In this document: piece after piece, positions 1 to 64,000 of the stretch | Layout: every line of letters begins with the position of its first letter | How positions within the stretch are numbered: position 1 is the first letter of the stretch | Assembly (NCBI GenBank): GCA_020696345.1 | Contig: JAEHCK010000011.1 | Span: 213-64,212, forward strand | Length of the DNA: 64,000 nucleotides | DNA from: Thermoplasmata archaeon | GTDB lineage: Archaea; Thermoplasmatota; Penumbrarchaeia; JAEHCK01 | Direction: 5' to 3' | Made by a program: the position numbers and the translations under genes | The notes under the pieces: model-generated | What the model saw: only the letters and a program-made list of their open reading frames with translations | What the model was told of the DNA's origin: nothing | Databases searched by the model: none

Positions 1-14
1 CACAAACTGTTTAA

Positions 15-89
15 CGGACTCGGTGGGATTCGAACCCACGAAATCCAGCTTAGAAGGCTGGCGTCTTATCCAGGCTAGGCCACGAGCCC
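15..89 (-). tRNA. tRNA-Arg (anticodon TCT)
   Basis: The reverse complement folds as a 75-nt cloverleaf. Acceptor GGGCTCG/CGAGTCC (one G-U pair), anticodon stem CCAGC/GCTGG with loop CTTCTAA, T-arm GTGGG-TTCGAAT-CCCAC. One C-A mismatch in the D stem. No encoded CCA. Confidence 0.8.
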
Positions 90-206
90 ATGAAATTGAA
101 GATAATTGTTGGGTTGCAAATACTATTGTTATTATTAAATATTTTTATTATGAGTTAAAATTATTTCGTATAATAATTTGATTGATGGTGACGAGGAGTC
201 CAGTGG

Positions 207-308
207 ACTAATTATTGATTAATAGTTGAGAGTCCAGATAATTAATTATTGATTAATAGTCGAGAGTCCAGGCGATTAATTATTGATTAATAGTCGAGAG
301 TCAGGAGT
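207..308. repeat. Three tandem copies of a 34-bp unit (ATTAATTATTGATTAATAGTCGAGAGTCCAGnnn)
   Basis: Unit starts at 207, 241 and 275. Copies 2 and 3 are identical over 28 nt. Followed at 331-366 by GACTC words in the opposite orientation. Confidence 0.85.
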
Positions 309-389
309 CTGAATTATTGGTCAAAATTTACAACTCACGATTCTTGACTCACGACTCTTGACTTACAATAATGATTTAATAATGATGAG

Positions 390-416
390 TGCGGGTGCCG
401 GGATTTGTAACCGAGG
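390..416 (-). pseudogene. Partial duplicate of the 3' end (acceptor 3' strand plus T-arm) of tRNA-Gly
   Basis: 390-407 (TGCGGGTGCCGGGATTTG) is identical to 556-573. Similarity continues with one indel to about 416. Confidence 0.6.
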
Positions 417-466
417 GGTTGGGATTCCAATTAATATTATAAAATAATCTTAGGAATTCCAAGCTC

Positions 467-510
467 AGAACAAAATAAGAATAAATCACAAAACCATCTT
501 ATTTTGTTCT
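467..510. repeat. Perfect 14-bp inverted repeat (AGAACAAAATAAGA / TCTTATTTTGTTCT) with a 16-nt loop
   Basis: Direct reading. Preceded by GGAATTCCAAGCTC. The same module recurs at 30495-30548 and, reverse-complemented, at 4471-4525. Confidence 0.8.
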
Positions 511-555
511 AGGGATCAAATCCCAAATCATCAATAATGTTTTAATTATAAAATA

Positions 556-628
556 TGCGGGTGCCGGGATTTGAACCCGAGTTCTAAGCTTGGCAAGCTC
601 AAGTGATACCAGGCTACACTACACCCGC
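556..628 (-). tRNA. tRNA-Gly (anticodon GCC)
   Basis: The reverse complement is a 73-nt cloverleaf. Acceptor GCGGGTG/CACCCGC, anticodon stem TGAGC/GCTTA with loop TTGCCAA, T-arm TCGGG-TTCAAAT-CCCGG, discriminator A. Confidence 0.9.
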
Positions 629-725
629 ATGTCCGTCTATTGACATAATAGAAAAAAAAACGAATTTAATAGAAACCCCTCAAACGGTTAGTGTGATGAA
701 GTAGTCATAACATACAAGGTTAATT

Positions 726-1124
726 CTACTCTTCTTCTTCCTTTTCCACGTCTTCTTCCTTTTCCATGTTTTCTTCCATTTCCACTTTTTCTTCCATTTC
801 CACTTCTTCATCCTTTTCTACTTTTTCTTCCATTTCCACTTTTTCTTTCTTTCCCAATATTATTTCAATTGAAGAGACGTTAACTGTCGGCCCTTCCTCA
901 GTCGTCAATGGCTCTGTATCTATTATTATATCCCTTATCGTAGCATCTGATACGAATCTATGCCGAACGATCTCGGCCACATCAACTGCACGGCTAATCG
1001 CTCTACCCCGAGCTTTAATGATGATCTCTGGGGAACCGCTATTGAATTGGGTAACAACTGCCAATACATAGTTCATTGTCGGTTTTTTTCCTACGAATAC
1101 TGTGTTCTCATTCTCGTCAGTCAT
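726..1124 (-). CDS. albA: Alba (Sac10b) chromatin/RNA-binding protein with an acidic repeat tail
   Basis: The N-terminal ~90 aa carry Alba signatures ([48 protein letters not shown]). The C-terminal ~40 aa are E/K/V/M repeats. Confidence 0.9.
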
Positions 1125-1229
1125 GGTAAATCTCCAAGTTTTGAATTTAGGGGCAGTTAAAAGGGGATTTCAATATAAAAATCTATCGGTAAATTAACTG
1201 GCCATGTCTGTCACTGACCGGTTTCGGTA

Positions 1230-2717
1230 TCACTTAGCATAGCTTGATGGGAAGAATAGCATCAGCCCTGCAAAGATCTCCAACCTGCCCAACCACATGC
1301 ATAATGCCAGTAGTATTTTCCCCACGTCGGGTATTGAAGTATAGGTCACCGTTGGACCGACCGCACCCAAGCCGGGGCCCACATTGCCCAACGTGGCCGC
1401 CACCGCCGATGCAGAGGATATGATATCCAGGCCCATGAAGGTTATCATTAATGTACATACCACGAAGATTAGTATATAAATGAAAAAGAATACTACTACG
1501 GTTTTAACCACATTTTCCGGAATGGAGATACCGCCTAATTTTATTGGGATAACTGCTCTTGGATGTATTGCCTGGCGAACTTCGCGACGTGCGGTCTTTA
1601 AAAGAACCAGTATCCGTACGATCTTAACTGACCCGCCGGTTGAACCAGCACAACCGCCGATAAACATCAATAATAGTATTATGAACTGTGATGATGGCGG
1701 CCAACCGCCGAAGTCAGCGGTGGCATATCCCGTGGTAGTTGTAATTGATACCGCCTGGAATAAACCGTATCTGAACGAATCCACCGAACTGTAAATACCT
1801 TTGACCGCAAGCTCGCTGGTGATAAAAATCGTGCCAAGGGTTAATATTAAAATATAGAACCTGAACTCCGGGTCACGAAACAAGTTTCTGATCTTCCCGG
1901 TTAAGAATTGATAGTGCAGCACAAAATTCGTACCTGCGATCAACATGAAAATTATAATAACGATCTCCACCAGTGGGTTATTGTAATATCCGATGCTATC
2001 CACATGAGTTCCGAAACCACCGGTGGCCAAGGTTGTAAACGTGTGGCATACTGCATCGTATAGTGCATCAGGTTTACCAGTAGAATTTATTGCAAAATAC
2101 AATAGGGTTATCTGTAAAATGGTAAAAAACCCGTAGATCAACCAGAGCAGTTGGGCGGTTTGTGCGATCTTCGGTTTTAACTTGGTCACTGTCGGCCCCG
2201 GCACCTCCGCACGTAGCAATTGCATACCACCGCCTAAGATCCGGGCCAGAACAACCACGGAGAGAACAATGATCCCCATGCCGCCAAGCCACTGGATAAG
2301 TGCACGCCAGAGAAATATACTGTGTGAATAATTGTCAAGATAGTCGCCGGAGGATACCTCGAGTACTGTAGCACCCGTTGTTGTTAACCCGGACATTGAT
2401 TCGAAATAAGCATGTACCAAATTAGGTATGGCGCCACTGAACACGAACGGCAGTGCGCCAATAAATGCAAGGATCAACCAACCGGCGCCTACTACCGCAA
2501 AAGCCTCACGATCCCGCAACGCCTCCGAGTACCCACGACATTGGAATTTTAAAAATAGACCAATTGATAACGAAATTATGAACGGTACAACATATGAAAG
2601 TATCAAATAATTAATTGGCTCATTGTATATTATTCCCGTGATCAACGGTAAAAACAACGAAAAACTGAACAGTATAAGGATCCAGCCAATAGCTTCTCCC
2701 ACTACTTTATATCTCAT
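1230..2717 (-). CDS. trkH: TrkH/KtrB-family K+ transporter membrane subunit
   Basis: 495-aa polytopic protein with four pore-loop-like motifs (MSGLTTTGATV, TLATGGFGTH, ITTTTGYATADF, GCAGSTGGSVK). Adjacent to trkA. Confidence 0.9.
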   Translation of the reverse strand: MRYKVVGEAIGWILILFSFSLFLPLITGIIYNEPINYLILSYVVPFIISLSIGLFLKFQCRGYSEALRDREAFAVVGAGWLILAFIGALPFVFSGAIPNLVHAYFESMSGLTTTGATVLEVSSGDYLDNYSHSIFLWRALIQWLGGMGIIVLSVVVLARILGGGMQLLRAEVPGPTVTKLKPKIAQTAQLLWLIYGFFTILQITLLYFAINSTGKPDALYDAVCHTFTTLATGGFGTHVDSIGYYNNPLVEIVIIIFMLIAGTNFVLHYQFLTGKIRNLFRDPEFRFYILILTLGTIFITSELAVKGIYSSVDSFRYGLFQAVSITTTTGYATADFGGWPPSSQFIILLLMFIGGCAGSTGGSVKIVRILVLLKTARREVRQAIHPRAVIPIKLGGISIPENVVKTVVVFFFIYILIFVVCTLMITFMGLDIISSASAVAATLGNVGPGLGAVGPTVTYTSIPDVGKILLALCMWLGRLEIFAGLMLFFPSSYAK

Positions 2718-2870
2718 ATCGAAACACCATATAAAAAATTGCAGATATTATCTATTGTTCTTACATAACGATTTATTATAACGTATATTGGAATTTCAAC
2801 GCAACCAGTCGATTATATCTGAATTAATAAAAAAATGCGTCAATTATCATTCACTTTACGCAGCATTTTT

Positions 2871-4223
2871 TTATTGTTTGATCAATTTTGTCAGCCTTTG
2901 ATATGCATCGGTACGTGTAAATAATATCAATTCATCGTTCAACTTGATCCTGAAATCTCCTCTTGGGATCAGCACCTTGTCATTCCTGACAACTGCTGCA
3001 ACCAATGTGTTTTTGGGGAACTTGATCTTTTTCAAAGGTCTCTGACGCAATTTTGATTTCTCTGACACTTTATATTCCACTACCTGCGCCTCACCTTGGT
3101 TCAATATAGATACAGTTAAAAGGCCGGGGCGGTGGACATACTTCAGAATGGTACTGACCGTCACCTGCCGCGGACTGATCATTAGGTCAATACCCACATC
3201 CTCCAGCATGGATTTTATACTCAATCGATCCACAAGTGCAATTGTGCGCTTTGCGTTTTGCTGTTTGGCTAGTAGACAGGACAAAATATTGGTTTCCTCT
3301 TTATTTGTGGTTGCCAAGAACGCATCGACATTGGATATGCCCTCATCGAGCAACAGCTCTCTATCGGTACCACTCCCACGAACCACCAATACCTTTGGCA
3401 ATTTCTCGGATGCAAAAAGGCATTTTTCTTCGGATTCGTCTATTAAAATAACGTTCAAGCCCTGCTCTTGCAGTGTCTTTGCCAGGTGCATGCCTATCCG
3501 CGACGCACCGATGATCATGACCTTTCTAACAATAGTTTTCAGTTCCACATGTTCATAATGCCCGAACAACTCTTCTATGAGTTTAATAGATTCCAGGTCA
3601 CTCATTACCATGACCGCTCGATCATACGCTGCGAATATATCCGACCCGCGTGGAATTATTACATCGGCATCGCGAAAGATCGCCGCCACGTTACACTTTT
3701 GCGGCAGTCCACATTTTTTTAACTGCCTTCCTATGACTGGTGCACCCGGTTCGATGCGCGTGTCATACGCCTTGACCTTTCCATTTGCAAATATCGACAG
3801 GTCGATCAATGACGGGATCGATAAAATACGGGACATTTTTATCGCAGCCACCAGATCGGGGCAGATCGCGGTATCTATGCCCAGATTACGGAATTTTTCG
3901 ATCTCTATTGGTTCATCGATATATTCGATATCGTTTATCCGGGCTATGGTCTTGCATCCCTTCAATTTAGCGATCGCACACCCGAGCATGTTGATCTCGT
4001 CAGAACCGGTTACACCGATAAAGATGTCGGCGGAATTAATGTAGGCCTCTTCCAATTTTGCAGGTGATGCCGGGTTACCGTTAATGACCAGAACGTCCAA
4101 GCTCTCTGTACGCGAGCATGCGTTTTTGTCACTGTCGATTATTGCGACATTATGCCCGGCCTCCGATAAAGACCGTGCGATGGTGAATCCTACATCACCA
4201 GCACCGGCGATCACGATGTACAT
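2871..4223 (-). CDS. trkA: TrkA K+ uptake regulatory protein (two RCK units)
   Basis: Two Rossmann GxGxxG segments (VIAGAGDVGFTIA and MIIGASRIGMHLA), each followed by an RCK-C-like segment. 450 aa, in tandem with trkH. Confidence 0.9.
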   Translation of the reverse strand: MYIVIAGAGDVGFTIARSLSEAGHNVAIIDSDKNACSRTESLDVLVINGNPASPAKLEEAYINSADIFIGVTGSDEINMLGCAIAKLKGCKTIARINDIEYIDEPIEIEKFRNLGIDTAICPDLVAAIKMSRILSIPSLIDLSIFANGKVKAYDTRIEPGAPVIGRQLKKCGLPQKCNVAAIFRDADVIIPRGSDIFAAYDRAVMVMSDLESIKLIEELFGHYEHVELKTIVRKVMIIGASRIGMHLAKTLQEQGLNVILIDESEEKCLFASEKLPKVLVVRGSGTDRELLLDEGISNVDAFLATTNKEETNILSCLLAKQQNAKRTIALVDRLSIKSMLEDVGIDLMISPRQVTVSTILKYVHRPGLLTVSILNQGEAQVVEYKVSEKSKLRQRPLKKIKFPKNTLVAAVVRNDKVLIPRGDFRIKLNDELILFTRTDAYQRLTKLIKQ

Positions 4224-4378
4224 AGGATAGGCAAATGTGAGTGTGAGAAATTTAAATCTTTCGGTTACAACATTATTGCTGAGTTATGCAGGCATATATG
4301 GGTTTTTGTTGGGCCAGCAATAATAGGATAGAAGGGATATATTATTGCTTGAAAGTTTTATGAGTCTAGGGTCTTAAG

Positions 4379-4800
4379 AGTCTAGAGTCAAGAGTCTGGA
4401 GTATTGTGCCAGAGGCAGCATAAGAGATGAGGGTAGGTCCCCTCGGTGTCGGCTTGCAGGAGCACCACATAAAAATAAGTTTTTATTTTTAATGACTTCT
4501 TTTTTTTGTTTGAGCTTAGAATTCCGTTTATTAATTATTGATTTAAACTGGAATTCTAACCCTAGGCTTCAAATCACTCGGGATCGGGCTCCACTGCGTT
4601 AGGCTCTGTAGAAAAACCGCTTAGCAGGCTCTGCATATATTTCATTAGTTTAGGTTCGGGAGATATTAACCCGAACCTATTTCAGCTAAAATAAATCAGA
4701 ACCCGATCCTAATCCAGTAATAATAAATTAGATCCCACTCCCGAATTTGGATAAATCTAACCTTATAAGATGAATATTTATTGACTCTTGACTCTAGACT
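4379..4800. repeat. 18-bp perfect inverted repeat pair (AGTCTAGAGTCAAGAGTC at 4379-4396; its complement at 4783-4800) inside longer GAGTC-word arms (4362-4402 and 4783-4818)
   Basis: Direct reading of both strands. The arms bracket 386 bp of the trkA-nop5 divergent spacer. Confidence 0.8.
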
Positions 4801-4889
4801 CCCTGGACTCTTGACTCCAATTCAACATTCATTAAACGAAATTTATTTACACATCATCAACTATTAAGAATGCATAAATAGGTGTTTAT

Positions 4890-6035
4890 ATGGCCTTAAT
4901 ACTTACAACTACTTGGTTTGGCACATTCTTGATCGACCTCACATCGGGAAAAATAAAAAAGCAAAAGCTGTTTCCGAAAACCGTTCCTGAACTATGTGTT
5001 CGACTCAACACGCTCCAGAGCCAGGGGATCCTATCCGAGGAACAGGGTATGGTCAAAGGATTGAGAGAACCGATCATGGTCACTGATGAACGCATGAAAA
5101 TGTTGGGTGAACTGATCGAAATTGATGGAGTCGAGCAATTACCGGAGCAAATTATTCTGGCGTCTGAAGATTTTGGATTCTCGCCAGAGCTCTACCATCA
5201 GGCCATACTCGAACTTGGCAGATCTCGCACACGAAAGGCCGTGCCAAGGGATCATTATATTGTCCAGGCGGTGAATGGGTTGGATGACCTGACACAAACC
5301 GCGAACCTGTTATCAGAGCGCCTGCATGAATGGTACGGGCTGTACTGGCCCGAGCTCGATGATATTGTTAAAGAAACAGAATATGTCAACCTGATCTCGA
5401 AACTAGGTGACCGGGACACCATAATTGATAAAACCGAGAATAAAAAACTGAAAGGTTTTTCCGCACTCGAATCGGTTGGTGCGATCTTTGATCCCGAGGA
5501 TAAGGAGACCGTGATGGGTTTTGCCCAACAGCTTGTGAATGTACATGCCTCGGAGAAAAGCTTGGAAAACTATATCAAGAACTGCATGGAAGAGCTTGCG
5601 CCAAATATTACGATGCTGATCGGGCCGATCATAGGTGCACGCCTGATCGCGCTCACAGGCGGGTTATCACGCCTGTCTCAGGTATCCTCGAGCACAATTC
5701 AACTGCTCGGTGCGGAGAAGGCATTGTTCCGCCACCTGCGCACCGGTGAACGCCCGCCCAAGCATGGTATAATCTTCCAGCACCCGTTAATTCATAACGC
5801 GCCGTACTGGCACCGCGGTAAGATCGCGCGCGCATTTGCCGGTAAGCTCGCAATCGCGGCCAAGCTGGATTATCACTCCGGTAAATTCATGGGTGATAAG
5901 CTTGAAGAAGATGTCAAACGCAGGGTCGAGGAGATACGCAAAAAGTACCCACGACCGCCCGCAAGGAAGGGAGGCAAAGGTAAGGATAGGGGAAAGAGGA
6001 CTCGTAGAGGAAAGCGGAAGAAGTCGAAGAGATAA
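4890..6035 (+). CDS. nop5: Nop5 (Nop56/58) C/D box sRNP core protein
   Basis: Nop-domain motifs (AVNGLDDLTQTANLLSERLHEWYGLYWPEL; STIQLLGAEKALFRHL; PKHGIIFQHP) and a Lys/Arg-rich C-terminal tail. GGTG lies 7 nt before the ATG. Confidence 0.9.
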   Translation: MALILTTTWFGTFLIDLTSGKIKKQKLFPKTVPELCVRLNTLQSQGILSEEQGMVKGLREPIMVTDERMKMLGELIEIDGVEQLPEQIILASEDFGFSPELYHQAILELGRSRTRKAVPRDHYIVQAVNGLDDLTQTANLLSERLHEWYGLYWPELDDIVKETEYVNLISKLGDRDTIIDKTENKKLKGFSALESVGAIFDPEDKETVMGFAQQLVNVHASEKSLENYIKNCMEELAPNITMLIGPIIGARLIALTGGLSRLSQVSSSTIQLLGAEKALFRHLRTGERPPKHGIIFQHPLIHNAPYWHRGKIARAFAGKLAIAAKLDYHSGKFMGDKLEEDVKRRVEEIRKKYPRPPARKGGKGKDRGKRTRRGKRKKSKR

Positions 6036-6318
6036 CGGGGAATTATTGATTGAATATCGCTGGGGACATTTGAAATTGGAAATTTTAAATTGTAAAATGC
6101 AAAATAACGGTTTTGTTCCGCGGTTTAGTTTGTCGGTGGCGAGATTTCCCCTACCAAAAATTTTATATTTGCTCAAACCTAATGATATCTATTCTCATTT
6201 GCAATTCGAGGCTAATAATATTCTCTGAAACAATGATGAACTTCATTATCAAGAGACTGGGGTAAATCAGTAATTCATTTTAAATTATACCTTATTGTTG
6301 GAAAACGGGTCGGTAATC

Positions 6319-9300
6319 ATGTTTAGGGTGCATAAAAGATTCATTATCATTGGGGTATTATTGATTCTTATATCCAGTACAATTGGTAGTCACCTGATCT
6401 TGTTAACTGGTGATTCGATTAAAGCAGGTGGTGGACGAGATAATAGAAATGCACGAGTGGTTGTGGGGCCCAAAGAAATGCTTGATAATACTGATTTTTC
6501 AGCAGTAAGAAGCTGGGTTTTGATAGATGCAACGAAGGTAAAACCCGCACCCGCCCCTGCCGTTGTTCACACTGATGTCAGGTATAATAATTTGATCTCA
6601 CCGCAATATATCGTATTCGAAAATGACCAACAATTGAACTCGGATGAAACACCTATTTCACCACCATTAAAAGCACGGCTTACACAAACGTTTAATAAAA
6701 CATTCTGGACATCCAATAATCCAAACTCTGTGATATGCAGTTTCGATTACACTCCAACATATTACAATGGTCTAATCGATGGTAGTCCTGCAATCTACGC
6801 CGATATTATATTAGAAATTATGAACCTGTCGACGGGTGTTTATGGCCGTTGGCCAATTGAAAAGGATGCCACTCCCAATTTTGGCAACGGTTCTTACAAG
6901 ACAGATGATTCAAGAATAACATATCCAAGCACACAATTCTTTGTTACCCGGGATATAGGTTCCGGCCCCACCGGCGGCAGTTTTCCGGCAGGTGTGTTCA
7001 ACATTAGCCCACCCGGTCTTTACGAACTTAGTATTATATTTCAAATATGGAGCACAACTCAGGCTTTATTTAACGTGAATACTTATTATACATTTTTATT
7101 TGATAATGTATCGCTGCAGGTTATGGATGTAGAAGAACCGGCAGTGGTGGCTAATAATTCTTCATTTGGCCCTTTCAACAATAATACTTATGATGATCAG
7201 ATCAATGGTAAGATCGATATTGATTTCTTTGCCGGATCTGGTAACAATACACCGTTGAACGAAGGCAAATACAGGCTTAACAATTCCGGCAAACCAGGCC
7301 AGTGGCATCTAATATTCAAAAGCATCACAGAAATGCAGTATACTTATAATTGGTCGATTGCCGCTGTGTGGGCGAACATGAGCGAGGGGAAAAACTATAT
7401 CGATATCTATTGTAGCGATCAGGCCGGTAATTATAATGACTCAGTGCAAATTACCGTGATAAAGGACACGATCCCTCCGGTAACATATCTTCACTCCATT
7501 AACGAATATCAAACCACAAAAGAGTTTCACATTTATTATTATGCCAGAGATCCAGTACCTTCCGGTGGATTTAATAGCACGGTTATATTGATGTTCAAGC
7601 ATAATGGTTCTGGAAAATATGTGAATTATACAACATCGGATAACCCATCCGGGTTGTTCGATCACAACCCGATATTATTCGATATAACAAAGGCTGGTGT
7701 GGGGTATGGTGAGGGTAAGTATGAATTTTATAGCATAGGAATTGACAACACCAGTAACCAAGAGGCACCACCCGCACAAAATAAAATGCCCGACACCGAC
7801 ACTATTGTGGATATACATGGACCAAAACTTATTTTCATTGAACCAAAAGGAAAATATATCGTAGGTACGGAGACACTCACTATCGAGTCTGAAAATGACA
7901 CGAAACTTGTAGAATTCTACTATTGGTTAGATCTGGACAAGGATGGGCAAGCCGACGATGTTGATGATATAAGTAGTGTTTGGGTGTTGATCGATACAAT
8001 CTACAAACCTAAACCCGGCCAGTCAGATAATTGGTCAACCGAATGGGATACCAAATCCGGTAAGGATTTTATATTGGAAGAAGGCATGGTGGTTTTAAAG
8101 GCAATGGCCGTTGACATTGCAAATAATGTTAATGAAGCGTATAAGAACAATATTGAAGTTGATAATGTTGCACCAAAGGTAAAGATCACCAACCCAGAAA
8201 CACTTAGTCCCGAAAATGAAGCGCTAATTTGGATCAACTATACCACAGACCCCGATGTAATGTATGCAACATTCTATTATAGAATACATGATGATAAAGA
8301 AGATAATGCGGAATGGATAAAGATAACCGATAAGGAAAATCACACGTATGGCGATACCATTGGTACTTATCAATGGGTGTTATCAAAAGAATTTCGACAG
8401 GCAAAACCAAGAATAGATATTAAAGTGGAAGTGTCCGATGATGCTGGAAACACTGGGATGTGTGTTGTGGAATATTTACAGCCACCTCCTGTAGGACCGA
8501 AGATCAAATCAGATTTCCCAACACAAATCATGTGGGAAGAGGACTTTGGTAAAAAAACATTGAAACTAACAAAATATGAATCACATTACGACTCGAGTAT
8601 CACAGGGGACAACCTGAAATGGTATATCACATGGAATAGTGAAAAACTCTTCCACATCACCGGTAACAATAATACTGGTGAGAATGCCGATACATTCGTG
8701 TTCACCAGTATTGAAAATAGGTACGGTCAAGAGGTTTTAACCTACCATTTACATGACATGCAAGGGATAGAAGCTACCATCGAGCAGACGATCATCGTGA
8801 TCTCCAAACCCGATCGGCCGGAATTCAATCCACCTACCGAGACTATACATGTAAGATATGGTGAACCGGATACATTTGACCTATCGTATTATATTTTTGA
8901 TGTTGACAATAATAAGATCGACCTGATCCTAACCACAAATGATCCCAAGAATATTACTACAAACGGATTGAATCTAACTTTCAATTATGGTGGATCAATG
9001 AAAGGACAAAAAAAGTTAATTCGAGTCACAGTGACTGATTTCGAATATTCGATCACCAGGACCATCGAAATATTCATCTCGGACAATCATCGACCCAAAT
9101 TAGTTCTAGATCTTCCAAACGATATAGTGCTTCAGAGTGGTGTGGTTGTAAAAGACATTCTAGATCTGGATGAGTATTTCCATGATTTGGAAGATGATGA
9201 CAAATTAACTTTTACATCTGAAGAATCAATAGAATATGACGGACAACAAAAAGTAATTATTTCCATTGGTAAAGAGAATAACGTGACACTCGAAGCACTG

Positions 9301-10584
9301 CCAAATGTGGAAGGCCAGGTGACTATTCGGTTCACGGCAAAAGACCCACTAGGTGCCTGGGGCGTGGGAGATATAAAGATCACGATCAAAGATATCCCAG
9401 ACCCTCCCAGGATCAAGACAATACCAGATATAAACGTACATTACTACAACCCGAACTCTACGACCGATTATGACGGCTATGGCTACGACTTCTCGTATTT
9501 CGTCAACGACCCTGATACAGACCGTTCGGAGCTAATTGTCTGGGCACAGTCTACCATGGACGAAAATGACGATGCCTGGATCCAGGAAGACCCGAAGAAT
9601 AATATGAGGTTAATATTCAAGTTCCCGTTCACAGCCGTAGGCAAACATACATTAGTCCTGTATGCACAGGATCCAAATCCGAAAACAGAAATGGCTTATA
9701 GACATTTCAATGTTACTGTAATAATCGATGCCTGGCCGGTTGAATATATCGGTACGATCCCCGAACAAAGTTTCTTCAGAGATGCGGTATTTGACAATGC
9801 ATTTAATTTCGAGGACTATTTCGAGGACAAAAACGGTCAAGCGGGCGGGACCGACTACTCGATACTGGAAAACCCGAAAAGCAATGTCAATGCAGTGATC
9901 GATAGAGATAACTATGTTGACCTATCTTGTAAAAGTCAGTACTGGCATGGTTATGACGAGTTTGTGATCTTGGCAATGGATACCAATCCCGTGCAATACG
10001 TGTATGCAGTTATAAAAGTGCATGTACTTTATATGCCACCACCGCCCTTGGATCCGCTGCCAATAGTTAATCTAAAAATAGGTGAGGAAAAAACTCTGGA
10101 CCTTAGTAATTATTTTTTTAATGCAAACACACACATTTCTGATCTTGTCATTGAAACCAATGACCCGGAACATATCTGGGTAGACGGAACGAAATTAATT
10201 ATCAAGTATGACAAAGAAGGCACATACTTTGTCAAAGTTTGGGTAATATATCCTGATGGTACAAACCGATCAAGCGATCTGATAATTTATGTAGACGAAC
10301 CATCCAAACCTGAACAGGATAAAACATCAACTACATTCATGTACGAATTAATTGTGGGAATTTTGGTTACTGTCGTGTTTGTCGTTCTTTTAATATTATT
10401 TTTTATGGTCAAAAAAAGGCCAACTCCACTAACCCATAAACAACGTGATAGAATTGTATCTTCCATGCCGGTAAAGACCGTGAAACGGGGTAATACACAA
10501 GAAAAAGCTCATAAAATCCTAATTTATCCACAGCCAACCCAAACACCAACTGACCCCAGTCAACCACCAGTAAAGATAAAGTAG
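6319..10584 (+). CDS. Giant membrane-anchored surface protein with many Ig-like domains
   Basis: Long ORF (the ORF track starts at TTG 6295; ATG 6319 precedes the signal anchor MFRVHKRFIIIGVLLILISS). Repeated Ig-like domain endings (DQAGNYND, AVDIANNVNE, VSDDAGNTG). C-terminal TM (LIVGILVTVVFVVLLILFFMV) plus a Pro/Thr/Gln tail. Confidence 0.75.
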   Translation: MFRVHKRFIIIGVLLILISSTIGSHLILLTGDSIKAGGGRDNRNARVVVGPKEMLDNTDFSAVRSWVLIDATKVKPAPAPAVVHTDVRYNNLISPQYIVFENDQQLNSDETPISPPLKARLTQTFNKTFWTSNNPNSVICSFDYTPTYYNGLIDGSPAIYADIILEIMNLSTGVYGRWPIEKDATPNFGNGSYKTDDSRITYPSTQFFVTRDIGSGPTGGSFPAGVFNISPPGLYELSIIFQIWSTTQALFNVNTYYTFLFDNVSLQVMDVEEPAVVANNSSFGPFNNNTYDDQINGKIDIDFFAGSGNNTPLNEGKYRLNNSGKPGQWHLIFKSITEMQYTYNWSIAAVWANMSEGKNYIDIYCSDQAGNYNDSVQITVIKDTIPPVTYLHSINEYQTTKEFHIYYYARDPVPSGGFNSTVILMFKHNGSGKYVNYTTSDNPSGLFDHNPILFDITKAGVGYGEGKYEFYSIGIDNTSNQEAPPAQNKMPDTDTIVDIHGPKLIFIEPKGKYIVGTETLTIESENDTKLVEFYYWLDLDKDGQADDVDDISSVWVLIDTIYKPKPGQSDNWSTEWDTKSGKDFILEEGMVVLKAMAVDIANNVNEAYKNNIEVDNVAPKVKITNPETLSPENEALIWINYTTDPDVMYATFYYRIHDDKEDNAEWIKITDKENHTYGDTIGTYQWVLSKEFRQAKPRIDIKVEVSDDAGNTGMCVVEYLQPPPVGPKIKSDFPTQIMWEEDFGKKTLKLTKYESHYDSSITGDNLKWYITWNSEKLFHITGNNNTGENADTFVFTSIENRYGQEVLTYHLHDMQGIEATIEQTIIVISKPDRPEFNPPTETIHVRYGEPDTFDLSYYIFDVDNNKIDLILTTNDPKNITTNGLNLTFNYGGSMKGQKKLIRVTVTDFEYSITRTIEIFISDNHRPKLVLDLPNDIVLQSGVVVKDILDLDEYFHDLEDDDKLTFTSEESIEYDGQQKVIISIGKENNVTLEALPNVEGQVTIRFTAKDPLGAWGVGDIKITIKDIPDPPRIKTIPDINVHYYNPNSTTDYDGYGYDFSYFVNDPDTDRSELIVWAQSTMDENDDAWIQEDPKNNMRLIFKFPFTAVGKHTLVLYAQDPNPKTEMAYRHFNVTVIIDAWPVEYIGTIPEQSFFRDAVFDNAFNFEDYFEDKNGQAGGTDYSILENPKSNVNAVIDRDNYVDLSCKSQYWHGYDEFVILAMDTNPVQYVYAVIKVHVLYMPPPPLDPLPIVNLKIGEEKTLDLSNYFFNANTHISDLVIETNDPEHIWVDGTKLIIKYDKEGTYFVKVWVIYPDGTNRSSDLIIYVDEPSKPEQDKTSTTFMYELIVGILVTVVFVVLLILFFMVKKRPTPLTHKQRDRIVSSMPVKTVKRGNTQEKAHKILIYPQPTQTPTDPSQPPVKIK

Positions 10585-10735
10585 TTTAATATGGAAATAA
10601 AAGATCATTCTAAGTGATTTTCAGAAATTCAAGATCTTTATAGGTTTGGGTAGTTTAGATATAGAAGATACTTGTATCATAATAGATATATCCTTACACT
10701 AAAACCGAGATACATTCGATATTTGTCCGAAAAGC

Positions 10736-10745
10736 TTTAAATATA
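10736..10745 (+). promoter_or_regulatory. Putative archaeal TATA box (TTTAAATATA) with a purine-rich BRE-like CGAAAAG upstream
   Basis: About 30 nt upstream of ATG 10774, which would give a very short leader. Pattern only. Confidence 0.3.
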
Positions 10746-10773
10746 CCTATATAGTAATTTAATTAATGATAAG

Positions 10774-13700
10774 ATGATGAGAACTAGAGTAATAAAGAGG
10801 TTGTTTTACGTATATTTGATATTCGCATTAATTACTGCTGGCTTAATCGGATTTCTAATGTTTGAAGGTGTGCGCGACACTCCCGGTGCACAAGCCGCAG
10901 CAATCATAGTCGATTCCAACGGCGGCGGCAATTACACCAAGATCCAGGATGCCATCGATGCCGCCAACCCAGGCGATACTATCTATGTCTGGGCCGGAAC
11001 GTATGTTGAGAATTTCATAATCAATAAAACATTAACCATGATCGGCAACGGAACTTCCAATACAACGCTCGTTGGTGCCATGGACGGTAACGTGGTTTTG
11101 ATCGAAGCAGATTGGGTGAACTTCTCGGGCTTTGAGATCAAGTCAAGTGGTAGCTGGAACTACGGCATCAGGCTTAATTTTGCTAATAACTGCAGTGTCG
11201 ATTCAGTTAAATTTACCAACCTATCTGTGAGTGTCAACCTGATACTCTCAGATAGAAACACCATCACCAATATCACAGGAAGTACTGGCTCGGTCAATCA
11301 TATATTGACATTTAATTCGAATTATAACTTGTTCAAGAATCATACATACTTCTCAACCGTATATTCACGGGTGAAGCTTGATAGTTCAGTGTTCAATACA
11401 CTCATGGATCTCGAGCTTGATAATACTCCTGGGACAGATATGCAAAATACTATTGAACTTGGTAAGTGTAGAAGCATGACACTTAAGAACAATAAAATTA
11501 CCCGGGGCGGAGTATTGATAACCAGCTTTAACTCGGTGGTTTCACATTGGAACACCCATGACATCGACCAGACCAACCTGGTAAACGGAAAGCCCGTCTA
11601 TTATCTGAAGGACCAGCAGAATACTGTGATACCTTCGGGCAAGGGTCAAATTATACTCGCTAATTGTAAAGATATAACTGTTGAAGACTATGACTTCAAT
11701 AATGTGAGCAGCGGTATAACACTCGGGTACTCACAAAATATTGTTATTTCGGATAACACATTCACCAATAACAACTACGGCGTCTATATTTTTGAGTCTG
11801 ATCTCAATACGATAAATAATAATAATTTTAATGTTAACGAATACAACATTCATCTCATCGGTTCGAACAATACTGTGATGGATAATTCTCTTTCCAAAAG
11901 CGATTGGAACAACATTTGGCTGAAAGGTTCTGATAATAGAGTGATAAATAATACGATTCAAGAGGGTTTTAACAGCATTCGTTTGGATTGGGACAGTAAC
12001 CGCAACCTGGTTTACGATAATACCTGCTTCCTAGCAAGTATGGAGGCTATTGGTATTTATGGTAAATACAATATTATTGCCAACAACTCATGCGACTTGA
12101 GCCCTACGGGGATCTTGCTGCGTGATATTGAAAACACTGTTATCAATAACACATGTTCCAATAACCATTACGGCATTAAATTGGGAACTCTATCAACATT
12201 GAAAAGACCAGGCAGCAATATTGTCAAGAACAATACATGTAAAAACAACGACGGCACCGGAATTGAGGTATACACCAGCGATAATCTGATCGAAAATAAT
12301 TATTGTTCAGAGAATGCATTTGGCATGAAATTTACTACTTCTGATAATAACATAGTCAGAGAGAACAATATTACCTATAACATAAATGGTTTCTCTTTAA
12401 CCTCTGATTGCATAAATAATACAATTTATCACAATAACATCATTTACAACGACCTGCAGGTCACAGACGATGGTGATACCGAATGGAGCTTTGATTCTGA
12501 AGGCAATTACTGGTCAGATTACAAGGGCTCTGATGACGGTTCAAACGGTCGTGTTGCAGGTGACGGTATTGGTGATACCGAGATTCCGCATATCCAACTG
12601 GATAACTTTCCGTTCGTGGAGGAGTCTGGCTGGGCATATCCAGGTGTGCTTGAATTCTTAGACCCGGGCGAAGTTGATCCCGATGGTGAATATACGTTAG
12701 CTTGGACCGCGAGTTATAGAGCCACGAAGTATTTGGTTGAGGAAGATGTTGTAATTACTTTTGATTCAGCAAATGTGGTCTATTATGGTTCAGATCTATC
12801 ATTTGATATTGTAAATAAAGACAACGGCACGTATTATTATCGCGTCATACCGTATAACGACCTGGGACCTGGTAGCTGGTCCAACTTTGTAGGAATTACC
12901 GTAGATTGGCTGCCAAATATACCGAAAAACCTATCTGTAGCAGTATTTCCAGCAGGAAATACGCTTAACATATCTTGGGACCCAAACAAAATTGATACCC
13001 AGAGATATAAGCTTGAATTTACCAATGAAACAATGACCATTAGGCAAACGCTTGAGATCTTTGACCACCCCGATAATACTTATAACCACACAGGATTAAA
13101 CGACGATGAGTTTCATTTATATTGGTTATCAGCCTGCGATGGCCGCGGCCAGTGGTCTGAGCGTACCGAATCTGTCTTTGCAATTCCGCATGATTCGGTT
13201 GCACCGGCACCGCCCACGGGACTAAAAGTGTTATTGACATCGAACGATACCGTAGTTCTAACCTGGAACTCAAGCCTCGAGGGCGACGTTGTGGGTTATA
13301 ATATTTACAGAAGTACCTTATCATCCGACCCTGCTACCTGGGGTAGGTTAATAGCGGTTGTTCCGGGGAACAAGAAACAGTATTTTGATTCCGATGCAGA
13401 CCTTCTGGAGGATTTCACATATTACTATACGATCAGGGCTTATGACGAGGTGCCCAACTATTCCAATTTTTCAAACATCGTAACTGCTAAAACCCTGCTT
13501 GGACCGCATGCGCCTGAGATAAATCACTCTTTACCAGATTTCGAATTGCTTGAAGATACCATAGATGTAACTTCCATCAATTTATCGTACTGGTTCAAAG
13601 ATATCAATGGTGACCCGCTAAAGTTCTCGTATGAAGGCCAGGAGCATATATTTATTGATATAGATGGAGAGGACGGCAGCGTGTTAATTGCACCGGAAGA

Positions 13701-14655
13701 GAACTGGAGCGGCCAAGAGACACTGACATTTACCGCCTCGGACGGTTTGTCCTCGGTATCTGATGATGTGACCATTACGGTACTACCAGTTAACGATCCA
13801 CCCGGAGATCTAAAGATCATGCAGCCGTTCGAGGGTGACGAGGTCTATGATGATGAGCCCATCAGTTTTCTAGCCGCTTGCGACGACCCGGATGAACCGT
13901 ACGGTGATCTGCTAACATTCAACTGGACCTCCAATATCTCCGGCCACCTGGGGTATGGCGACTATCTTGAAGGGCTCTATCTATCTCCCGGAGTACATTT
14001 AATAACGCTGACGGTCTGGGATACCGAAGGCCAGAGCATCAATACCAGTATTAATATTACAGTATTAGCGAGCCAGGCTATTGATCCACCTGATAAGCCG
14101 AACAAAGGCGACGAGGATAAAGATAGTTATATCGTATATTCTCAGATAGTAATTTCAGCAGTGGTCTCGATAATAATTATAATCATTCTCGGCGCATTTT
14201 TATTCATGTTCTACAGACGAAAAAAGGTGAAAGTTAAAGACGCACCCACCGAACCTCAACCCCAACCATTTTATACGGTTCAGGATAGGATGGGTGTCCA
14301 ACAACAACCACAACCGATGGTACGAGAGTCGGCACCAACACACATACCAATACAAACACAACCCCAGATAGTTCAATCCACCACTATGGCACAGCAGCCC
14401 ACGATACAACGATCACCATCCATTGCAACTGTACCCCAACCCAAGATCGCCTCGGTAGGAACACTACCAGAGAAACAGCGCATGCCCGCAGGTGAAAAAC
14501 GGCCAATACTACCACCTGGCAATGGTAATGAGGAAATGGTTAAAAGTCATGGAGTCGAGAGTCCTGGGAGTTCCGAGTCTAAAAACGTGAGTCAGGAGCT
14601 GGTGGTCAAGGAAACCACAAATCCCAATAATCAAATCATAAAAAATGGTTTGTGA
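10774..14655 (+). CDS. Giant surface protein: parallel beta-helix (NosD/PbH1-like) repeats, FN3-like, cadherin-like and PKD-like domains, TM, Pro/Gln-rich tail
   Basis: Signal anchor (LFYVYLIFALITAGLIGFLMF). GGGNYTKIQDAIDAANPGDTIYVWAGTY, then many N-rich beta-helix turns (NNTFTNNNYGVYIF, NNTCSNNHYGIKL). FN3-like (APAPPTGLKVLLTSNDTVVLTWN). VLPVNDPP. TM (IVISAVVSIIIIIILGAFLFMF). Confidence 0.8.
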   Translation: MMRTRVIKRLFYVYLIFALITAGLIGFLMFEGVRDTPGAQAAAIIVDSNGGGNYTKIQDAIDAANPGDTIYVWAGTYVENFIINKTLTMIGNGTSNTTLVGAMDGNVVLIEADWVNFSGFEIKSSGSWNYGIRLNFANNCSVDSVKFTNLSVSVNLILSDRNTITNITGSTGSVNHILTFNSNYNLFKNHTYFSTVYSRVKLDSSVFNTLMDLELDNTPGTDMQNTIELGKCRSMTLKNNKITRGGVLITSFNSVVSHWNTHDIDQTNLVNGKPVYYLKDQQNTVIPSGKGQIILANCKDITVEDYDFNNVSSGITLGYSQNIVISDNTFTNNNYGVYIFESDLNTINNNNFNVNEYNIHLIGSNNTVMDNSLSKSDWNNIWLKGSDNRVINNTIQEGFNSIRLDWDSNRNLVYDNTCFLASMEAIGIYGKYNIIANNSCDLSPTGILLRDIENTVINNTCSNNHYGIKLGTLSTLKRPGSNIVKNNTCKNNDGTGIEVYTSDNLIENNYCSENAFGMKFTTSDNNIVRENNITYNINGFSLTSDCINNTIYHNNIIYNDLQVTDDGDTEWSFDSEGNYWSDYKGSDDGSNGRVAGDGIGDTEIPHIQLDNFPFVEESGWAYPGVLEFLDPGEVDPDGEYTLAWTASYRATKYLVEEDVVITFDSANVVYYGSDLSFDIVNKDNGTYYYRVIPYNDLGPGSWSNFVGITVDWLPNIPKNLSVAVFPAGNTLNISWDPNKIDTQRYKLEFTNETMTIRQTLEIFDHPDNTYNHTGLNDDEFHLYWLSACDGRGQWSERTESVFAIPHDSVAPAPPTGLKVLLTSNDTVVLTWNSSLEGDVVGYNIYRSTLSSDPATWGRLIAVVPGNKKQYFDSDADLLEDFTYYYTIRAYDEVPNYSNFSNIVTAKTLLGPHAPEINHSLPDFELLEDTIDVTSINLSYWFKDINGDPLKFSYEGQEHIFIDIDGEDGSVLIAPEENWSGQETLTFTASDGLSSVSDDVTITVLPVNDPPGDLKIMQPFEGDEVYDDEPISFLAACDDPDEPYGDLLTFNWTSNISGHLGYGDYLEGLYLSPGVHLITLTVWDTEGQSINTSINITVLASQAIDPPDKPNKGDEDKDSYIVYSQIVISAVVSIIIIIILGAFLFMFYRRKKVKVKDAPTEPQPQPFYTVQDRMGVQQQPQPMVRESAPTHIPIQTQPQIVQSTTMAQQPTIQRSPSIATVPQPKIASVGTLPEKQRMPAGEKRPILPPGNGNEEMVKSHGVESPGSSESKNVSQELVVKETTNPNNQIIKNGL

Positions 14656-14718
14656 TTTGGTACTTGGAGCTTAATTTTGCATTTTAAAATTTACAATTTC
14701 AAATTTCCAATATCCTCA

Positions 14719-15621
14719 TTAATAATCCTTTGTAAATTCTTCCTTCCTCAGCAACAGCTCCCACTCGCGGTCAACTGTTTTCTGGATCTTGGTTAGCATC
14801 TCTTCGGGCAGATGCCGGAACCGGCCCTGCATCTTAAAATAATCATTGATCGGCTCCTTCTTGGCTGGCTTGCGGCTTATCTTGTATTTACCATTCTCTA
14901 TCTCGTATATCGGGAAAATGCATGTTTTGACCACCAAGCGCGCGATCTCCATGGTCTTTTCGGGCGGCGCACGCCAGCCCGTGGGGCATGGTGCGTAGAC
15001 CTGGATATATTTCGGACCTTTGATACTGATCGCTTTTTGTATCTTTTTAATGAAATCTTCCGGGTACCCTATCGACGCTGTGGCAGTGTAAGGTATCTGG
15101 TGTGCGGCCATGATCTCCACCATATTCTTCTTCGGCTCCTTCTTCCAGTCCTGGGTGGTTCCCACGGTGGTTGTGGTGGTCCAGGCACCTACCGGCGTGG
15201 CTGAACTGCGCTGGATACCAGTGTTCATGTATGCCTCGTTATCGTAGCAGATATAAAGCACATTATGACCGCGCTCCACTGCACCGGAGAGCGCCTGGAT
15301 GCCGATATCGAGCGTGCCGCCGTCACCGGCCCAGCCAACTACATTTATATCCTCCTTGCCGCGCGCATCCAGTGCGGCGCGTACACCAGAGATGGATGCA
15401 CCCGTGGTCTCAAAGGCGTTGTACAGCATGGGTATCTGCAGATTATTATGCGGCCAAACACCGGGCATCACCGCCCAGCAGCAGGCAGGGATACAGATTA
15501 TGGTCCTTCTACCAAGAGCCTTTAATGCGTATCGCATCGCAAGTGTTGCTCCGCAGCCCAAGCAGCCCATGTGCCCCGGCCACATCAACTCGTCTTCGGG
15601 TATCGTAAGTTTCTTAGCCAT
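14719..15621 (-). CDS. porB: 2-oxoacid (pyruvate-type):ferredoxin oxidoreductase beta subunit (TPP-binding)
   Basis: Motifs HMGCLGCGATLAMRY and GWAGDGGTLDIGIQALSG. Last gene of the gamma-delta-alpha-beta operon. Confidence 0.88.
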   Translation of the reverse strand: MAKKLTIPEDELMWPGHMGCLGCGATLAMRYALKALGRRTIICIPACCWAVMPGVWPHNNLQIPMLYNAFETTGASISGVRAALDARGKEDINVVGWAGDGGTLDIGIQALSGAVERGHNVLYICYDNEAYMNTGIQRSSATPVGAWTTTTTVGTTQDWKKEPKKNMVEIMAAHQIPYTATASIGYPEDFIKKIQKAISIKGPKYIQVYAPCPTGWRAPPEKTMEIARLVVKTCIFPIYEIENGKYKISRKPAKKEPINDYFKMQGRFRHLPEEMLTKIQKTVDREWELLLRKEEFTKDY

Positions 15622-16838
15622 TATAATCCCCCCTCACCATCGGGATCTTCCGCATCCTTAAGGCCGTACCAGACGATTTCCTCATCAAGTTTACCGGCTT
15701 CTTTGATCTTGATCATATTTTTGTAGATGTCAATGATATGCTCTTTACGCACATCGCGCCCGCCAACACCCAGCATGTAATTCTTCATTATTGGCCTCTC
15801 ACCTTCAGAAACTGCGTTATATATCGCCCCGCCTACCTCGGCAAAGAACGGGCCGCCATAGCCGAACGTGAATGTTCGTTCAGACACACCAAGCACATCC
15901 ACGGTCTTTGCCAATGCGCGCACCTGCTCGTACGGGAACGGTCTGAAGAACCGGATCCGCGACAGACCAACCTTGAGCCCATCATTGCGCAGATCGTCCA
16001 CGGCCTCGCGGGCGGTGCTTGCATTGGTCCCTGCGGCCATTAGAACCACATCGGCATCGGAACAGCGGTAGTTATCTAATAATCCGCCGTAGGAGCGGCC
16101 GAATATCTTTTCGAAATCTTTCTCTGCCTGGAGTATTTTTGCGCGTGCATCATCCATGGCCTGGGCGATCTTGTATCGGAACTCCATATGCCAGCTGTGC
16201 GGCATCACCAATGAACCGAACCCATGTGGGTCGTCAACATCAAGTTTATACGGCGGGTCGAACCTGGGCAGGTATTCATCCACCAGCTCTTGGTCGGGCA
16301 GGTCCACGACCTCGTAAGTATGCGACAGGTAAAATGCATCAAGCGTTGTCATACCAGGTAATAATATTTCATCATCCTCACACGCTTTGAAGAGCTGTAA
16401 AATTGTATCCACCACTTCCTGGTTGTTCTCGCAGTAGAGTTGGATCCAGCCGGTATCACGCTGCGCCACGGAATCTTGGTGATCCGCCCAAACACTCCAT
16501 GGTGGGCCCATGGCACGGTTCACATTCGCCATTACCACGGGCGTTCGTGCTCCGGCAGCCCACATGAGCAGCTCATGCATCAATGCCAGGCCCTGTGCCG
16601 ACGTTGCGGTGAATGTGCGCACACCGGTTTGCGATGCGGAAATGCATGCTGCCATGGCCGAATGTTCGCTCTCGACTTTGATATATTGTGTCTCCAGCTC
16701 GCCATTACCCACAAAATCCGCGATCTTCTCCACAATTGTGGTCTGCGGTGTTATGGGATAGGCCGGTATAACCTCTGCGCGCGCTAGTTTAGCACCGTAT
16801 GCTACTGCTGAGTTTCCTGTGATTACCATTTTTGTCAT
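15621..16838 (-). CDS. porA: 2-oxoacid:ferredoxin oxidoreductase alpha subunit
   Basis: N-terminus VITGNSAVAYGAKLARAEVIPAYPITPQT. 405 aa. Its stop overlaps the start of the beta subunit. Confidence 0.88.
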   Translation of the reverse strand: MTKMVITGNSAVAYGAKLARAEVIPAYPITPQTTIVEKIADFVGNGELETQYIKVESEHSAMAACISASQTGVRTFTATSAQGLALMHELLMWAAGARTPVVMANVNRAMGPPWSVWADHQDSVAQRDTGWIQLYCENNQEVVDTILQLFKACEDDEILLPGMTTLDAFYLSHTYEVVDLPDQELVDEYLPRFDPPYKLDVDDPHGFGSLVMPHSWHMEFRYKIAQAMDDARAKILQAEKDFEKIFGRSYGGLLDNYRCSDADVVLMAAGTNASTAREAVDDLRNDGLKVGLSRIRFFRPFPYEQVRALAKTVDVLGVSERTFTFGYGGPFFAEVGGAIYNAVSEGERPIMKNYMLGVGGRDVRKEHIIDIYKNMIKIKEAGKLDEEIVWYGLKDAEDPDGEGGL

Positions 16839-16854
16839 ACTTTACCTCCCCCGA

Positions 16855-17178
16855 TCAATCGTTCTCCTCCATTACCAAGGTTATTGCCTTTTTCGGGCAC
16901 TCATTGGCACAGATACCACAGCCTTTACAATAATCAAGGTCCACCACGGGGAGCTCGTCCATGCTTTTTATCACGATACATGGCTCTGGACAGCAGCGCC
17001 AACACAGGAAACATAGATTACATTTTTCCGCGTCGATCACCGGTCGTAAAGTACGCCATGGACCGGTATGTACTGCTAAAGACGATTCTATTGTCATGGT
17101 CATTGGCGGTAGGTCCTGATAGCCTTTGACATCCTTTGACGGTTTATACCCTTTTGACTTTTCATTTGCATCTGACAT
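16855..17178 (-). CDS. porD: 2-oxoacid:ferredoxin oxidoreductase delta subunit (2x[4Fe-4S])
   Basis: Two Cys clusters (CNLCFLCWRCCP and CKGCGICANECP). 107 aa, located between gamma and alpha. Confidence 0.85.
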   Translation of the reverse strand: MSDANEKSKGYKPSKDVKGYQDLPPMTMTIESSLAVHTGPWRTLRPVIDAEKCNLCFLCWRCCPEPCIVIKSMDELPVVDLDYCKGCGICANECPKKAITLVMEEND

Positions 17179-17736
17179 CTATTCTCCCTCCATCTGGACA
17201 GCATCAAATGCATCTTGCCCGGCCTTGGCGTTCTCCTCCTTTTTGGCGGGTGAACGTTCCTTGATCGCGGCAACTAGGGACTCGATAGTGACAATGCCGG
17301 ATACTTTTGCCAGACCGCCTATGATCGCGGTGTTCACGATTGGTGCCGTACGTGTGCCAAGTCTATTATTGATGGCGATCTCTGTTGCATCCACAGTTGC
17401 TATTTTGCCTTTGACAAATTTCTTAAATGTCTCTGGCGGTTTATTTGAATTGATAATTACAATTCCATCGGGTTTAAGGCCCTCGGCAACATCGATGGAT
17501 TCTACCAGCTGTGCGGCAAGTACAACCACATAATCGGGTTCATAAATCGCTGACTTAACTCTGATGGGTTTCTTATCGATCTTGGTATAAGCGGTCACGG
17601 GCGCACCGCGGCGTTCAACACCAAAATATGGGAACGCCTGTACATCGTTTCCTTCTCGAAACGCTGCTTCTGCAAGTATGGTCGCTGCTGTTACCGCTCC
17701 TTGTCCGCCCCTACCGTGGAACCGTATCTCTATCAT
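17179..17736 (-). CDS. porG: 2-oxoacid:ferredoxin oxidoreductase gamma subunit
   Basis: N-terminus [26 protein letters not shown]. 185 aa. First gene of the operon. Confidence 0.88.
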
Positions 17737-17960
17737 ACTATCAGCTCCTGCTCCTTTTCATTCCCCTCTTGATTAAAATTAAACATTCTTTCTTCCTATA
17801 GGAAGGGTGAATAAGGATAGTGATATTTAATTTATGGGATAATTAGTAATACTTCGTGGATTGATGGTTTAGTATTCAGAAATTAATGAATGGTGGAATA
17901 TTCAGGGGTAAGGGGTCACAATTCAGGGGTCAGAAATAAGCAGTTTTAAGTACATTCTTC

Positions 17961-18100
17961 AGTCTTCCAGTCTACCCGTCTTCTGGTCTGCTGGTCCGTT
18001 AGTCTACCGGTCGACCAGGTGACTACCTGACTAGCCGACTGGTTGACCAGCTGACTGATCGACTACCTGATTCATTATATTTTTCAACTAACAAAGTAGT
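17961..18100. repeat. Mosaic intergenic repeat (GACCAG/CTGGTC words plus a conserved 30-mer), reverse orientation copy
   Basis: The reverse complement aligns by eye over about 125 nt with 47256-47375 (shared blocks ACTACTTTGTTAG, CAGTCAGCTGGTC, GCTAGTCA, GACCGGTA). Confidence 0.75.
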
Positions 18101-18257
18101 GTTAGTAAATAATGAATTATACTTTAATTCGACATTGATCCATTTTTCCGGTGATCTAGCCCTAAATTTGTTATGTGTTAGAAAGAGTATAATACATGAT
18201 TTATCATTTCATTAAACGGTTTCGTTAAACGGAATAGATAGGTGATGGCTTATTAAG

Positions 18258-18926
18258 TTGATATTATTAGGTGCACCCGGTTCCGGAAAGGGTACCCAGG
18301 CTAAATTGATCGCCGAGAAATATTCACTGCTGCACATCGCAGCCGGTGATCTATTGCGTGAAGCGGTGAATAAGAATACGCCACTGGGGTTACAGGCTAA
18401 AGAATTCATGGGTCGTGGCGGGCTTGTACCGGACAAGATCGTTATTGACCTGATCCGACAACGGCTGGATGAGCCCGACGCCAAGGCGGGCAATGGATAC
18501 ATATTGGATGGTTTCCCACGTACATTGGCACAAGCCGAGAAGTTAGCAGATGTCGAGGATGTAGATATTGATATAGTGCTGAACATTGACGTGATCTTTG
18601 ATCTGTTGTTGGAGCGTTTGACCGGGCGCAGGACGTGTGGTTCATGTGGGGCGGTCTATCATATTAAGTATAACCCTCCAAGATCAATAGGCGTTTGTGA
18701 CAAATGCGGTTCTGAGCTTTTCCATAGACGCGATGATAATGAGGAAGTAATTAAAAATCGATTGGATACATACTTGAACCAGACCCAACCACTCATCCAA
18801 TTCTATAAACAAAGAGGTTTACTCAAAGACATTAATGGCTCAGGAGCGATTCAAAACATTTTCAAATTGATCGTGACGATACTGGATAATAAACACGAAT
18901 ATACAAACTCCGGAGTTCGTTTATGA
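18258..18926 (+). CDS. adk: Adenylate kinase, long (bacterial-like) type with a zinc-ribbon lid
   Basis: P-loop ILLGAPGSGKGTQ, LID cysteines CGSCG...CDKCG. TTG start as given in the ORF track. Confidence 0.88.
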   Translation: MILLGAPGSGKGTQAKLIAEKYSLLHIAAGDLLREAVNKNTPLGLQAKEFMGRGGLVPDKIVIDLIRQRLDEPDAKAGNGYILDGFPRTLAQAEKLADVEDVDIDIVLNIDVIFDLLLERLTGRRTCGSCGAVYHIKYNPPRSIGVCDKCGSELFHRRDDNEEVIKNRLDTYLNQTQPLIQFYKQRGLLKDINGSGAIQNIFKLIVTILDNKHEYTNSGVRL

Positions 18927-19312
18927 ATCGTATTTATTTATTCTTTATCATTTGTTTGGCAGGTATAGTCGGCACCATCTTCACTTTTTTATTTGGCCAC
19001 TGGGCGTGTTTTCTTGGAACCCTTATTTTCATTCCAGCCATTGCATTATCATTGGATACATACTTTCGAAGCCGACGTGAAGATAGAGAAAAACTATATG
19101 CCCGGGTTATGGAGAAAGAAACCTCGATATCAGATTATATCAGGCACTTCGGCCTCGACCGCAATAGGGCTGAAATGTTATACAATGCCGGGTTCAAAAA
19201 CATAGACGACCTCAAAGATAGATCGATTGAGGAGTTCATGCAGATCGACGAGATCAATCCAACCATGGCAAAACGAATAGTGCAAAAGATGAAAGAAAAT
19301 AGAATAAAATGA
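18923..19312 (+). CDS. Small membrane protein with a C-terminal helix-hairpin-helix-like domain
   Basis: Two N-terminal hydrophobic helices. C-terminal MLYNAGFKNIDDLKDRSIEEFMQIDEINPTMAKRI. ATGA start-stop overlap with adk. Confidence 0.55.
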   Translation: MNRIYLFFIICLAGIVGTIFTFLFGHWACFLGTLIFIPAIALSLDTYFRSRREDREKLYARVMEKETSISDYIRHFGLDRNRAEMLYNAGFKNIDDLKDRSIEEFMQIDEINPTMAKRIVQKMKENRIK

Positions 19313-19540
19313 TCAATCATTTTCTTCCAGTTCCTGGCGCTCCAAATGCGAATATAACAACATTCCCACCAGACCAAAACCTATTAAAAGAACACTGATC
19401 GCATAGACGCCAACATCGAACCAGATATTATATAAAATTCCCCAGCCCAGATAAAGACCGATACCAAATATAAGGATGATCGTATAGAATGTTCGAGGAA
19501 TGAATGCTGGCATTTTTACTTCTTCTGGCATTTCATACAC
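19313..19540 (-). CDS. Small two-TM membrane protein
   Basis: 75-aa ORF with two hydrophobic helices. No competing ORF. Function unknown. Confidence 0.45.
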   Translation of the reverse strand: MYEMPEEVKMPAFIPRTFYTIILIFGIGLYLGWGILYNIWFDVGVYAISVLLIGFGLVGMLLYSHLERQELEEND

Positions 19541-19810
19541 CTATTCTGTTTGTACAAGTATAATCTCTTTTTATAAACATAGGGTTTTGGTATAAATAAT
19601 TTTTTTATTGGATATATTATTTGTTAAAAGTTGGTCAACATAATAAATTGCTAAGTTTTCGATTTAGGGTGTGTGTGTCAATGTAGGAGTTTGGGAGTTA
19701 TGGAGTTTAGGGAGTATTAAGTTTTGAGTTTTAAGGATAGAGTTTATAGTTGAGTTATTGCTTTTAACTTCCATGACCCCATAGACTATTAACTCTTCAT
19801 AGTGATCTTC

Positions 19811-22800
19811 TCACCGACCAGGGTCCGGTGGTTTGGAGTGTTTATGTTGGTAGTGCGGTTGCGCATGTGGCGCCTGCGAAATATGTCTCGGTGTTTGATG
19901 TAAATATTGCTGTTTATTTTCCTGCTGTGGGTGCTTTGGCATTTCTTCCATAGTTTCTCGTGCCGGTTGTGGTGTTGAAAACTCATATTCACTGGTGGCT
20001 GGCACACCATCTGGCGGTGGTAAATCATACAACCGATCCTTTTTACCATTTTTACGAAAATAGAAAAAGTAAAGCATACACAGTATGATGATCAATATTA
20101 TCACACCAACAGCAGCACCGATCATTACTGCGTTCGAATCCGATTCCTGTATCGACCCATCCTTATCTTTTAAAACACGGATCGTTAGTGTTGTGTTACG
20201 TTTTACCTCCAGGCCATACTCTTTTGCCTTGGTGGAGTTTACTGATACATTTATTTGTATCTCTCCGGGTTTTGTATTGGAACCAACTTTTATTACCACC
20301 GAAAACTCTGCAAAACCATCAACATCTACCGGTTTGGAAGCATTACCCGATATCCTGATATCTATTCCGGTTTTTGAAGTTGTTTCCAGAGTCAATAATA
20401 CAATATCGTTCGCCTCACCCAAATTCTCAACCGTTGCTTTTACGATCTTCTCCTCGCCCTGATGCAGCTCGACCACACTTTCATTAAGAACAATAGCCAG
20501 GTCGAATTTTGGCACAATATCTGCAACTACCTTGAATGACCATGTTGCTGAATCGGGCCCCTCGATATCCCCGGCAAACGGCACAATCTTCCAGTAATAT
20601 GTCTTACCGTTCTCAAGATCTTTCTCTACTGAATACTTATTTCCCGAGATACTTTCTATGATACTCTCCTCGCCATCATCTGACCAGATATGTATATTAT
20701 AAGTTACGGCCTCCGTACCGGCATAGGTAACCGACCATTTCAGGATGGGTTTCGATGTGTTAACATCTACACCGTCCAATGGCGATTGAAGTGTAACCTG
20801 TGGCACGGGGATGCTGAGGTTCACGGAAAACGACCAGACACCGGACAGGCACCGGCCGTTTGTTGAACCGGTCTTTGGTACCACGGTCCAATAGTATGTA
20901 GTGCCATCGGTTAAGCCTGTTTTAAGTAATGTTGTTTCAGAGTGATCCGTTTTCTCTGATTTTTTCGGCGGGTTAACTGTATCAAGCAAGATATCATACC
21001 TAATTCCCGTAAAACCCATGTCGGTTAATTCCCATTTCAATTCGATGGATTTCTTTGCGATGACGGCACCGCTCTTGGGCGCCAGCAACTTGACCTTTGG
21101 CGTCTGTGCATCCAGCCAGGTGTTTACCTTTATATTATATATCTTAGATTCCGTGGGTCCATTACCCGCAATATCTACCGCGCGCCATTTGATATGGTTC
21201 TCTGTGCCGTTGGCAAATGTGATATTTAATTTCACATCAATGCCGGCGCTTTCCACCAGATCATGAACCTTTAACCACGGCTCCCATGTACCACCCCCAT
21301 CGGTGGATATTGCATATTCCACCGAGGCCGCATCCACGCCGGAGGTCTCATCTGAAATGGTAATTCCCACCTCGACGGTTTCTGTGGGTGATTCTGATGC
21401 CTGGGATGGTAGATTGTCAGAAAAAATGACATATTGAGTGTCTATCAATATCCTGTACGGTTCACTTTCTATAGGGCCGTTACCCACAGTATCTCCCGCC
21501 TGCCATTTGACCAGGTTTTCACGGCCATCCTTTAACGTAACCTGACCATTGGCGGATACACTTGCTTCATCGTCCTTGTTAGTGGCGCCGGGTTGCCAGA
21601 CATTCCAGATTGAGCCATTATCGGTTGTGGTGCTGTACTCTATACTCGATGCATCCACGAAGCCGCCGCCAGTGTCCAGAACAGCTATACCAACTGCCAC
21701 GTCGGTATCGGTGTGCCATGTAGTATTATCGGGCGTAGGATTCGAATATGTCACATTCTCGCTGTCGAGCTTGATGGTGAACGATTCCGATGTTGCATCG
21801 CAGTATGGAGGAATACCGGTGAGATTTATTGTATAAGTAAACCCATCCGAATCTGAAATATATGGTGTGGTGATCTCGATATCAATCGGCTGGCCGGGGA
21901 CCGGTGATGAGAACCATGATCTACCGTTGTCACCCCAGATGGTCACCTTTAGTCCACTATCTGTGGGATAAATATCTGTTGTACTTTGGTAAGCCGGTAT
22001 CAAACCCGAAAATGTTAATTTTTCACCACCGCGGATAATAGAGCTTCCTGTTATCAGCAGATCTTCTTCATACCTTACTTCCAAATTTCCTGTAAACACC
22101 AGGTCGTTTTCCACACGGTACATATTTGACATGTTAAGCCATGCTGGTGGTAACATCTCGCTAGATGCATAAACTTTCACATCATGAAGGTTTTCATCCG
22201 GGTATGTCCAGTTGAAGGTAACATTGAAATCGATTGTCCAGTTATTTCTGCCGTTGTTGTATGCTATGCACGATTGTTCAAGAGTAAGATAATTATTAGG
22301 ATCGTTTAGCTTTTTGAATTGCCCAGTTGCTCGATCCCATCGGAGTTGGATGCTCAATCCCTGTGGGTCCAAATTCAATTGGGTAAATTCAAGATCTATT
22401 AAAGATATTGAATCAGTTATATTAACTCTAAATGTGTATAGACCAAGCATAGAATAGATCTTATTCATAACCACATCATTTTTTATTAATTCAAGAGAAC
22501 CAATCCGTATTCCAACGGGGAACGAAAATTTTGAAACAAATACATCAGTTCTGTTATTATGAGTAATATTGAAAGCGCCTTTAGAAGTAGGAAAATCCGT
22601 TGAAGATGTGTGGCCAGTAATAAAAACATTTCCTTTAGAGTCAATATCGATCCCCGATCCAGTATCGGTATCTAATCCACCCAAACATGTGGAATATAAT
22701 AATGTTGAACAATTTGAATTTAATTGAGCTAAGAACACATCATCATCTTGTATATGTTTTGCATATGCATCCGGTGTGACGGGGAAATCATATGATCCGG

Positions 22801-24736
22801 TGGTACCTGTTACAAATATCTTCCCGTAAGTATCCAGTTTCAAATCGATCCCTGAATCGTCTGAAGTGCCATCTAAGAATGTCGAGCAAACGATCTTTGA
22901 CCCGGATTCATTTAATTTTAAAACAAACACACTAACATCTCCTGAGTTTTTTTGTGTGCAATATGCCCTGGGTGTAGTAGGAAAATCATCAGAATCTGTA
23001 TAGCCTGTTACAACCGCATTACCTTCAAGATCCAATTTTAAACCATAGCCACCGTCATCATTTACACCACCTATAAACGTAGAATAGTTGAGTTTTGAAC
23101 CGTTATGATTGAGTTTTGTAATAAAACAGTCCAATGTACCAAAATTTCCATTAAAGGAAGTATCTTTTGCACCGGGTGTTGTTGGGAAATCAGAAGATGA
23201 TGTAAGACCGGTTATGAATGCTTCACCCTTGGAATTGGTTTCGATATTAATTATATAATCAGCTTGGTTTCCGCGTATATATGTTGAATAATTTAGCTTT
23301 GATCCATTATTATTTAATTTTAAAACAAAACCATCTTGATTAACACTAGAAGAATTATCGAACGCATTTTTGGTGGTGGGGAAATCTAAAGATTGAGTAT
23401 TACCGGTTACATAAGCATCTCCATATGGATCAATAGCAATATCATAGGCATAATCGGAGCCACTACCACCAATATAGGTAGAATAAATGAGTTTTGAGCC
23501 ATTTGGATATAATTTCACACACACAATATCTCTGTTCCCGTTATTGGATGAATTCAATGCATCCTTTGTTACTGGGAAATCAGTTGAATCCGTTCTACCA
23601 GTAACAAATGCTTCTCCGAGTGTATTGACCTCGATCGCATTTCCCCTGTCGTCCAAACTTCCTCCAATGAAGGTTGAAAATATCAGTTGTGAGCCGTTAT
23701 GATTTAATTTTGATACAAAAATATCATTGGTGCCATTCAATATAATGTCTAACGCACCCGTAGTATTCGGGAAATCATGTGATTGGGTGTAACCCGTTAT
23801 GAATGCATTCTCCGAATCATCTACCGCAATGTCAAAACTATATTCATAACCATCCCCACCAACATAAGTCGAATACTCCAACGTTGGATCGATGATCAAT
23901 GTTCTTTGCGGATCAAACTCTCCGATCAGATCAAAACCATATTTATTTTCATTTAATACACAAAATCTACTATCAACCTGCCGCCTTTGACCATTGCTCT
24001 CCTGGTAAACGAATAGGTCTCTATCCACGATATTTTTAATGCCTGTCCGTATCTCCAGGTCACCGAATTCATTAACCTCTATTCCATCCGCACCATCGAC
24101 CTTAACTCTAATTTGGCTTGGATCGGCACCTGGGTGCACGATAAAATCGTATTTCAAGCCGTTGTTATCTGTATAATATCGCAGATCGATGCCGTCATAA
24201 ATGTGCTCGTAATACACCTCACCGTAATTGGGCACACCAGTACACCACCTGGTCGAGTCATTGCCGTAGAAGAAATTGCTGTTCCAGGATAGTCTTTGTC
24301 TGCCTTCGGGGCGGACCAGGTTTGCACCAACGAATTCCTGCTTGATCACAGCTCGACGATATTGAATTGGTTTAAGTTGCTCTTGATAAATCATCGGATC
24401 AGATCTGACTCTCGACTCCAGACTCCTAGACTCTCGACCTTCAATTGGTATCTCTTCTCTGAGCTCAAGCCACATACCATCATCAGTAAACCATACACCG
24501 CCGTCCTTGGAATAGAAGCGGACAGCATTGTTCTCGAGCTGGCCGCGGTTGGGGGTGAAGGTGATCGGTCTTTGCAGTGACGCATCAAATTTATACTGAA
24601 ACCGGTTCTCATTAGATTCACTATTTATTGATCCCTGATCATTTTGAAATACGCTGACCTCGCCGATGATCCCCATAGGATATAAGTTAAGGATAAAAAT
24701 GGATACAATAATAAGACCTATTATTTTCTTAGTCAA
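19811..24736 (-). CDS. Giant surface protein: SBBP-type beta-propeller repeats, Ig/FN3-like and CARDB-like domains, TM, Pro/Gln/His-rich tail
   Basis: Signal anchor (IIGLIIVSIFILNLYP). About nine repeats of the pattern YSTYIGGSGSDYAYDIAIDPYGDAYVTGNTQSLDFPTT. Three repeats of the TYYWTVVP/TYYWKIVP type. TM (AVMIGAAVGVIILIIILCMLYFFYF). Confidence 0.85.
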   Translation of the reverse strand: MTKKIIGLIIVSIFILNLYPMGIIGEVSVFQNDQGSINSESNENRFQYKFDASLQRPITFTPNRGQLENNAVRFYSKDGGVWFTDDGMWLELREEIPIEGRESRSLESRVRSDPMIYQEQLKPIQYRRAVIKQEFVGANLVRPEGRQRLSWNSNFFYGNDSTRWCTGVPNYGEVYYEHIYDGIDLRYYTDNNGLKYDFIVHPGADPSQIRVKVDGADGIEVNEFGDLEIRTGIKNIVDRDLFVYQESNGQRRQVDSRFCVLNENKYGFDLIGEFDPQRTLIIDPTLEYSTYVGGDGYEYSFDIAVDDSENAFITGYTQSHDFPNTTGALDIILNGTNDIFVSKLNHNGSQLIFSTFIGGSLDDRGNAIEVNTLGEAFVTGRTDSTDFPVTKDALNSSNNGNRDIVCVKLYPNGSKLIYSTYIGGSGSDYAYDIAIDPYGDAYVTGNTQSLDFPTTKNAFDNSSSVNQDGFVLKLNNNGSKLNYSTYIRGNQADYIINIETNSKGEAFITGLTSSSDFPTTPGAKDTSFNGNFGTLDCFITKLNHNGSKLNYSTFIGGVNDDGGYGLKLDLEGNAVVTGYTDSDDFPTTPRAYCTQKNSGDVSVFVLKLNESGSKIVCSTFLDGTSDDSGIDLKLDTYGKIFVTGTTGSYDFPVTPDAYAKHIQDDDVFLAQLNSNCSTLLYSTCLGGLDTDTGSGIDIDSKGNVFITGHTSSTDFPTSKGAFNITHNNRTDVFVSKFSFPVGIRIGSLELIKNDVVMNKIYSMLGLYTFRVNITDSISLIDLEFTQLNLDPQGLSIQLRWDRATGQFKKLNDPNNYLTLEQSCIAYNNGRNNWTIDFNVTFNWTYPDENLHDVKVYASSEMLPPAWLNMSNMYRVENDLVFTGNLEVRYEEDLLITGSSIIRGGEKLTFSGLIPAYQSTTDIYPTDSGLKVTIWGDNGRSWFSSPVPGQPIDIEITTPYISDSDGFTYTINLTGIPPYCDATSESFTIKLDSENVTYSNPTPDNTTWHTDTDVAVGIAVLDTGGGFVDASSIEYSTTTDNGSIWNVWQPGATNKDDEASVSANGQVTLKDGRENLVKWQAGDTVGNGPIESEPYRILIDTQYVIFSDNLPSQASESPTETVEVGITISDETSGVDAASVEYAISTDGGGTWEPWLKVHDLVESAGIDVKLNITFANGTENHIKWRAVDIAGNGPTESKIYNIKVNTWLDAQTPKVKLLAPKSGAVIAKKSIELKWELTDMGFTGIRYDILLDTVNPPKKSEKTDHSETTLLKTGLTDGTTYYWTVVPKTGSTNGRCLSGVWSFSVNLSIPVPQVTLQSPLDGVDVNTSKPILKWSVTYAGTEAVTYNIHIWSDDGEESIIESISGNKYSVEKDLENGKTYYWKIVPFAGDIEGPDSATWSFKVVADIVPKFDLAIVLNESVVELHQGEEKIVKATVENLGEANDIVLLTLETTSKTGIDIRISGNASKPVDVDGFAEFSVVIKVGSNTKPGEIQINVSVNSTKAKEYGLEVKRNTTLTIRVLKDKDGSIQESDSNAVMIGAAVGVIILIIILCMLYFFYFRKNGKKDRLYDLPPPDGVPATSEYEFSTPQPARETMEEMPKHPQQENKQQYLHQTPRHISQAPHAQPHYQHKHSKPPDPGR

Positions 24737-25518
24737 TTACTTACCCCGTAGATTGAATACACTTTTTTATATGTCCAGATATGTATTAAACATATAAAAG
24801 CAATTCGAATGATTTTGCAATATGTTACGTTTGAATATTATTTCGTAATTTGTTAATTCAAAATCCAAAAAACAAAAATCCAAGAAAACACCAAAACCAA
24901 AATCACAAAGTATTTTGAGTTAGGGATTTTGGAATTTACCATGAGGCAAGATTTGGTAAGCTATTATTGATTAGTATTTCCAAATCTTTACTTTATTACC
25001 CACCTACCCTTAATTAGATATCGATTTGGGTTCGGGGTATTGGATTTACTTTATGTTCACAATTAACAATCCATAATTTACAATCCATGACCGTGGTGCT
25101 GCCGTGCTGGTTGACATAAATCCAAGTATTATCCGTTTATTATTAATATTTATTACCAGTTCTCTTGACAAGTCCCTAATATTTATTAGATCGGTTTAAT
25201 ATAATCTAACACTTAAATCTTTGAGTTTGTTATTTTTACCCTTGGTCTTTCTCCAAAAATGTCAATTAAATAGGTGATATATGACTATATACAAACCTTT
25301 AGCAAAGAAATTTAATTTTCGGAAGTTATTTATTTCATTGGCTTTTCAATAATCTAACGAAGATTTCGTTGCTTTGCTATTGGTTTGGACTTTTTTATTC
25401 ACATATTGTCTAGAATTACCACTACAAAATTTCCTAGTTAATTGTTTATTGCACAGAAGTAACATACAACCAGAAAGATTGATTAATTAATTTGCTTTTA
25501 TTTTTTTTCAACCTAATT

Positions 25519-26073
25519 TTATCTCTTACTTCTTGGAATACTAAAGAAATCCACTTTTTTCCATATTGCATTCGGACATTTTTCTTTTAAAGTTTCAACA
25601 AGTCTTTCATAAAAATCATTTTTGAAATCTTTGTCATTAAAACTTCCACAAGCTGGTGAAAGTGAATTATCTTCATAAATAATTATGAAATTCTTAATTA
25701 CATTGTCCCAAGTGTATTGCCCATATCCAATCTTAGTTATATTCTCAAATCTATGAAATGATTTTGCATATAAACGTTTAAAAAGATAATCGTTTCTATT
25801 TGTAATCCCATTCTCATATATACCGTCGATTTCAAGTCCACCCATTGCTATTACAAATGGAAAACAGAATAAGAAGATAATGAATGGGATTAAAAAACCT
25901 AATAGAGGCGATCCCATAATAGTTCCCGTTCCAATAACAGCGAATATTGCTAAAAGTAAACCTACTATACAACCAGTAACATAAGTAAGTAAACCGAATC
26001 GTTGAGCTTCAATAGTATCATCCCATCTTCCCTGAATACCTCTGTATAATAATTTACCTCTATCTTTTTTCAT
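25519..26073 (-). CDS. Membrane protein of unknown function (2-3 TM plus a soluble C-terminal domain)
   Basis: 184-aa ORF, AT-rich, immediately downstream of 26092..27642 on the same strand. Confidence 0.5.
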   Translation of the reverse strand: MKKDRGKLLYRGIQGRWDDTIEAQRFGLLTYVTGCIVGLLLAIFAVIGTGTIMGSPLLGFLIPFIIFLFCFPFVIAMGGLEIDGIYENGITNRNDYLFKRLYAKSFHRFENITKIGYGQYTWDNVIKNFIIIYEDNSLSPACGSFNDKDFKNDFYERLVETLKEKCPNAIWKKVDFFSIPRSKR

Positions 26074-26091
26074 GGAATCTCTTCTTGTTTT

Positions 26092-27642
26092 TTATAATTC
26101 TGTAGCGTAAGGGGTTGTCAAAAATGTGGTTGTACTTTTTATTAATTGTATTATCGATATTCCCACAATAACATATGTAATCTTTTCTCCGAGAAATCCA
26201 ACCCAAGAAACTTTATCTGAGATAACATCTTTATAACATTTAACTGCACCTATAAATGAAAAAGCAAACCCTGTTAAATGCATTGCAAATTGAATAATTG
26301 GATTTGAGGGTATTGGGTTTTTATAGAGAATTAAAACAATACCTAAAATTCCCCATACAAGTCCTACGATATCTCCAAAAAATGTTTTCAAAGCCCCTCC
26401 TCTTTCACCAGTTTTATATTTAGCATACATTGTAAGAAGACCAGCAATTATTCCGGCACTTCCAAGAGTTAATCCAATAGCGGGCAATAAATCCTCTAAA
26501 TCATTATTGCCATTCTCAAAGGTCTCCATAATACCATTTGCTATTGCACCAATTATTGCACTTACAATTATTGGTTTAACAAAATCTATAATTGCGCCTA
26601 TACCTAATGCAACAGTAAAAGGTTTTGTAAGTACTTCCACTGCAAATATAACTGTTAATAATGCAGTGAATCCCCAATAAAGTTGGCTATTGAATACTGC
26701 ATCAACAATCCCAACAAACATGCCAGCGGCCCCTGCAGATTCATAACCATTTTTTATGTTATTTGCCATGTCATTCACAAAATTATTAATGGCATCTTTT
26801 ATCGGCTTGAGGACCGTATCCATCATAAATCTAATTGCTTTCCAAATCCATTCAAGAAGCATGCTCAAGAACTTTTCTACTAATTTGGCGAGTTCAGTTA
26901 ACAACTTCATGAGAGCTTTTATTAACCCTTCAAGCAATCCATCAAGGTGTGTCTTGTATTTCGCATAATTACCGCCCTCGTCCTCGGCCTCCACCCAAAC
27001 ATCGTAGCCACCTCCTAGAGACTTCGCCGCATCCACATCGAAATCTTTCTTGAAACTTTTACTCTGTTCTCCGTCACAACCGATCTTCTTCCAGCTTTGG
27101 CCTTTAATTCTGACCTTTATATAATCCAAACCACTCAGATCATAGACCTTACCGGAAACACGTATGACATAGTGCCACCAGCCCTTGTCATAATGCTTGA
27201 CCTCAACTTTCATGATCAGCGGCGGTGTGCCGTCACGCTGGGTGGGTGATGGCACTGGTAGGACTTTGTTATTTTTATCTGCCCACTCCTCGTAAAATTC
27301 CCAGATCACCGGATAGAGGTCCATGAAATGTATTTCCTCGTAATCTGTTAGGCCATCGGAATCTGTATCGGAAGTATTTGGTGCTGTTCCGTTTGAAAGT
27401 TCTTCAAAGTCCGTAAGACCATCGTTATCCGAATCTATATAATTTGGATTTGAAATAACAGTCCATGGCTTACCTATCTGCTTCTTTGTGGTTTCCCAGT
27501 AAATTAAAACACTCCAGCCTGCCACCTCCTCGCCGTCGTTTAAGCCGTCACCGTCGGTATCCAATTTGGTAGGATCAGAACCCGTATGTGTTTTATTATA
27601 AATAAATTTCACTTTTGTTAATCTAACGATACCAAAACACAT
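26092..27642 (-). CDS. TSP3-repeat / Ig-like domain protein fused to a glycine-zipper-rich polytopic membrane domain; possibly a 5'-truncated or chimeric gene
   Basis: Start reassigned to the ATG at 27642 (Met79 of the tracked ORF), because the upstream extension overlaps abiEi. Motifs DTDGDGLNDGEE, DSDNDGLTDFEE, DTDSDGLTDYEE, then WVEAEDEGGNYA, then about 6 hydrophobic helices. No signal peptide. Confidence 0.55.
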   Translation of the reverse strand: MCFGIVRLTKVKFIYNKTHTGSDPTKLDTDGDGLNDGEEVAGWSVLIYWETTKKQIGKPWTVISNPNYIDSDNDGLTDFEELSNGTAPNTSDTDSDGLTDYEEIHFMDLYPVIWEFYEEWADKNNKVLPVPSPTQRDGTPPLIMKVEVKHYDKGWWHYVIRVSGKVYDLSGLDYIKVRIKGQSWKKIGCDGEQSKSFKKDFDVDAAKSLGGGYDVWVEAEDEGGNYAKYKTHLDGLLEGLIKALMKLLTELAKLVEKFLSMLLEWIWKAIRFMMDTVLKPIKDAINNFVNDMANNIKNGYESAGAAGMFVGIVDAVFNSQLYWGFTALLTVIFAVEVLTKPFTVALGIGAIIDFVKPIIVSAIIGAIANGIMETFENGNNDLEDLLPAIGLTLGSAGIIAGLLTMYAKYKTGERGGALKTFFGDIVGLVWGILGIVLILYKNPIPSNPIIQFAMHLTGFAFSFIGAVKCYKDVISDKVSWVGFLGEKITYVIVGISIIQLIKSTTTFLTTPYATEL

Positions 27643-27661
27643 ATATGGGTGTAATAATATT

Positions 27662-28396
27662 ATGATAATTATGAATGACTTGACAATTACAAAAATGCTG
27701 GAAGATAGACAAGCTGCAGTATTTACAACGCAACAATTGGCCGTATTGTTCGGGTTGAAACCCAACTCCACTACAGTGAAATTAAACCGTCTTGTAGCAA
27801 GAGGTGTTTTGGTTCGCGTGGTTAGGGGCCGATATACTCTGCCTAGCACAAATATACTTGCCGTTGCTTCCAGCATATATCCGCCATCGTATGTGTCATT
27901 ATTAGCAGCATTTGAATATCATGGCACTACCACTCAATCACCCAGGATGATCGATGTTATAAACAATGTACACACGGGTCGTACAACAATATTGTTGGAG
28001 TCCGGGCTGTTTGAAATACGTTTTATTAAAGTAGCTCCTTATTTGCTCTTTGGCTATGAAAAGAATTTTATTAATAGCATGACCTCTATGATCGCTGAGA
28101 AAGAAAAAACGATAGTCGATAGTTTATTACTCATTGGTTATGTATCATTGGACGAAACAGTGGCGTGCATTCGCAGCCAGGTTAATTATGAAAAAGCAAT
28201 GGAGTATGCCCGACGCACCGGCCGACAGAGCGTGATAAAGAGATTGGGATATCTACTCTCATCTGAAGGAATAGATGTTTTGCCAAAATTTCTAAAGGGT
28301 CTATCGAAAACCTATGTGCCGCTGGACCCCGCACTCTCCAAGCGAGGGAAATATGACCCGAAGTGGCGAATTATTGTTAATAGGGTGATCGAATGA
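27662..28396 (+). CDS. abiEi: AbiEi-family type IV toxin-antitoxin antitoxin (wHTH regulator)
   Basis: N-terminal wHTH (FTTQQLAVLFGLKPNSTTVKLNRLVARGVLVRVVRGRYTL) and an AbiEi-like C-terminal domain. ATGA overlap with the downstream AbiEii gene. Confidence 0.78.
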   Translation: MIIMNDLTITKMLEDRQAAVFTTQQLAVLFGLKPNSTTVKLNRLVARGVLVRVVRGRYTLPSTNILAVASSIYPPSYVSLLAAFEYHGTTTQSPRMIDVINNVHTGRTTILLESGLFEIRFIKVAPYLLFGYEKNFINSMTSMIAEKEKTIVDSLLLIGYVSLDETVACIRSQVNYEKAMEYARRTGRQSVIKRLGYLLSSEGIDVLPKFLKGLSKTYVPLDPALSKRGKYDPKWRIIVNRVIE

Positions 28397-29157
28397 ATCG
28401 TGATGAACTGAAAAGACACATCGGAATAACCGGTTACTCGTTGGGACAAGTGGAAAAAGATTATTTTCAGCATATGATTCTTGGTGCATTATCAAGAAGA
28501 GCTGGTGGAGGGTTGGTGTTCAAGGGAGGCACAGCATTACAAAAACTTGGTATTATACCCCGGTTCAGTGAAGACTTGGACTTCACTGCACGATATGATC
28601 CAAAGATACAAAAGTTAAAAGATTATATTTTAAGGGTTATCCATAATTATAATTTCTTGGCCGAGGCAAACAATTTTATTGACGATGAGAGAACAGCTGG
28701 TTTTCGAATTAAGATACAGGGTCCACTCTTTCGCAACAGACAAGGATTATGTACTATCAGAATAGAGATTAGCAAAAGAGAGTCAGTGATATCAATCCCT
28801 GAAAATAAAGAATTCAATCCACCATATCTTGATATACTGCCATATTCTTTGAATATCATGCATAAGGAAGAAATTCTTGCTGAAAAGATTCGTGCAATTT
28901 ATTCTAGGCATAAGGCACGAGACCTTTATGATATTTACAAACTCTTAGAGATAGGAACAATTTACAATATCGATCTAGCTAATGAAAAATTGGATTATTA
29001 CAATCTTCAATTCGATACTGGATCATTCATAGAAAATTGTGAGAAATTAAAACCAGATTGGGAGCGGGACCTACAAAGCTTAATGCAAAATATCGTACCA
29101 TATAATAATGTCTTGAATGTTATTAAGGAAAGACTTTTGAAAGATCAGAAACTATAA
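28393..29157 (+). CDS. abiEii: AbiEii/AbiGii-family nucleotidyltransferase toxin (DUF1814-like)
   Basis: Motifs EKDYFQHMILGAL, LVFKGGTALQKL and RFSEDLDF are typical of this family. 254 aa. Confidence 0.82.
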   Translation: MNRDELKRHIGITGYSLGQVEKDYFQHMILGALSRRAGGGLVFKGGTALQKLGIIPRFSEDLDFTARYDPKIQKLKDYILRVIHNYNFLAEANNFIDDERTAGFRIKIQGPLFRNRQGLCTIRIEISKRESVISIPENKEFNPPYLDILPYSLNIMHKEEILAEKIRAIYSRHKARDLYDIYKLLEIGTIYNIDLANEKLDYYNLQFDTGSFIENCEKLKPDWERDLQSLMQNIVPYNNVLNVIKERLLKDQKL

Positions 29158-29230
29158 AATAACCCATCTCACATTCGCTCAATAAATCCTACTTATCAAT
29201 TTGCTCATTTTGGATTTTCGAGGCGGAACC

Positions 29231-30397
29231 ATGAAATTACATGAATATATGGCGAAAAATGTATTTTCCGACTTTGGCATACCCACCCCAAAGGGCATCG
29301 TAATTGGCAGTCTTGAAGAATTCGAGTCTGAAAAACAAAATCTGAATTATCCCATTGCCATCAAATCACAGGTGTTAGTTGGCGGCCGCGGCAAGGCGGG
29401 TGGGATCAAGTTTGCAGAATTAGAAACTGAGGCGCGAGAAGCCATTTCAGAGCTGCTGGGTGCGGATATCAAAGGTTTCAAGGTCAAGCAGTTATTACTG
29501 GAAGAAAAAGCCGACATGGCCAATGCCCAGGAGTTGTATTTAGGCTTCACCATTAACCGCGAGGCGAAAAGGGTTACTTGCATCCTATCCAGTCAAGGCG
29601 GTGTTGACATCGAACAGGTGGCCCGTGAGCACCCGGAGCAGATCGCAAAAATGGACATTGATCCTGAAACCGGGCTGGAACTCTACCACTGCCGTAAATT
29701 GGCGAAAAGCATTGGCTTGAACGGTAAGGCTGTGTTAAAGGTTGCCAATGTTGCCGTAAAATTATATAAGGCTTTCAGGGTATCAGACGGAGAATTGGCT
29801 GAAATTAATCCGTTGATACTAACCAGTACTCAAAATGTAATTGCCGTTGATGCTGTGTTAAACATAGATGATAATGCACTATACCGTCACCCGGAATTCA
29901 AACAAGAGCGCGAAACCACGGAAGAATTCACCGCATTGGAAAAGGAGGCACGCGAGGCTGGGTTGGCATATGTTGACCTGGATGGCGATATCGGCATTAT
30001 CGGCTGTGGCGCCGGACTGGTGATGGCCTCTTTGGATATTCTAAAACAATACAACGGTGAGCCCGCTAATTTCTTGGATGTAGGCGGCGGTGCTAACGCG
30101 GAAAACATGCGAAAGGCGTTGGATATTGTGATGAGGAAACCGGGAGTTAGATCTATTTTTGTTAACATATTCGGCGGCATCACACACTGCGACGAGATTG
30201 CCAGGGGTATCGTGGATATTGCACCGAAAATTCCAATCTCCATTCGTATGATGGGTACCAACCAGGAAGAGGGAATTAGAATATTGAAAGAGAATAATTA
30301 CAATGTTTATGACACCATGGAGGATAGTGCGGAGCATGCGGTGGAACTTGCCAAGATCGATAGTAATAAATCCGAAGTACGAAAAACGAAATTCTAA
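29231..30397 (+). CDS. sucC: Succinyl-CoA synthetase beta subunit-like ATP-grasp protein
   Basis: MKLHEYMAKNVFSDFGIPTP, KSQVLVGGRGKAGGIKF, C-terminal NIFGGITHCDEIA. Start moved to ATG 29231. Confidence 0.82.
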   Translation: MKLHEYMAKNVFSDFGIPTPKGIVIGSLEEFESEKQNLNYPIAIKSQVLVGGRGKAGGIKFAELETEAREAISELLGADIKGFKVKQLLLEEKADMANAQELYLGFTINREAKRVTCILSSQGGVDIEQVAREHPEQIAKMDIDPETGLELYHCRKLAKSIGLNGKAVLKVANVAVKLYKAFRVSDGELAEINPLILTSTQNVIAVDAVLNIDDNALYRHPEFKQERETTEEFTALEKEAREAGLAYVDLDGDIGIIGCGAGLVMASLDILKQYNGEPANFLDVGGGANAENMRKALDIVMRKPGVRSIFVNIFGGITHCDEIARGIVDIAPKIPISIRMMGTNQEEGIRILKENNYNVYDTMEDSAEHAVELAKIDSNKSEVRKTKF

Positions 30398-30742
30398 ACA
30401 AACTCTAATTTTCCAAAAACCAAATAAGATTGTTTTTTGTGATTTGTAATTTGTTTAGGGGTTAGAATTCTGTTTAGATCATTGATTGATCAAAGGAATT
30501 CTAAGCTCGATAAAAAATAAGATAAAATTAATAATTATTCTTATTTTTGCGAAGTATTTAGAACTTCGGATTTAGAATTTTCTTTCATTGATAATAAATA
30601 TATAATGAAGGGGTTTAATATTAAATTAGAGAGATTATTGAAAGTACAAAATCATATCTCTACAATTTATCTTTTAAAGACGATTTCGACTAGTGGCATT
30701 GAAATTCCAATAGGCGTTAATAAAAAATGTTTTTGTTATCTT

Positions 30743-31597
30743 TCAGTTAACGAAATGTTTTCTTTTAATCTCGGACAGCTCTACAATGTCTGGTAATTTA
30801 CCAAGATCGGTTCCATCCAGTAAATATACATTTACATTCTCAATATCAACAAACCTGTTCTTGAGCATTGGCCCGAGAAATTCCGGCTTTGCCGTGTTAA
30901 CCGGCGTGCCGCTGCCCAGGTCATTGAACGCGGGCATGATGATGATCTCGGGGCCGGTATCTTTGATCCCGGGGTACCTGTCCACTGCACGGGCCATGTT
31001 CAAATGTCCACGAACCCAACACGAATATGACGCCCGCCCGCCAAGCTTGTCGATGAACAATACGTGTGGATGGTTATGGGCCATCAATGTGATGGCCTTT
31101 GGCGGGTTGAGCACATGCGGCGCCGGCCAGGTGTGGCCGTGGAAAAAACCGAAACCGTGGATCACAGCGCCAGAGTTTGGGTGGAGCTCTATGTTTGCCA
31201 GGTCATCGGGTATTAATTTTCGTAGCCCGCCGTCATGGTTGCCAGGGATGATGTGGACACTTTCAAGAGCACTTGATAAAGTTTCAAATACTTTCGGCAG
31301 TTCGTACCACTCCTGGTTAGATGTTTTCGGAACGGTGTGCTTGATATCACCGACCAGGATTAGCTCGGTGACGGAATTTTTCGAGCATAACTTCAAGATG
31401 TGTTCAGTAATTACCTCGGTCTGGCTGGGCAGATGCGCACCTGCGAGGGCTATTGTATGCTCGATGCCGTAGTGTATATCTGCGATTATTAAGATGTTAC
31501 CAATACCGCTTTTGGGATGCTCCACGATGAATGCGGGCTCGTCGTGAATAGGATGGGCATTGACGATTTTTTCTGTTCTTCGTCTGTTTACGGCCAT
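30743..31597 (-). CDS. Metallophosphoesterase (archaeal SbcD/Mre11-related ICC-like phosphoesterase)
   Basis: Motifs IIADIHYG, LVGDIKH, IPGNHDG, FFHGH, AHNHPH. Confidence 0.8.
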   Translation of the reverse strand: MAVNRRRTEKIVNAHPIHDEPAFIVEHPKSGIGNILIIADIHYGIEHTIALAGAHLPSQTEVITEHILKLCSKNSVTELILVGDIKHTVPKTSNQEWYELPKVFETLSSALESVHIIPGNHDGGLRKLIPDDLANIELHPNSGAVIHGFGFFHGHTWPAPHVLNPPKAITLMAHNHPHVLFIDKLGGRASYSCWVRGHLNMARAVDRYPGIKDTGPEIIIMPAFNDLGSGTPVNTAKPEFLGPMLKNRFVDIENVNVYLLDGTDLGKLPDIVELSEIKRKHFVN

Positions 31598-31727
31598 GGA
31601 GTAGTTAGAACGTTCTCTAGTTTATAATTATTTTTCTAATACGTTTGAATTTTCAAATCCGGCTCCGAGGGCCTGCCCTCAGCTCTTGCGCGGCTTCGTG
31701 GTACAAAAACCCCTCCCCTCCATAATA

Positions 31728-31798
31728 AACCACGAATTAACACGAATCTTCACGAATGTTTTTATATCATTCGTGCCAATTCGTGTGTATTCGTGGTT
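31728..31798. promoter_or_regulatory. Segmented hairpin / operator-like array: three CACGAAT words then three ATTCGTG words, each phased at 10 bp
   Basis: CACGAAT at 31731, 31741, 31751. ATTCGTG at 31769, 31779, 31789. The arms pair as 10+8+8 bp helices. Located in the divergent spacer between 30743..31597(-) and 31904(+). Confidence 0.6.
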
Positions 31799-31903
31799 TC
31801 AAACCGAAAAATCAATCCGTGTAAATTTCAGTTTTTATTTCGACCTTTACCTTTTCAATACAACAATTTACTTATATTCCGCCAAGCATTATCAATTTGA
31901 TTC

Positions 31904-33223
31904 GTGATGAACACTCTTCGATCGCTCCGCCGTCGTTACGGGAGGACAACTTTAATTGTAATAGGCATAGCCTTGGCGATCGCATTTTCCACCATCATGC
32001 TGTCCATTGGTGTTGCGATCCAGGATTCGAGCAAGAAGATCATTGACGAGGCTGGTGTGGACCTGTTCGTTGAATCCAGTGTGGATCTGTCACCATTATT
32101 ACTCGAGTTTACCAACCGTTTCGAGATCGACCATGGTAGAACGATCGCGCAGGCAATGGTGGATAATAATTCGAAGATTCGTGAAGCGGCGCCGTGGCTC
32201 AAGAAGAACCTATACATGGCCAAGTATCCCGACGAGATCAATGCAACCGACCCGCCAAAATTCTCGCTGTCGGTTTGCAAGGGCTTTATCCCGGAGCAGA
32301 ATCGATATTTCAGCGGCAGAACAATTGTGGATGGCCGAAAGCTGCCCACGCAAAATGACCCGTTCTATGCAAACGGCACATACCTAGACGGTGAAGCATC
32401 CGATAACTTTACCCATGAGATCCTGCTCAGCAAGTCGTTGGCAAAAAGACTGGATGTCGCGGTGGGCGATATTATCTATATCGATCCTATCCTGATCACC
32501 GACGAGCTCACCGAGCACTCGCTCGAAGCATGGTTCAAGAATGCGACGATGTTCAAGGTATACGGAATAATGGTGGAATCGTTTGAAAGCCAACAGGCGT
32601 TGATGGCGCACCTTCATCTGAGTGAACTCCAATATATATTGGATCTTGATGAAAAAGATACCGTCACCAGTATCTATGTGAACCTGTATCATAGAAGCGA
32701 CCGTGAAAATGTAAAGCACTGGCTCGAAAACGAGTTCATTTATAAAGATTCGATCTCGGTTCACACACCGGGTGAGATGTTGGAGGATATTTCCGATCTA
32801 ACCGGTATGCTGGAAGGTTTCTCGAGAATGGTTGTGATCATTACGATATTGGTGGCGGCTCTCTTTATCGGTACGGTTTCCATGATCTCCACCCGTGAGC
32901 GCAGCCGCGAGATCGGCGCACTGCGCGCTATCGGGATATCTAAATTTACCATTAACAAATTCATTATCAAGGAATCGATGATCATGTGTATAGCCGGTTT
33001 AATAATTGGTTTTATTCTGGGCTATATCGGGTCCGATATCATAAATGATTATATTGTCAGCACCCAACCGTTCTTACCCCCGAACTTTCGTGTCACCATG
33101 ATCACACCGGGTATTGTTGCTTTTGTTACATTCATTACATTATCGATCGCAGTATTAGCCAGCTTGGGCCCTTGCTATTGGGCCATGAGCCTCAAACCGG
33201 TGGAGGCCTTAAGAAACGATTGA
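31904..33223 (+). CDS. ABC transporter permease, FtsX/MacB type
   Basis: N-terminal TM, an extracytoplasmic domain of about 270 aa, C-terminal 3-TM FtsX domain (SREIGALRAIGISK). Confidence 0.8.
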   Translation: MMNTLRSLRRRYGRTTLIVIGIALAIAFSTIMLSIGVAIQDSSKKIIDEAGVDLFVESSVDLSPLLLEFTNRFEIDHGRTIAQAMVDNNSKIREAAPWLKKNLYMAKYPDEINATDPPKFSLSVCKGFIPEQNRYFSGRTIVDGRKLPTQNDPFYANGTYLDGEASDNFTHEILLSKSLAKRLDVAVGDIIYIDPILITDELTEHSLEAWFKNATMFKVYGIMVESFESQQALMAHLHLSELQYILDLDEKDTVTSIYVNLYHRSDRENVKHWLENEFIYKDSISVHTPGEMLEDISDLTGMLEGFSRMVVIITILVAALFIGTVSMISTRERSREIGALRAIGISKFTINKFIIKESMIMCIAGLIIGFILGYIGSDIINDYIVSTQPFLPPNFRVTMITPGIVAFVTFITLSIAVLASLGPCYWAMSLKPVEALRND

Positions 33224-33432
33224 TAGATCGAATTAGGTAGAAGGAAAAATTGAAGTCTTTCGGTATACGGTTTGGCTGCTCGTATCGTCCAACGGTTTCG
33301 GCTAACGGCTCTTTGCCGTTTAACGTTAGACGATTTACGATACGAGCTTCGAAACCGATGGACGAAGCCTGTAATATAACTAAATAAATAGAAATTAGAA
33401 ATAATAATACATAATTCTTGCGGAAATGAAAT

Positions 33433-34749
33433 ATGATAATCCATAATCTGCTCAGGCACAAGGGTCGGACAATCATGTCAATAGTGTCGGTGGCGATCTC
33501 CACCGCACTTCTAGTGTCATTACTCTCGGTGGCGGAAGGTATTTGGCAAAACACATCGCGATCGGTCTTGGCCAGTGGTGAAGACATCCTCATAGTTCCC
33601 GACCTGCCAGGCGGCAGCGGTGCGGGCAGTCTTGGAAGTATAAGTAATGGTCATAAGATAGCCGATGATATTAAAAGTGATACAACAAATATTTCAGAAA
33701 CCTCGCCGTTGTACGGCACACTGCTGAAGATCGAACAAGTTGGAGAGATAAGTTCCGATAATACCGTCAATACCGAACCAAAGACCGGCGGAGTGTTATC
33801 TTTGGGTGTAATTCCCGAGCGTCTGAAGAAGTTCCTCGTTAACGGAGATACATATAACCTGGATATGATCGAGCTAAAATTTGACGACTGGTTCGAGACC
33901 CCGGGCGACCCGCATTATGAGAATGATTTCACTGGCCCATGGACATATGAAGTATTGGTGGATGACTATCTGGCCGGAAAATATCAACTTACCATAGGTT
34001 CCAATATAAATTTATCTATTGGTAAAGAGGCCCATACATTTACAGTTGCGGGTATTTTCAAGACCAATCTGAAAGGCGGGTATTTTGAAGATTTTATAGA
34101 TGGGTTTACAATCCTTCATTTGAGTGAGCTTCAGAGCATATTGGGCGAAGATGTGATCACCAAAGATAATCGTACAGTGGTGATCGATTATGTAAAAACC
34201 ATTGCGATCTCGCTCAAAAGTGAAAGCGAGGGCGCCAACCCGGCAGATGATATCGCGTTCGGCCTTCAAGAGAAATATCCATTATTGGATGTTATAACCC
34301 TGGGCGAGCAATTGGAACGATTGGAAGAACAGAATGCCATGACCCGCGTATTTTATACCGCGATCAGTTTGGTATCGATCATAATCGGGTTATTATTTGT
34401 TGCATGTATCATGTTGATCTCTGTGTATGAAAGGATAAATGAAATAGGTATACTGCGTGCCATCGGGATATCGAGAACCACTATCTTTAAATGGGTGATC
34501 CTGGAATCACTAATGCTTATCATAATGGGCATCTTGATCGGTTTTTTGCCAGGATATGTCGGTTCCGAACTGCTTGGAGCCTATATAAGTGAAGATATCG
34601 GCATCTCCGAGGATCTGACCGCGTTCACGCCAGAGCTGGTGGTTTGGTCGTTCCTCGGTATGTTGGGTATAGGTACGTTAATGAGTTTGATCCCCGCACT
34701 GCGTGCAAGCACCATGAAGATCACAAATGCAGTCTCGTTCGTGAGGTGA
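33433..34749 (+). CDS. ABC transporter permease, FtsX/MacB type (second copy)
   Basis: Same architecture (INEIGILRAIGISR). Paralogous to the upstream gene. Confidence 0.8.
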   Translation: MIIHNLLRHKGRTIMSIVSVAISTALLVSLLSVAEGIWQNTSRSVLASGEDILIVPDLPGGSGAGSLGSISNGHKIADDIKSDTTNISETSPLYGTLLKIEQVGEISSDNTVNTEPKTGGVLSLGVIPERLKKFLVNGDTYNLDMIELKFDDWFETPGDPHYENDFTGPWTYEVLVDDYLAGKYQLTIGSNINLSIGKEAHTFTVAGIFKTNLKGGYFEDFIDGFTILHLSELQSILGEDVITKDNRTVVIDYVKTIAISLKSESEGANPADDIAFGLQEKYPLLDVITLGEQLERLEEQNAMTRVFYTAISLVSIIIGLLFVACIMLISVYERINEIGILRAIGISRTTIFKWVILESLMLIIMGILIGFLPGYVGSELLGAYISEDIGISEDLTAFTPELVVWSFLGMLGIGTLMSLIPALRASTMKITNAVSFVR

Positions 34750-34810
34750 AATAAGAAATGCTTTGAAGAAAAAATGTAGCATCCGCATTTCTTATTAGAG
34801 ATGCGGGATG
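34750..34810 (+). terminator. Two mutually exclusive hairpins directly after the permease stop codon
   Basis: 12-bp perfect AATAAGAAATGC/GCATTTCTTATT (34750-34761 / 34785-34796). 9-bp CATCCGCAT/ATGCGGGATG with one bulge (34780-34788 / 34801-10). Function not established. Confidence 0.3.
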
Positions 34811-35152
34811 AGGACATTTATGTAGAATTATTAAAATCATTCATTTGTGGGATTAGGGCTGTAGAATTTATGCAACTCACATCCCACACTCCACATCCCA
34901 AATCCCTTGTATATTATATGAAAAACTATTAACAATTAAGCAATAAATTAATAGATTAAGATTTCATAAAGTAATGTAAATCCCAACATAAAAGGTGATC
35001 TAATCAAATTACAAGCAGTCAATAAAAAATCAGATAAAAAAGAACAAAAAGCCATTATCAAATTAATAAATGTTTCCAAAATCTATGATTCCGGCGCGGT
35101 CAATGTCAAAGCACTGATCAATATAGATCTTACAATAGGGAAGGGCGAATTC

Positions 35153-35716
35153 TTGGCGATCGAGGGGCCGTCCGGAAGTGGAAAGTCCACTTTATTGAAT
35201 ATAATCGGCTGCATCGATACACCTACCAAAGGCAAGATCTTTCTCTCGGGCCGTGATATAACTGGCTTAAGCGAGCGCGAGCTTACGAAGATCAGGCTTT
35301 TGAAGATCGGCTTTATTTTTCAATTATTTTATCTGATACCCACACTAAAAGCGTGGGAGAACATAGACCTACCGTTGCGTGAGGCAAAGGTGCCCAGGAA
35401 AAAGCGCAAGGCACGTGTTGACCGATTGCTCAAAATGGTAGGTCTGTCGAAGCGTGCGAATCATTATCCCAATCAATTAAGCGGCGGGGAATGCCAGCGG
35501 ATCGCAATTGCACGTGCATTGGCAAATAACCCCGAAATCTTACTGGCCGATGAACCAACTGGCGAGATCGATAGGGCTACGAGCAATAGAATTCTGAAGA
35601 TCTTCAAAGATCTGGTTGAAAAATATCAGATGACGATAGTTCTTGTCACCCATGACCCGAAGATCTCCGAGCAAACTCAACGGCGGATCATCATCGAGGA
35701 CGGGCGAATTTCTTAA
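35153..35716 (+). CDS. ABC transporter ATP-binding protein (MacB/LolD-like); 5' end unresolved
   Basis: Walker A GPSGSGKST, signature LSGGECQR, Walker B LLADEPTGEID, H-loop THD. Conserved N-terminal sequence (AIIKLINVSKIYDSG...GEF) continues in frame upstream to about 35051 without an ATG, GTG or TTG. Confidence 0.85.
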   Translation: MAIEGPSGSGKSTLLNIIGCIDTPTKGKIFLSGRDITGLSERELTKIRLLKIGFIFQLFYLIPTLKAWENIDLPLREAKVPRKKRKARVDRLLKMVGLSKRANHYPNQLSGGECQRIAIARALANNPEILLADEPTGEIDRATSNRILKIFKDLVEKYQMTIVLVTHDPKISEQTQRRIIIEDGRIS

Positions 35717-35750
35717 TGCGGAATATTCTGAATATTAATTCAGAGAGAAT

Positions 35751-36320
35751 CTACAATCTGATATCCGGGTGGACGAATTCAACATTAACCTCGCCTTTTC
35801 GCATGCCCTCGGAAAATGCGGTAATGGTGGGGGTTAAAGTTTCCTTAACAGATCGAAGTTCGGTCTTGGCCACACCGCCCCTGCATTTCACGATACGATC
35901 GGAAAGCACACCACCGGTGGTTAAAAAATGGATCTCGTTCTTGGCGTTCGTGATCAGGCTGCCATCCTCGTCTCGGATGCTGGCAGTTATTGTAACCGTT
36001 GATTTGCCGTCGGCGCGCATCTCGGGGATGCCATCGCCGTCATGGTCGGGTGCGTCAATGGCAAGATCGATATATGGCAATGTGGACCTTCTAACAAGTT
36101 CTTTGGGCACGCCACTGCTGCTGAACTTCAGTTCGTACTTGTAGATCTCATTAGCCACGATCTCGTCGTCCGGGACGATGAACTCCATTACGTTGGGGTC
36201 CAACCGTCCGGTTGTTGATCTATTATTAATATACTGGGTTGGCGCCAACCCGGTCGTATCCTGTGAGATCATTGATATACCTATGATCTCTCGGTTCTTT
36301 CTATCATATATGACAATCAT
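35751..36320 (-). CDS. Cytoplasmic-type protein ending in a Big_1 (invasin/intimin-like) Ig domain
   Basis: ADGKSTVTITASIRDEDGSLITNAKNEIHFLTTGGVLS...GGVAKTELRS. No signal peptide or TM. Confidence 0.55.
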   Translation of the reverse strand: MIVIYDRKNREIIGISMISQDTTGLAPTQYINNRSTTGRLDPNVMEFIVPDDEIVANEIYKYELKFSSSGVPKELVRRSTLPYIDLAIDAPDHDGDGIPEMRADGKSTVTITASIRDEDGSLITNAKNEIHFLTTGGVLSDRIVKCRGGVAKTELRSVKETLTPTITAFSEGMRKGEVNVEFVHPDIRL

Positions 36321-36340
36321 ACCAAAACCTCAAACATGGT

Positions 36341-36823
36341 CTATTGTAAAACACCAAAAGCTATCCAATTCACGACGCCTTTATCCTTACCATCATCGGA
36401 TAGTGCATGAATTTTGAAACCATTTTCCGTGATCTCATAGGGATAGCATCGAATGGCTTTTTTCGATTCGTCAGCGCTGTTTAATGTGCCGCTTAGTGAA
36501 ATTAATACATGGGGTTTCACACCCCAATTCAATTGGATGTATGTCTCATGGCTGGACACACCGGAAGCGATCAGGATCTGTGATTTGGATACAAAATTAT
36601 TGATCGTTGCCGCGATGTTGTTAAGGTCATCTTTGATCTCTGTTTGTAGATCATTCCAGTCGTCGGCCATGATCAGGTCGCCTGGTCCCTTTTTACGCGG
36701 GTTGAAAGTTGTATTGATCACCGCACTTTTGTCAACTTTTTCCAGGTCCCACTCGGTCTCATCATCTTTTGGCTCTGATATCGCCTTAACCTCTGACCCT
36801 GCTATTATTTTGGGTTTTGCCAT
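36341..36823 (-). CDS. Protein with a C-terminal H-type-lectin-like domain
   Basis: The C-terminal ~80 aa (YIQLNWGVKPHVLISLSG...YEITENGFKIHALSDDGKDKGVVNWIAFG) fit the H_lectin pattern as I remember it. No signal peptide. Confidence 0.5.
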   Translation of the reverse strand: MAKPKIIAGSEVKAISEPKDDETEWDLEKVDKSAVINTTFNPRKKGPGDLIMADDWNDLQTEIKDDLNNIAATINNFVSKSQILIASGVSSHETYIQLNWGVKPHVLISLSGTLNSADESKKAIRCYPYEITENGFKIHALSDDGKDKGVVNWIAFGVLQ

Positions 36824-36856
36824 TTTATCATCCTTTTTGTTTGATTGAATATTGAT

Positions 36857-37642
36857 CTAAAATGAAATTTTCCAAATCAAAGATAATGTAAACTTATCGG
36901 TTTTAGTGATCTCCGGAAATACCACACGATTATACATGACTCCGCCATCTTCGGAATTGAAAATTCCAGCTTCGGTCAAGATGCCATTTGCATCCTCATA
37001 ACCAAAGGTAGATGACAGTGTTACCACAATATCCGAGCCGCCTGAGAGTTTTGTGGGGTTAAGCTGCCTGGGAAGTGCTTCTTCAAGAACAGAGGCAGAA
37101 ACCAGTTCTGAGCCATTATTGAGTTTTGCGATCAAATAATCATCGGACTCGGGGTCCATCACCAGATCCTCGAAGGTCTCTGTAATGCCCTCGGCTTCAT
37201 TTGTTAGAATGAAATTTGCCACAGTCCTCTTGCCTCGGCCACGCCCGCTCACATCAATGGCTTTGATCTCCAAGATCGTGTTATTTCCACACTCTCCACT
37301 AAGTTTTGAAGTGAGTTTAATAACATCTTTATTTTTTTTATCTTTTAGGATAATAGATGCGTTCTTTTCTTCCTGGATATTGTTTTGATCGAACACTTTT
37401 CGTGGCGGGTTCTCCTCTACGAGGTTATCGTCGGCGGGTGATGGTTTTGTCGAACCTGTGCCAACACCGATATGGCTCACACCCTGTTTCTCGGCGCCCC
37501 GAAAGATATTGGCAAGTAATATTTTACCACTTGATGTGATCAGATTTTGGTATTTTTGTTTTTTTACTATTTTTCCCGCTTCATCACGTAGGATTATCTC
37601 AACCGAACCTTTTATTGAATTATGATCACATTGTATGTTCAT
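36857..37642 (-). CDS. Virus-structural-like protein (tail-fibre-module beta-sandwich with a sheath-like insert)
   Basis: Termini NLITSSGKILLANIF..HIGVGTGSTKPSPADDNLVEE and ILTEAGIFNSEDGGVMYNRVVFPEITK. Central ITETFEDLVMDPESDDYLIAKLNNGSELVSASV resembles a tail-sheath N-terminal motif. Recognition from memory only. Confidence 0.5.
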   Translation of the reverse strand: MNIQCDHNSIKGSVEIILRDEAGKIVKKQKYQNLITSSGKILLANIFRGAEKQGVSHIGVGTGSTKPSPADDNLVEENPPRKVFDQNNIQEEKNASIILKDKKNKDVIKLTSKLSGECGNNTILEIKAIDVSGRGRGKRTVANFILTNEAEGITETFEDLVMDPESDDYLIAKLNNGSELVSASVLEEALPRQLNPTKLSGGSDIVVTLSSTFGYEDANGILTEAGIFNSEDGGVMYNRVVFPEITKTDKFTLSLIWKISF

Positions 37643-38093
37643 CCCAAGATCCCCCAGACCTGTTTCCTGTAATGGAAATGTTTGGTAATAGACATGGATT
37701 GATAATAAGATGTTGTTTCATGTAAAGTTGTGAAAGGGTTATTGTAATAAGTAATAATAAAGATTTTCTTAACCGGGTAAGAGTTCTAGGGCGGCTTCCC
37801 ATAAAGCAATAAATATTTATAGCAATAGAACAATAGAGGTGCGGAAAACTACAGAACAGATGACCTTCTATACACCCTAAACTTTTTAAAAAGCACTATC
37901 AACCCCCCCTATTGGTGTATCGAAGTTGGTGAAGAGAGGATTGGAAAATAAGGATGTTCGATGATTTATTGGTTCTACTTCAAAAAAAAGATCTAAAAAC
38001 GCCCACACTTTTTTTTATATAAATCATCACATCCTTTTTTCCTGCATTTTTGCGTTTTGATTGGATAGAATAATAATTTTAGATCAATGAGAT

Positions 38094-38326
38094 GGTCGAC
38101 TGTTAGACCGAGTGACAGGGGTCTGGGGCCGGAAACAGTTGCTAGATGTTAGTTGCTAGTTGCCAGTTTAATAATATCACACTAGAAACTAGAAGCTAGC
38201 AACTGATAACTAACGGGGTCGGGGTGAGAACAAGGTACGAGTTTAACGGGAAGAATCAATAAATAAGCACACTGGCAACCGACAACTGATTACTGACAAC
38301 TAGTATGGACGGTAGACCATCTAACA
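38094..38326. repeat. MITE-like mosaic element (GTTGCTAG/CTAGCAAC words), long copy
   Basis: Shares GGTCGAC..GGAAACAGTTGCTAGATGYTAGTTGC..CAGTTTAATA..ATCACACTAGAAACTAGAA and CTGACAACTAGTATGGMCGGTRGAC with 61371-61484. Carries about 110 extra internal nt. Outer 10-bp pair CAGTTGCTAG/CTAGCAACTG. Confidence 0.7.
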
Positions 38327-38350
38327 ATTAACTCCTACTTTTGACTGGGT

Positions 38351-38607
38351 AAGAATTCTGAATTAATTGTAATGCATTTTTAAGAATTCTTAGTTCCAGA
38401 CAATTTTTTATGAAAAATTGTTGAGGTTTAAAATTTGACTTATCAATTTGCTCTAGCAAATTTTTCTAAAGGTATAAATTCCGAATCTAATTACATAATT
38501 ATAGAAAGAATTTATAGCTCGAGACCATTTTCGTAAGAAAATTGTCGAAGCTTTGAAAAACTAAAAAGTTTTTCAATGTAGAATAATTTTTCTCTAGAAA
38601 ATTGTTC
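38351..38607. repeat. Train of seven short AT-rich hairpins (7-9 bp stems)
   Basis: AAGAATTC/GAATTCTT 38351-38391; CAATTTTT/AAAAATTG 38401-38420; AATTTGC/GCAAATT 38445-38462; TATAAATTC/GAATTTATA 38473-38516; GACCATTTT/AAAATTGTC 38523-38546; TTGAAAAAC/GTTTTTCAA 38553-38576; GAATAATTTTC/GAAAATTGTTC 38581-38607. Confidence 0.7.
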
Positions 38608-38690
38608 CAATATCCCAAGCAACGATCAAGCACATTTTACCAACAACTTAATTACCCCCTTTATTATTTATACACTTGAAGGTGAAAATC

Positions 38691-41600
38691 ATGAGGCTCA
38701 TGAGACGGGGCGTCCTGGTATTATTCTGTTCGATTTTCCTGATCTTGGTATCCTTGACTTATCCATTGATCAAATTTGACATCACTGCGGATTCGAAAGT
38801 TCAGACATTCCATGATGGGACAGATGAAAAAATTGTGAGTGTCCCGGATTTTGATACGAGTTTCTATATTGAGGTCCCGACAACTGCAGATGCACTTGAA
38901 GCAACCATGAACGTGTCGTTTGTGGATTTTGACGGGCTTTACCCGATCAATCCTATATTGCGAATGGGTACATCTATCGACCCGGTCTGGATGAAGCCGC
39001 TTTGGGAATACAAGAATACAGGGTATGGTGCACTGGGGCATCAATACAGCTTCACCAGTGGTGCAATTGAAGATGAGCTCGTGTACGATGAGGCCACGAA
39101 GGAGGATGAGGTTACGATATTTTTACCCGCCTCGGCTCATGTACGCTCGGCAAAGATAAATCTCACTGGCATAGAATATGACTGCTGGTCGAAAGATGTA
39201 TTGGAGTTAAATGTCGAGCCGGACGGTACCGGTGACTATGAACCGGATATGACCGTTTTCAATGACCAACTGTTCACGGTCTATCGCAGCTATAATGATG
39301 TGGTTACAAATGCAAGTGACGCAGATATTGTCATAACAAATTCCACAGATGGGTTCAACTGGAGCTCCGGATATGAGATCACATCCAGACCGGATAGCAT
39401 ACCGCCGTATAATTATTCATTGACTTCGGCCGATTGGCGGCCGGTGCTGGAACAATTCAAAAACAGGTTATACTGTGCCTGGGAAAGCAACGGCACCTCC
39501 ACTTCAGGCCCCGACCATGATATCCTTCTACGCTCATCGGCAAACGGCATCACCTGGAGCGAACCCATCGTCAATGTGAGCGACCTTTGGGAAGATACAT
39601 ATTCAGTCAATCCGGGGATCAAGAATGATTGGACGGCGGATATGGCAGTTTTCAAGAATAAACTGTGGCTGGTCTGGGTCAGTAATAATACGGGTTCCAA
39701 TAGCGGTTTTTCCACATCTATCGGAGATATAATGATCACCAATAGCTCGGACGGCATTACCTGGGGTGTGCCCAAAGACCTGGTCAAGGGTGATAATTGG
39801 TACACCAATGATCTATCACCGAAACTTACTGTGTTCAATAACAGTTTATATGCGGTCTGGGTGTCGAATACGACCAAATTAGCGCATAATGATGAACTGG
39901 ACTTTGATATAGTATACCGAAACACCACCGATGGTGTAAACTGGAGCGCGTTAAAGACACTAAATCCCAATGATAATGATTACCTGTTTGGCAAGGGTAG
40001 TGTTGACCATCAGCCCGTGTTGTTGAGCCATGATAACAAGTTGTACTGTGCCTGGATGTCTGCAGCTACTCAATACACTTCTGGGGTGGACTTTGATATA
40101 GTTCTTGGGTATACCTCCAATGGTACTTTTGACTCGGAAAATATAACTCACATGGAAGTGTCGGACGAGAAAAATAATTATTACGAACATTCACCACAAC
40201 TAACAGTTTTCGAAGATCGACTGTACATAATATGGGTGAGCGAGGTTGCGGGCAATACGGGCAATAGCGAGATTTTGGTGCGGTATTTAGATCTCGATCT
40301 TGACCTTAACCCAGCCAACAACCACCTTAGCATGATCCAGCAGGTCAACCCACCCGATAACGGCGGCAAAGATTATTGGCCGAAAGTTAGCGTGTTCAAA
40401 AACAAATTATTCGCAACCTGGGTTTCAAATGACACTAAAACAGGTACGGGCAAGGATAAGGATATCATACTTACTCATCTAACCACATCGCATCTACCTT
40501 TAAAGATCGGTTTGGATGTGGGTGGTGACGGTACCTGGGATATTGCGAAAGCTACTCAATTAGATGAGCAAATTACAGAGTTCGACCTGACTTCGTACTT
40601 CAATAATGTACTCACCAACAATACATGGCAAGATAACAATTCAAAAACAACTTCGTACGGTTTTACAATGAGCGAGATACCCTTGAATGTCCAATTTTCG
40701 GGCCCGGGGAAAATTCTTGCCCAGGACTTGCATATTTATTATAATTGTACATTTCAGGTCAAGGATTTCAGTAAAAAATTAAATGAATATATTACATCAC
40801 ATCCGGGTGAGGCCACGAGTAATAACACGATCAAGATCCCGTTTACACTAACGGTTCCGGTCAGCACAAAAGGGAAGATCAAGGTCTCGGACGTGTCGGT
40901 GATCTTTGATCACAAGCCAAGTATAAATATTATCGAGCCGCCTGAAGATGGGTTGACCATTTCCGAGCCAGTGTTTAGAATTCAATGGTCGGACTTCGAT
41001 CCGGACGATAACGCAAAAATTTCACTGTATTATGATACTGACGCCCATGGTTTCGATGGCAAGGTCATTGCTACCAATTTAAGCGAGGACGGCGACTTGG
41101 ATGAGAATTATTTTGATTGGGCCTGGTGGAACACTGAAGAACTTCGAGCCGGTGGAACCTATCATATCTACGCCAATATAACCGATGGAAGGAACTATTA
41201 CCTTAATTACAGTGAGGGGCCGCTCAAGATCCCACTGATCAATATAACCAATTTTATCGATCTTCAACTCGTGGAACCAGACGGAGTTGACGATGACGCG
41301 TGGGATGCCGTTGTGATACAATGGGCGAGTTATAACTATTGGCCCGACCAGACCGCTAATATCGCACTGTATTATGACACCGATGATAATGGCTTCGACG
41401 GATTGCCTATCGATATCAACAACGACAGTAAAGTCGATGACCAGGATCTAATAAATATGACGGGTGAGCATGGTCAAGGCACGATCATATGGAACATATC
41501 AGGACTACCTCAGGGAAGCTCGGTTTTCATCTACGGCAAGATCACCGATCACTGGAATATTTCATATTCTAACTACAGTTCAGGTCCGATCACGCGCCTT

Positions 41601-42662
41601 CATATGCCAGCACCGAAAGGGTTTGTTCTCGTGGACGATCTGGACCCACTCGACAATAATTTTACCACCCATGACCAAAACCCGTCGTTCACATGGCTGC
41701 CGCCCATGGCCAACCCGCCCGATGACATGGAATATGTCTTTAAGGTCTGTGAAGGATCAGATAACTCCGGTGAAAAAGTGTTTGAGGACACCGTATTGAC
41801 CACCGAGGTTTCGGTTGATAAACCACTGGAATTTCATCAAATATATTATGCCGAGGTATTCGCACAATTGGCTGATGGCAATGCCTCTATGAAAGCGGGT
41901 CTTACCTTTGAATTGACCAACCATGCCCCAGAGGCGCCAGTTATAGCAATTACTCCAGGATCGCCAAAAACCACATCAATACTGAATTGTACGGTCCTAA
42001 ATGAGAGTTTCGATCATGAGAATGATCGTATCGAATATTCATACCTATGGTTCAAGAACGGTCACGCACAAGTAGACTATACAAATTTAACCGAGATCAC
42101 GTCGGACGCCACCACAAAAGGCGAACGCTGGCGGTGTACTGTGTTACCCAATGATGGTATAGACCAAGGGATCGGCGGAAGTATTGAAGTATTGATAGGT
42201 AACAGCCCGCCCACCATCAAGATCGACGTACCAGTATCCGGTAAAGAGTACCAGGACAATGAGGTTATTAATATCAAATTTACGATCCATGACCCGGATG
42301 CGGGTGATATCGAGCATATTCAATACATAGTATATGCAAACGAGCTGAAACATAAGATAAGAACGGGATATGTGGATTCCAACAACGGTATTGTAGAATT
42401 TGCCACTTACCTGGCTGAGGGCACACATAATTTGACATTCAACATATCCGATGGTGAGACCAGTATCGAGGTATATCTGGAAGTGAAAGTTTCAGGCCAC
42501 CAGACCGAAGATCTTAACAACCTGATGTTACAGCTCATCTATGGGATCGTGATCATAGTGGTCATCTTACTAATTTTCTTTCTGGCACTACTGACACGGG
42601 TGCGGAATATGAAGAAAGAAGATAAAGCGGAAGATAAAGCAGAAGTTGATGAAGAGGAATAA
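38691..42662 (+). CDS. Giant surface protein with a BNR/Asp-box (sialidase-like) beta-propeller, Ig-like domains, TM and acidic tail
   Basis: GGTGA lies 6 nt before ATG 38691 (the ORF track starts at TTG 38676). Asp-boxes ITNSTDGFNWSS, SSANGITWSE, ITNSSDGITWGV, NTTDGVNWSA. TM (IYGIVIIVVILLIFFLALL). Tail KKEDKAEDKAEVDEEE. Confidence 0.85.
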   Translation: MRLMRRGVLVLFCSIFLILVSLTYPLIKFDITADSKVQTFHDGTDEKIVSVPDFDTSFYIEVPTTADALEATMNVSFVDFDGLYPINPILRMGTSIDPVWMKPLWEYKNTGYGALGHQYSFTSGAIEDELVYDEATKEDEVTIFLPASAHVRSAKINLTGIEYDCWSKDVLELNVEPDGTGDYEPDMTVFNDQLFTVYRSYNDVVTNASDADIVITNSTDGFNWSSGYEITSRPDSIPPYNYSLTSADWRPVLEQFKNRLYCAWESNGTSTSGPDHDILLRSSANGITWSEPIVNVSDLWEDTYSVNPGIKNDWTADMAVFKNKLWLVWVSNNTGSNSGFSTSIGDIMITNSSDGITWGVPKDLVKGDNWYTNDLSPKLTVFNNSLYAVWVSNTTKLAHNDELDFDIVYRNTTDGVNWSALKTLNPNDNDYLFGKGSVDHQPVLLSHDNKLYCAWMSAATQYTSGVDFDIVLGYTSNGTFDSENITHMEVSDEKNNYYEHSPQLTVFEDRLYIIWVSEVAGNTGNSEILVRYLDLDLDLNPANNHLSMIQQVNPPDNGGKDYWPKVSVFKNKLFATWVSNDTKTGTGKDKDIILTHLTTSHLPLKIGLDVGGDGTWDIAKATQLDEQITEFDLTSYFNNVLTNNTWQDNNSKTTSYGFTMSEIPLNVQFSGPGKILAQDLHIYYNCTFQVKDFSKKLNEYITSHPGEATSNNTIKIPFTLTVPVSTKGKIKVSDVSVIFDHKPSINIIEPPEDGLTISEPVFRIQWSDFDPDDNAKISLYYDTDAHGFDGKVIATNLSEDGDLDENYFDWAWWNTEELRAGGTYHIYANITDGRNYYLNYSEGPLKIPLINITNFIDLQLVEPDGVDDDAWDAVVIQWASYNYWPDQTANIALYYDTDDNGFDGLPIDINNDSKVDDQDLINMTGEHGQGTIIWNISGLPQGSSVFIYGKITDHWNISYSNYSSGPITRLHMPAPKGFVLVDDLDPLDNNFTTHDQNPSFTWLPPMANPPDDMEYVFKVCEGSDNSGEKVFEDTVLTTEVSVDKPLEFHQIYYAEVFAQLADGNASMKAGLTFELTNHAPEAPVIAITPGSPKTTSILNCTVLNESFDHENDRIEYSYLWFKNGHAQVDYTNLTEITSDATTKGERWRCTVLPNDGIDQGIGGSIEVLIGNSPPTIKIDVPVSGKEYQDNEVINIKFTIHDPDAGDIEHIQYIVYANELKHKIRTGYVDSNNGIVEFATYLAEGTHNLTFNISDGETSIEVYLEVKVSGHQTEDLNNLMLQLIYGIVIIVVILLIFFLALLTRVRNMKKEDKAEDKAEVDEEE

Positions 42663-42715
42663 TTAGTTTGTGAGTGTGGGAGTGTAAGTGTGTGGGAGTT
42701 ATTATCAGGGATTTA

Positions 42716-42780
42716 GGGTCGGAAACAGTTGCTAGATGTTAGTTGCTAGTACTACTTTGTTAGTTGAAAAATTTAATGAA
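42716..42780. repeat. Partial GTTGCTAG module followed by the conserved 30-mer ACTACTTTGTTAGTTGAAAAATTTAATGAA
   Basis: 42716-42750 matches 38126-38160. The 30-mer recurs at 47256-47285 and, reverse-complemented, at 18071-18100. Confidence 0.8.
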
Positions 42781-42974
42781 CTATTTGGGTTTGGGATTTT
42801 CTTGAGGCATTGGTAGTAGAATAAAATGGTTTAGGTAATTCAAATTTGAAGTTTAGAATTTGTTTAGAGATTCGAAATTCGAATTTTACGTTATCTAAAT
42901 AATAAATAAACATATTCTTAGCAGTTCGGAAATAGCCATGTCCAACATTTTTTCACTACGATTACAAGGATAAA

Positions 42975-43118
42975 ATGATGGTAAAAGGAGAAATTGGAAG
43001 ATCAATAAAAAAGGGAAACTTCGAAATATTTGTTAAACTGATCCCTAGTTATTCATACTCCATTGACGAAGAGGTATGGGTTTTAAAGCACATTGGTAAA
43101 AGGAGGTTAAAGAAATGA
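42975..43118 (+). CDS. Hypothetical 47-aa protein (below the ORF-track cutoff)
   Basis: ATG ORF MMVKGEIGRSIKKGNFEIFVKLIPSYSYSIDEEVWVLKHIGKRRLKK. Its stop overlaps (ATGA) the start of 43115..43414. Nothing beyond the open frame supports it. Confidence 0.25.
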   Translation: MMVKGEIGRSIKKGNFEIFVKLIPSYSYSIDEEVWVLKHIGKRRLKK

Positions 43119-43414
43119 ATAGAAAAAAACTTGAATCTGGAGATATTAAATGCCCGGATTGTGGAAAAAAATGCAGATCCACAGAAATAGCAGCCGCTGG
43201 AGCTAAAGTTAAAGGTTGGAGATGTAATTGTAGCTACGAACTAATAAGCCCTTATGAAATCGAAAAAGCCTATTTACTAATGCTAGCCAAAAAGCACGAA
43301 AAGGTAAAAATTTCCAAGAGAGGTAATTCTTACATGATCACAATTCCAAAAGCTATCGCTAATGCTATTAATATTGAAAAAATAAAGGCTGCGGAGGTTT
43401 TTCTGAATGGATGA
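43115..43414 (+). CDS. Zinc-ribbon plus AbrB/SpoVT-like DNA-binding protein
   Basis: CPDCGKKC...WRCNC, then VKISKRGNSYMITIPKAIANAINI (swapped-hairpin AbrB/MazE-like motif). AGGAGG lies 8 nt before the ATG. Confidence 0.6.
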   Translation: MNRKKLESGDIKCPDCGKKCRSTEIAAAGAKVKGWRCNCSYELISPYEIEKAYLLMLAKKHEKVKISKRGNSYMITIPKAIANAINIEKIKAAEVFLNG

Positions 43415-43586
43415 ACATACGATCTCGGTTATCGTCTAAAGTATATTCATCCCATGTTCGTTCTTTCATTCGTTGCTTGTGCGCATTAAGCGACTAATAG
43501 TAGGTGTCTGCAGGGGGTAAAAAAAAAGGAAAAATATTTATGTATATAGACGATAACTAATCATTCATGTTTTTGGGGGTAGTGGT

Positions 43587-46500
43587 TTGAAAAAGAGATT
43601 AATACATAAATTGATCACTTTTAGTTTCATTATATTTATAATTATTTCAAATGCTCAATTTTTTGTTTCAACAAATAATAATAGATATGAGTTCAATGAA
43701 AATTTGGAATTATTCAAATCCGAACAGAGATCCGCTAATTTTAATAACAAATTCCAAGAATCAAGTGGATCAAGATATTCACCATATCAAACAAAATATA
43801 TTGAAGACAACTTTTTCAACGAGTCAAAAATTGATTTTAAGGAAAACGTACTTATTGATACTTCATTAGGTGAGATAACGATATTAGAACCAATGATACC
43901 TTTTAATAAGACATATTATAAAGACGGAGGTGGAACAGGTCGGTCGATCCAGCAAACATCCGATGGTGGATATATCATTGCAAGCACATCAAATGATGCC
44001 ATTTTAACCAAAATAGATAAAAACGGCAATCTATCGTGGCGAAAAAGCTTTGGGGGGTATGACACAGATATTGGATATTTTGCAGCTGAAACAACAGATA
44101 AAGGTTTTATTTTATTCGGATCGACGTATTCCTATGGAGCGGGTAGTTCTGATGGATTATTAATTAAGACCGATAAACTTGGCAATCTAATTTGGGAATC
44201 CACATTTGGGGGTATTAGCGTTGATCTAATACGCACAGGTCAACAAACCTCGGATGGAGGTTATATTGCTGTTGGTATAAGTAAAGTTGAAGATAGTGCA
44301 CCACAGAATTTATGGTTAGTTAAAACTGATGATATGGGTAACGTGGAATGGAATAAAAGGTATGGTGGACAATATACAGATGAGGGATATTGGGTACAAC
44401 AGACGTCGGATGAGGGGTACATCATTACTGGTTCAACCATATCTTATGCAACTGGATCTGGTCGTACCTGGTTAATAAAAACGGATGATTCAGGAAATGA
44501 AGAATGGAATACAAGCTTTGAAGGATATCAAGGTGATGTTGGACATTATGTTCAAGAAACCTCAGAAGGTGGATATATAATCACAGGTACAAATAAAAGC
44601 ATCTACCATGGAACAGGGAAAAGTGACGTAGCTCTTATTAAAACTAATAGCACAGGTGTTGTCGAATGGCGAAGCATTTTTGAAAGCATAACTGATGATT
44701 CAGGGCATACAGTCCATCAGACCTCAGATAATGGATATATTATTGGTGGTGGCATCGATGGTGATAAGTATCATTACATGTGTTTAATAAAAACAAATGA
44801 AACTGGCCATGTAATGTGGGATAAGAAATTTTATGGTAAAGAAGAATATTATCCAACATTTGCCCAACCAACCAAGGATGATGGATATATAATTGTTGGT
44901 ACAACAAAAATCTACGGAGATGGCGGAAGTGATACTTGGGTAATCAAAACAGATAGCACAGGAAATATGTATCCAATTAGCTTTATGAATGGTACTATAA
45001 TTTCACGAAATTTGCTAGAAAATGATAGTGCAAATTCAATAAACTTCTTTAATTGTACAGCATCAATTTACCCAGATACAAATATTGATGTTCAATTTTC
45101 GCAAGATAATATTACTTGGTATAATTCTTTAGGCATTTTAGATGACTTTGATCGATTGGGTGATAGATTAAATAATATCGATCTAAAATCTCTAGATTGG
45201 AGTGGAAATGAATTCTATTACAAATTGAACTTTTCAACTCATGATGTTGACTATATTCCAAATATCCTAAATATAAACATATCATTTACGATAAATATTG
45301 ATTTACCAGCTTATACAAAAGATAAACCAGATCTTAGCATTGATAAAAGAGATATTAGAACGAGTTCTAATTATCAGAAGAGCATACTAGTCTATGATTC
45401 GATAGTTTTTAGAATTATAATCCATAATATTGGAAATGCTTCAGCTAACAATATAAAAGTCAAATTATGGGAAGGACATCCTGAGTCTGAAGATAGAAAG
45501 ATCATATCAACGTGGGATCATGATGAGTTACACCCAAACAAAGAAGTTGAACTATCAAGAACCCCGGGCTATCAATTTGATACCATTGGAGAACACTATA
45601 TTTATGCCGTAATTGATCCAGATAATTTAATTCTTGAAATGGATGAAGATAATAATATTGCTTTTAGAATAATAAATGTAACCCCAAGATTACCTGAACT
45701 TTTTATTCTGGAGGATATTAGAGATCAAGAAATAAAACCGTGGGTTTTTCGCAATGGTAAAAATGTCCAGACAGGAATATTACTTGATGGGGAAAAATAT
45801 TGGTTTAATTTCAATATTTCAAATATGGGACCTCGTCATGCTTTAAATTTTAATGTCTCAATATACCTAGATCATCTATTGAATGAATTGGATAAAATTT
45901 TTATTGAAGAAATATACGCTGAAAAACGTGAGTATAGTATTACTACAAAATCAATAATCGCTGATTTCTCTATTGAGTCAGATAATAATCATAAAATAAT
46001 AATTGTTATTGATCCAGATTATACTATTAAAGAACTAAACAAAGAAAATAACATATTAGAAATCCCACAGTGCTTTACAATTATACATCCAAAAGATGAT
46101 CCAGACCTTGATGGATGCGTGAATGAATGGGAGATATATTTAGAAACAGATCCGTTTAATAAAAGTTCGAAACCACTAGATACCGATAATGATGGAAAAC
46201 CAAATGGTGATGAAAATAATTCTCAACCTTGGATGGACTATGATGATGATAATGATAATTATAACGATGAAGATGAAAAAAATTCCAATACAGATCCATT
46301 AGATGATAATGATCATCCATCCAAACAAACTGATAAAAGTACTTTTATTGAAGAGAATCTTATTATAGTAATTTTCATACTTATTCTTATTTTTACAATC
46401 ATAATAATAATTTTAGTAAGGGGCAAATCAAAAACAATAGAACTAAAAGAAACAAAACTAAAAAAAATAAAACCAATAGAAATAGAACCAATAGAAATAG

Positions 46501-46796
46501 AACAATCATATAGTGAAAATATGACACCCCAACCACTTGAGCAACAAACCAATTATCAAACAAACGTCCTCTCCAGTCAAAAACATATAGGATATTTTCT
46601 AATTACATTGGGTTTATTAGTAGCTATTGTAGTTCCAATCGCAATAATTGTCCGTGGAGGAGTGGGAGAAACTAGGGGATTTACTTTATGTATGGCAGTC
46701 TTAGCTCCTTATGTATTGATAATTCATGGTTATCGGATTGTATCTGCTAAATGGCCGGTTAATACCTGGAGTTGGAATTTGGAACGAAAAACCTAA
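43587..46796 (+). CDS. Large surface protein: about 8 beta-propeller-like repeats, CARDB-like domains, TSP3-like acidic stalk, TM, and a cytoplasmic segment with two further TMs
   Basis: Repeats of the QTSDGGYII.G.T.S.G.G..D.WLIKTD..GN..W pattern. DLSIDKRDI...HNIGNASANNIKV (CARDB-like). QPWMDYDDDNDN. TM LIIVIFILILIFTIIIIILV. Strongly AT-rich codons. TTG start. Confidence 0.78.
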   Translation: MKKRLIHKLITFSFIIFIIISNAQFFVSTNNNRYEFNENLELFKSEQRSANFNNKFQESSGSRYSPYQTKYIEDNFFNESKIDFKENVLIDTSLGEITILEPMIPFNKTYYKDGGGTGRSIQQTSDGGYIIASTSNDAILTKIDKNGNLSWRKSFGGYDTDIGYFAAETTDKGFILFGSTYSYGAGSSDGLLIKTDKLGNLIWESTFGGISVDLIRTGQQTSDGGYIAVGISKVEDSAPQNLWLVKTDDMGNVEWNKRYGGQYTDEGYWVQQTSDEGYIITGSTISYATGSGRTWLIKTDDSGNEEWNTSFEGYQGDVGHYVQETSEGGYIITGTNKSIYHGTGKSDVALIKTNSTGVVEWRSIFESITDDSGHTVHQTSDNGYIIGGGIDGDKYHYMCLIKTNETGHVMWDKKFYGKEEYYPTFAQPTKDDGYIIVGTTKIYGDGGSDTWVIKTDSTGNMYPISFMNGTIISRNLLENDSANSINFFNCTASIYPDTNIDVQFSQDNITWYNSLGILDDFDRLGDRLNNIDLKSLDWSGNEFYYKLNFSTHDVDYIPNILNINISFTINIDLPAYTKDKPDLSIDKRDIRTSSNYQKSILVYDSIVFRIIIHNIGNASANNIKVKLWEGHPESEDRKIISTWDHDELHPNKEVELSRTPGYQFDTIGEHYIYAVIDPDNLILEMDEDNNIAFRIINVTPRLPELFILEDIRDQEIKPWVFRNGKNVQTGILLDGEKYWFNFNISNMGPRHALNFNVSIYLDHLLNELDKIFIEEIYAEKREYSITTKSIIADFSIESDNNHKIIIVIDPDYTIKELNKENNILEIPQCFTIIHPKDDPDLDGCVNEWEIYLETDPFNKSSKPLDTDNDGKPNGDENNSQPWMDYDDDNDNYNDEDEKNSNTDPLDDNDHPSKQTDKSTFIEENLIIVIFILILIFTIIIIILVRGKSKTIELKETKLKKIKPIEIEPIEIEQSYSENMTPQPLEQQTNYQTNVLSSQKHIGYFLITLGLLVAIVVPIAIIVRGGVGETRGFTLCMAVLAPYVLIIHGYRIVSAKWPVNTWSWNLERKT

Positions 46797-46943
46797 TCAT
46801 CAAAACTAGTAATAAATATTGATAAATATCAATCCGTACCGAACAGTGCAAAGGGGGACGGTTTTCGCCACCGCAGGTACGGAAGGGTCTGAGTGGGAGC
46901 ACCCGAGGTGGCCAATTTTGTGGAGGATGTCACTACGGCCACA

Positions 46944-47219
46944 ATGGACAGCTACGACTTGCAGCAATATACGATTTCAGACACCCATACCGGCAGGGTG
47001 GCAAAATTAGCCAAAAATATACATGAGCTAACAAAAGCTACATTGGTGGGCATATCAAAACAGAAAGTAGAAAAAAGCACTGGTGAGAAAAAATGGGAGG
47101 TGTATCCCAATCTGGATGACAATATAAAGTTACATTCAGGTGATATTGTAATTCTACTGGGAAATGAAGACCAGTTCAAACGTGTTAGGGCCTACCTGGG
47201 AACGGTGCAGGGGCGATGA
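46944..47219 (+). CDS. Stand-alone TrkA-C (RCK C-terminal) domain protein
   Basis: VYPNLDDNIKLHSGDIVILLGNEDQFKRVRAYLG matches the TrkA_C pattern. Start uncertain (GTG 46893 or ATG 46944). Confidence 0.55.
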   Translation: MDSYDLQQYTISDTHTGRVAKLAKNIHELTKATLVGISKQKVEKSTGEKKWEVYPNLDDNIKLHSGDIVILLGNEDQFKRVRAYLGTVQGR

Positions 47220-47222
47220 AGG

Positions 47223-47375
47223 ACAGTTGCTAGGTTCTAGTTGCTAGTTGCTAGTACTACTTTGTTAGCTGAAGAATTTAATGAATAATAGACGGTCGAC
47301 CAGTCAGCTGGTCGATCTGTCAGCTAGTCACCCAGTTGACCGGTATACTGTTAGACCAGTAAACGAGCAGACCGG
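47223..47375. repeat. Mosaic intergenic repeat: GTTGCTAG words, conserved 30-mer, GACCAG/CTGGTC words
   Basis: 47223-47285 parallels 42724-42780. 47256-47375 parallels the reverse complement of 17961-18100. Confidence 0.8.
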
Positions 47376-47489
47376 GAAATTATGGGTTATGGATATGAAT
47401 TGAAGAATTAAGGTTGAAAAATTTACTAATTTACTAATGTAAACTAGTTGGTACTTTTAAATTTTCAATTTACAATTTTCATTTTTAAA

Positions 47490-47512
47490 TATCCCAAGCA
47501 ACAATCAAGCAT
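47490..47512 (+). repeat. Conserved 23-mer TATCCCAAGCAACAATCAAGCAT at the 3' edge of an AATTT/CAATTT word block
   Basis: Near-identical copies at 38611-38633 (TATCCCAAGCAACGATCAAGCAC) and 62394-62415 (TATCCAAGCAACAATCAAGCAC), all on the + strand. Degenerate copy near 53187. Confidence 0.8.
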
Positions 47513-47585
47513 CTTTCAATTTTCTCTCTTTATATCTCGTCATCCCCTCATAATTCTTATAAACGATTAATACATAGTCCTCTCA

Positions 47586-48164
47586 ATGATAGTTGCCTTG
47601 ACTGGTACCCCCGGCACCGGTAAGTCCACTGTGAGTAAACAACTGGTCGACGATAGATATTCTGTTCTTCCCATCAATGAGATCGCAAAAGAGCGCAAAC
47701 TGTTATTGGACTATGACTCCGACCGACAAACATACGAGGCCGATATTGACGGTTTGAACAAATATTTGACTAGATATATAAGCGAGCTAAATGCACAACA
47801 TAATAACGAGCCTGCACCCGAGCCGCAAGATACCATATTTCTCGAAGGCCATCTGGCACATCACCTGGACATGCCGGAGATCGTAATTATTTTGCGCTGC
47901 CACCCAACAGTGCTAACGCAGCGGTTATCGGCGAAGGGCTGGTCGGAGAATAAGATACGTGAAAACCTCGAGGCTGAGGCAGTTGACGTGATCTTGATCG
48001 AATGTATGAATAGATACGATGAAGATAAAATATTTGAGATCGATACCACTAGTGAAAAACCAAGTGAAAGTGTCAAGAGAATAGTAGAAATATTAAGCGG
48101 TTCCTCCAAACAATATCAACCTGGAAAGATCGACTGGTCAGAGGAGATATTAAAATGGTATTGA
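47586..48164 (+). CDS. Fap7/AK6-like adenylate kinase-type NTPase
   Basis: N-terminal P-loop MIVALTGTPGTGKSTVSKQL. 192 aa, typical of the archaeal AK6/Fap7 family. Confidence 0.78.
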   Translation: MIVALTGTPGTGKSTVSKQLVDDRYSVLPINEIAKERKLLLDYDSDRQTYEADIDGLNKYLTRYISELNAQHNNEPAPEPQDTIFLEGHLAHHLDMPEIVIILRCHPTVLTQRLSAKGWSENKIRENLEAEAVDVILIECMNRYDEDKIFEIDTTSEKPSESVKRIVEILSGSSKQYQPGKIDWSEEILKWY

Positions 48165-48880
48165 ATAAGTACAGGTCATTTGCCGATAAGATCTTGGACC
48201 CCGTTGCCAGGGCATTTTCCGGCCTCAGTCCGGATACTCTCTCTGCCGTGTCTTTGGTTTTTGCATTCATAGCATGTATCGCATTTATATTCGCCCATGA
48301 GGTGAATTATGAGAGTATGTTTAGCCCGGGGTATTATGTATATTATATGTTTGCCATAGCCAGTGTATGTATATTTCTTAACGGTTTTCTCGATGCGATC
48401 GACGGCAAAGTGGCGCGGTTAACTAATACTATCTCGAAACGCGGCGATTTTTTGGATCATGTATTCGACAGATATTCAGATATCCTGATCCTGGGCGGTA
48501 TCATGATAAGCGCATATTGTGATGTGCTGATCGGTGCGTTGGCGATCATTGCAGTTCTCATGACAAGTTATATGGGTACACAGGCACAGGCACTGGGGTG
48601 TGGTAGGAATTACGGCGGCATATTGGGCAGGGCCGACAGATTGGTAATTCTGATGATCGCACCATTGGCGCAGATGCTGGTACTTTATTATTTCCCGTCA
48701 GGCCGATTGCCTTTTATTTATATCAATAATTTTACTCTCATTGAATGGGTCATGATCTGGTTCATTATTGCAGGTAATCTAACTGCTGTTCATCGTGGAA
48801 TTCGTAGCTGGAATGAGTTGCGGGGCCAAGAACCAACAAAAAAAGGTATAATTAAACATAAAATTAAAGGCAAACATTAA
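48155..48880 (+). CDS. CDP-alcohol phosphatidyltransferase family protein
   Basis: DAIDGKVARLTNTISKRGDFLDHVFDRYSD fits D-x2-D-G-x2-A-R...G-x3-D-x3-D. Polytopic. Overlaps the upstream gene by 10 nt. Confidence 0.85.
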   Translation: MVLNKYRSFADKILDPVARAFSGLSPDTLSAVSLVFAFIACIAFIFAHEVNYESMFSPGYYVYYMFAIASVCIFLNGFLDAIDGKVARLTNTISKRGDFLDHVFDRYSDILILGGIMISAYCDVLIGALAIIAVLMTSYMGTQAQALGCGRNYGGILGRADRLVILMIAPLAQMLVLYYFPSGRLPFIYINNFTLIEWVMIWFIIAGNLTAVHRGIRSWNELRGQEPTKKGIIKHKIKGKH

Positions 48881-49073
48881 CATTGGGTTTGGATAGAGGG
48901 TTGAAATATCATCGTCAAAACCCTCTTTCCTCTAACGATTCATATCACCAATTCTACACAGTGTCCTCTTCCCTCTTTCCTGTTTGAAATAATAGCTAAT
49001 TATAATAATTATTGGTTGGATCAACTTGGATAGTTATTCTATGCGAAGCGTTCCACAACATTTAAATAATCGT

Positions 49074-49103
49074 GTAAAAAGTGTTCCAATCTTTATTTTA
49101 ATA
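49074..49103 (+). promoter_or_regulatory. Shared box AAAAAGTGTTCCAAT plus TATA-like TTTATTTTA
   Basis: 15-nt identity with 53286-53300. Located about 45-70 nt upstream of ATG 49145. Confidence 0.35.
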
Positions 49104-49144
49104 CTAACGATCATTTTTTTATTAATTAATTTGAGGTGACTGAC

Positions 49145-52100
49145 ATGCGGCGTACAGTTTCTGTTATTGTTGTGATCTTTTTATTATTGGGTGGATTTAT
49201 ATTACCGATATCTTTCGACTTGACTTCGCAAGATGCATCGGCAGAGGATTGGTATATGTCCATAGATGTGGATACCACCTGGAACACGGATATGGCCATC
49301 AAACAGGATATTTATATTAGCGCTGGCAAAACATTAACGATAGACCCGGGCGTTACAATTCTATTCGACGGAGCATTCAGTTTAATTGTAAATAGCACGG
49401 GCAAGTTGGTAGCGAACGGTGGCCAAACACAACCGATAACCTTTGACCGAACAGGAGGCAGTAAATGGGCAGGACTGGAAGTTCTTAATAATGCCAGGTC
49501 CGAGCTTGACTGGTGCACGTTTAATAATGCAAATAATGGGATCATTTTACAAAATAATCAATTTTATACCAACATCACGAACAGCTCATTCTCTAATTGT
49601 ATACAATATTTAAATATTAAAACTTCAAAGGTCAATATAACCAGCACGAAGTTTGAAGGTAAAGCATTTGATAAAAACCCAAACCAGATCCTGGGCAAGA
49701 TCGACATGGACAGCACCTCTGAAATATATATCCAGTATTTTGTTAACATATATACGGTGAACGGTTCGTCAGATCTGACCATGCGGGCGCGGATGACGTA
49801 CCCGGTTTCGAATGTGAACGTGGACCTAGATAATTTTGTTCAGGACCGGCTATTCGGTACCACGGGTTCTAATGGTACCGTTTCGAACATGCGTGCAACT
49901 TCATTGAAGATCAATGGCTCGGCAAAAACCCGTGATTATCAATTTAGTATTTATAAAATGGAAGTGTCCGATAAGTGGGACAGCACAATGCGTGAGGCCT
50001 TTGGAATTTCTCGTAATTCTACGAATTTTAATTTATCTTCAATAGTGAATCAATCATTTTCGGGTGATGATCTTGAAGTCGATTCAAATCTTCATATTAA
50101 TGCATTCTTCATGTTCAAATATCCACCTGTGATCACCTCAGCTTCAAATAGGGTGACCGTTTACGAGGATGCTCCAAAAACAGACAGTTTCATATTCTTT
50201 GATAATGATGACGATTCCGATCTCGAAAGTAATATCACTATTAATATTACCGACCAGCACGGGAAAACAATATATAGTGATGAGCCGAATACAACAGACA
50301 CATGGATCAGCTGGTATAATGAAACAGAAGAGTTAATTTTCTACAGGACCATCGAATCACCCGACACACCGGCTGGCCCGGGGGATTACAAGGCCAAAGT
50401 AGATGAGACCATTTACGTAACAATAACAGACCTATTGGGCCAGAAGGCAGAACACAGCATAATAATCGAGTATCATAATGTTCCGGACAAGCCGATGATC
50501 ACCGGGATACCGGTAACCATACCAGTGGTCGAGGATCAGGTGAAATATATCCCGATCTCGGTCTCCGATAACGATAACGGTACTGCCGACATATATATCT
50601 CAAGCAATAGTGAATATGTGAAATATGTCTACAATGATACCAATGACCAGAGTTTATATTTCAAGTTCCCGAACGAGTTTGGTGCGGACGGGTCACAACA
50701 GTTGGTGAACATCTCGGCAACCGATAACTGCTCGGATGAGGTTACATATAATTTTAATGTGCTGTTCAGCCAAACTCCCGACCGGCCGAAGATCATTGGC
50801 ACGATCCCGAACAAGATCGGTACGGAAACCGACTGGACCCCGGAGCTTGTATTGAATGATTATTGGTTCGACCCCGACCCAGATGATAACGCGAACACTT
50901 TGGATTGGTATGTGTCGGGTGTGAATGCCAAATACTTTGAGGTCTTCGGTGCGAACCAAACGGCCGTTTCACCGTTAAGCTTCAATTACATCTATGATAT
51001 TGATCTGGGTGGTGCCCGAAGCCAGGGTCAGATCGTGGATGATGTCACGATCTGGCTTGAGGATAAGGACGGGTTGAAAGTACATCAAAATATTAAATTG
51101 ATAGTGACCGGAACAAACCAGCAACCAAGCCTGCACAAGGTCAAGATCAATAATACCCAATTTTCGGTACAGCCGGAAGCCGGTGATAATGACCAAACAT
51201 ACAAGTTCATGATCGAATACAAGGACCGCGACGGTTTAAAAGGTGATGCACCCGAGCATGTCAGGGTAATTATCGATAGCGAGCAGCATGATATGCTCGA
51301 ACAAAACCCTGATGACGAAGATCATATCGATGGCAAGTTATATTATTACGAAACCAAGCTGAGTATCGGCACGCACCAGCATTATTTCGTATGCTCCGAC
51401 AGCGCTCTCTCTTCTCGTCAGCCCAAACTGGACGACGATCCGAACATAATATCGTTGCCAGTAGTGAGCTCAAAGATCAATATCGGTAAATTCAAAAGTA
51501 ATGACGGCAATTTCATAGCGAAAATAGCGTATACCGGTAATAAAGGCAGTGCATCGATCACGATTACGGCTACGGATGTTGTTTCTGTGCCTGCGGCCGC
51601 ATACGAGGAGCGCAAGGGCGATATCGGTGTATATTTCGTGATCAAAACCCAAAATATGAGCTCGATCATCTGGGTGGATATTTCGGTCAAGTTTGGTTCC
51701 GGGTTTGACAATTATGGTTCTCGTTGGTTGAAGAAGGACGATATGGATTTGGCTTATCTGGAGAATACCACCTGGCAGCCGTTGATACAGGAATCGAACA
51801 TGTTTCTTGAAGATGATATGAATATGCTGGGATGTAATTTCACGCGCACGAACATTTTAAGCGCTTTACTCATCGATAACAACACGGCCATGTTCACGGT
51901 GATCGGCTGGCTGGATGCGGATAGCGATGGGTATTTCAATGACGAGGATGATTTTCCGTTCGACACCGCAGCCAGTGAAGATAGGGACACCGACGGCTCA
52001 CCCGATAAATGGAACCCTGGAAAAAACCAAAAAGACTCCACAACAGAACCGAAGTTACACCTGGACAAGTTCCCAGACGACCCCGCAGCCAGCCTGGATG

Positions 52101-53041
52101 ATGACGAAGACGGCTATCCGGACGCATGGAACCCCGGTATGGGCTATAATGATTCCACATCGGACCCCAAACTGAACCTGGATATATGGCCCGGCGACCC
52201 GGAAATGAGTTTGGATACAGATCGCGACGGTTATGCCGATGGCGATAAATTGAACACGAAACCATGGATGGACCGTGATGACGACAACGATGGCATGCCC
52301 GATGCATGGGAGATCAAGTGGCTGGAATATGCCATCGAACATAATATATCCTATCATTTTAACCCCAAGGATCGGACCGATGGTGCGTATGACTGGGATT
52401 CGGACGGGCGCAATAATACCAAGGAGTATCTGGAAAACACCAATCCGTTCAAAAAAGATACGCCAAAGAAAGATGAAGGTATGCTTTCGGGTTCGGCAGG
52501 TTGGGCGGCTGTGATCGCCATGGTGGTGATCATCGTTATTTTAATACTTTTCATGTACACCAAAATGCATCGTGACCAGCTGCTGGAGCACAAGGTACGG
52601 GCGAAGATCCTGGACTATATTAACGGGCACCCGGGCACACATTACCGCAAGATCTTGAGCGAGCTGGACATGCAGATGGGCACATTGACCCATCACCTGA
52701 ACATGCTCGAACGGCAGAAATATATCAAATCACTCCAGGACAGCATGTACCGACGGTTCTATCCGGTGGGGACGCCCATTAAAACCGGCTTGTTATTGAC
52801 CGAGGTTCAAGAGCGCATTTTGGGCACAATGAAAAAAAGCCCCGGCATGTCACAGGCCGAGATCGCGCGCAGGCTTAACGTGGCACGTAAGGTGGTGAAT
52901 TATCATATGAAGATACTCTCGGATGCGGACTTTGCGCGTGTGGAGTTGGTGGGGCGGGCGAGCAGGTGTTATTACCTGGATGGCCTGGAGTTTCCGAAAA
53001 AACCCAAACCCACTATGCTCAGAGGAAGACGTGCTGCATAA
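49145..53041 (+). CDS. Receptor-like giant membrane protein: beta-helix / cadherin-like ectodomain, TSP3 stalk, TM, cytoplasmic tandem winged-helix HTH
   Basis: GAGGTGA lies 7 nt before ATG 49145 (the ORF track starts at GTG 49136). Signal anchor VSVIVVIFLLLGGFILPI. TSP3-like DADSDGYFNDEDD, DRDTDGSPD, DDDEDGYPDAW, DTDRDGYADGD, DDDNDGMPDAWE. TM AAVIAMVVIIVILILFMY. wHTH 1 HYRKILSELDMQMGTLTHHLNMLERQKYIKS. wHTH 2 MSQAEIARRLNVARKVVNYHMKILSDADF. Confidence 0.85.
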   Translation: MRRTVSVIVVIFLLLGGFILPISFDLTSQDASAEDWYMSIDVDTTWNTDMAIKQDIYISAGKTLTIDPGVTILFDGAFSLIVNSTGKLVANGGQTQPITFDRTGGSKWAGLEVLNNARSELDWCTFNNANNGIILQNNQFYTNITNSSFSNCIQYLNIKTSKVNITSTKFEGKAFDKNPNQILGKIDMDSTSEIYIQYFVNIYTVNGSSDLTMRARMTYPVSNVNVDLDNFVQDRLFGTTGSNGTVSNMRATSLKINGSAKTRDYQFSIYKMEVSDKWDSTMREAFGISRNSTNFNLSSIVNQSFSGDDLEVDSNLHINAFFMFKYPPVITSASNRVTVYEDAPKTDSFIFFDNDDDSDLESNITINITDQHGKTIYSDEPNTTDTWISWYNETEELIFYRTIESPDTPAGPGDYKAKVDETIYVTITDLLGQKAEHSIIIEYHNVPDKPMITGIPVTIPVVEDQVKYIPISVSDNDNGTADIYISSNSEYVKYVYNDTNDQSLYFKFPNEFGADGSQQLVNISATDNCSDEVTYNFNVLFSQTPDRPKIIGTIPNKIGTETDWTPELVLNDYWFDPDPDDNANTLDWYVSGVNAKYFEVFGANQTAVSPLSFNYIYDIDLGGARSQGQIVDDVTIWLEDKDGLKVHQNIKLIVTGTNQQPSLHKVKINNTQFSVQPEAGDNDQTYKFMIEYKDRDGLKGDAPEHVRVIIDSEQHDMLEQNPDDEDHIDGKLYYYETKLSIGTHQHYFVCSDSALSSRQPKLDDDPNIISLPVVSSKINIGKFKSNDGNFIAKIAYTGNKGSASITITATDVVSVPAAAYEERKGDIGVYFVIKTQNMSSIIWVDISVKFGSGFDNYGSRWLKKDDMDLAYLENTTWQPLIQESNMFLEDDMNMLGCNFTRTNILSALLIDNNTAMFTVIGWLDADSDGYFNDEDDFPFDTAASEDRDTDGSPDKWNPGKNQKDSTTEPKLHLDKFPDDPAASLDDDEDGYPDAWNPGMGYNDSTSDPKLNLDIWPGDPEMSLDTDRDGYADGDKLNTKPWMDRDDDNDGMPDAWEIKWLEYAIEHNISYHFNPKDRTDGAYDWDSDGRNNTKEYLENTNPFKKDTPKKDEGMLSGSAGWAAVIAMVVIIVILILFMYTKMHRDQLLEHKVRAKILDYINGHPGTHYRKILSELDMQMGTLTHHLNMLERQKYIKSLQDSMYRRFYPVGTPIKTGLLLTEVQERILGTMKKSPGMSQAEIARRLNVARKVVNYHMKILSDADFARVELVGRASRCYYLDGLEFPKKPKPTMLRGRRAA

Positions 53042-53282
53042 AAGCGATTTTTTATCGTTGAGTATAGCTAATTGCTGCTAAAATGTGTGTGAGTTATGGG
53101 GGTTATGGGAGTTACGGGAGTTTAAGAATTATTGGTATTTGGAGCATTGGAGCTTAATTTTCAAATTTACAATTTCAAATTTCCAATGACCCAAGCACTA
53201 TATTATCAAACCACGATCCATAATTCTATCAATATTAATAGATCTTTGATCACCGCTTTGTTCCAATATGCTTATATAATTG

Positions 53283-53314
53283 TCAAAAAAGTGTTCCAAT
53301 ATTTACTTTTATAG
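53283..53314 (+). promoter_or_regulatory. Shared box AAAAAGTGTTCCAAT plus TATA-like TTTACTTTTATA
   Basis: Same 15-mer as at 49076-49090. Located about 65-90 nt upstream of ATG 53378. A second GTTCCAAT lies at about 53261. Confidence 0.35.
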
Positions 53315-53377
53315 GGGAGAGCATATTTTTTAATAACCTGAATTGGAAACCTGAGTTTCCGATCAAGGAGGGTTAAT

Positions 53378-54520
53378 ATGGTGAAAAGTATAAAAAAAGT
53401 GAAAAAAAACAAGAAACGGATGAATAAAATATTGTACCTGATCGTGGGGTTGGTGATCGGGATCTTTATCTTCACGGCGGGCACCATGGCCATGATGGTC
53501 AAAGACGAGATCAAGGAGAAAGACCCAGGGCCGCCGCCAGAGCCTGTCAATGAAGCACACCTGTTCGTGGAGGATGTCTACTTTATGATGGACGGCAGTA
53601 GAGCGGCTGTTGATGGAGACGGAATTGAAAGAGTGGATATAATTACCACCGTATATATCACAAATGACGGTCTTGCCGAGGCAAAGAATGTGAAGATCAC
53701 TGCCTGGCCAATGGATGAGGACAAGAACATGGGCAAGGATAAAGTTGATGAGACCGTGGGAATAATACCCATCCAAAAGACATCGGAGATCGAGCTTACC
53801 ATCAGAGTACCGCCCGGTGCACGGCATAATGTTGATTTCCTGATCTTCGAGCGCGATCTATTGATCCTTCGCGGCAGCGGCTCGGTGGTGACCGAGGGTA
53901 CATTTAAAAATACACCCAAATACCAGACCAATGAGGTCAAAGGCACGGTGAACGATACCGACTACGACGGCATACCCGATGACTGGGAGCGGTACTACGG
54001 CTTGGACCCGAACGACCTAAACGATGCACACGATGATCCGGATGGGGACGGCGTGAGTAATCTGGAGGAGTATCGTGCTAACACGGAACCGAGAGATCCA
54101 AAAGTTGGTGGTTGTGAAAGTGATGATGATAAAGAAGAAAAAGGATTATCAAGCCTTGATAATGGGGCAGTAGTCGGTGGTCTGGGCATATTTATTGCAA
54201 TAATTGTCATAATCATCATCATTATTGCAGTATTTGCATCATCAAAGCATGAGCATCATAACAAGGTCAACAATAATCCCCAAGCATATACAAACCAATA
54301 TACACCGCCGAGCATATTGAATGTACAGCCAGGCCAAGTCATACCTAAACGCTGCTCACGGTGCGGTGGCTGGGTGGTGAACGATGCTTGCACACTCTGC
54401 GGCAGTAGATATCCACCAGCAACCACACCAACTGCTCCAGAGCCACAAATAGTTTCTGAAACAGAGGATGTTTCTGATACCAAAGAAGAAAATGCCGAGT
54501 GGGAAAGTGATCAGAAATAA
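53378..54520 (+). CDS. Receptor-like membrane protein: CARDB-like domain, TSP3 stalk, TM, cytoplasmic zinc ribbon
   Basis: AGGAGGG SD. Signal anchor ILYLIVGLVIGIFIFTAGTMAMM. DTDYDGIPDDWE, DPDGDGVSNLEEY. ESDDDKEEKGLSSLD. TM GLGIFIAIIVIIIIIIAVF. CSRCGG...CTLCG. Confidence 0.8.
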   Translation: MVKSIKKVKKNKKRMNKILYLIVGLVIGIFIFTAGTMAMMVKDEIKEKDPGPPPEPVNEAHLFVEDVYFMMDGSRAAVDGDGIERVDIITTVYITNDGLAEAKNVKITAWPMDEDKNMGKDKVDETVGIIPIQKTSEIELTIRVPPGARHNVDFLIFERDLLILRGSGSVVTEGTFKNTPKYQTNEVKGTVNDTDYDGIPDDWERYYGLDPNDLNDAHDDPDGDGVSNLEEYRANTEPRDPKVGGCESDDDKEEKGLSSLDNGAVVGGLGIFIAIIVIIIIIIAVFASSKHEHHNKVNNNPQAYTNQYTPPSILNVQPGQVIPKRCSRCGGWVVNDACTLCGSRYPPATTPTAPEPQIVSETEDVSDTKEENAEWESDQK

Positions 54521-54773
54521 TTATTTATTTATCGCAAATGCTTATAGGTGAAATATAATGATAATAAAAATGCCTAAATTAAGGATGAAGGATGTGTACG
54601 CTCACAGATAGGGATGCAGGACTCGCATACTCGGTTCCCTCGCTTGAGGGTTTCGGGTCTTGTCAATAAGCTTTCAACCCGCCTCCCGCATTCCAAATCC
54701 CGCATCCCTAACGACATTATCATAATTCAAATAATGAAAAGAAATTTATAAAACATTTCATTGGTGTTCATAA

Positions 54774-55745
54774 ATGATATCAAACTACAAGATCATTCAA
54801 AGAAATTTAACTATCGTTCTAGTTTTAATCCTTATCTTAGTTTGCTCCATTGTACCTGTACAAGCTCAACAGGATTCAGATACCGACAGCATGCCGGACA
54901 GCTGGGAGACTACCAACGGTCTGGATGCTAATAATTCTGCCGATGCAGATAATGACACCGACGCCGACGGGTTGACCAATAAAGAAGAATACGATAATGG
55001 CACCGACCCGAACGATCCGGATACCGACGGTGACGGCATGCCCGATGGCTGGGAGGTACAATACGGTCTTGATCCAAATGATGAAACCGATGTTGAAGAG
55101 GATCCGGATAAAGATGGATTTAATAACTTAGATGAATATAAAAGAAATGGAGATCCAAAAGATCCAAGAAAACCGGCTGGTGGTGCTGAGTCTGATGATG
55201 ATAAAGAAGAAAAAGGAATGAGTTCTTTAGACACCAGCCCTTTCTGTCTCTTGCTTTTAATCCCCGGAATCGTCATACTGCTCGTCATCATATTCGTGTA
55301 TACCAAGATGCGCCGCGAACGGCTCCTGGAGCATAAGGTACGGGGTGATATATTCGCCCATATCAACAAAAACCCCGGCGTGCACTACCGCGGCATCATG
55401 AACGAGTTGGGCCTGCACATGGGCACGCTCACACATCACCTGAACATGCTCGAGACACAGCGGTACATAAAATCGTACCAGGACGGCATGTACCGCCGGT
55501 TCTACCCCATCGATCACAAGATCGGCACTGGCCTGATACTCACCGAAATTCAGCACAAGATCTTGCAAGCCATACACGATAGCCCGGGGCTGTCGCAGGT
55601 GGAGATCGCGGGTAAAGTAAACCAGAACCGCAAGATCGTGCACTACCATGTGAAATTGCTCTCCGATGCCGGGTTCGTGCATGTGGAGCAGGCCGGCCGC
55701 GAGAGCAGGTGCTATTATGCAGGTGGGTTGAGAATGGGGGGATAA
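54774..55745 (+). CDS. Short receptor-like membrane protein: TSP3 stalk only, TM, cytoplasmic tandem winged-helix HTH (paralog of the 49145..53041 C-terminus)
   Basis: Signal peptide LTIVLVLILILVCSIVPVQA. DSDTDSMPDSWE, DNDTDADGLTNKEEY, DPDTDGDGMPDGWE. ESDDDKEEKGMSSLD. TM LLLLIPGIVILLVIIFVY. wHTH HYRGIMNELGLHMGTLTHHLNMLETQRYIKS and LSQVEIAGKVNQNRKIVHYHVKLLSDAGF. Confidence 0.85.
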   Translation: MISNYKIIQRNLTIVLVLILILVCSIVPVQAQQDSDTDSMPDSWETTNGLDANNSADADNDTDADGLTNKEEYDNGTDPNDPDTDGDGMPDGWEVQYGLDPNDETDVEEDPDKDGFNNLDEYKRNGDPKDPRKPAGGAESDDDKEEKGMSSLDTSPFCLLLLIPGIVILLVIIFVYTKMRRERLLEHKVRGDIFAHINKNPGVHYRGIMNELGLHMGTLTHHLNMLETQRYIKSYQDGMYRRFYPIDHKIGTGLILTEIQHKILQAIHDSPGLSQVEIAGKVNQNRKIVHYHVKLLSDAGFVHVEQAGRESRCYYAGGLRMGG

Positions 55746-55746
55746 T

Positions 55747-56124
55747 TTGATGAATTGATGCTTAACAGAAGCCAGGTTGGGTTGATGTTGAACAGAAACC
55801 AGGCTTAATTAATACTGAACAGAAGCCAAGCTGAGTTGATGTTGAATAGAAACCAGGTTGAGTTGACGCTGAACAGAAGCCTGGTTGAGTTGATGTTGAA
55901 CAGAAACCGGCTTCTGTCAATCAACAATGAATCAAGGTTTCTGTCAATCAACAATGAATCAAGGTTTCTGTCAATCAACAATTAATCCCGGCTTCTGTCA
56001 ATCAACAATTAATCCCGGCTTCTATCAATCAACAATGAATCTCGGCTTCTATCAATCAACAATGAATCATGGCTACTGTCAATCAATAACTCATCACGGC
56101 TACTGCCAATCAACAAATCTACAT
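55747..56124. repeat. Two abutting tandem arrays of exactly 27-bp units: 6 A-type units (55747-55908), then 8 B-type units (55909-56124)
   Basis: No indels across 14 units. A units end ACAGAAGCC or ACAGAAACC in strict alternation. B units start with the exact reverse complements GGCTTCTGT or GGTTTCTGT. Confidence 0.9.
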
Positions 56125-56245
56125 ATTATCAATTAATTCAATCTCCATTGTGCTTAAGATCGTAGATGAGGCATAATTATTAATAATGTAAAAAAATTCC
56201 ATCTCAACGATTTACGATAGATAACCATACAATTAGGTGAGATAA

Positions 56246-56842
56246 ATGCCGCGTAAAAATAAAAATAAAAGTAAAAGCACAAGTAAAAAATCCAAGAAAT
56301 CGGATGAAAAACCTAAATTCAAATTCGTATGCCAGAAGTGTGGTAAGTGTTGCGAAACTGAGACCATATTCATCTCGATCTCCGACCTGGAGCGTTGGGT
56401 GAATGATCAGACCATCTATCGTGTAATGCACAGGTTAGAACTACAAGAGATCGAGGGAAACTATAAACTGGTATTGATACATGATGATGATGGAAAATGT
56501 AATTTATACAATCGTGATAATAAAATGTGTATGATCTATGACACGCGGCCGGTTATGTGTCGTTCTTACCCGTTGGGATTTAACGGGCAAGAATATTTTG
56601 TAAAGAACAATAAATGTAAAGGACTTAACAAAGAGGATATGACCAAGCAGCAGCTGGATACCATACGCAACCACGCTTTTGAGGAGCATATCGCCCATCG
56701 TCAAATGGATCGTGTACTTCCATTACTTTACAGCCTGATCTTTAACAAATTGATCAAGGACTCACAAGCGTTTATGAACAAGCTTGCAGATCCGGATGAA
56801 GAAACCAAAGACACCGTAACTAGCGATGAAAAAACTAAGTAA
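56246..56842 (+). CDS. YkgJ-family (CxxCxxCC) cysteine-cluster protein with a basic N-terminal tail
   Basis: FVCQKCGKCCE plus distal cysteines (GKCNLY, CMIY, CRSYP). AGGTGA SD. Confidence 0.72.
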   Translation: MPRKNKNKSKSTSKKSKKSDEKPKFKFVCQKCGKCCETETIFISISDLERWVNDQTIYRVMHRLELQEIEGNYKLVLIHDDDGKCNLYNRDNKMCMIYDTRPVMCRSYPLGFNGQEYFVKNNKCKGLNKEDMTKQQLDTIRNHAFEEHIAHRQMDRVLPLLYSLIFNKLIKDSQAFMNKLADPDEETKDTVTSDEKTK

Positions 56843-56926
56843 ATTACTTGTCCATACCAAATTTTTTTACAAAAAGTATTTATGTAATAGTGAGTTAGGA
56901 TTTTAACTGACCTTGGGAGAGATACA

Positions 56927-57220
56927 GTGGTAGAAAAATTCAGCAGCAGAGTAATCCGACTGGGTGAATATTTACGCATAGCGATTCCGCTTGAGATCGC
57001 CAATACTGTTAATTTGGCTGATCAAACACCAGTTAATATATTTATTAACGACCAAGGAAACATTGAGATCGAGCTCCAAGAGTCTGATGCGCCAAATGCT
57101 ATGTGTGCAATATGCGGTATTTATGCTGCCAGAAAAAAATGTATCAACTGCGGTCGAATTGTGTGTTCGAAATGTTTCTGGGCCTTCGGCAGTCTTTGTA
57201 AGAAATGCGCAAGAAAATAA
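56927..57220 (+). CDS. AbrB/SpoVT-like domain plus C-terminal zinc-ribbon protein
   Basis: RVIRLGEYLRIAIPLEIANTVNL, then CAICG...CINCG..CSKC...CKKC. GTG start. Confidence 0.55.
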   Translation: MVEKFSSRVIRLGEYLRIAIPLEIANTVNLADQTPVNIFINDQGNIEIELQESDAPNAMCAICGIYAARKKCINCGRIVCSKCFWAFGSLCKKCARK

Positions 57221-57313
57221 TTTCATAGTTTTTTTTATGTTGAGATGTAATGAATCGAAATCCTTAATATCAATAAATCATATTTCCCCGCAACGAACTC
57301 GGGAGGTTTAGCA

Positions 57314-57487
57314 ATGCCAGCAGTTATTAACGCGGAAAAATGTGACGGATGCGGTACCTGCGTAGACGAATGTCCGGTAGAGTGCATTACACTTAACGAA
57401 CATGCAAAGGTTGACGCCGATGAATGCACCGAATGCGGCTCATGCGTAGAAGTATGCCCAAACGACGCGATCACCTTAGATGATTAA
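57314..57487 (+). CDS. 2x[4Fe-4S] ferredoxin, 57 aa (below the ORF-track cutoff)
   Basis: [57 protein letters not shown]. Two CxxCxxCxxxCP motifs. GGGAGG SD 7 nt upstream. Confidence 0.85.
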
Positions 57488-57664
57488 AATCAAGTTTGAT
57501 CTTAATAGAAAACCTCGAATGCCGAGGATTTGTTAGTTTTATTAATTACAAACGCTATTGGGTAATTATTATTAGAACCTTTATTTGCGATTAAAGAATT
57601 CTTACCCAGGCAAAAGTGATCAGAACTTTTAACTTTTCAATTTTAACTTTTAAAATTTTACTTT

Positions 57665-59668
57665 TCAATTCTTTTTTCGTTTTGTATGATAAAAATAAAC
57701 AACCATGGCGCCAGCCAGGATCAGTATTAGCACAACTGAGAGCATGACCGGTGACGCACCCACCTCATCTTTTCTCCGCGGTTTATTCTGTGTGGCAAGC
57801 TCCATGAAGTGTTCAAGCGAGGTCTGTACACCGTTTATCGCACGTACCTTAAGGGTATGATCACCGTTCTCGAGGCCAGTGGTATCAAGTTCATACGTCC
57901 AATTTAGATAGATACCATTCACTTCTTTTGTTTTGACCTTCTTCCAGCTGCCATTATCCACTGCAATTTCTATGGCCTCGATCTCAATGCCAGTTTTCGA
58001 GAACGCTACACCACCAATAGTAGTGGTGCCAGTAGTAATGTTTTCCACTCCCATTTCGAGCTCTGTGATGAAGCATTGAAGATTTACATCTATTATATCC
58101 ACATCAGTAATGCTGGCGCTGACCATAACTGCTTTGTAAGCATCCACCGCACCCCAGCCAAAATCCTTGTTCCAGAACGGGTCAAGTTCGGGTATTGTTG
58201 CCTTGCCGCGGCGCTCGGCTGTAAGGTGAAGGATCTCCTTAATTACTTCACTGGTAAGTTTTGGATTAGCCTCGAGCATCATTGCACATATTCCAGCTAC
58301 TACCGGTGTTGCATACGATGTACCGCTTCCGCGGCTGCCGTAGCCGTTCCCCGAACCATCACCGATCGGGTCGAACTGTACCTGCATGATATGGGTCCCC
58401 GGTGCGGTAATATCCGGCTTCAACTCGTTATACGGGTTGCCGTCGTTGTTATCGTGTCTTGGCCCGCGGCTCGAGTATTCGGCTATTATATCATCGGACC
58501 GGTCGATGGTGTCCAGGTCATCTGACGCCGCCACAGAGATACCGTTGGAGGCCGCAGAAAATCCGCGAAAACCATCATTGTTCGGCCCTGAATTACCTGC
58601 AGCATGGCACACGATCACACCGGTATCCGCGAGCCGGTCCAGCGCAGCCGAGTATGCATCAGAACCGTCCGACGGGCTGTCAGTATCAATGCCCCAGGAC
58701 AGTGAGAGTATATCAATACCTTTATTCTCGGGATCCGCTCCAGCCCATGAGTCATCTTTGTGTTTAATGATCCACTCGATGCCTTCCAGAGAAGCATCCA
58801 GGAACTTGACCGGCATCGGTCCCTCACCTGGTGCGTAACCGAACACCGTGCCTATTCGTACATCAACCACCTTAGCCTCCGGCGCCGCACCCATGTATTT
58901 CCCCTCGGGTGCGCCCGTACCAATGGCGATACCCGTGCATGTGGTCCCGTGGCCGTTGGTATCATCAGCGTCAAAGGTGCCATCTTGAAATATACCTAAG
59001 GGATCAGGTTTGCTGATATCAGCCCCGCCAACCCATTTACCTGTCAGGCTCGGGTGGGCATTATCCACACCCGTGTCCATTACCGCAATATTGACGCCTA
59101 GACCCTGATACCCAAGCTCCCAGGCGGTGAACGGCGAGTATTCATTTGACTCGCGTGCCTTCACCGCGGGCGTGGCGATATCCGAGTACAGTACCGGCCT
59201 GCCGGGGTTCTCCACACGCAGGACGCCGGGCAGTCCAGCGATGGTCCCTATTATTGGCACGGGTACAGCGAGCAATGAAACCATATCCAGGTACCAGAAG
59301 ATGTTGCCGATCTCCACACCAAGGTCGCGTAATGTGGTAATGTCATCTTGGGTTAGTCTATCTTTGAACATCACTATTGTATCCAACCGTTGGTAACCCT
59401 TATGGATCCAGGTGTCAAGATCATCCGAGATCTTGTTGTTATTCCGATCACGTGTTGATATTAATGGTGTAGTGGTTTCATCTTGGTTGTACCTGTCCAT
59501 GCAGCCATTGCTTGTGGGTGCATGGTCGGTTGTATTCTCCGTTAGATCGATGGTAACTTCACGGCTGCGGGCGGGGATGGTAAAAAATACCGAATTGATC
59601 GGCAGTAAAATTAATAATACCAGACACGCTGCGGCAATCTGTTGGGTGATCTTGACCTCAGTCCTCAT
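57665..59668 (-). CDS. Membrane-anchored subtilisin-like (S8) serine protease
   Basis: Signal anchor. I9-like propeptide. Catalytic Asp (AVMDTGVDNAHPSL), His (NGHGTTCTGIA), Ser (GSGTSYATPVVAG). Ig-like domain. C-terminal TM (VMLSVVLILILAGAMVVYFY). Confidence 0.9.
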   Translation of the reverse strand: MRTEVKITQQIAAACLVLLILLPINSVFFTIPARSREVTIDLTENTTDHAPTSNGCMDRYNQDETTTPLISTRDRNNNKISDDLDTWIHKGYQRLDTIVMFKDRLTQDDITTLRDLGVEIGNIFWYLDMVSLLAVPVPIIGTIAGLPGVLRVENPGRPVLYSDIATPAVKARESNEYSPFTAWELGYQGLGVNIAVMDTGVDNAHPSLTGKWVGGADISKPDPLGIFQDGTFDADDTNGHGTTCTGIAIGTGAPEGKYMGAAPEAKVVDVRIGTVFGYAPGEGPMPVKFLDASLEGIEWIIKHKDDSWAGADPENKGIDILSLSWGIDTDSPSDGSDAYSAALDRLADTGVIVCHAAGNSGPNNDGFRGFSAASNGISVAASDDLDTIDRSDDIIAEYSSRGPRHDNNDGNPYNELKPDITAPGTHIMQVQFDPIGDGSGNGYGSRGSGTSYATPVVAGICAMMLEANPKLTSEVIKEILHLTAERRGKATIPELDPFWNKDFGWGAVDAYKAVMVSASITDVDIIDVNLQCFITELEMGVENITTGTTTIGGVAFSKTGIEIEAIEIAVDNGSWKKVKTKEVNGIYLNWTYELDTTGLENGDHTLKVRAINGVQTSLEHFMELATQNKPRRKDEVGASPVMLSVVLILILAGAMVVYFYHTKRKKN

Positions 59669-59735
59669 CTAGTTGGATAATTTGTATGATGACCTATAAA
59701 TGTTTTGGGTGAATTAAGAATTTTATTTTATTTCA

Positions 59736-60611
59736 TCAAACCCATTGGATGAATACGAAAAGAAGGGCCACCCTGATCATGATCGTCCCAACTACGTAGA
59801 AAAAATAACCCATATAATTATATTTCTTTTTCTGGAAACTACACAAACCAAAAATAAGCACACCAAATATAATTCCCAGAATAAAGATCCCATAGAAATT
59901 AAATGTTAGATATTTTGTCCATTGCATTATTAATAGGTATATGAAAGGTAAAAGATAGAAGATAAAACACAAAAGTGCACCTCTCTTTTTCCCAAAAATT
60001 ATTGGAATTGTTTTAATGTCCGATTGTTTGTCTCCCTCTACATCTGAAAAGTCTTTACATAATGCAATGAACACTTCATGCGTAAATAAGAAAAGTATTA
60101 GCCATATGGGAATTGCAGTTATGGGTTTGTACACTCCCCAACCGACCAGAAACATCAAAATGCCATAGCCTATACCTATCACTACTGTGCTGAAGAATAT
60201 ATTGGCTTTCGCATATATTTGGGGTAAAGTGTATATTCCACCAATTGCCAAACCGGCTATGGCAATTAGTAAATAGTCAAACCCCAGATATATTGTAAGA
60301 AGGCCAGCACATAATGATAGAGAAAAAGAAATAATAAAAACCTGTTTTTTTGTTAATTTTTTTGAAGGGATCGGCCTGTCGGGTTTATTTATCCGGTCTA
60401 TTTCCACATCGAAGATCTGGTTTAACGAGTTGATGCTGGCAAGACCCAAAATACAAAAAAGGATCGCGATGGACAATCGAGGTATATTGGAATTTGGCAT
60501 TCCATTACTGGCAAAACTGGCTGCAAGAAAGACAAAAACTACACCGAGAAATATATCCTCGAGTTTGAACAGCTGGTGTAGAAAATGTATCTTTTTTGCA
60601 ATTGTACCCAT
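59736..60611 (-). CDS. UbiA-family prenyltransferase
   Basis: NQIFDVEIDRINKPDRPIPS (NxxxDxxxD) and KDFSDVEGDK. 8-9 TM helices. AT-rich. Confidence 0.85.
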   Translation of the reverse strand: MGTIAKKIHFLHQLFKLEDIFLGVVFVFLAASFASNGMPNSNIPRLSIAILFCILGLASINSLNQIFDVEIDRINKPDRPIPSKKLTKKQVFIISFSLSLCAGLLTIYLGFDYLLIAIAGLAIGGIYTLPQIYAKANIFFSTVVIGIGYGILMFLVGWGVYKPITAIPIWLILFLFTHEVFIALCKDFSDVEGDKQSDIKTIPIIFGKKRGALLCFIFYLLPFIYLLIMQWTKYLTFNFYGIFILGIIFGVLIFGLCSFQKKKYNYMGYFFYVVGTIMIRVALLFVFIQWV

Positions 60612-60612
60612 A

Positions 60613-61257
60613 TCACACCTTGCCTACCAAGACTGAACAATATTGAAATAAAAAACGTTTTTCTTCGATTATTTGAATACCTGACCGGGTTAGAAGTTTT
60701 TCCAGATCATGTATCTTGTGGTATCTAAGCCCAGTTGTCAAATAAAAGAACGTGAAAACCGGCATTCTGAATAAGGATATTAATCCGGATAAAACAGCAT
60801 TAGCAGGTTTTAATTCATCAGCAATAAGTAAGTATCCACCTGGCTTTAGGTAAGATCTCGCCTTTTTCAATACAGTCTCAACAGAATCTTCGTCAGGAAA
60901 CACATTTAAAAAATATACTAATGTCACATAATCGAATTTTTCTTTTAGATCAAAAGAAAAAAGGTCCTCTTGATAAAAAGTCACATTTTTGATATTATTA
61001 TGTTTGGCATTTTTTTTAGCATTTCCAATCATTTTTTTTGATACATCCAATCCAATAACTTTTGAGACCTTTTTTGCACATGATATTGCAAAGTCACCAT
61101 TGCCACAACCAATATCTAATACTGATCGGTTTTTATCAATTTTTTCCAGAAGATAATTTTTTGTCTTTACGGTTTGATAAATAGAGATCATGTCTGTAAA
61201 TTGATCATAAATGGCTGAGATCGGATCATGGTTGTATTTCAGAGATACACCCACCAA
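60613..61257 (-). CDS. Class I SAM-dependent methyltransferase (UbiE/MenG-like)
   Basis: Motif I VLDIGCGNGDF, motif post-I GLDVS. 1-nt gap to the UbiA gene. TTG start as given in the ORF track. Confidence 0.78.
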   Translation of the reverse strand: MVGVSLKYNHDPISAIYDQFTDMISIYQTVKTKNYLLEKIDKNRSVLDIGCGNGDFAISCAKKVSKVIGLDVSKKMIGNAKKNAKHNNIKNVTFYQEDLFSFDLKEKFDYVTLVYFLNVFPDEDSVETVLKKARSYLKPGGYLLIADELKPANAVLSGLISLFRMPVFTFFYLTTGLRYHKIHDLEKLLTRSGIQIIEEKRFLFQYCSVLVGKV

Positions 61258-61370
61258 GTGAAATAGTTATAATTATATCAATTTTTTAATGAAAAATAAT
61301 TAGTCAATATAAATGAGATAATGATATGTAAGATTAATGGTTGATACGATGTATAGCTGGATGTAGAGTT

Positions 61371-61484
61371 GGTCGACTTGTCGGAAACAGTTGCTAGATG
61401 CTAGTTGCCAGTTGCCAGTTTAATATAATCACACTAGAAACTAGAAACTAGAAACTGACAACTAGTATGGCCGGTGGACTATCT
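61371..61484. repeat. MITE-like mosaic element (GTTGCTAG/CTAGCAAC words), short copy
   Basis: Collinear with both ends of 38094-38326 (see that entry). Confidence 0.7.
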
Positions 61485-61553
61485 CTCAACAACAATTATC
61501 TATAACCAAATAAGTTATTTATACCTGGCAGTACAATAGGGATGTGTGGTGTC

Positions 61554-61688
61554 ATGGTAAGATATTGTGGTTTTGATTGCGAATATGCTGAACCATGTGA
61601 CGATGTGCCCAGTTGCATGACTTTTAATCCTATTCATTGTAGATTGAAGAATAAAATGGTAGCTAAAGGTATGATCTGTGATAGCTGA
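61554..61688 (+). CDS. Hypothetical Cys-rich mini-protein (44 aa; 48 aa if started at ATG 61542)
   Basis: MVRYCGFDCEYAEPCDDVPSCMTFNPIHCRLKNKMVAKGMICDS. Six Cys. Open frame only. Confidence 0.3.
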   Translation: MVRYCGFDCEYAEPCDDVPSCMTFNPIHCRLKNKMVAKGMICDS

Positions 61689-61719
61689 AGATTAATAAGC
61701 ATTTCAATTATTTGATAAT

Positions 61720-61956
61720 TTAATGGGATGTTGATGGATCGTGGCCGTGATGTGTTATTGATGGGCAGATGCCTTGATTCATTGTCGATTGAACGAAAGG
61801 TAGTTGTGATAGTAAATCAACGGATCTTCCTAGCATTAATTCATTTCGGTATCTACTCAGCACCAACCCAGCACGGCATCTATTCAGCATCAACCCATCC
61901 AAGTATCTGTTCAGCATAAATTCATCACGGTATCTGTTCAATATCAATTCATTCAT
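61720..61956. repeat. Second, inverted copy of the 27-bp A/B tandem-array element
   Basis: Read on the minus strand: 5 A-type units (61822-61956, phased exactly every 27 nt), one degenerate unit, then 2-3 B-type units. The B end aligns with 56044-56124 at roughly 75 percent identity by eye. Confidence 0.85.
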
Positions 61957-62039
61957 GCCACTGCTCACCATTAAATGAACACTGCCTCTAAAACAAACCA
62001 TTATATATGCGGTTCAAAATTCTGTTTTTTGGAATTATT

Positions 62040-62285
62040 ATGGCAACACAGGATGATACCGTCAAAATTGCGATCAAAAAACGTCTTGCACTGAAACTTC
62101 GCCGCCGTCTCAAAGAGACCGACTTCAAAACGTTATCCGAATATGTGAATTTCATACTTGCAGAGGTTGTTTCAAGCCTGGAAGAGCAGGATCAAGCTGA
62201 CGAGGCAGAGGTAGAGCCTGAGTACAGCAGAGAAGAAGAGGAAAAGGTGAAAGCGCGTTTGAGGGACCTGGGGTACTTGGATTGA
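62040..62285 (+). CDS. Ribbon-helix-helix (CopG-like) DNA-binding protein with an acidic C-terminal region
   Basis: VKIAIKKRLALKLRRRLKETDFKTLSEYVNFILAEVV, then an acidic linker and RLRDLGYLD. Start probably ATG 62040 (the tracked ORF starts at 62007). Confidence 0.62.
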   Translation: MATQDDTVKIAIKKRLALKLRRRLKETDFKTLSEYVNFILAEVVSSLEEQDQADEAEVEPEYSREEEEKVKARLRDLGYLD

Positions 62286-62445
62286 GATTTATGGGTTGTG
62301 GATAAGAATTGAAGAATGAAGAATATAAATTTTAAAGTGAAAGAGATGTTATTGAAACTTTTAACTTTAAAATCTTCAATCTTCACTTTTAAATATCCAA
62401 GCAACAATCAAGCACCTTTTATCCACGAAGTAGTACAATACCAAT

Positions 62446-63537
62446 TCACTTCTTCCAGACAGATTTACCGATCGTAATGAATTTGATCTTATCTGCACTG
62501 ACCCCTCTGACCAATGCATATTCCGGTTTATCCATGGGCAGCTCTAACACCATGAAATTACTTGGTGTTCCCGGCCCTAAATTAAGATGATCTGTAGCAT
62601 TGAAAAGTTTTTTGGGATTAACCGCTGCCATTATTAACATATCCTCCGCACTAACAGATAAACCGCCGGTTCTGTTCGCCAGCTCAAAGCCAACACGGAG
62701 CTCTTCGAATAGATTGGACGAATTGAGCATCGCATTATCGGTACCCAGGACTAAAGTTACGTTCTTACTTAACATTTTTTTGATATTAGGTCTATTTTTA
62801 AAAAATACATTAGTTCTCGGGCATATGACCACAGGTATCTTATTTTCCGATAATGTCTCGAGATCGGCGTTGGACCCCTTCGTCATGTGCACCAGAAAAT
62901 CCGGTTTCAGATCAAGGATCATGTCCAGGTCTTCGCGTATGCGTTCAGATGCGTGCAATGCAAAAACCTTGCTCTTGGCTTTCGTTTCTTTCGCAACCTT
63001 TTCCAGTTCGGAATAATCCCAATCGGAGATGCTGCTTACACCAATACCATTGACCTTTGTAAGGAGTTCAGATAGTTCGGATCTAGAATATTTCAGCTCT
63101 TTTGGCCTACCCATGATCATTGGCTTTATTGGCAGTTCGCCTATTGCTTTTTTTAAAAGTTCAACACCTTGAAGCCCTTCTTCGCGAAAATCACAAAATG
63201 TCCCCGTACCCGTATCCAGCATATCTATTAACGCCCTATGCATGGCATTTCTTAAGTCGCGAGGTGTGCTCTCGCGTAATATCCGGAATTTCAGGCCGTT
63301 CGGCGGCGCGACCAATGATTCAAGATCGCCTGTCAATTTTCTGCCATGCGCGATCGCATCACCGATATGGGTGTGACAATTTGTCAAAAGTGGCATCACC
63401 ACTCCTTTTGCGAGCGGTTCGATATTTCCCGGGCACATTCCACGATAAATCTCGGTTATTATGCCATCTTCAAACCCAAGATGGCCGTTGATGAACCCCG
63501 ACCTTTGATAGATCATTCCTTCGACATACTGCATCAT
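62446..63537 (-). CDS. Metal-dependent amidohydrolase (chlorohydrolase/deaminase-like)
   Basis: HxH motif (LLTNCHTHIGDA), later FALHASE and LGTDN. 363 aa. Confidence 0.82.
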   Translation of the reverse strand: MMQYVEGMIYQRSGFINGHLGFEDGIITEIYRGMCPGNIEPLAKGVVMPLLTNCHTHIGDAIAHGRKLTGDLESLVAPPNGLKFRILRESTPRDLRNAMHRALIDMLDTGTGTFCDFREEGLQGVELLKKAIGELPIKPMIMGRPKELKYSRSELSELLTKVNGIGVSSISDWDYSELEKVAKETKAKSKVFALHASERIREDLDMILDLKPDFLVHMTKGSNADLETLSENKIPVVICPRTNVFFKNRPNIKKMLSKNVTLVLGTDNAMLNSSNLFEELRVGFELANRTGGLSVSAEDMLIMAAVNPKKLFNATDHLNLGPGTPSNFMVLELPMDKPEYALVRGVSADKIKFITIGKSVWKK

Positions 63538-63657
63538 GGCAACCGACTTCTATATGTATAAGTCGATGTAATATAAATAAAAGATATTTAAATGTGTTTC
63601 AGATGATATCATATTTTATATATTGAATTCCATTCTGGGTTTAAAGTGAAAAGTCCC

Positions 63658-64000
63658 ATGCCCGAGTTTAGCGTAATTCTACAAGAGCCAAAATATGAAG
63701 GTAATGTCGGTGCAGTTGCCAGGTGTATGAAGAACTTTGGCTTTGAAAAGTTGTATCTGGTAAACTCATGTGACCTGGGTGAGCAGTGTTTTAAACGTTC
63801 AAAACATGCAAAAGATATTATTTTAAATGCAAAGAGATTCGATTCGTTGAATGATGCAATGAAAGAATTTGACTTTTTAGTTGGTACCACTGGCATTGTG
63901 AACGTGAATGAAAAGCGTCAGCTTCGCAACCCGAAAACACCACGTGAGTTCGTGGAATATGCAGACCATCTGGATATGCGTGTGGGTCTATTGTTCGGCC
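63658..64000 (+). CDS. SpoU/TrmH-family RNA 2'-O-methyltransferase (TrmJ-like), 3' end outside the window
   Basis: The open frame runs from ATG 63658 to the window edge. N-terminus FSVILQEPKYEGNVGAVARCMKNFGFEKLYLV is typical of the TrmJ group. Not in the ORF track because no stop lies inside the window. Confidence 0.78.
   Translation, partial: MPEFSVILQEPKYEGNVGAVARCMKNFGFEKLYLVNSCDLGEQCFKRSKHAKDIILNAKRFDSLNDAMKEFDFLVGTTGIVNVNEKRQLRNPKTPREFVEYADHLDMRVGLLFG

Follow-up and report, generated by a model that had tools for sequence, protein, structure and literature searches.

The window analysed here, by which we mean the whole 64-kb stretch of archaeal DNA, carries a trio of tightly spaced genes on its minus strand, with intergenic gaps of 33 nt (ORF1/ORF2) and 20 nt (ORF2/ORF3) and a Shine-Dalgarno-like site ahead of each gene. 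The genes, the domains recognised in their products and the conserved non-coding elements upstream of them are as follows.

37806..37828, minus strand: promoter-like block, a TATAAATA box between direct TTATTGCT repeats, 165-186 nt upstream of the ORF1 start
37736..37755, minus strand: second non-coding block, ATTACTTATTACAATAACCC, in the presumed 5' leader, conserved in 8 loci
37649..37655, minus strand: Shine-Dalgarno-like GGGGGAT ahead of ORF1, from the alignment of 8 loci
36857..37642, minus strand: ORF1, 261 aa, predicted baseplate-side adaptor
37031..37357, minus strand: ORF1 insert (aa ~96-204, ~100-110 aa), homologous to the repeated surface domain of contractile sheaths
36341..36823, minus strand: ORF2, 160 aa, predicted short fibre: Lys-rich extension at the N-terminus, then anchor motif, helix and lectin-like knob
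36632..36706, minus strand: ORF2 anchor motif (aa 40-64), FNPRKKGPGDLIMADDWNDLQTEIK, with GD-x-I-x-[SA]-x-DWN conserved
36347..36580, minus strand: predicted H-type-lectin-like knob of ORF2 (aa 82-159), from Foldseek searches of the PDB
35751..36320, minus strand: ORF3, 189 aa, predicted accessory protein
35766-36041, minus strand: Ig domain of ORF3 (aa 94-185), invasin-type Big_1 (Invasin_D3, 1cwv)

The first-pass annotation of this DNA had described the three genes as a closely packed module devoid of signal peptides and TM segments, and both the coordinates and the hydropathy of the products agree with this description: neither a TM segment nor a signal-peptide core was found in ORF1-ORF3 (maximum Kyte-Doolittle hydropathy of 0.52-0.86 in a 19-residue window), and none of the three has a lipobox. 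It had also stated that no capsid, portal, terminase, tube, baseplate or integrase gene lies nearby. Pfam scans of the 30 other ORFs of the window likewise detected none of these, nor a sheath, and the sole match in tblastn searches of the window with gp25, Baseplate_J, wedge, tube and sheath queries was the ORF1 insert itself. Hence the proximity of tail and head genes that characterises a contractile injection system (CIS) or prophage locus is not seen in the 64-kb window. NCBIfam searches gave no meaningful match, and a known defence system was set aside because the PADLOC models had no match to ORF1, ORF2 or ORF3 at E-values up to 1. An AbiE toxin-antitoxin pair is encoded about 7 kb from the trio. 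An ABC ATPase is found near the trio in the window and in three other loci (L002, L065 and L008; 43-46% identity); we rejected it as a conserved partner, since its orientation and position differ between loci, and the copy in the window is part of a MacB/FtsX transporter.

The 1-kb gap upstream of ORF1 (37643-38675) had been called gene-free, and it indeed contains no ORF of more than 58 aa, but it is not blank, as it holds the conserved promoter/leader blocks and a repeat element. The promoter-like block is nearly invariant in 8 loci with saturated synonymous sites, occurs only once in the window and, among 83 loci, is confined to the regions upstream of trios. The ATTACTTATTACAATAACCC block is similarly unique in the window. 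In the Shine-Dalgarno-like site of ORF1, GGGGGA is invariant across the 8 aligned loci, with the seventh base being T in 7 of the 8 and C in L008. The possibility of a structured leader RNA was considered and rejected: Rfam searches of the leader at a permissive threshold returned no riboswitch and only chance matches to miRNA models, and the 13 pairs that RNAalifold predicted from 7 leaders show no compensatory change, the covariation term being about 0. In light of these null results we read the conserved blocks as a promoter or protein-binding DNA rather than as RNA.

Folds of the three proteins

ORF1 aligns with the PHROG 5417 profile (phrog_5417) with an E-value of 1.6e-19, its residues 11-261 corresponding to positions 11-156 of the 156 in the profile, and a match over the whole profile places it in this family of short proteins. 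The span of the match over a profile of this size points to an insert of about 100 aa within ORF1. The N-terminus additionally recovers phrog_4176, annotated as 'tail fiber' (E 8e-6), and PF12571 (Phage_tail_fib) aligns to residues 29-97 only and falls short of its 23-bit cut-off (14.6 bits, E 0.034). In the AlphaFold model (pLDDT 83.9) the core is split into aa ~10-95 and ~205-261, and Foldseek comparisons assign it to a fold found at the N-termini of tail fibres and in baseplate arms: the matches include A511 gp105, the phi812 arm segment, Caudovirales proteins of ~150 aa, the N-termini of tail-collar fibres and the haloarchaeal tailed viruses HHTV-1 and HGTV-1. Structures of the TssK or phage-p2-type shoulder are absent from the top 50 Foldseek PDB matches of ORF1. 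Searched against PDB sequences, neither the family profile of ORF1 nor that of ORF2 had a match with an E-value under 0.8, and fold comparison alone was informative here. An exhaustive HMM search recovered 4,089 representatives of the ORF1 family, nearly all of which are 145-170 aa long.

The alignment of the family confirms that the insert is absent from these short forms. It is modelled with a pLDDT of 92-97 except for one loop, and its top Foldseek PDB matches are contractile sheaths, namely 9ezm from the H. borinquense CIS (E 1.5e-4), P1 and Lin1278/3lml. In BLASTP comparisons it shares 30-33% identity with two true sheaths, P0235 and P0172 (E 2e-11 and 3e-9), and the region in common is restricted to their repeated surface domain, corresponding to aa ~77-214 of ORF1. 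The protein has no Phage_sheath Pfam match and the conserved C-terminal core domains of sheaths are missing from it; we therefore rejected the identification of ORF1 as a sheath, the surface domain alone being shared. Thus both resemblances proposed at first pass, that of the termini to a tail-fibre-module family and that of the middle to sheaths, are borne out by profile, sequence and structure comparisons.

The model of ORF2 comprises a disordered stretch (residues 1-52), a helix (53-77) and a C-terminal beta domain (82-159; pLDDT 82-93). All 36 homologs that we detected are encoded between ORF1 and ORF3. In 59 of 68 loci the gene that directly follows an ORF1-like gene is opened by the motif [GAS]D.[ILVM].[AS].[DEHN][WFY]N; the genes in this position code for 158-170 aa in archaea and for 162-1026 aa in bacteria, and the bacterial genes with the motif encode genuine fibres, in which Peptidase_S74/G2, Collar and Gp10_C domains occur. 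The C-terminal domain had been likened to H-type lectins, and the fold comparison is in agreement: the best Foldseek matches are SLL-2 (3wmp, E 1.5e-3), HPA (2ccv) and discoidin, with E-values to 0.1 and probabilities of 0.97-1.0, and further matches were obtained to the tailspike tips of phages phi297/AP22/LKA1 and to R-pyocin fibre tips. The target-normalised TM-score is 0.46-0.54 against lectins of ~100 residues and 0.21-0.25 against discoidins of 250 residues. This similarity is at the level of the fold only, with modest E-values and an identity of 11-17%; Pfam models, including H_lectin, do not match ORF2 at E-values up to 1, and phrog_1910 ('lectin') reaches only E 0.18.

The Ig-like domain at the end of ORF3, earlier proposed to be of the Big_1 type, was recovered by Invasin_D3 (E 4e-8; 34.1 bits, above the cut-off of 33), with Big_1 itself at 23.5 bits, below its cut-off of 34.9, and a profile of ORF3 relatives retrieved invasin 1cwv from the PDB (E 3e-6). 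No fold was recognised in the N-terminal ~90 aa. Bacteroidota, Cyanobacteria and Kutzneria have full-length homologs of ORF3, encoded downstream of an ORF1-like gene.

Conservation and gene context

Co-conservation of the three genes had been named beforehand as a point on which the proposed module could fail, as had similarity to tail, sheath and lectin folds, which the profile, AlphaFold and Foldseek comparisons detected. We observed that the trio is strictly co-conserved, its order being kept in more than 20 loci of Thermoplasmatota-type archaea at 45-100% identity. Gene order and gene sizes are constant in every archaeal locus and all three ORFs are intact in each. The flanks are syntenic inside clades and different between them, and the GC content of the loci ranges from 0.35 to 0.56. 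Where it could be measured, dN/dS is 0.06-0.10 for ORF1, ORF2 and ORF3, and where pS is saturated, pN is 0.07-0.39; the archaeal trio is under strong purifying selection. Receptor-binding tips typically evolve fast, but the rate at the lectin-like knob is about as low as in the remainder of the module.

The flanks of the 23 stand-alone trio loci, examined over up to 10 kb (L002, L004, L006, L065-L067 and L074 among them), yielded no gene for a sheath, tube, hub, gp25, J or wedge. A search of IMG/VR with the ORF1 alignment returned three short forms of bacterial type and no archaeal long form, and hence gave no evidence of the trio on a known virus. Longer contigs of the P0044 lineage were found neither in JGI metagenomes nor in IMG/VR.

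In bacteria the typical gene order is gpV, gp25, Baseplate_J, wedge, ORF1-like and fibre, with an ORF3-like gene next in some loci, and the fibres downstream of the short ORF1 relatives are variable in length. An intermediate arrangement is found in four loci (L075, L079, L081 and L077; L075 and L077 were recovered by a scan with the long-form ORF1 alignment, and L075/L079 are divergent lineages), in which gp25, J, wedge, long ORF1, ORF2 and ORF3 form one cluster amidst DnaK/GrpE/PdxS/VIT1/S8 housekeeping genes. In two more loci, L068 and L084, a wedge gene directly precedes a long-form ORF1. The succession of wedge and ORF1 is accordingly shared by bacteria, L068, L075, L077, L079 and L084; ORF1 of the window and of the 23 stand-alone loci has no adjacent wedge gene, but is followed by a fibre-like gene (ORF2). 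The wedge genes of the relatives have no match to the Tail_P2_I Pfam model at E-values up to 0.1. To our knowledge gp25, J and wedge have no role outside a sheath-tube machine, and for this reason the genomes with six-gene clusters probably hold the remaining tail genes elsewhere. A further locus, L082, has a mini-operon of a sheath and a tube-like gene alone among housekeeping genes, adjoining an archaeal-type HVO_0163-HTH/NosD gene, and its sheath carries the domain inserted in ORF1.

These contexts constitute a reduction series from the full operon through the six-gene cluster to the trio alone, and this series, along with the acquisition of a sheath domain by an adaptor protein, provides clear examples of the rearrangement of tail modules. 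Furthermore, an N-terminal Lys-rich extension of ~35 aa is present in the stand-alone ORF2s but not in the wedge-linked ones, which hints at a changed partner.

Possible roles of the trio

The best explanation for these observations is that the trio represents the distal end of a contractile-tail baseplate (of CIS or myovirus type), the part that recognises the target, and that in a clade of Thermoplasmatota-type archaea it forms a separate operon with its own predicted promoter. In this clade the trio is detached, vertically inherited and functional. Among the three readings offered at first pass, that of a domesticated receptor-binding module from a CIS or a tailed virus thus fits best. Oligomers of ORF1 would act as an adaptor, the core of which could dock on a wedge protein and to which the sheath-type insert would add a surface domain. 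ORF2, as a trimer, would plug into ORF1 by its disordered N-terminus, and its modelled lectin-like knob may bind a glycan on the target surface, while ORF3 might contribute an added Ig-type element for adhesion or bracing. All three proteins are likely to be synthesised in the cytoplasm without export signals, as are tail parts.

The likeliest reading, to which we give nearly an even chance, is that the complex remains attached to a phage-tail-like particle, with the genes for gp25/J/wedge, hub, tube and sheath at unlinked loci. In such a dispersed machine, be it GTA-like or T6SS-like, the trio would set the target specificity of the particle. The earlier label 'orphan' may thus not truly apply, as the trio may belong to a machine of this kind. 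Against a dispersed machine stand the lack of tail genes in the window and near the 23 trios (in local searches), the compactness of the known archaeal CISs, the absence of a Thermoplasmatota CIS from the papers searched, the slow evolution of the knob and the extension of the stand-alone ORF2s.

Several of the same observations would fit an autonomous exaptation, a possible but more doubtful alternative in which the trio operates outside any tail-like machine as a free or membrane-associated lectin fibre complex, for example in adhesion or aggregation once vesicles or lysis have released it, or inside the cell as a glycan binder. The reduction series leads up to such a state, and the stand-alone trios, with no tail gene nearby, have their own strongly conserved promoter region, an N-terminal extension gained by ORF2 and slow evolution of all three genes, knob included; moreover, none of the papers searched describes a CIS from Thermoplasmatota. 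However, as the proteins have neither export signal nor TM segment nor lipobox, a surface role would call for some other way out of the cell, ORF1 retains residues common to its wedge-linked relatives, and the absence of tail genes is a local observation only. One tentative version holds that the trio and its six-gene sister form make up a sheath-less, tube-less fibre or 'baseplate-periphery' complex, an exapted virus-derived apparatus, which would be released or displayed by a route needing no signal peptide. Abundant sediment and marine Thermoplasmatota may use it for glycan recognition or cell-cell contact. If true, this would be the first archaeal case of a contractile tail reduced stepwise to its receptor-binding end.

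We consider it unlikely that the module is directed at viruses, with host-encoded baseplate-peripheral proteins being built into the tails of tailed viruses, whether infecting or resident, either to poison assembly or adsorption (as defence or superinfection exclusion) or as an alternative host-range cassette borrowed by a virus or satellite. The occurrence of the ORF1 core fold in HHTV-1, HGTV-1 and many Caudovirales, the cytoplasmic nature of the proteins, as in viral assembly intermediates, and the AbiE pair in the vicinity are compatible with this notion, but PADLOC drew a blank, the flanks are unlike a defence island, IMG/VR has no long-form relative, and long vertical inheritance with slow evolution is not what is expected of arms-race genes. 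A decaying provirus or CIS remnant without present function, which the isolation of the trio from all other tail genes might suggest, is effectively refuted by the intact ORFs at every locus, the low dN/dS, the identity retained across hosts of such different GC content and the conserved promoter and Shine-Dalgarno sites.

The reading of the trio as a domesticated recognition end of a contractile tail is of wider interest, as the target of a phage tail or injection system is determined by its fibres, and here the fibre genes are a fixed and conserved feature of the chromosomes of a widespread clade of archaea, with regulation of their own. The trio would point either to an archaeal contractile injection system with scattered genes, missed by surveys based on gene clusters, or to a viral receptor-binding module re-used as a cellular lectin device, and either outcome would extend our knowledge of archaeal cell-cell and cell-virus interactions. 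It would also offer a compact three-protein scaffold, putatively glycan-binding, that is open to testing and engineering.

Comparison with known systems

Among known systems, the eBAP3-type eCIS fibres have an anchor, with a shoulder-like N-terminal domain of ~200 aa, downstream of a Tail_P2_I-like wedge and SLL2-like lectin and Ig binding modules, eBAP5 carries an inserted domain, and 'attachment-only' modules exist among eCIS fibres (Nachmias et al. 2026, PMC12923769). The anchors of the eBAP3/eBAP5 modules are encoded right after Baseplate_J/gp25 and wedge, as are the short bacterial relatives of ORF1, and Kutzneria, Accumulibacter and Azohydromonas, which are listed as eBAP3-type (PMC12923769), also possess short ORF1 relatives. 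Unlike in these modules, which we compared by description only, here separate small genes encode the anchor (ORF1), the fibre (ORF2) and the Ig protein (ORF3), the insert of ORF1 is of sheath type, and the window has no eCIS locus, so that ORF1 does not lie downstream of a Tail_P2_I-type wedge in such a locus. In AlgoCIS the N-terminal domain of the fibre binds a loop of the wedge (PMC13314943).

As in the P2/Mu-type fibres of PF12571 and PHROG 4176 and 5417, a fold of ~150 aa typifies the baseplate-proximal end of the fibre; in contrast to the tail-collar fibres of PF12571, ORF1 is free-standing, split by the ~110-aa insert and below the cut-off of that model. Its core fold is also shared with A511 gp105, phi812 gp118 and T4 gp8, a weak likeness (Foldseek E 0.04-0.5, no sequence similarity) to components of the baseplate periphery on which receptor-binding proteins are mounted (PMC13433997). 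These arm proteins differ in being dimers along an arm scaffold in the large baseplates of Gram-positive myophages, and the scaffold gene is absent here. The knob of ORF2 is predicted to be a small beta-sandwich like the H-type lectins (Helix pomatia agglutinin, coral SLL-2 and the discoidin C-domain), from which it departs in its low identity and lack of an H_lectin match, and the modelled helix ahead of it is reminiscent of trimeric lectins and of phage and R-pyocin fibre tips.

Archaea do run contractile injection systems, and the known ones are compact clusters, as exemplified by the haloarchaeal T6SS-like CIS, a single compact cluster of 14 structural genes that resides on a plasmid in H. 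borinquense (PMC11566945). The sheath of this system, 9ezm, is the best fold match of the ORF1 insert; the trio differs from it in comprising the fibre end only and in having a host of a different phylum. GTAs are siphovirus-like DNA-packaging particles in bacteria, and no head or packaging genes are implicated for the trio; yet in the Rhodobacter gene transfer agent the fibre and spike genes are situated away from the main cluster, which offers a precedent for a separate chromosomal fibre locus of a domesticated particle under host control.

The three genes and their surroundings

The trio is formed by three minus-strand ORFs separated by 33 and 20 nt, with Shine-Dalgarno-like sites ahead of them (GGGGGAT, AGGATGAT and GAGGT) and a short AT-rich hairpin 3' of ORF3.

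Genes of the trio in the window, from the ORF listing
36857-37642, minus strand, ORF1, 261 aa
36341-36823, minus strand, ORF2, 160 aa
35751-36320, minus strand, ORF3, 189 aa

Coordinates and hydropathy agree with the first-pass annotation that the genes are tightly spaced and devoid of export signals: TM segments and signal peptides are absent from all three products, whose maximal 19-residue Kyte-Doolittle scores of 0.52-0.86 are far under the requirement. The window otherwise has the gene content of an ordinary archaeal chromosome (Alba, Nop5, TrkAH, pyruvate:ferredoxin oxidoreductase, adenylate kinase); HTH proteins of the HVO_0163 type and a number of giant surface proteins are also encoded. 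Among the 30 window ORFs scanned, none codes for a capsid, portal, terminase, integrase, sheath, tube or baseplate protein; all of these but the sheath had been noted from the sequence as lacking nearby.

The giant predicted surface proteins (1069-1641 aa; NosD/beta-helix, fn3, SBBP beta-propeller, DUF7948 and CARDB domains) are clustered at 6295-14655, 19811-24736 and 38676-46796, and the one bordering the upstream gap of the trio (1328 aa) combines a signal-anchor with a TM segment near its C-terminus. Two further products join large extracellular-type regions to transcription-factor domains, an unusual combination: a 1301-aa protein (49136-53041), whose C-terminus bears winged-helix DNA-binding domains of the HVO_0163 and MarR/ArsR types, and a TSP3-repeat protein of 323 aa (54774-55745) that carries the same two HTH domains. 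The window also encodes, about 7 kb away from the trio (27662-29157), the AbiEi antitoxin together with the AbiEii nucleotidyltransferase toxin (type IV TA/abortive infection).

Upstream of ORF1, positions 37643-37990 contain near-invariant blocks across eight loci with saturated synonymous sites.

Conserved elements upstream of ORF1
37806-37828, TATAAATA box (TATA box) between direct TTATTGCT repeats, invariant in the eight loci
37736-37755, second 20-nt block, ATTACTTATTACAATAACCC, invariant in the eight loci
Shine-Dalgarno-like site of ORF1, conserved in the same eight loci

Both blocks occur once in the window and, among the fetched loci, elsewhere only upstream of trios; neither an Rfam match nor RNA covariation was detected in them. 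A separate conserved TATA block precedes the trio in the marine clade. Invariance at loci that are otherwise saturated implies a dedicated, conserved regulator. Separately, heptad-like CTAGTTG(C) arrays in inverted orientation occupy intergenic regions at 38136-38303, 47237-47254 and 61401-61465, one copy falling within the 1-kb gap that precedes the trio; CTAGTTGCCAG with at most one mismatch is matched 7 times in the window against 0.47 expected, and this element may be a MITE-like or regulatory repeat.

Domain composition of the trio proteins

ORF1 belongs to phrog_5417 (function not known; E 1.6e-19), whose 156 profile positions are spread over residues 11-261, indicating an insert of about 100 aa; its N-terminus also matches phrog_4176, 'tail fiber' (E 8e-6). 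In the Pfam profile comparison its score for PF12571 was below the cut-off, and it falls outside both that family and the sheath family. In Foldseek searches of the PDB with the AlphaFold model (pLDDT 83.9), the core recovered A511 gp105 and the phi812 arm proteins, which have been equated with T4 gp8 (PMC13433997). Searches of BFVD yielded Caudovirales proteins of about 150 aa (target-normalised TM-score 0.66-0.73), N-termini of tail-fibre and tail-collar fibre proteins, proteins of the haloarchaeal tailed viruses HHTV-1 and HGTV-1, and tail sheaths.

Through the insert, the same model found sheaths as its first PDB matches, led by that of the H. borinquense CIS (9ezm, E 1.5e-4) and followed by P1 and Lin1278. 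An exhaustive profile search drew in large proteins that match ORF1 through the insert alone. P0172 and P0235 are genuine sheaths: P0172 resembles the PA0622 pyocin sheath, P0235 contains Pfam Phage_sheath_1/1C, and both resemble the 9ezm sheath. In each, the insert-type domain is repeated three or four times in tandem. BLASTP aligned ORF1 with these two at 30-33% identity (E 2e-11 and 3e-9), and at the sequence level the likeness of the insert to sheaths is one of true homology. ORF1 itself was ruled out as a sheath, as the sheath core is missing.

ORF2 has no Pfam match and falls outside H_lectin. Its model comprises disordered residues 1-52, a helix at 53-77 and a confident beta domain at 82-159, which in structure comes closest to H-type lectins (SLL-2, HPA and discoidin) and to the tips of both phage tailspikes and R-pyocin fibres. 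ORF3 ends in an invasin-type Big_1 Ig domain belonging to Invasin_D3 (E 4e-8; family profile against 1cwv, E 3e-6), and its N-terminal 90 or so residues had no match. The resemblances first perceived by eye, namely tail-fibre-like termini and a sheath-like middle in ORF1, an H-type-lectin-like end in ORF2 and a Big_1-like end in ORF3, are thus all recovered by profile or structure comparison.

Conservation and relatives of the trio

Homologs form 46 (ORF1), 36 (ORF2) and 33 (ORF3) clusters, and the trio is co-conserved as a unit in related genomes: order is kept and sizes are similar on every long-enough contig (L001-L013, L065-L067, L069-L074, L076). Trio-family records are labelled Thermoplasmata, Thermoplasmatota or 'uncultured archaeon'. 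A 21.5-kb contig labelled [Eubacterium] cellulosolvens (P0028, P0068, P0103) carries a complete archaeal-type trio at 59-71% identity, and is probably contaminating or mis-binned archaeal DNA in a bacterial assembly. Flanks are syntenic inside clades and unlike across them (a 707-aa protein, Toprim and Mg-chelatase genes are common to L002, L065 and L066, and upstream genes to L006 and L067), and locus GC ranges from 0.35 to 0.56, which points to long chromosomal residence rather than recent insertion. In the only set of pairs without saturation dN/dS is 0.06-0.10 for all three genes; the other pairs have pS >0.7 and pN 0.07-0.39, and every ORF is intact. A small ORF of 80 aa, located some 560 nt 5' of the trio (L002 9197-9439, L065 9166-9408, L008 5299-5535), is 95-100% identical among these loci, versus just 73-82% for the trio proteins; it has no Pfam match and is absent from the window.

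The ORF1 core family has 4,089 representatives in the exhaustive search, nearly all of 145-170 aa, and the long form with the insert makes up just about 6 clusters at 50% identity. The species-representative genomes with a short form include Bacteroidota, Cyanobacteria, Chloroflexota, Burkholderiales/Accumulibacter, Kutzneria and Pyxidicoccus, among other groups. The order gpV spike, gp25/sheath initiator, Baseplate_J, 420-530-aa wedge, ORF1-like gene and fibre is common to Kutzneria, one Lewinellaceae genome and one contig from IMG/VR, and is closed in several loci by an ORF3-like gene. The ORF2 motif (…PGD-[LI]-I-x-[SA]-x-DWN…) opens the gene directly 3' of the ORF1-like gene in 59 of 68 loci, and is followed by a variable 160 to >1000 aa with Peptidase_S74/G2, Collar or Gp10_C domains. 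Tail fibres classically have this layout, a conserved anchor joined to a variable receptor-binding end, and ORF2 represents its minimal version. The IMG/VR contig L063 also encodes, within its tail/baseplate gene string, an 803-aa RHS-repeat protein (1002-3413), flanked by a coiled-coil (tape-measure-like) gene on one side and by the gpV spike on the other; this may be toxin cargo, which would suggest that the 'viral' contig is a CIS.

A scan with the long-form alignment found L075, L077 and L078 (36-41% identity). In L075, L079 and L081, gp25, Baseplate_J and wedge genes are joined by a long-form ORF1, by an ORF2 of lectin type that lacks the N-terminal extension, and by ORF3.

Six-gene cluster
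L079 6944-11671, on a 23-kb contig; also in L075, L081 and L077

The L079 cluster is a 'baseplate periphery only' locus: DnaK/GrpE/HSP20/PdxS genes lie on one side and VIT1 and an S8 protease on the other, with no spike, tube or sheath within the contig limits of about 7 kb upstream and 6 kb downstream. Downstream genes in L077 are as in L079 at a very different GC, so the six-gene form is chromosomal too. A wedge-like gene also directly precedes long-form ORF1 in L068 and L084. That of L084 (1-1461), upstream of the most divergent long form, holds by eye a sheath/ORF1-insert-like stretch (…VRFRARTPGVWGNGL…); if the resemblance is real, this domain may have spread to more than one protein of the baseplate.

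The sheath closest to the ORF1 insert (L082; CP070739.1, a complete 3.2-Mb genome) has 691 aa with several tandem insert-like domains; next to it come genes for a tube-like product of 130 aa and then for one of 90 aa. This mini-operon (10001-12813) stands alone amid housekeeping genes (POR, acyl-CoA dehydrogenase), and tail genes appear dispersed in this genome. Adjoining the sheath is an archaeal-type NosD-HTH_HVO_0163 gene, whose product resembles the fusions in the window. These loci show that archaea of this kind can have their tail genes spread around the genome, and the bacterial, L079-type and stand-alone loci together form a series from a full tail/CIS baseplate operon, through a six-gene wedge-plus-fibre cluster, to the trio alone.

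Proposed function and comparison with known systems

Taking homology, gene position, the anchor motif, folds and selection as established, we propose that ORF1 oligomers would link wedge to fibre as an adaptor, onto which the disordered N-terminus of ORF2 would dock; the ORF2 helix would trimerise and its knob bind glycan, and ORF3 would supply an Ig-type domain for adhesion or bracing, the whole trio being made in the cytoplasm like tail parts. Published eCIS work supports this adaptor/fibre/lectin logic: anchors of the eBAP3/5 type are encoded 3' of Tail_P2_I-like wedges, and these anchors bear SLL2-like lectin and Ig modules (PMC12923769), and in AlgoCIS the wedge C-terminal loop is bound by the N-terminal domain of the fibre (PMC13314943).

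We tentatively favor the reading that the trio works for a tail-like particle encoded for the rest at unlinked loci, since gp25, Baseplate_J and wedge are meaningful only as parts of a sheath-tube machine and yet are isolated in L079, as is the sheath-tube pair of L082. That the trio is instead an autonomous, exapted lectin fibre is possible, if rather unlikely: stand-alone ORF2s have gained a Lys-rich N-terminal extension of about 35 aa, the trio has its own predicted promoter, the ORF2 knob evolves slowly, and no CIS was found reported from Thermoplasmatota in the literature searched. An action on viruses seems quite improbable, and some other role takes what likelihood is left. A decaying remnant is so improbable as to be effectively excluded, given the intact ORFs, low pN and low dN/dS.

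The trio does not itself constitute a CIS locus. Among described systems, those that come nearest are eBAP3-type eCIS fibre modules, the PF12571/phrog_4176 fibre N-terminal domain, the A511 gp105/phi812 arm/T4 gp8 proteins, H-type lectins and the haloarchaeal T6SS-like CIS. What is new is a fibre end detached and vertically retained over the long term in an archaeal clade, the splitting of anchor, fibre and Ig protein over three small genes, a sheath-domain insert within the adaptor, and a visible reduction series.

Follow-up and report, generated by a model that had tools for sequence, protein, structure and literature searches.

The window analysed here, a stretch of 64,000 nucleotides (nt) from a Thermoplasmata archaeon, contains three consecutive genes on the + strand, designated A, B and C, which share one layout, as the preliminary description had stated: an N-terminal signal or anchor, an ectodomain, a TSP3-like stalk and one transmembrane (TM) helix, as judged from open reading frames (ORFs), hydropathy and motifs. 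Gene A (49145..53041, +) encodes a giant single-pass receptor-like protein of 1298 amino acids (aa) from the ATG at 49145; the ORF call uses an alternative GTG start at 49136, giving 1301 aa, and public NCBI-derived data carry the 1298-aa ATG form. The N-terminal hydrophobic signal/anchor of A (49154..49210, +; aa 7-25 of the 1301-aa form; hydropathy 2.72) has KR on its N side and acidic residues after it. A beta-rich ectodomain (49211..51895, +; approximately aa 26-920) leads to a TSP3-like Ca-binding stalk (51914..52417, +; aa 927-1094), in which TSP3_bac (PF18884, gathering threshold 25 bits) is unreported despite six DxDxDG repeats found by motif scan. The TM helix (52499..52555, +; aa 1122-1140; hydropathy 3.03) is followed by four K/R within 15 residues and by a tandem winged helix-turn-helix (wHTH) module, predicted to be cytoplasmic (52580..52978, +; wHTH1 at approximately aa 1149-1211, wHTH2 at approximately aa 1221-1281).

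Gene B (53378..54520, +; 380 aa) has a signal anchor (aa 18-36), a DUF7490 ectodomain (aa 82-170), TSP3 repeats (aa 193-231) and a TM helix (aa 269-287). Its DUF7490 match (PF24318, gathering threshold 27 bits) passes at 27.6 bits, and the ortholog at locus L026 scores 43.8 bits; the stalk has two DxDxDG repeats and reaches 16.4 bits for TSP3_bac, below the cut-off. Gene C (54774..55745, +; 323 aa) is the stalk-only member, with a signal peptide (aa 11-29), three TSP3 repeats (aa 34-121; TSP3_bac passes at 38.5 bits) that align by BLAST with the stalk region of A, and a TM helix (aa 157-175, nt 55242-55298, +) detected by hydropathy, which peaks at 3.0-3.4 at the TM helices of A and C. It ends in wHTH1 (aa 185-245, nt 55326-55508, +) and wHTH2 (aa 258-315, nt 55545-55718, +), and A and C hold the only copies of the module in the window.

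The ectodomain of A had been described as beta-helix/cadherin-like. It has no match in Pfam or NCBIfam, and hhalign detected no similarity between the profile of A orthologs and the window's own NosD/Beta_helix/Cadherin_5 protein; what survives of the description is a weak, low-confidence structural likeness to cadherins. AlphaFold2 (AF2) modelling from a 3-sequence alignment gave a pLDDT of 49, the confident part being limited to residues ~10-145 (pLDDT 70-89), which form a short-strand, solenoid-like structure. Foldseek matched this model to tandem cadherin ectodomains and S-layer proteins, matches that are a hint only because of the low pLDDT. For the ectodomain, cadherin/Ig-like repeats behind a solenoid-like N-terminal segment are the probable arrangement; DNDN and NVPDxP motifs are invariant in the alignment of A orthologs.

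The metagenome-type origin of the window's assembly raised the concern that A and C could be artefacts of assembly or frameshift in which a surface-protein gene and a small regulator gene had been fused; nothing was found in favour of this. In an independent Logan assembly, B and C are identical, the exact C protein being encoded on its contig, and so is the 3' part of A. Full-length, colinear A orthologs are present in two other metagenomes (P0012, 49% identity; P0014, 45%) with the genomic context kept and the TM junction colinear in the alignment, and at L026 genes A, B and C are again found together, flanked by the same housekeeping genes. Since the same architecture also occurs in 135 of 140 family matches listed and in ~20 Thermoplasmatota loci of metagenome-assembled genomes (MAGs), the fusions are genuine and the chance of an artefact practically negligible. 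P0012 (1293 aa) was also considered as the 1293-aa ORF of the window, an identification that was rejected; it is the ortholog from another metagenome.

The C-terminal end of A and C is an ArsR/MarR-type winged-helix pair. The two wHTH domains claimed for each protein were confirmed by PF24266 (threshold 31 bits) and HTH_24/HTH_20 matches above the Pfam cut-offs: the A module matches PF24266 at 1e-13 (51.6 bits), HTH_20 at 5e-13 and HTH_24 at 1.3e-12, and wHTH1 of C matches PF24266 (HTH_HVO_0163_N) at 1.3e-10 (41.6 bits). The two modules had been called nearly identical, which overstates their likeness, as they are 57% identical (44% for A and C over a 313-residue BLAST alignment), but the recognition helix of wHTH1, MGTLTHHLNMLE, is indeed the same in both. 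The NCBIfam metalloregulator model NF033788 (HTH_metalloreg, cut-off 55 bits) fails, with 30.3 bits for A and 37.4 bits for C, the likeness being confined to the HTH core; the only conserved Cys of the module lies in the wing of wHTH2. Domain wHTH1 aligns with PDB 5DUK, a "putative DNA binding protein" (E = 4e-9), including the Y.R.Y wing, so a structure of the family-type wHTH1 is already solved.

A profile search with the module returned 758 clusters at E<=1e-30. Among the matches listed with at least 40 upstream residues, the TM stands directly before the C-terminal module in the 135 of 140 mentioned above, and all 83 family members scanned match PF24266. Ectodomains range from 33 to 1326 aa and contain domains of extracellular kinds (TSP3, CARDB, PKD, FG-GAP, Big, He_PIG), so the proposal that one cytoplasmic module is wired to very different ectodomains is true across the family. 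The module has a pI above 8 in all 153 sequences (median 9.77, net charge +9; 9.74 in A), the ectodomains are acidic (median pI 4.34), and the net charge around the TM is -1.2 outside and +2.05 inside, a positive-inside pattern. The charge asymmetry, the pI contrast and the extracellular domain types all point to the N-out/C-in topology predicted earlier. The close relatives of A and C all come from Thermoplasmatota MAGs; the GTDB scan behind this used very specific peptide patterns and places close relatives rather than the wider limits of the family. Members are often encoded beside giant surface-protein genes.

The AF2 model of the module (pLDDT 86.4) contains two units of three helices and two strands, and its pTM of 0.52 leaves the mutual orientation of the two domains undefined. 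Single domains superpose on MarR, SlyA, ArsR, CadC and CzrA at 1.2-2.5 A. The best whole-module Foldseek matches are RPC34, ESCRT-II, ScpB and SelB, tandem-WH proteins that are mainly protein scaffolds or RNA binders, which counts against a membrane-anchored regulator and in favour of an adaptor, in which the tandem wHTH would serve surface adhesins either as a cytoplasmic tether forming a non-specific link between nucleoid and envelope, or as a protein dock in the manner of ScpB/ESCRT-II. A large family with adhesin-like ectodomains, often next to giant surface-protein genes, would suit such a role, and the high, uniform basicity also suits sequence-independent DNA binding. However, both domains match the DNA-binding ArsR, MarR and HTH_20/24 families and retain the HL..L signature of the recognition helix and the GR..Y signature of the wing, and a specific conserved promoter box, described below, accompanies the module genes. 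We consider the adaptor quite unlikely and infer from the sequences that the modules of A and C bind DNA.

The junction between TM and module differs from what had been proposed. The stretch YTKM[HR]R..LLEHKVR, described as a separate conserved post-TM linker, is helix 1 of wHTH1: the HTH_20 profile begins at residue 185 of C, and in the AF2 model the TM and helix 1 form one unbroken helix. The distance from TM to wHTH1 is ~8 residues and of fixed length, and in 87 sequences the earliest charged residue beyond the TM falls at a constant position of the profile. With such spacing the DNA would need to lie against the membrane, a point against action from the membrane. The sterically awkward access could instead favour regulated proteolysis of the Notch/SREBP or anti-sigma kind, in which ligand binding or mechanical pull would lead to shedding and intramembrane cleavage, and the freed tandem wHTH would reach the nucleoid and regulate transcription. 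Adhesin/cadherin-like ectodomains could bear force, and a membrane-anchored S8 subtilase gene (57665-59668) lies 2 kb downstream, but this neighbour is missing from the syntenic locus L026, and apart from it neither intramembrane proteases (S2P, rhomboid or others) nor site-1 proteases were found to be encoded in the window or by the annotated conserved neighbours. TM segments of the family contain 1.4% Pro and 0.1% Asn and thus have no conserved helix-breaking signature; neither a protease component of the type used in regulated intramembrane proteolysis (RIP) nor a cleavage motif was identified in the window, the annotated conserved neighbours or the TM segments. The rigidly conserved junction suits conformational coupling more than a disposable anchor, and we regard release by proteolysis, for which a protease encoded elsewhere could serve, as unlikely.

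The middle gene, B, had been counted as a third DNA-binding receptor, carrying a zinc ribbon in place of the wHTH pair. It does keep the stalk, the TM and, in its predicted cytoplasmic tail, a CxxC-x8-CxxC motif found by motif scan (aa 326-341, nt 54353-54400, +), but this ribbon has no Pfam match, no DNA-binding domain matches anywhere in B, and the motif is restricted to one clade, so that part of the claim was not sustained. The ribbon is present in the closer clade only (the window, L002, L025, L026 and L027); the B-like genes at L006, L010 and L022 have none. A B-like gene lies directly upstream of a C-type gene at L002, L006, L010, L022, L026 and L027, whereas at L025 it stands after the A ortholog; seven loci have B as the upstream partner of a stalk-only C-type gene, and B and C have a genome-specific juxtamembrane peptide in common. 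This synteny and these shared peptides are the whole basis of the proposed partnership with C, which is a better reading of B than that of a DNA-binding receptor.

The promoters of A, B and their orthologs carry a GTTCCAA box beside a TATA-like element. The promoter of A (49050..49106, +; PWM score 40.5 bits) has a weak box, GTTCCAC, at 49050-49056 and, 33 bp downstream of it, the main box TGTTCCAAT (49082-49090, +), which adjoins the TATA-like TTTATTTTAATA. In the promoter of B(-C) (53259..53316, +), two TGTTCCAAT boxes (53259-53267 and 53292-53300) lie 33 bp apart, and a TATA-like element follows each. The same 9-mer occurs at 38603..38611 (+; PWM 19.7 bits), 73 nt upstream of the ORF of a 1328-aa surface protein (38676-42662) and with no clear TATA-like element after it; this gene is possibly in the same regulon as A and B. 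Boxes were found upstream of 13/29 TTR/B-like genes against 5/195 in the comparison (odds ratio 31, p = 1e-9; TTRs, transmembrane transcription regulators, are discussed below), and no GTTCCAA box was found upstream of the more distant TTRs of the L008-L020 group. A motif-only metagenome scan yielded just two matches, one directly upstream of a new B-C pair and the other inside an unrelated coding region, and its support is therefore thin. The box lies at the BRE position, and its reader could be a TFB paralog or another factor, the link between the box and A, B and C being one of co-occurrence. A sigma-70 promoter/terminator scan was uninformative, as the host is an archaeon.

The architecture had been put forward as one not known to be described for archaeal ArsR-like wHTH proteins with giant ectodomains. 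TTRs, one-component proteins combining TM and DNA-binding domain, were surveyed in 2023 in 404 archaeal species (Demey et al. 2023, PMC10269533), which tempers the novelty. In that survey, a domain census of mostly isolate/reference genomes, single-pass forms dominate, archaea have ~4 per genome, and HTH_20 and HTH_24 account for 635 and 601 examples in bacteria and archaea together (PMC10269533). A TTR has at least one predicted TM plus a DNA-binding domain predicted in the same chain; A and C carry both, and B has no DNA-binding domain. The class is thus known, PF24266 exists and annotation pipelines already name such proteins MarR/ArsR-family regulators, but the variant itself is new: the census does not describe this combination of C-terminal tandem wHTH, type-I orientation with signal peptide, giant adhesin-like ectodomains, promoter box and DUF7490 partner. 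The A/C family is a large, uncharacterised Thermoplasmatota branch of the TTR class, and what is new here is the reading of B as partner of C, the identity of the linker as helix 1 of wHTH1 continuous with the TM, and the GTTCCAA promoter box. The literature searched for COG3398, for arCOG membrane-associated transcriptional regulators and for HVO_0163 yielded nothing specific, and a paper on ESCRT evolution mentions wH domains in Thermoplasmata, the family being absent from it.

Among archaeal relatives in concept, ArnR/ArnR1 of Sulfolobus acidocaldarius are experimentally characterised membrane-bound HTH one-component regulators of cell-surface structures, found in Sulfolobales/Desulfurococcales, with an N-terminal HTH, a cytoplasmic HAMP and sensor region, two C-terminal TMs and no ectodomain (PMC6396743). 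In A and C, a signal peptide comes first and the HTH pair last, at the C-terminus and preceded by a single TM. Sequence signatures and fold of the wHTH are shared with ArsR/SmtB, MarR and Haloferax HVO_0163 (Pfam PF24266), the last termed "ArsR-type" (PMC10294847). In contrast to A and C, which are membrane-anchored and have two wHTH domains in one chain, ArsR/SmtB and MarR proteins form soluble homodimers whose chains carry one wHTH each, together with ligand or metal sites; PDB 5DUK is a single isolated 77-aa domain, unlike the tandem module. Notch, SREBP, ATF6 and anti-sigma RIP systems share the concept of a large ectodomain that one TM joins to a cytoplasmic transcription effector but are non-homologous. 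ToxR, CadC and TcpP are bacterial single-pass regulators that combine a cytoplasmic winged helix with a sensor outside the cytoplasm; some depend on a membrane partner encoded alongside (ToxS, TcpH), a need that resembles the possible role of B for C. These regulators have an N-terminal cytoplasmic DNA-binding domain with a single OmpR-type wHTH (Trans_reg_C), a long linker, a C-terminal periplasmic sensor and no signal peptide; compared with them, A and C have reversed order and topology, no Trans_reg_C match, a tandem of ArsR/MarR type and a ~8-residue tether.

We propose that A and C are type-I single-pass membrane-anchored regulators that would signal without cleavage, a model which as a whole has, in our judgement, an even chance of being right. 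It builds on the architecture, conservation, charge asymmetry, wHTH fold, synteny and promoter motif, and adds to them the predicted topology and a presumed DNA binding, B-C partnership, box recognition and cleavage-free signalling. A Sec-type signal would bring the ectodomain, which is variable, acidic, adhesin-like and Ca-binding, to the outside of the cell. The single TM helix would continue unbroken into helix 1 of wHTH1, and wHTH1 and wHTH2, both basic and of ArsR/MarR type, would lie in the cytoplasm. Two wHTH per chain would make a built-in pseudo-dimer, enabling one anchored receptor to bind DNA, and through the rigid, fixed-length junction DNA binding would respond to what happens at the ectodomain (Ca2+, ligand or surface contact, clustering). 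Having no sensor of its own, C probably works with the DUF7490 protein B, a cooperation proposed because B is conserved just upstream and shares the stalk and juxtamembrane peptide of C. The likely targets would be promoters with a GTTCCAA box by the TATA element, those of their own operons and of neighbouring giant surface-protein genes. Membrane-bound regulators acting from the membrane are documented (PMC10269533, PMC6396743), in agreement with the membrane-anchored model.

A more far-reaching and doubtful extension is that the family forms a contact-/Ca2+-sensing system specific to Thermoplasmatota, with a cadherin/adhesin ectodomain, a rigid rod, a pseudo-dimer with a DUF7490 co-receptor and a GTTCCAA regulon of giant surface proteins. 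If true, it would be an archaeal one-polypeptide counterpart of Notch or ToxRS surface-to-gene signalling, multiplied into numerous paralogs that differ in input but share one output. Almost nothing is known about how uncultured Thermoplasmatota transduce signals, and two-component systems are few in archaea. With hundreds of sequence clusters, several paralogs per genome and adhesin-type ectodomains of up to ~1300 residues coupled directly to a DNA-binding-type module, the A/C family may be a major route linking surface events to gene expression. The soluble ~150-residue module, the conserved partner gene and the candidate operator offer testable handles, and the analysis corrects the annotation, since pipelines label these 1300-residue surface receptors merely "MarR family regulator". 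Finally, a 27-nt repeat array after gene C was considered as a family-linked element and rejected; none of the related loci carries it and further copies lie elsewhere in the window, so it is treated as a separate repeat family.

Gene A (49136-53041, + strand) is a 1301-aa ORF starting from GTG, and its form in public data has 1298 aa and starts at the ATG at 49145. It is followed on the same strand by gene B (53378-54520, +; 380-aa ORF) and gene C (54774-55745, +; 323-aa ORF). The layout proposed for the three in the preliminary description is present in each: by hydropathy, every protein starts with a signal or anchor segment and has a single further transmembrane (TM) helix (residues 1122-1140 in A, 269-287 in B and 157-175 in C), preceded by acidic residues and followed by K/R residues, and A, B and C contain 6, 2 and 3 DxDxDG repeats, respectively. 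Among the three, TSP3_bac clears the Pfam cut-off in C only. The two winged-helix (wHTH) domains proposed for A, and likewise for C, were also recovered by Pfam, with PF24266 (HTH_HVO_0163_N) scoring 51.6 bits in A and 41.6 bits in C (cut-off 31), and HTH_24/HTH_20/MarR-type matches C-terminal to it. This TM-proximal wHTH1 + wHTH2 pair (the module) is 57% identical between A and C, and the wHTH1 recognition helix is identical. The B ectodomain is DUF7490 and its tail carries a CxxC-x8-CxxC motif; B is 50% identical to C across the stalk and juxtamembrane region.

An assembly or frameshift artefact, raised earlier as a possible source of the fusions, was excluded. Identical B and C genes and an identical 3' part of A occur in the same order in an independent Logan assembly, and two colinear, full-length A orthologs from two other metagenomes (P0012 and P0014) share 49% and 45% identity with A across the whole ectodomain. 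An exhaustive profile search with the module, counted as cluster representatives, identified 10,396 proteins at E<=1e-3, 4,980 at <=1e-10 and 758 at <=1e-30. Among the 150 best matches the module is C-terminal, the ectodomain spans 33-1326 residues, and a TM lies immediately N-terminal of the module in 135 of the 140 with >=40 upstream residues. A scan of species-representative genomes, which used very specific peptide patterns and does not delimit the wider family, confirmed 23 loci, of which 22 come from Thermoplasmata/Thermoplasmatota MAGs, several with two paralogs apiece; all 15 complete ORFs have the order signal, ectodomain, TM and module.

Three features of the family place the wHTH pair in the cytoplasm, and not outside the cell. 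The TM is flanked (15 residues on either side) by a net charge of -1.2 N-terminally and +2.05 C-terminally; the modules are basic in 153/153 cases (median pI 9.77, net +9), whereas the ectodomains are acidic (median pI 4.34); and the ectodomain types (TSP3, CARDB, PKD, FG-GAP, Big, He_PIG and CarboxypepD_reg) are extracellular. The AF2 model (pLDDT 86.4) has two canonical H-H-H-wing units, and helix 1 of wHTH1 forms one unbroken helix with the TM. The conserved post-TM segment described earlier as a linker does exist, but in this model it is helix 1 of wHTH1 and not a separate element. Most family members have their first post-TM charged residue at a fixed position, which leaves only about 8 residues between the membrane and wHTH1. 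Such a very short tether would favor a rival reading, release by regulated proteolysis; however, neither a cleavage signature nor a protease was found, with no intramembrane protease gene within the window or among the annotated conserved neighbours.

Single module domains superpose on MarR, SlyA, ArsR, CadC and CzrA at 1.2-2.5 A, and wHTH1 matches the solved structure 5DUK, which is 77 aa long and annotated as a "putative DNA binding protein". Conservation in the family is centred on ArsR-type scaffold positions (G.L..HL..LE, DG...RFY, YH...L and GR...C), with variable positions between them. The whole module resembles the tandem-WH proteins RPC34, ESCRT-II, ScpB and SelB; these scaffold-type matches are what speaks for a rival reading of the module as a non-transcriptional adaptor or nucleoid tether. 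The best-supported reading is that the A/C family comprises type-I single-pass transmembrane transcription regulators, in which the tandem wHTH would serve as a built-in pseudo-dimer. As a class, transmembrane transcription regulators have been described before: the HTH_20 and HTH_24 types were already counted, and archaea contribute 1,384 examples from 367 species (PMC10269533). The characterised archaeal membrane regulators ArnR and ArnR1 differ from the A/C family in architecture (PMC6396743). The wHTH1 family is already in Pfam, and annotation pipelines call the family proteins MarR/ArsR regulators. No description was found in the literature of the architecture in which a signal peptide precedes a giant adhesin-like ectodomain, a TSP3 stalk and a TM fused to a tandem wHTH, nor of the Thermoplasmatota expansion, the DUF7490 partner or the promoter box described below. 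The main value of the finding lies in the concrete experiments that it makes possible.

The A-B-C locus is conserved. The flanks of L026, a 160-kb contig, match those of the window, and its gene order is AAA_18 kinase, CDP-alcohol phosphatidyltransferase, A ortholog (1301 aa), an extra 684-aa PKD-containing member, DUF7490 B ortholog and C ortholog. A B-like gene lies immediately 5' of a C-type gene of the stalk-only kind in the window and in the related loci L002, L006, L010, L022, L026 and L027, and in L025 such a gene comes after the A ortholog; for C, which lacks a sensor, B may be a co-sensor. The B-like genes of the closer clade (window, L002, L025, L026 and L027) keep the zinc ribbon, and those of L006, L010 and L022 lack it. 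In the more distant syntenic loci L006 (2003-6385) and L022 (1830-6296), a giant protein upstream of the B-C pair has FG-GAP/Big domains, a TM near residue 1250 and a low-complexity cytoplasmic tail of about 200-230 residues. With a CxC...CPxC zinc ribbon, and no wHTH pair, at the end of this tail, the genes of the locus appear to have exchanged cytoplasmic output modules. A second arrangement is also conserved: in six other MAG loci (L008, L009, L011, L013, L017 and L020; e.g. L013 6909-13090), a family member of 530-650 aa is directly 5' of a DUF7948-SBBP-fn3 surface protein of about 1500 aa with a beta-propeller and a C-terminal TM.

The juxtamembrane peptide is nearly identical between B and C of one genome and different between genomes (ESDDDKEEKG.SSLD in the window, KSKEEGDGDDNS in L026), with local scores of 100-105 within and 18-43 between genomes. 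In nucleotides, B and C of the window share 88% identity over 40 nt (54106-54145 vs 55178-55217), and the B-C pair of L026 (14710-16888) has a stretch of 36 nt with 100% identity. Identity in the stalk DNA around these stretches is only 66-75%, which suggests gene conversion over short tracts or co-evolution/strong co-selection.

The 9-mer TGTTCCAAT has 7 copies in the window against 1.19 expected. Four copies are on the coding strand and upstream of a gene, at distances of 54-63 nt from A, 86 and 119 nt from B, and 73 nt from a 1328-aa surface-protein ORF. Next to a TATA-like element (AAAAG-TGTTCCAAT-N-TTTAnTTTTATAG), the box recurs 5' of A orthologs, B orthologs and further family members in L002, L003, L006, L007, L010, L014, L022, L025 and L026, and seven promoters, including that of A in the window, have a second box exactly 33 bp further upstream. 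The box occupies the BRE position. A PWM of the box gave 17 matches in the window and loci (5 of them not training sites) vs 0.1 in shuffles. Fifteen are intergenic and two overlap an ORF model or sit at a contig end; each of the 16 assignable matches precedes a family gene, a B-like gene or a neighbouring signal-peptide gene. Using a regex independent of the PWM, the box was found upstream of 7/8 B-like, 6/21 family and 5/195 other genes (odds ratio 31, p = 1e-9, B-like and family vs other), and 4 of these 5 others are immediate neighbours of family genes or part of the conserved L026 locus. When metagenome contigs were scanned with the motif alone, two matches were obtained, one directly 5' of a new B-C pair with a second box at -33. 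Box-bearing promoters, of the family's own operons and of surface-protein genes, are probable candidate targets of the family.

Directly 3' of the C stop codon (55751-56116) there are two head-to-head arrays of a 27-nt unit, the first with 5.7 copies of TGAGTTGATGCTGAACAGAAGCCAGGT and the second with 7.7 copies of roughly its reverse complement, forming an imperfect palindrome of about 365 nt with a predicted long hairpin (-116 kcal/mol, z = -7.3). A 69-aa ORF at 55927-56136 was rejected as a gene, being merely the translated repeat. The unit has no Rfam match and is absent from the related loci except for one copy in L024, which is the same sequence as the window; a third array (4.5 copies) occupies another intergenic region at 61832-61952. 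An upstream 1069-aa ORF (43587-46796) has a chassis like that of A, B and C: a signal, repeats of beta-propeller type, two stretches matching CARDB, TSP3-like DxDxDG repeats and a TM (926-944), followed by a cytoplasmic stretch of about 60 residues and 2-3 more hydrophobic segments, not wHTH. Giant putative surface proteins of 1293-1641 aa (6295-10584, 10774-14655, 19811-24736 and 38676-42662) are unusually frequent in the window, with NosD/Beta_helix-fn3-Cadherin_5, DUF7948-SBBP and other domains; the DUF7948-SBBP-type protein (19811-24736, - strand) has no adjoining family member. Typical archaeal housekeeping genes are found among the giants (Nop56/58, pyruvate:ferredoxin oxidoreductase, adenylate kinase, TrkAH and succinyl-CoA ligase). 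There is also an AbiEi antitoxin/AbiEii nucleotidyltransferase toxin pair (type IV toxin-antitoxin; 27662-29157), and two minus-strand tRNA genes (15-89 and 556-628) have a 34-nt tandem repeat of 3.1 copies (196-302) between them.

Follow-up and report, generated by a model that had tools for sequence, protein, structure and literature searches.

Bacterial BIME/REPIN elements, pneumococcal BOX elements with their tandem boxB modules, and archaeal MITEs are intergenic, dyad-symmetric sequences that occur in several copies per genome. Iteron, operator and centromere-like arrays combine many phased protein-binding sites, sometimes in both orientations, near promoters and genes for DNA-binding proteins. 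For example, sopC of F contains 12 copies of a 43-bp unit, parC of R1 has 11-bp repeats in a 5+5 arrangement, and the RHH protein omega of pSM19035 binds arrays of heptads. ToxR, a membrane-anchored winged-helix protein, binds tandem heptads upstream of ctxAB. The closest documented kind to the locus analysed here is the non-coding satellite families of prokaryotes, which were found to be rare in a survey of 261 genomes (Subirana & Messeguer 2019, PMC6749651). The examples in this survey include Methanocella conradii and Leptospira interrogans, of which M. conradii is the only archaeal case for long units, and inverted arrangements are absent from its text, in which the word "inverted" does not occur (PMC6749651). 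The tandem repeats of Borgs, giant extrachromosomal elements of Methanoperedens, are perfect, strongly A-biased and unidirectional (PMC9879509). They may start within the end of a gene, evolve fast and break assemblies, and an RNA role has been proposed for them without proof (PMC9879509).

We analysed a 64-kb window, the whole stretch of DNA under study, in which two blocks of 27-bp units face each other between two genes (locus 1). Locus 1 shares with the prokaryotic satellites the head-to-tail arrangement of intergenic units of constant length, the presence of more than one related locus, the non-coding character and a presumed origin by slippage, but differs from them in its facing blocks, in its imperfect units (76–89%) and in a non-coding unit length that is divisible by three. 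Like the Borg repeats, it is an archaeal intergenic tandem repeat that can start in a gene end, evolves fast and breaks assemblies. Unlike them, it lies on the chromosome, and its imperfect units, its A content of 33–34% and its two orientations led us to reject an assignment to the Borg type. The tandemly repeated internal module is reminiscent of BOX elements. However, the arms of locus 1 consist entirely of 27-bp units, no terminal repeat or target duplication could be defined, and only two copies are known, which sets it apart from BIME, REPIN, BOX and MITE elements alike; we also saw no partner transposase for it, whether RAYT (REP-associated tyrosine transposase) or another. It resembles the iteron, operator and centromere-like arrays in its phased units, both orientations and nearby promoter and DNA-binding-protein gene, but the partition or replication genes that accompany iteron and centromere-like arrays are missing from its surroundings, and the array is not conserved with its candidate binder in relatives. 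A CRISPR array was rejected because the units abut without spacers. Archaeal replication origins have inverted ORB elements that flank an AT-rich unwinding element next to orc1/cdc6. We rejected this identity as well, since the arms abut without an unwinding spacer, GC skew has no clear switch beyond the change of gene strand, and no Orc1/Cdc6 domain was found among the Pfam-scanned ORFs, a set that left out, among others, the genes of giant surface proteins.

Architecture and surroundings of the facing arrays

The window is part of an archaeal chromosome, with genes for Nop5, pyruvate:ferredoxin oxidoreductase (POR), adenylate kinase (Adk), Trk and succinyl-CoA ligase and two tRNA genes. Locus 1 sits between two plus-strand genes. 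The upstream gene (54774-55745) encodes a small secreted or transmembrane protein with two winged helix-turn-helix (wHTH) domains in its cytoplasmic tail, at about residues 185–323, which were identified by Pfam (HTH_24, E 5e-13; HTH_HVO_0163_N, E 1e-10); the source names of its homologues are Thermoplasmatota or Thermoplasmata, and the assignment of this uncultured archaeon to Thermoplasmatota is based on them. A paralogue of the protein is formed by the C-terminus of 49136-53041. The downstream gene (56246-56842) encodes a CxxCxxCC Fe-S/Zn protein and is separated from the array by a unique AT-rich spacer (56125..56245, plus strand), which contains its likely promoter and in which the TATA-like sequence TTATTAATAAT can be read. 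Besides these two proteins, a Zn-ribbon protein, a ferredoxin, an S8 protease, UbiA and a methyltransferase are encoded in the neighbourhood, and no par or rep genes were found near locus 1 among the ORFs scanned against Pfam. By reading the sequence, we recognised no archaeal TATA box ahead of the arrays. A T-rich terminator-like 14-mer that follows several other genes of the window is absent after the wHTH gene. A scan for bacterial promoters and terminators, a method ill-suited to archaea, returned nothing. The facing layout recurs in the window in at least two further repeat families, the heptads AGTTGCY/CTAGAAA and GAGTC/GACTC, each with a short tandem array opposite an inverted array of its own motif; a dispersed palindromic element family is also present there.

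Locus 1 (55747-56124) consists of 14 consecutive 27-bp units without any indel, namely six A units followed by eight B units, as the first-pass annotation had described. The units abut with zero spacer, and the start-to-start spacing in the repeat search was always exactly 27. Tandem Repeats Finder (TRF) called the A block at 55751-55905 (period 27, 5.7 copies, 76% matches, 0 indels) and a second time at 55753-55913 with a period of 54, and the B block at 55908-56116 (period 27, 7.7 copies, 89% matches, 0 indels); the scores of the three calls were 184, 231 and 285. The base identity at lag 27 was 0.789, compared with 0.263 ± 0.023 (maximum 0.35) in 1000 shuffles, whereas it was 0.27 at lag 26 and 0.26 at lag 28. 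The A block (55747..55908, plus strand; consensus AGGTTGAGTTGATGCTGAACAGAAGCC) has a mean pairwise unit identity of 0.78 and the B block (55909..56124, plus strand; consensus GGCTTCTGTCAATCAACAATGAATCAC) of 0.81. Only the A block has the 54-bp super-period noticed earlier, with an identity of 0.81 at lag 54 against 0.75 at lag 27, an identity of 88% between even units against 75% between odd and even ones, and unit ends that alternate between ..AGCC and ..AACC. In the B block no 54-bp order is seen, and the closest resemblance there is between neighbours. B1 and B2 differ by a single base, as do B3 and B4, and B7 and B8, at the end of the block, have decayed.

The unit cores are TTGATGCTGAACAGA and CAATCAACAAT, and the A consensus shares 17 of its 27 positions with the reverse-complemented B consensus. 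Between the arms, A units and reverse-complemented B units are on average 63% identical, compared with 78% within the A arm and 81% within the B arm, in agreement with the earlier remark that the remainder of each B unit is partly complementary to the A units. The further claim that the unit ends are exact reverse complements holds for the core units only: the 9-mer ACAGAARCC is present in five of the six A units and its complement in four of the eight B units. A4 ends in ATAGAAACC rather than the ACAGAAACC that had been reported for it. Similarly, the beginnings described for the B units are exact for B1–B4, but B5 and B6 begin with GGCTTCTAT, B7 with GGCTACTGT and B8 with GGCTACTGC. The 9-mer occurs ten times in the window, against 0.7 occurrences expected there (14-fold enrichment), and nine of the ten are in locus 1. 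Unit positions 9–27 vary about half as much as positions 1–8 in all four blocks of the two loci (p ~0.007), a comparison that is biased because the register was picked on conserved motifs.

A degenerate A-type unit, which we termed unit 0 (55720..55746, plus strand), overlaps the 3' end of the wHTH gene, including its final codons and its stop (TAA, 55743-55745). It is supported by a family copy at 55724-55800 with 61% identity in the repeat search. The dyad symmetry of the locus also reaches its flanks, with GATAAT at 55741-55746 and ATTATC at 56125-56130. The wHTH protein ends in ...CYYAGGLRMGG*, whereas six orthologues run 15–20 residues further past the conserved GGL. Because its tail is shorter than those of the orthologues, it seems that the array edge has taken the place of the gene end.

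The array of locus 1 interrupts short-read assemblies. Of two independent short-read contigs of the same strain, which come from another run, L001 runs up to 55810 (2 mismatches over 5262 nt) and L208 begins at 56076 (0 mismatches over 5364 nt). They confirm the locus at either edge, with 2 mismatches in 10.6 kb altogether. The interior (55811-56075), and hence the exact unit count, is known from the window assembly alone. Run SRR26538805 carries the same strain.

A second copy in the window and the array in relatives

A second, more decayed composite of A and B blocks lies at 61730-61987 on the minus strand (locus 2); the first-pass annotation had missed it. Its A-type block of about 5–6 27-bp units (61848..61987, minus strand; consensus GTGATGAATTGATGCTGAGCAGATACC) was found by nhmmer with the A model of locus 1 at E 6e-10 to 1e-3, and TRF reported a period of 27 with 0 indels at 61832-61952. 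A scrambled junction and three B-type units follow (61730..61847, minus strand; nhmmer B model, E 3e-8). When the two loci are aligned locally, the match (55782-56007 against 61947-61729) is confined to the arrays and stops short of the flanks. Both arms of locus 2 carry AGATRCC/GGYATCT where locus 1 has AGAARCC/GGYTTCT, with the B side of locus 2 represented by a single unit. The outer two B-type units of locus 2 are nearer to B7/B8 than to the interior B units (GGCATCTGCCCATCAATAACACATCAC vs GGCTACTGTCAATCAATAACTCATCAC), which by sequence likeness indicates positional homology. The A-then-B architecture would therefore be older than the duplication, and the interior of locus 1 would have been homogenised or expanded later.

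Locus 2 is bounded on one side by a Cys-rich ORF of 44 codons (61554-61688) and on the other by a small gene (62007 or 62040 to 62285), and its A-type block lies just upstream of the latter. The RHH label previously given to this small gene was not confirmed by Pfam, and an exact sequence look-up of the RHH-like protein returned no record. No wHTH gene neighbours locus 2, and with respect to the downstream gene the element points one way in locus 1 and the other way in locus 2. Both loci lie 50–120 nt upstream of an AT-rich promoter-like stretch.

We found no homologous array upstream of the CxxCxxCC orthologues in relatives with about 52–58% protein identity (L006–L012), and none in the clusters of wHTH orthologues (L205–L207), although synteny is conserved in L207 and L205. 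In one of the relatives, L006, there is an array of 26-nt units that look superficially alike to those of locus 1 and that also has a facing partner, but the similarity is not significant (nhmmer E 0.86), and we do not claim homology. A closer relative (L013) has coding flanks that are 92–95% identical and a promoter spacer that is identical at 114 of 121 positions. Its contig begins inside the array, so that 38 nt of the array are visible. Free variation of the array, including lengths that are not multiples of 27, had been named in advance as the pattern that would point to neutral satellite DNA, and part of this pattern is present in L013: the visible terminal array matches in 32 of 46 alignment columns (~70%) and has a 10-nt indel off the 27-nt phase. 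Since third-codon positions of the adjacent gene are 92.4% identical in the same comparison, the array edge evolves faster than these positions, while the neighbouring promoter is conserved. The arrays appear to be young: they are missing beside orthologous genes (~55% amino-acid identity), and their visible edge units have changed fast in a 93%-identical relative.

Among the matches listed, searches beyond the relatives showed no further copy. A 20-mer of the B unit gave four single chance-level matches in unrelated organisms among one genome per species. No array was found in viral contigs with three patterns; the degenerate A-core gave 13 isolated single matches there, which we took as chance without reading them individually. 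In metagenomes, the loose pattern of three CAATCAA at 27-bp spacing matched at least 120 unrelated stretches, and none of those listed matched the unit HMMs.

Peptide, RNA, binding-site and mobile-element readings

The B block is covered by an open frame (55927..56136, plus strand) of MNQGFCQST nonapeptide repeats, which is present in the ORF list and had been proposed as a possible repeat-peptide gene. One frame across the B block is open in both loci, as a peptide gene would require, but a 27-nt unit leaves about 65% of its frames open by chance, which accounts for the open B frame. The differences among the B units fall on codon positions 1, 2 and 3 in the numbers 2, 11 and 12, so that second-position changes are about as common as third-position ones, and non-synonymous differences outnumber synonymous ones by 20 to 5. 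In the A blocks, the matching frame runs through uninterrupted in locus 2, whereas in locus 1 a TAA in A3, found by reading the units, breaks it. The peptide had no match at E≤10 among 5.8 billion proteins and no Pfam match. With the ORF not conserved and neither a codon signature nor a homologue, repeat-peptide coding is not supported, and we judged the frame to be non-coding. Tandem guide-RNA half-mers resembling C/D boxes fare no better. Archaeal C/D box sRNAs have a canonical C box (RUGAUGA) and a canonical D box (CUGA) about 12 nt apart, and the 27-nt unit would fit a half-mer geometry of 7+12+4+4. Weak sRNA matches were obtained on the A-type strand of both loci, with 19.3 bits for sR30 (E 0.014 in a 500-nt search) and E >1 for snoZ39 and sR20. 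However, such a score is about half the gathering threshold (38 bits for sR30), the boxes in the 12-nt register are the non-canonical AUGUUGA or ACGCUGA with UUGA, and the canonical boxes in locus 2 (GUGAUGA...CUGA) have a spacer of 7 nt instead of ~12. Score, box sequence and spacing led us to reject an archaeal C/D box sRNA, and the chance that the array is either a peptide gene or a guide-RNA array is very small. A further reading is a structured non-coding RNA. The arrays would be transcribed, for example by extension of the wHTH mRNA at its 3' end or antisense to it, and the hairpin would confer stability, be a substrate for processing or have a regulatory role. The long imperfect hairpin that had been predicted near 55909 can indeed form, with 103 of 162 Watson-Crick pairs centred on the A/B junction, and locus 1 folds far better than shuffles on both strands (-116 kcal/mol, z -5.6 on the plus strand; -137 kcal/mol, z -8.3 on the minus strand; z -3.9 when folded as DNA). 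The lack of the terminator-like 14-mer after the wHTH gene makes read-through into the array plausible. On the other hand, an excess of folding is what any inverted repeat yields by construction, the arms are only 63–64% complementary and of unequal length (6 vs 8 units), no archaeal TATA box was recognisable before the arrays, and Rfam returned nothing for them at the gathering threshold. Moreover, the fold of locus 2 is no better than that of shuffles on either strand (z -0.11 and -0.20). Loss of the hairpin from the paralogous locus makes a conserved structured RNA less likely; the long hairpin suggested earlier exists in locus 1, but its reading as a structured RNA is weakened. A conserved RNA hairpin is not supported, and we consider an RNA function improbable.

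The main rival to the explanation that we prefer, and still a live one despite being unlikely in our judgement, is that each 27-bp unit is the site of a sequence-specific DNA-binding protein, with the facing blocks loading it in opposite directions upstream of the next promoter. The candidate proteins would be the membrane-tethered double-wHTH protein encoded upstream, whose domains are clearly recognised by Pfam, or the RHH-like protein beside locus 2, and the array would regulate the next promoter or tether the locus, by functional analogy with iteron, operator or centromere-like arrays. The conserved unit core next to a more variable 8-nt segment in both arms of both loci, the phase held without indels, and the concentration of the enriched ACAGAARCC motif in locus 1 are all consistent with binding sites, as are the matched AGATRCC/GGYATCT variant in both arms of locus 2, even if a single unit carries it on the B side, the position of both loci just upstream of promoters and the facing layout shared by other repeat families of the window. 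In this reading, a unit of 27 bp would correspond to about 2.5 helical turns and 54 bp to about 5. The comparison with relatives argues the other way: orthologous wHTH clusters in L205 and L207 exist without the array, and by this sequence comparison a specific partnership of the array with the adjacent wHTH protein is not supported. Nor is locus 2 beside a wHTH gene, the orientation of the element towards the downstream gene flips between the loci, terminal units outpace the third-codon positions of the adjacent gene in L013, and par or rep genes are not found nearby. A broader version, in which the facing 27-bp blocks and the other facing-array elements would be phased multi-site docking platforms for membrane-tethered double-winged-helix proteins such as the one encoded upstream, is quite improbable. 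Another alternative is a mobile palindromic element, MITE-like or REPIN/BOX-like, whose arms happen to be made of tandem units and which would have entered the 3' end of the wHTH gene as well as one other site; this would fit two copies 5.6 kb apart whose homology is confined to the element, an imperfect palindrome that reaches the flanks, the truncated tail of the upstream protein, and the presence of another dispersed palindromic family in the window. However, we recognised no target-site duplication by eye and saw no transposase nearby. Only two diverged copies are known, from 64 kb of the genome, and no other copy turned up in one genome per species, in viral contigs or among the 120 metagenome stretches listed. 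We give this origin a low probability.

Origin and meaning of the facing arrays

The explanation that we prefer, at about even chances, is that locus 1 is a non-coding minisatellite of 27-bp units that is specific to this lineage and switches orientation internally, with its two arms homogenised separately. The strict 27-bp tandem structure, the lack of a coding signature and the related array at a second locus argue for it, and so do the slippage-type gradient of unit similarity and the decayed edge units. Such a history might have begun with one ancestral tandem array that grew by replication slippage or unequal exchange and in which, by inversion or inverted duplication, the units then came to switch orientation partway. 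Concerted evolution would thereafter have proceeded separately within each arm, because homogenisation acts only between direct repeats, and this separation would account for an identity of 78–81% within the arms and of about 63% between them. The interior units (B1/B2 and B3/B4) would be the youngest, while the edges (unit 0, B7 and B8) decay. The whole composite was probably copied once, 5.6 kb away and in the opposite orientation, and that copy appears to be decaying. At its upstream edge, the array seems to have replaced the last 12–15 codons of the wHTH gene. Any action of the minisatellite would be as DNA, between the gene end and the next promoter, with a cruciform or hairpin possible in locus 1 only. 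We infer that the units probably lack a sequence-specific function.

Several observations sit uneasily with the minisatellite explanation. Prokaryotic genomes tend to delete useless DNA. Yet the two copies kept the period and the A-then-B order through about 25–35% divergence, no indel is seen in 14 + 6 units despite 20–27% unit divergence, unit positions 9–27 are less variable, and both loci lie upstream of a promoter-like stretch. In addition, the presence of several facing-array families in the window is hard to ascribe to independent neutral inversions. The recurrence of facing arrays suggests either that they have a function in common or that one mechanism, for example hairpin-templated slippage, generates them.

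If the arrays are only a minisatellite, they provide a documented example, on the chromosome of an archaeon, of a dispersed family of non-coding satellites, a kind that the survey of prokaryotic genomes found to be rare (PMC6749651). Their head-to-head layout is unusual and would illustrate concerted evolution acting separately on two arms. The arrays are also where short-read assemblies of this lineage break, and a regulator gene has apparently had its C-terminal tail cut short by one of them. Should the units bind a protein instead, locus 1 and the several other facing arrays of the window would indicate that Thermoplasmatota regulate genes or tether DNA in a manner not yet explored, with the involvement of membrane-anchored winged-helix proteins. 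Under the docking proposal in particular, the loci would be pinned to the membrane or the adjacent promoter gated, and the facing arrays would represent a new class of archaeal cis-elements paired with one-component membrane regulators.

Facing arrays inside and outside the window

The layout of the 27-bp locus, a tandem block opposite an inverted block ("array facing inverted array"), is shared by two pairs in which GAGTC-containing arrays of heptads or 34-mers stand opposite GACTC-containing arrays. One pair (4354-4402 versus 4781-4817) flanks a stretch of about 380 nt between the divergent TrkA and Nop5 genes, and the other (196-310 versus 333-363) is placed between two tRNA genes. In a relative with about 54% protein identity, contig L006 carries an array of 3.9 units of 26 nt with a super-period of 52 nt (3381-3482), an inverted partner unit about 150 nt from it (3585-3616) and a giant wHTH gene about 230 nt downstream of the array. 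The two layouts are similar in kind; comparison of the L006 units with those of the 27-bp locus gave no significant sequence similarity (E 0.86).

We also observed a dispersed intergenic family of heptad elements at 38090-38322, 61366-61470 and 47225-47255, represented in the 64 kb by two complete copies plus a single left arm. Four to five AGTTGCY heptads are followed by a spacer of about 20 nt and three to five inverted CTAGAAA heptads, with 83-84% complementarity between the arms and inverted outer ends (GATGGTCGAC... / ...GGTAGACCATC). Plus-strand genes lie downstream of every copy in the window. The element resembles a MITE or a hairpin.

The membrane wHTH cluster and gene 3' ends

The gene cluster at 47586-55745 is conserved and syntenic with positions 180-11047 of L207, a 160-kb contig of a relative. 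It encodes an AAA_18 kinase-like protein, a CDP-alcohol phosphatidyltransferase, a 1301-aa surface protein with a TM segment and a double wHTH at its end, a DUF7490 protein and a small protein that likewise combines TM with a double wHTH. The wHTH proteins of the cluster are membrane-anchored winged-helix proteins. At the 3' end of the wHTH gene 54774-55745, the array overlaps the coding region (55720-55745), and the last codons and the stop come from a decayed first array unit. The protein terminates in ...CYYAGGLRMGG*, unlike six orthologues, which extend 15-20 residues past the conserved GGL.

T-rich 14-mer doublets (TTTCAAATTTACAA and variants) were found directly 3' of genes, including convergent gene pairs, at 6064-6096, 14683-14711, 53159-53187 and 57624-57670, as well as on L008 (11865-11894), a relative's contig, and L001 (2611-2639), a same-strain short-read contig. 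They are thus shared with a relative of about 55% protein identity. In this lineage the doublets may function as transcription terminators. No such doublet follows the wHTH gene that precedes the 27-bp array.

Further features of the window

A toxin-antitoxin pair in this archaeal chromosome (27662-29157) combines an AbiEii nucleotidyltransferase toxin with an AbiEi-like antitoxin (Pfam E 5e-29 and 4e-7, respectively). Within 4400-4660, in the long intergenic stretch ahead of Nop5, lies a GC-rich segment (gtaggtcccctcggtgtcggcttgcaggagcaccac...) that could represent a structured RNA so far left unannotated; Rfam at the gathering threshold returned no match in this region.

Tandem arrays and assembly breaks

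Two contigs of the same strain from the short-read run SRR26538805, L001 and L208, correspond to window positions 50549-55810 and 56076-61439, respectively. Their starts and ends fall exactly within tandem arrays, namely those of the 27-bp locus and of the heptad element at 61388-61465, from which we conclude that the arrays fragment assemblies of this lineage.
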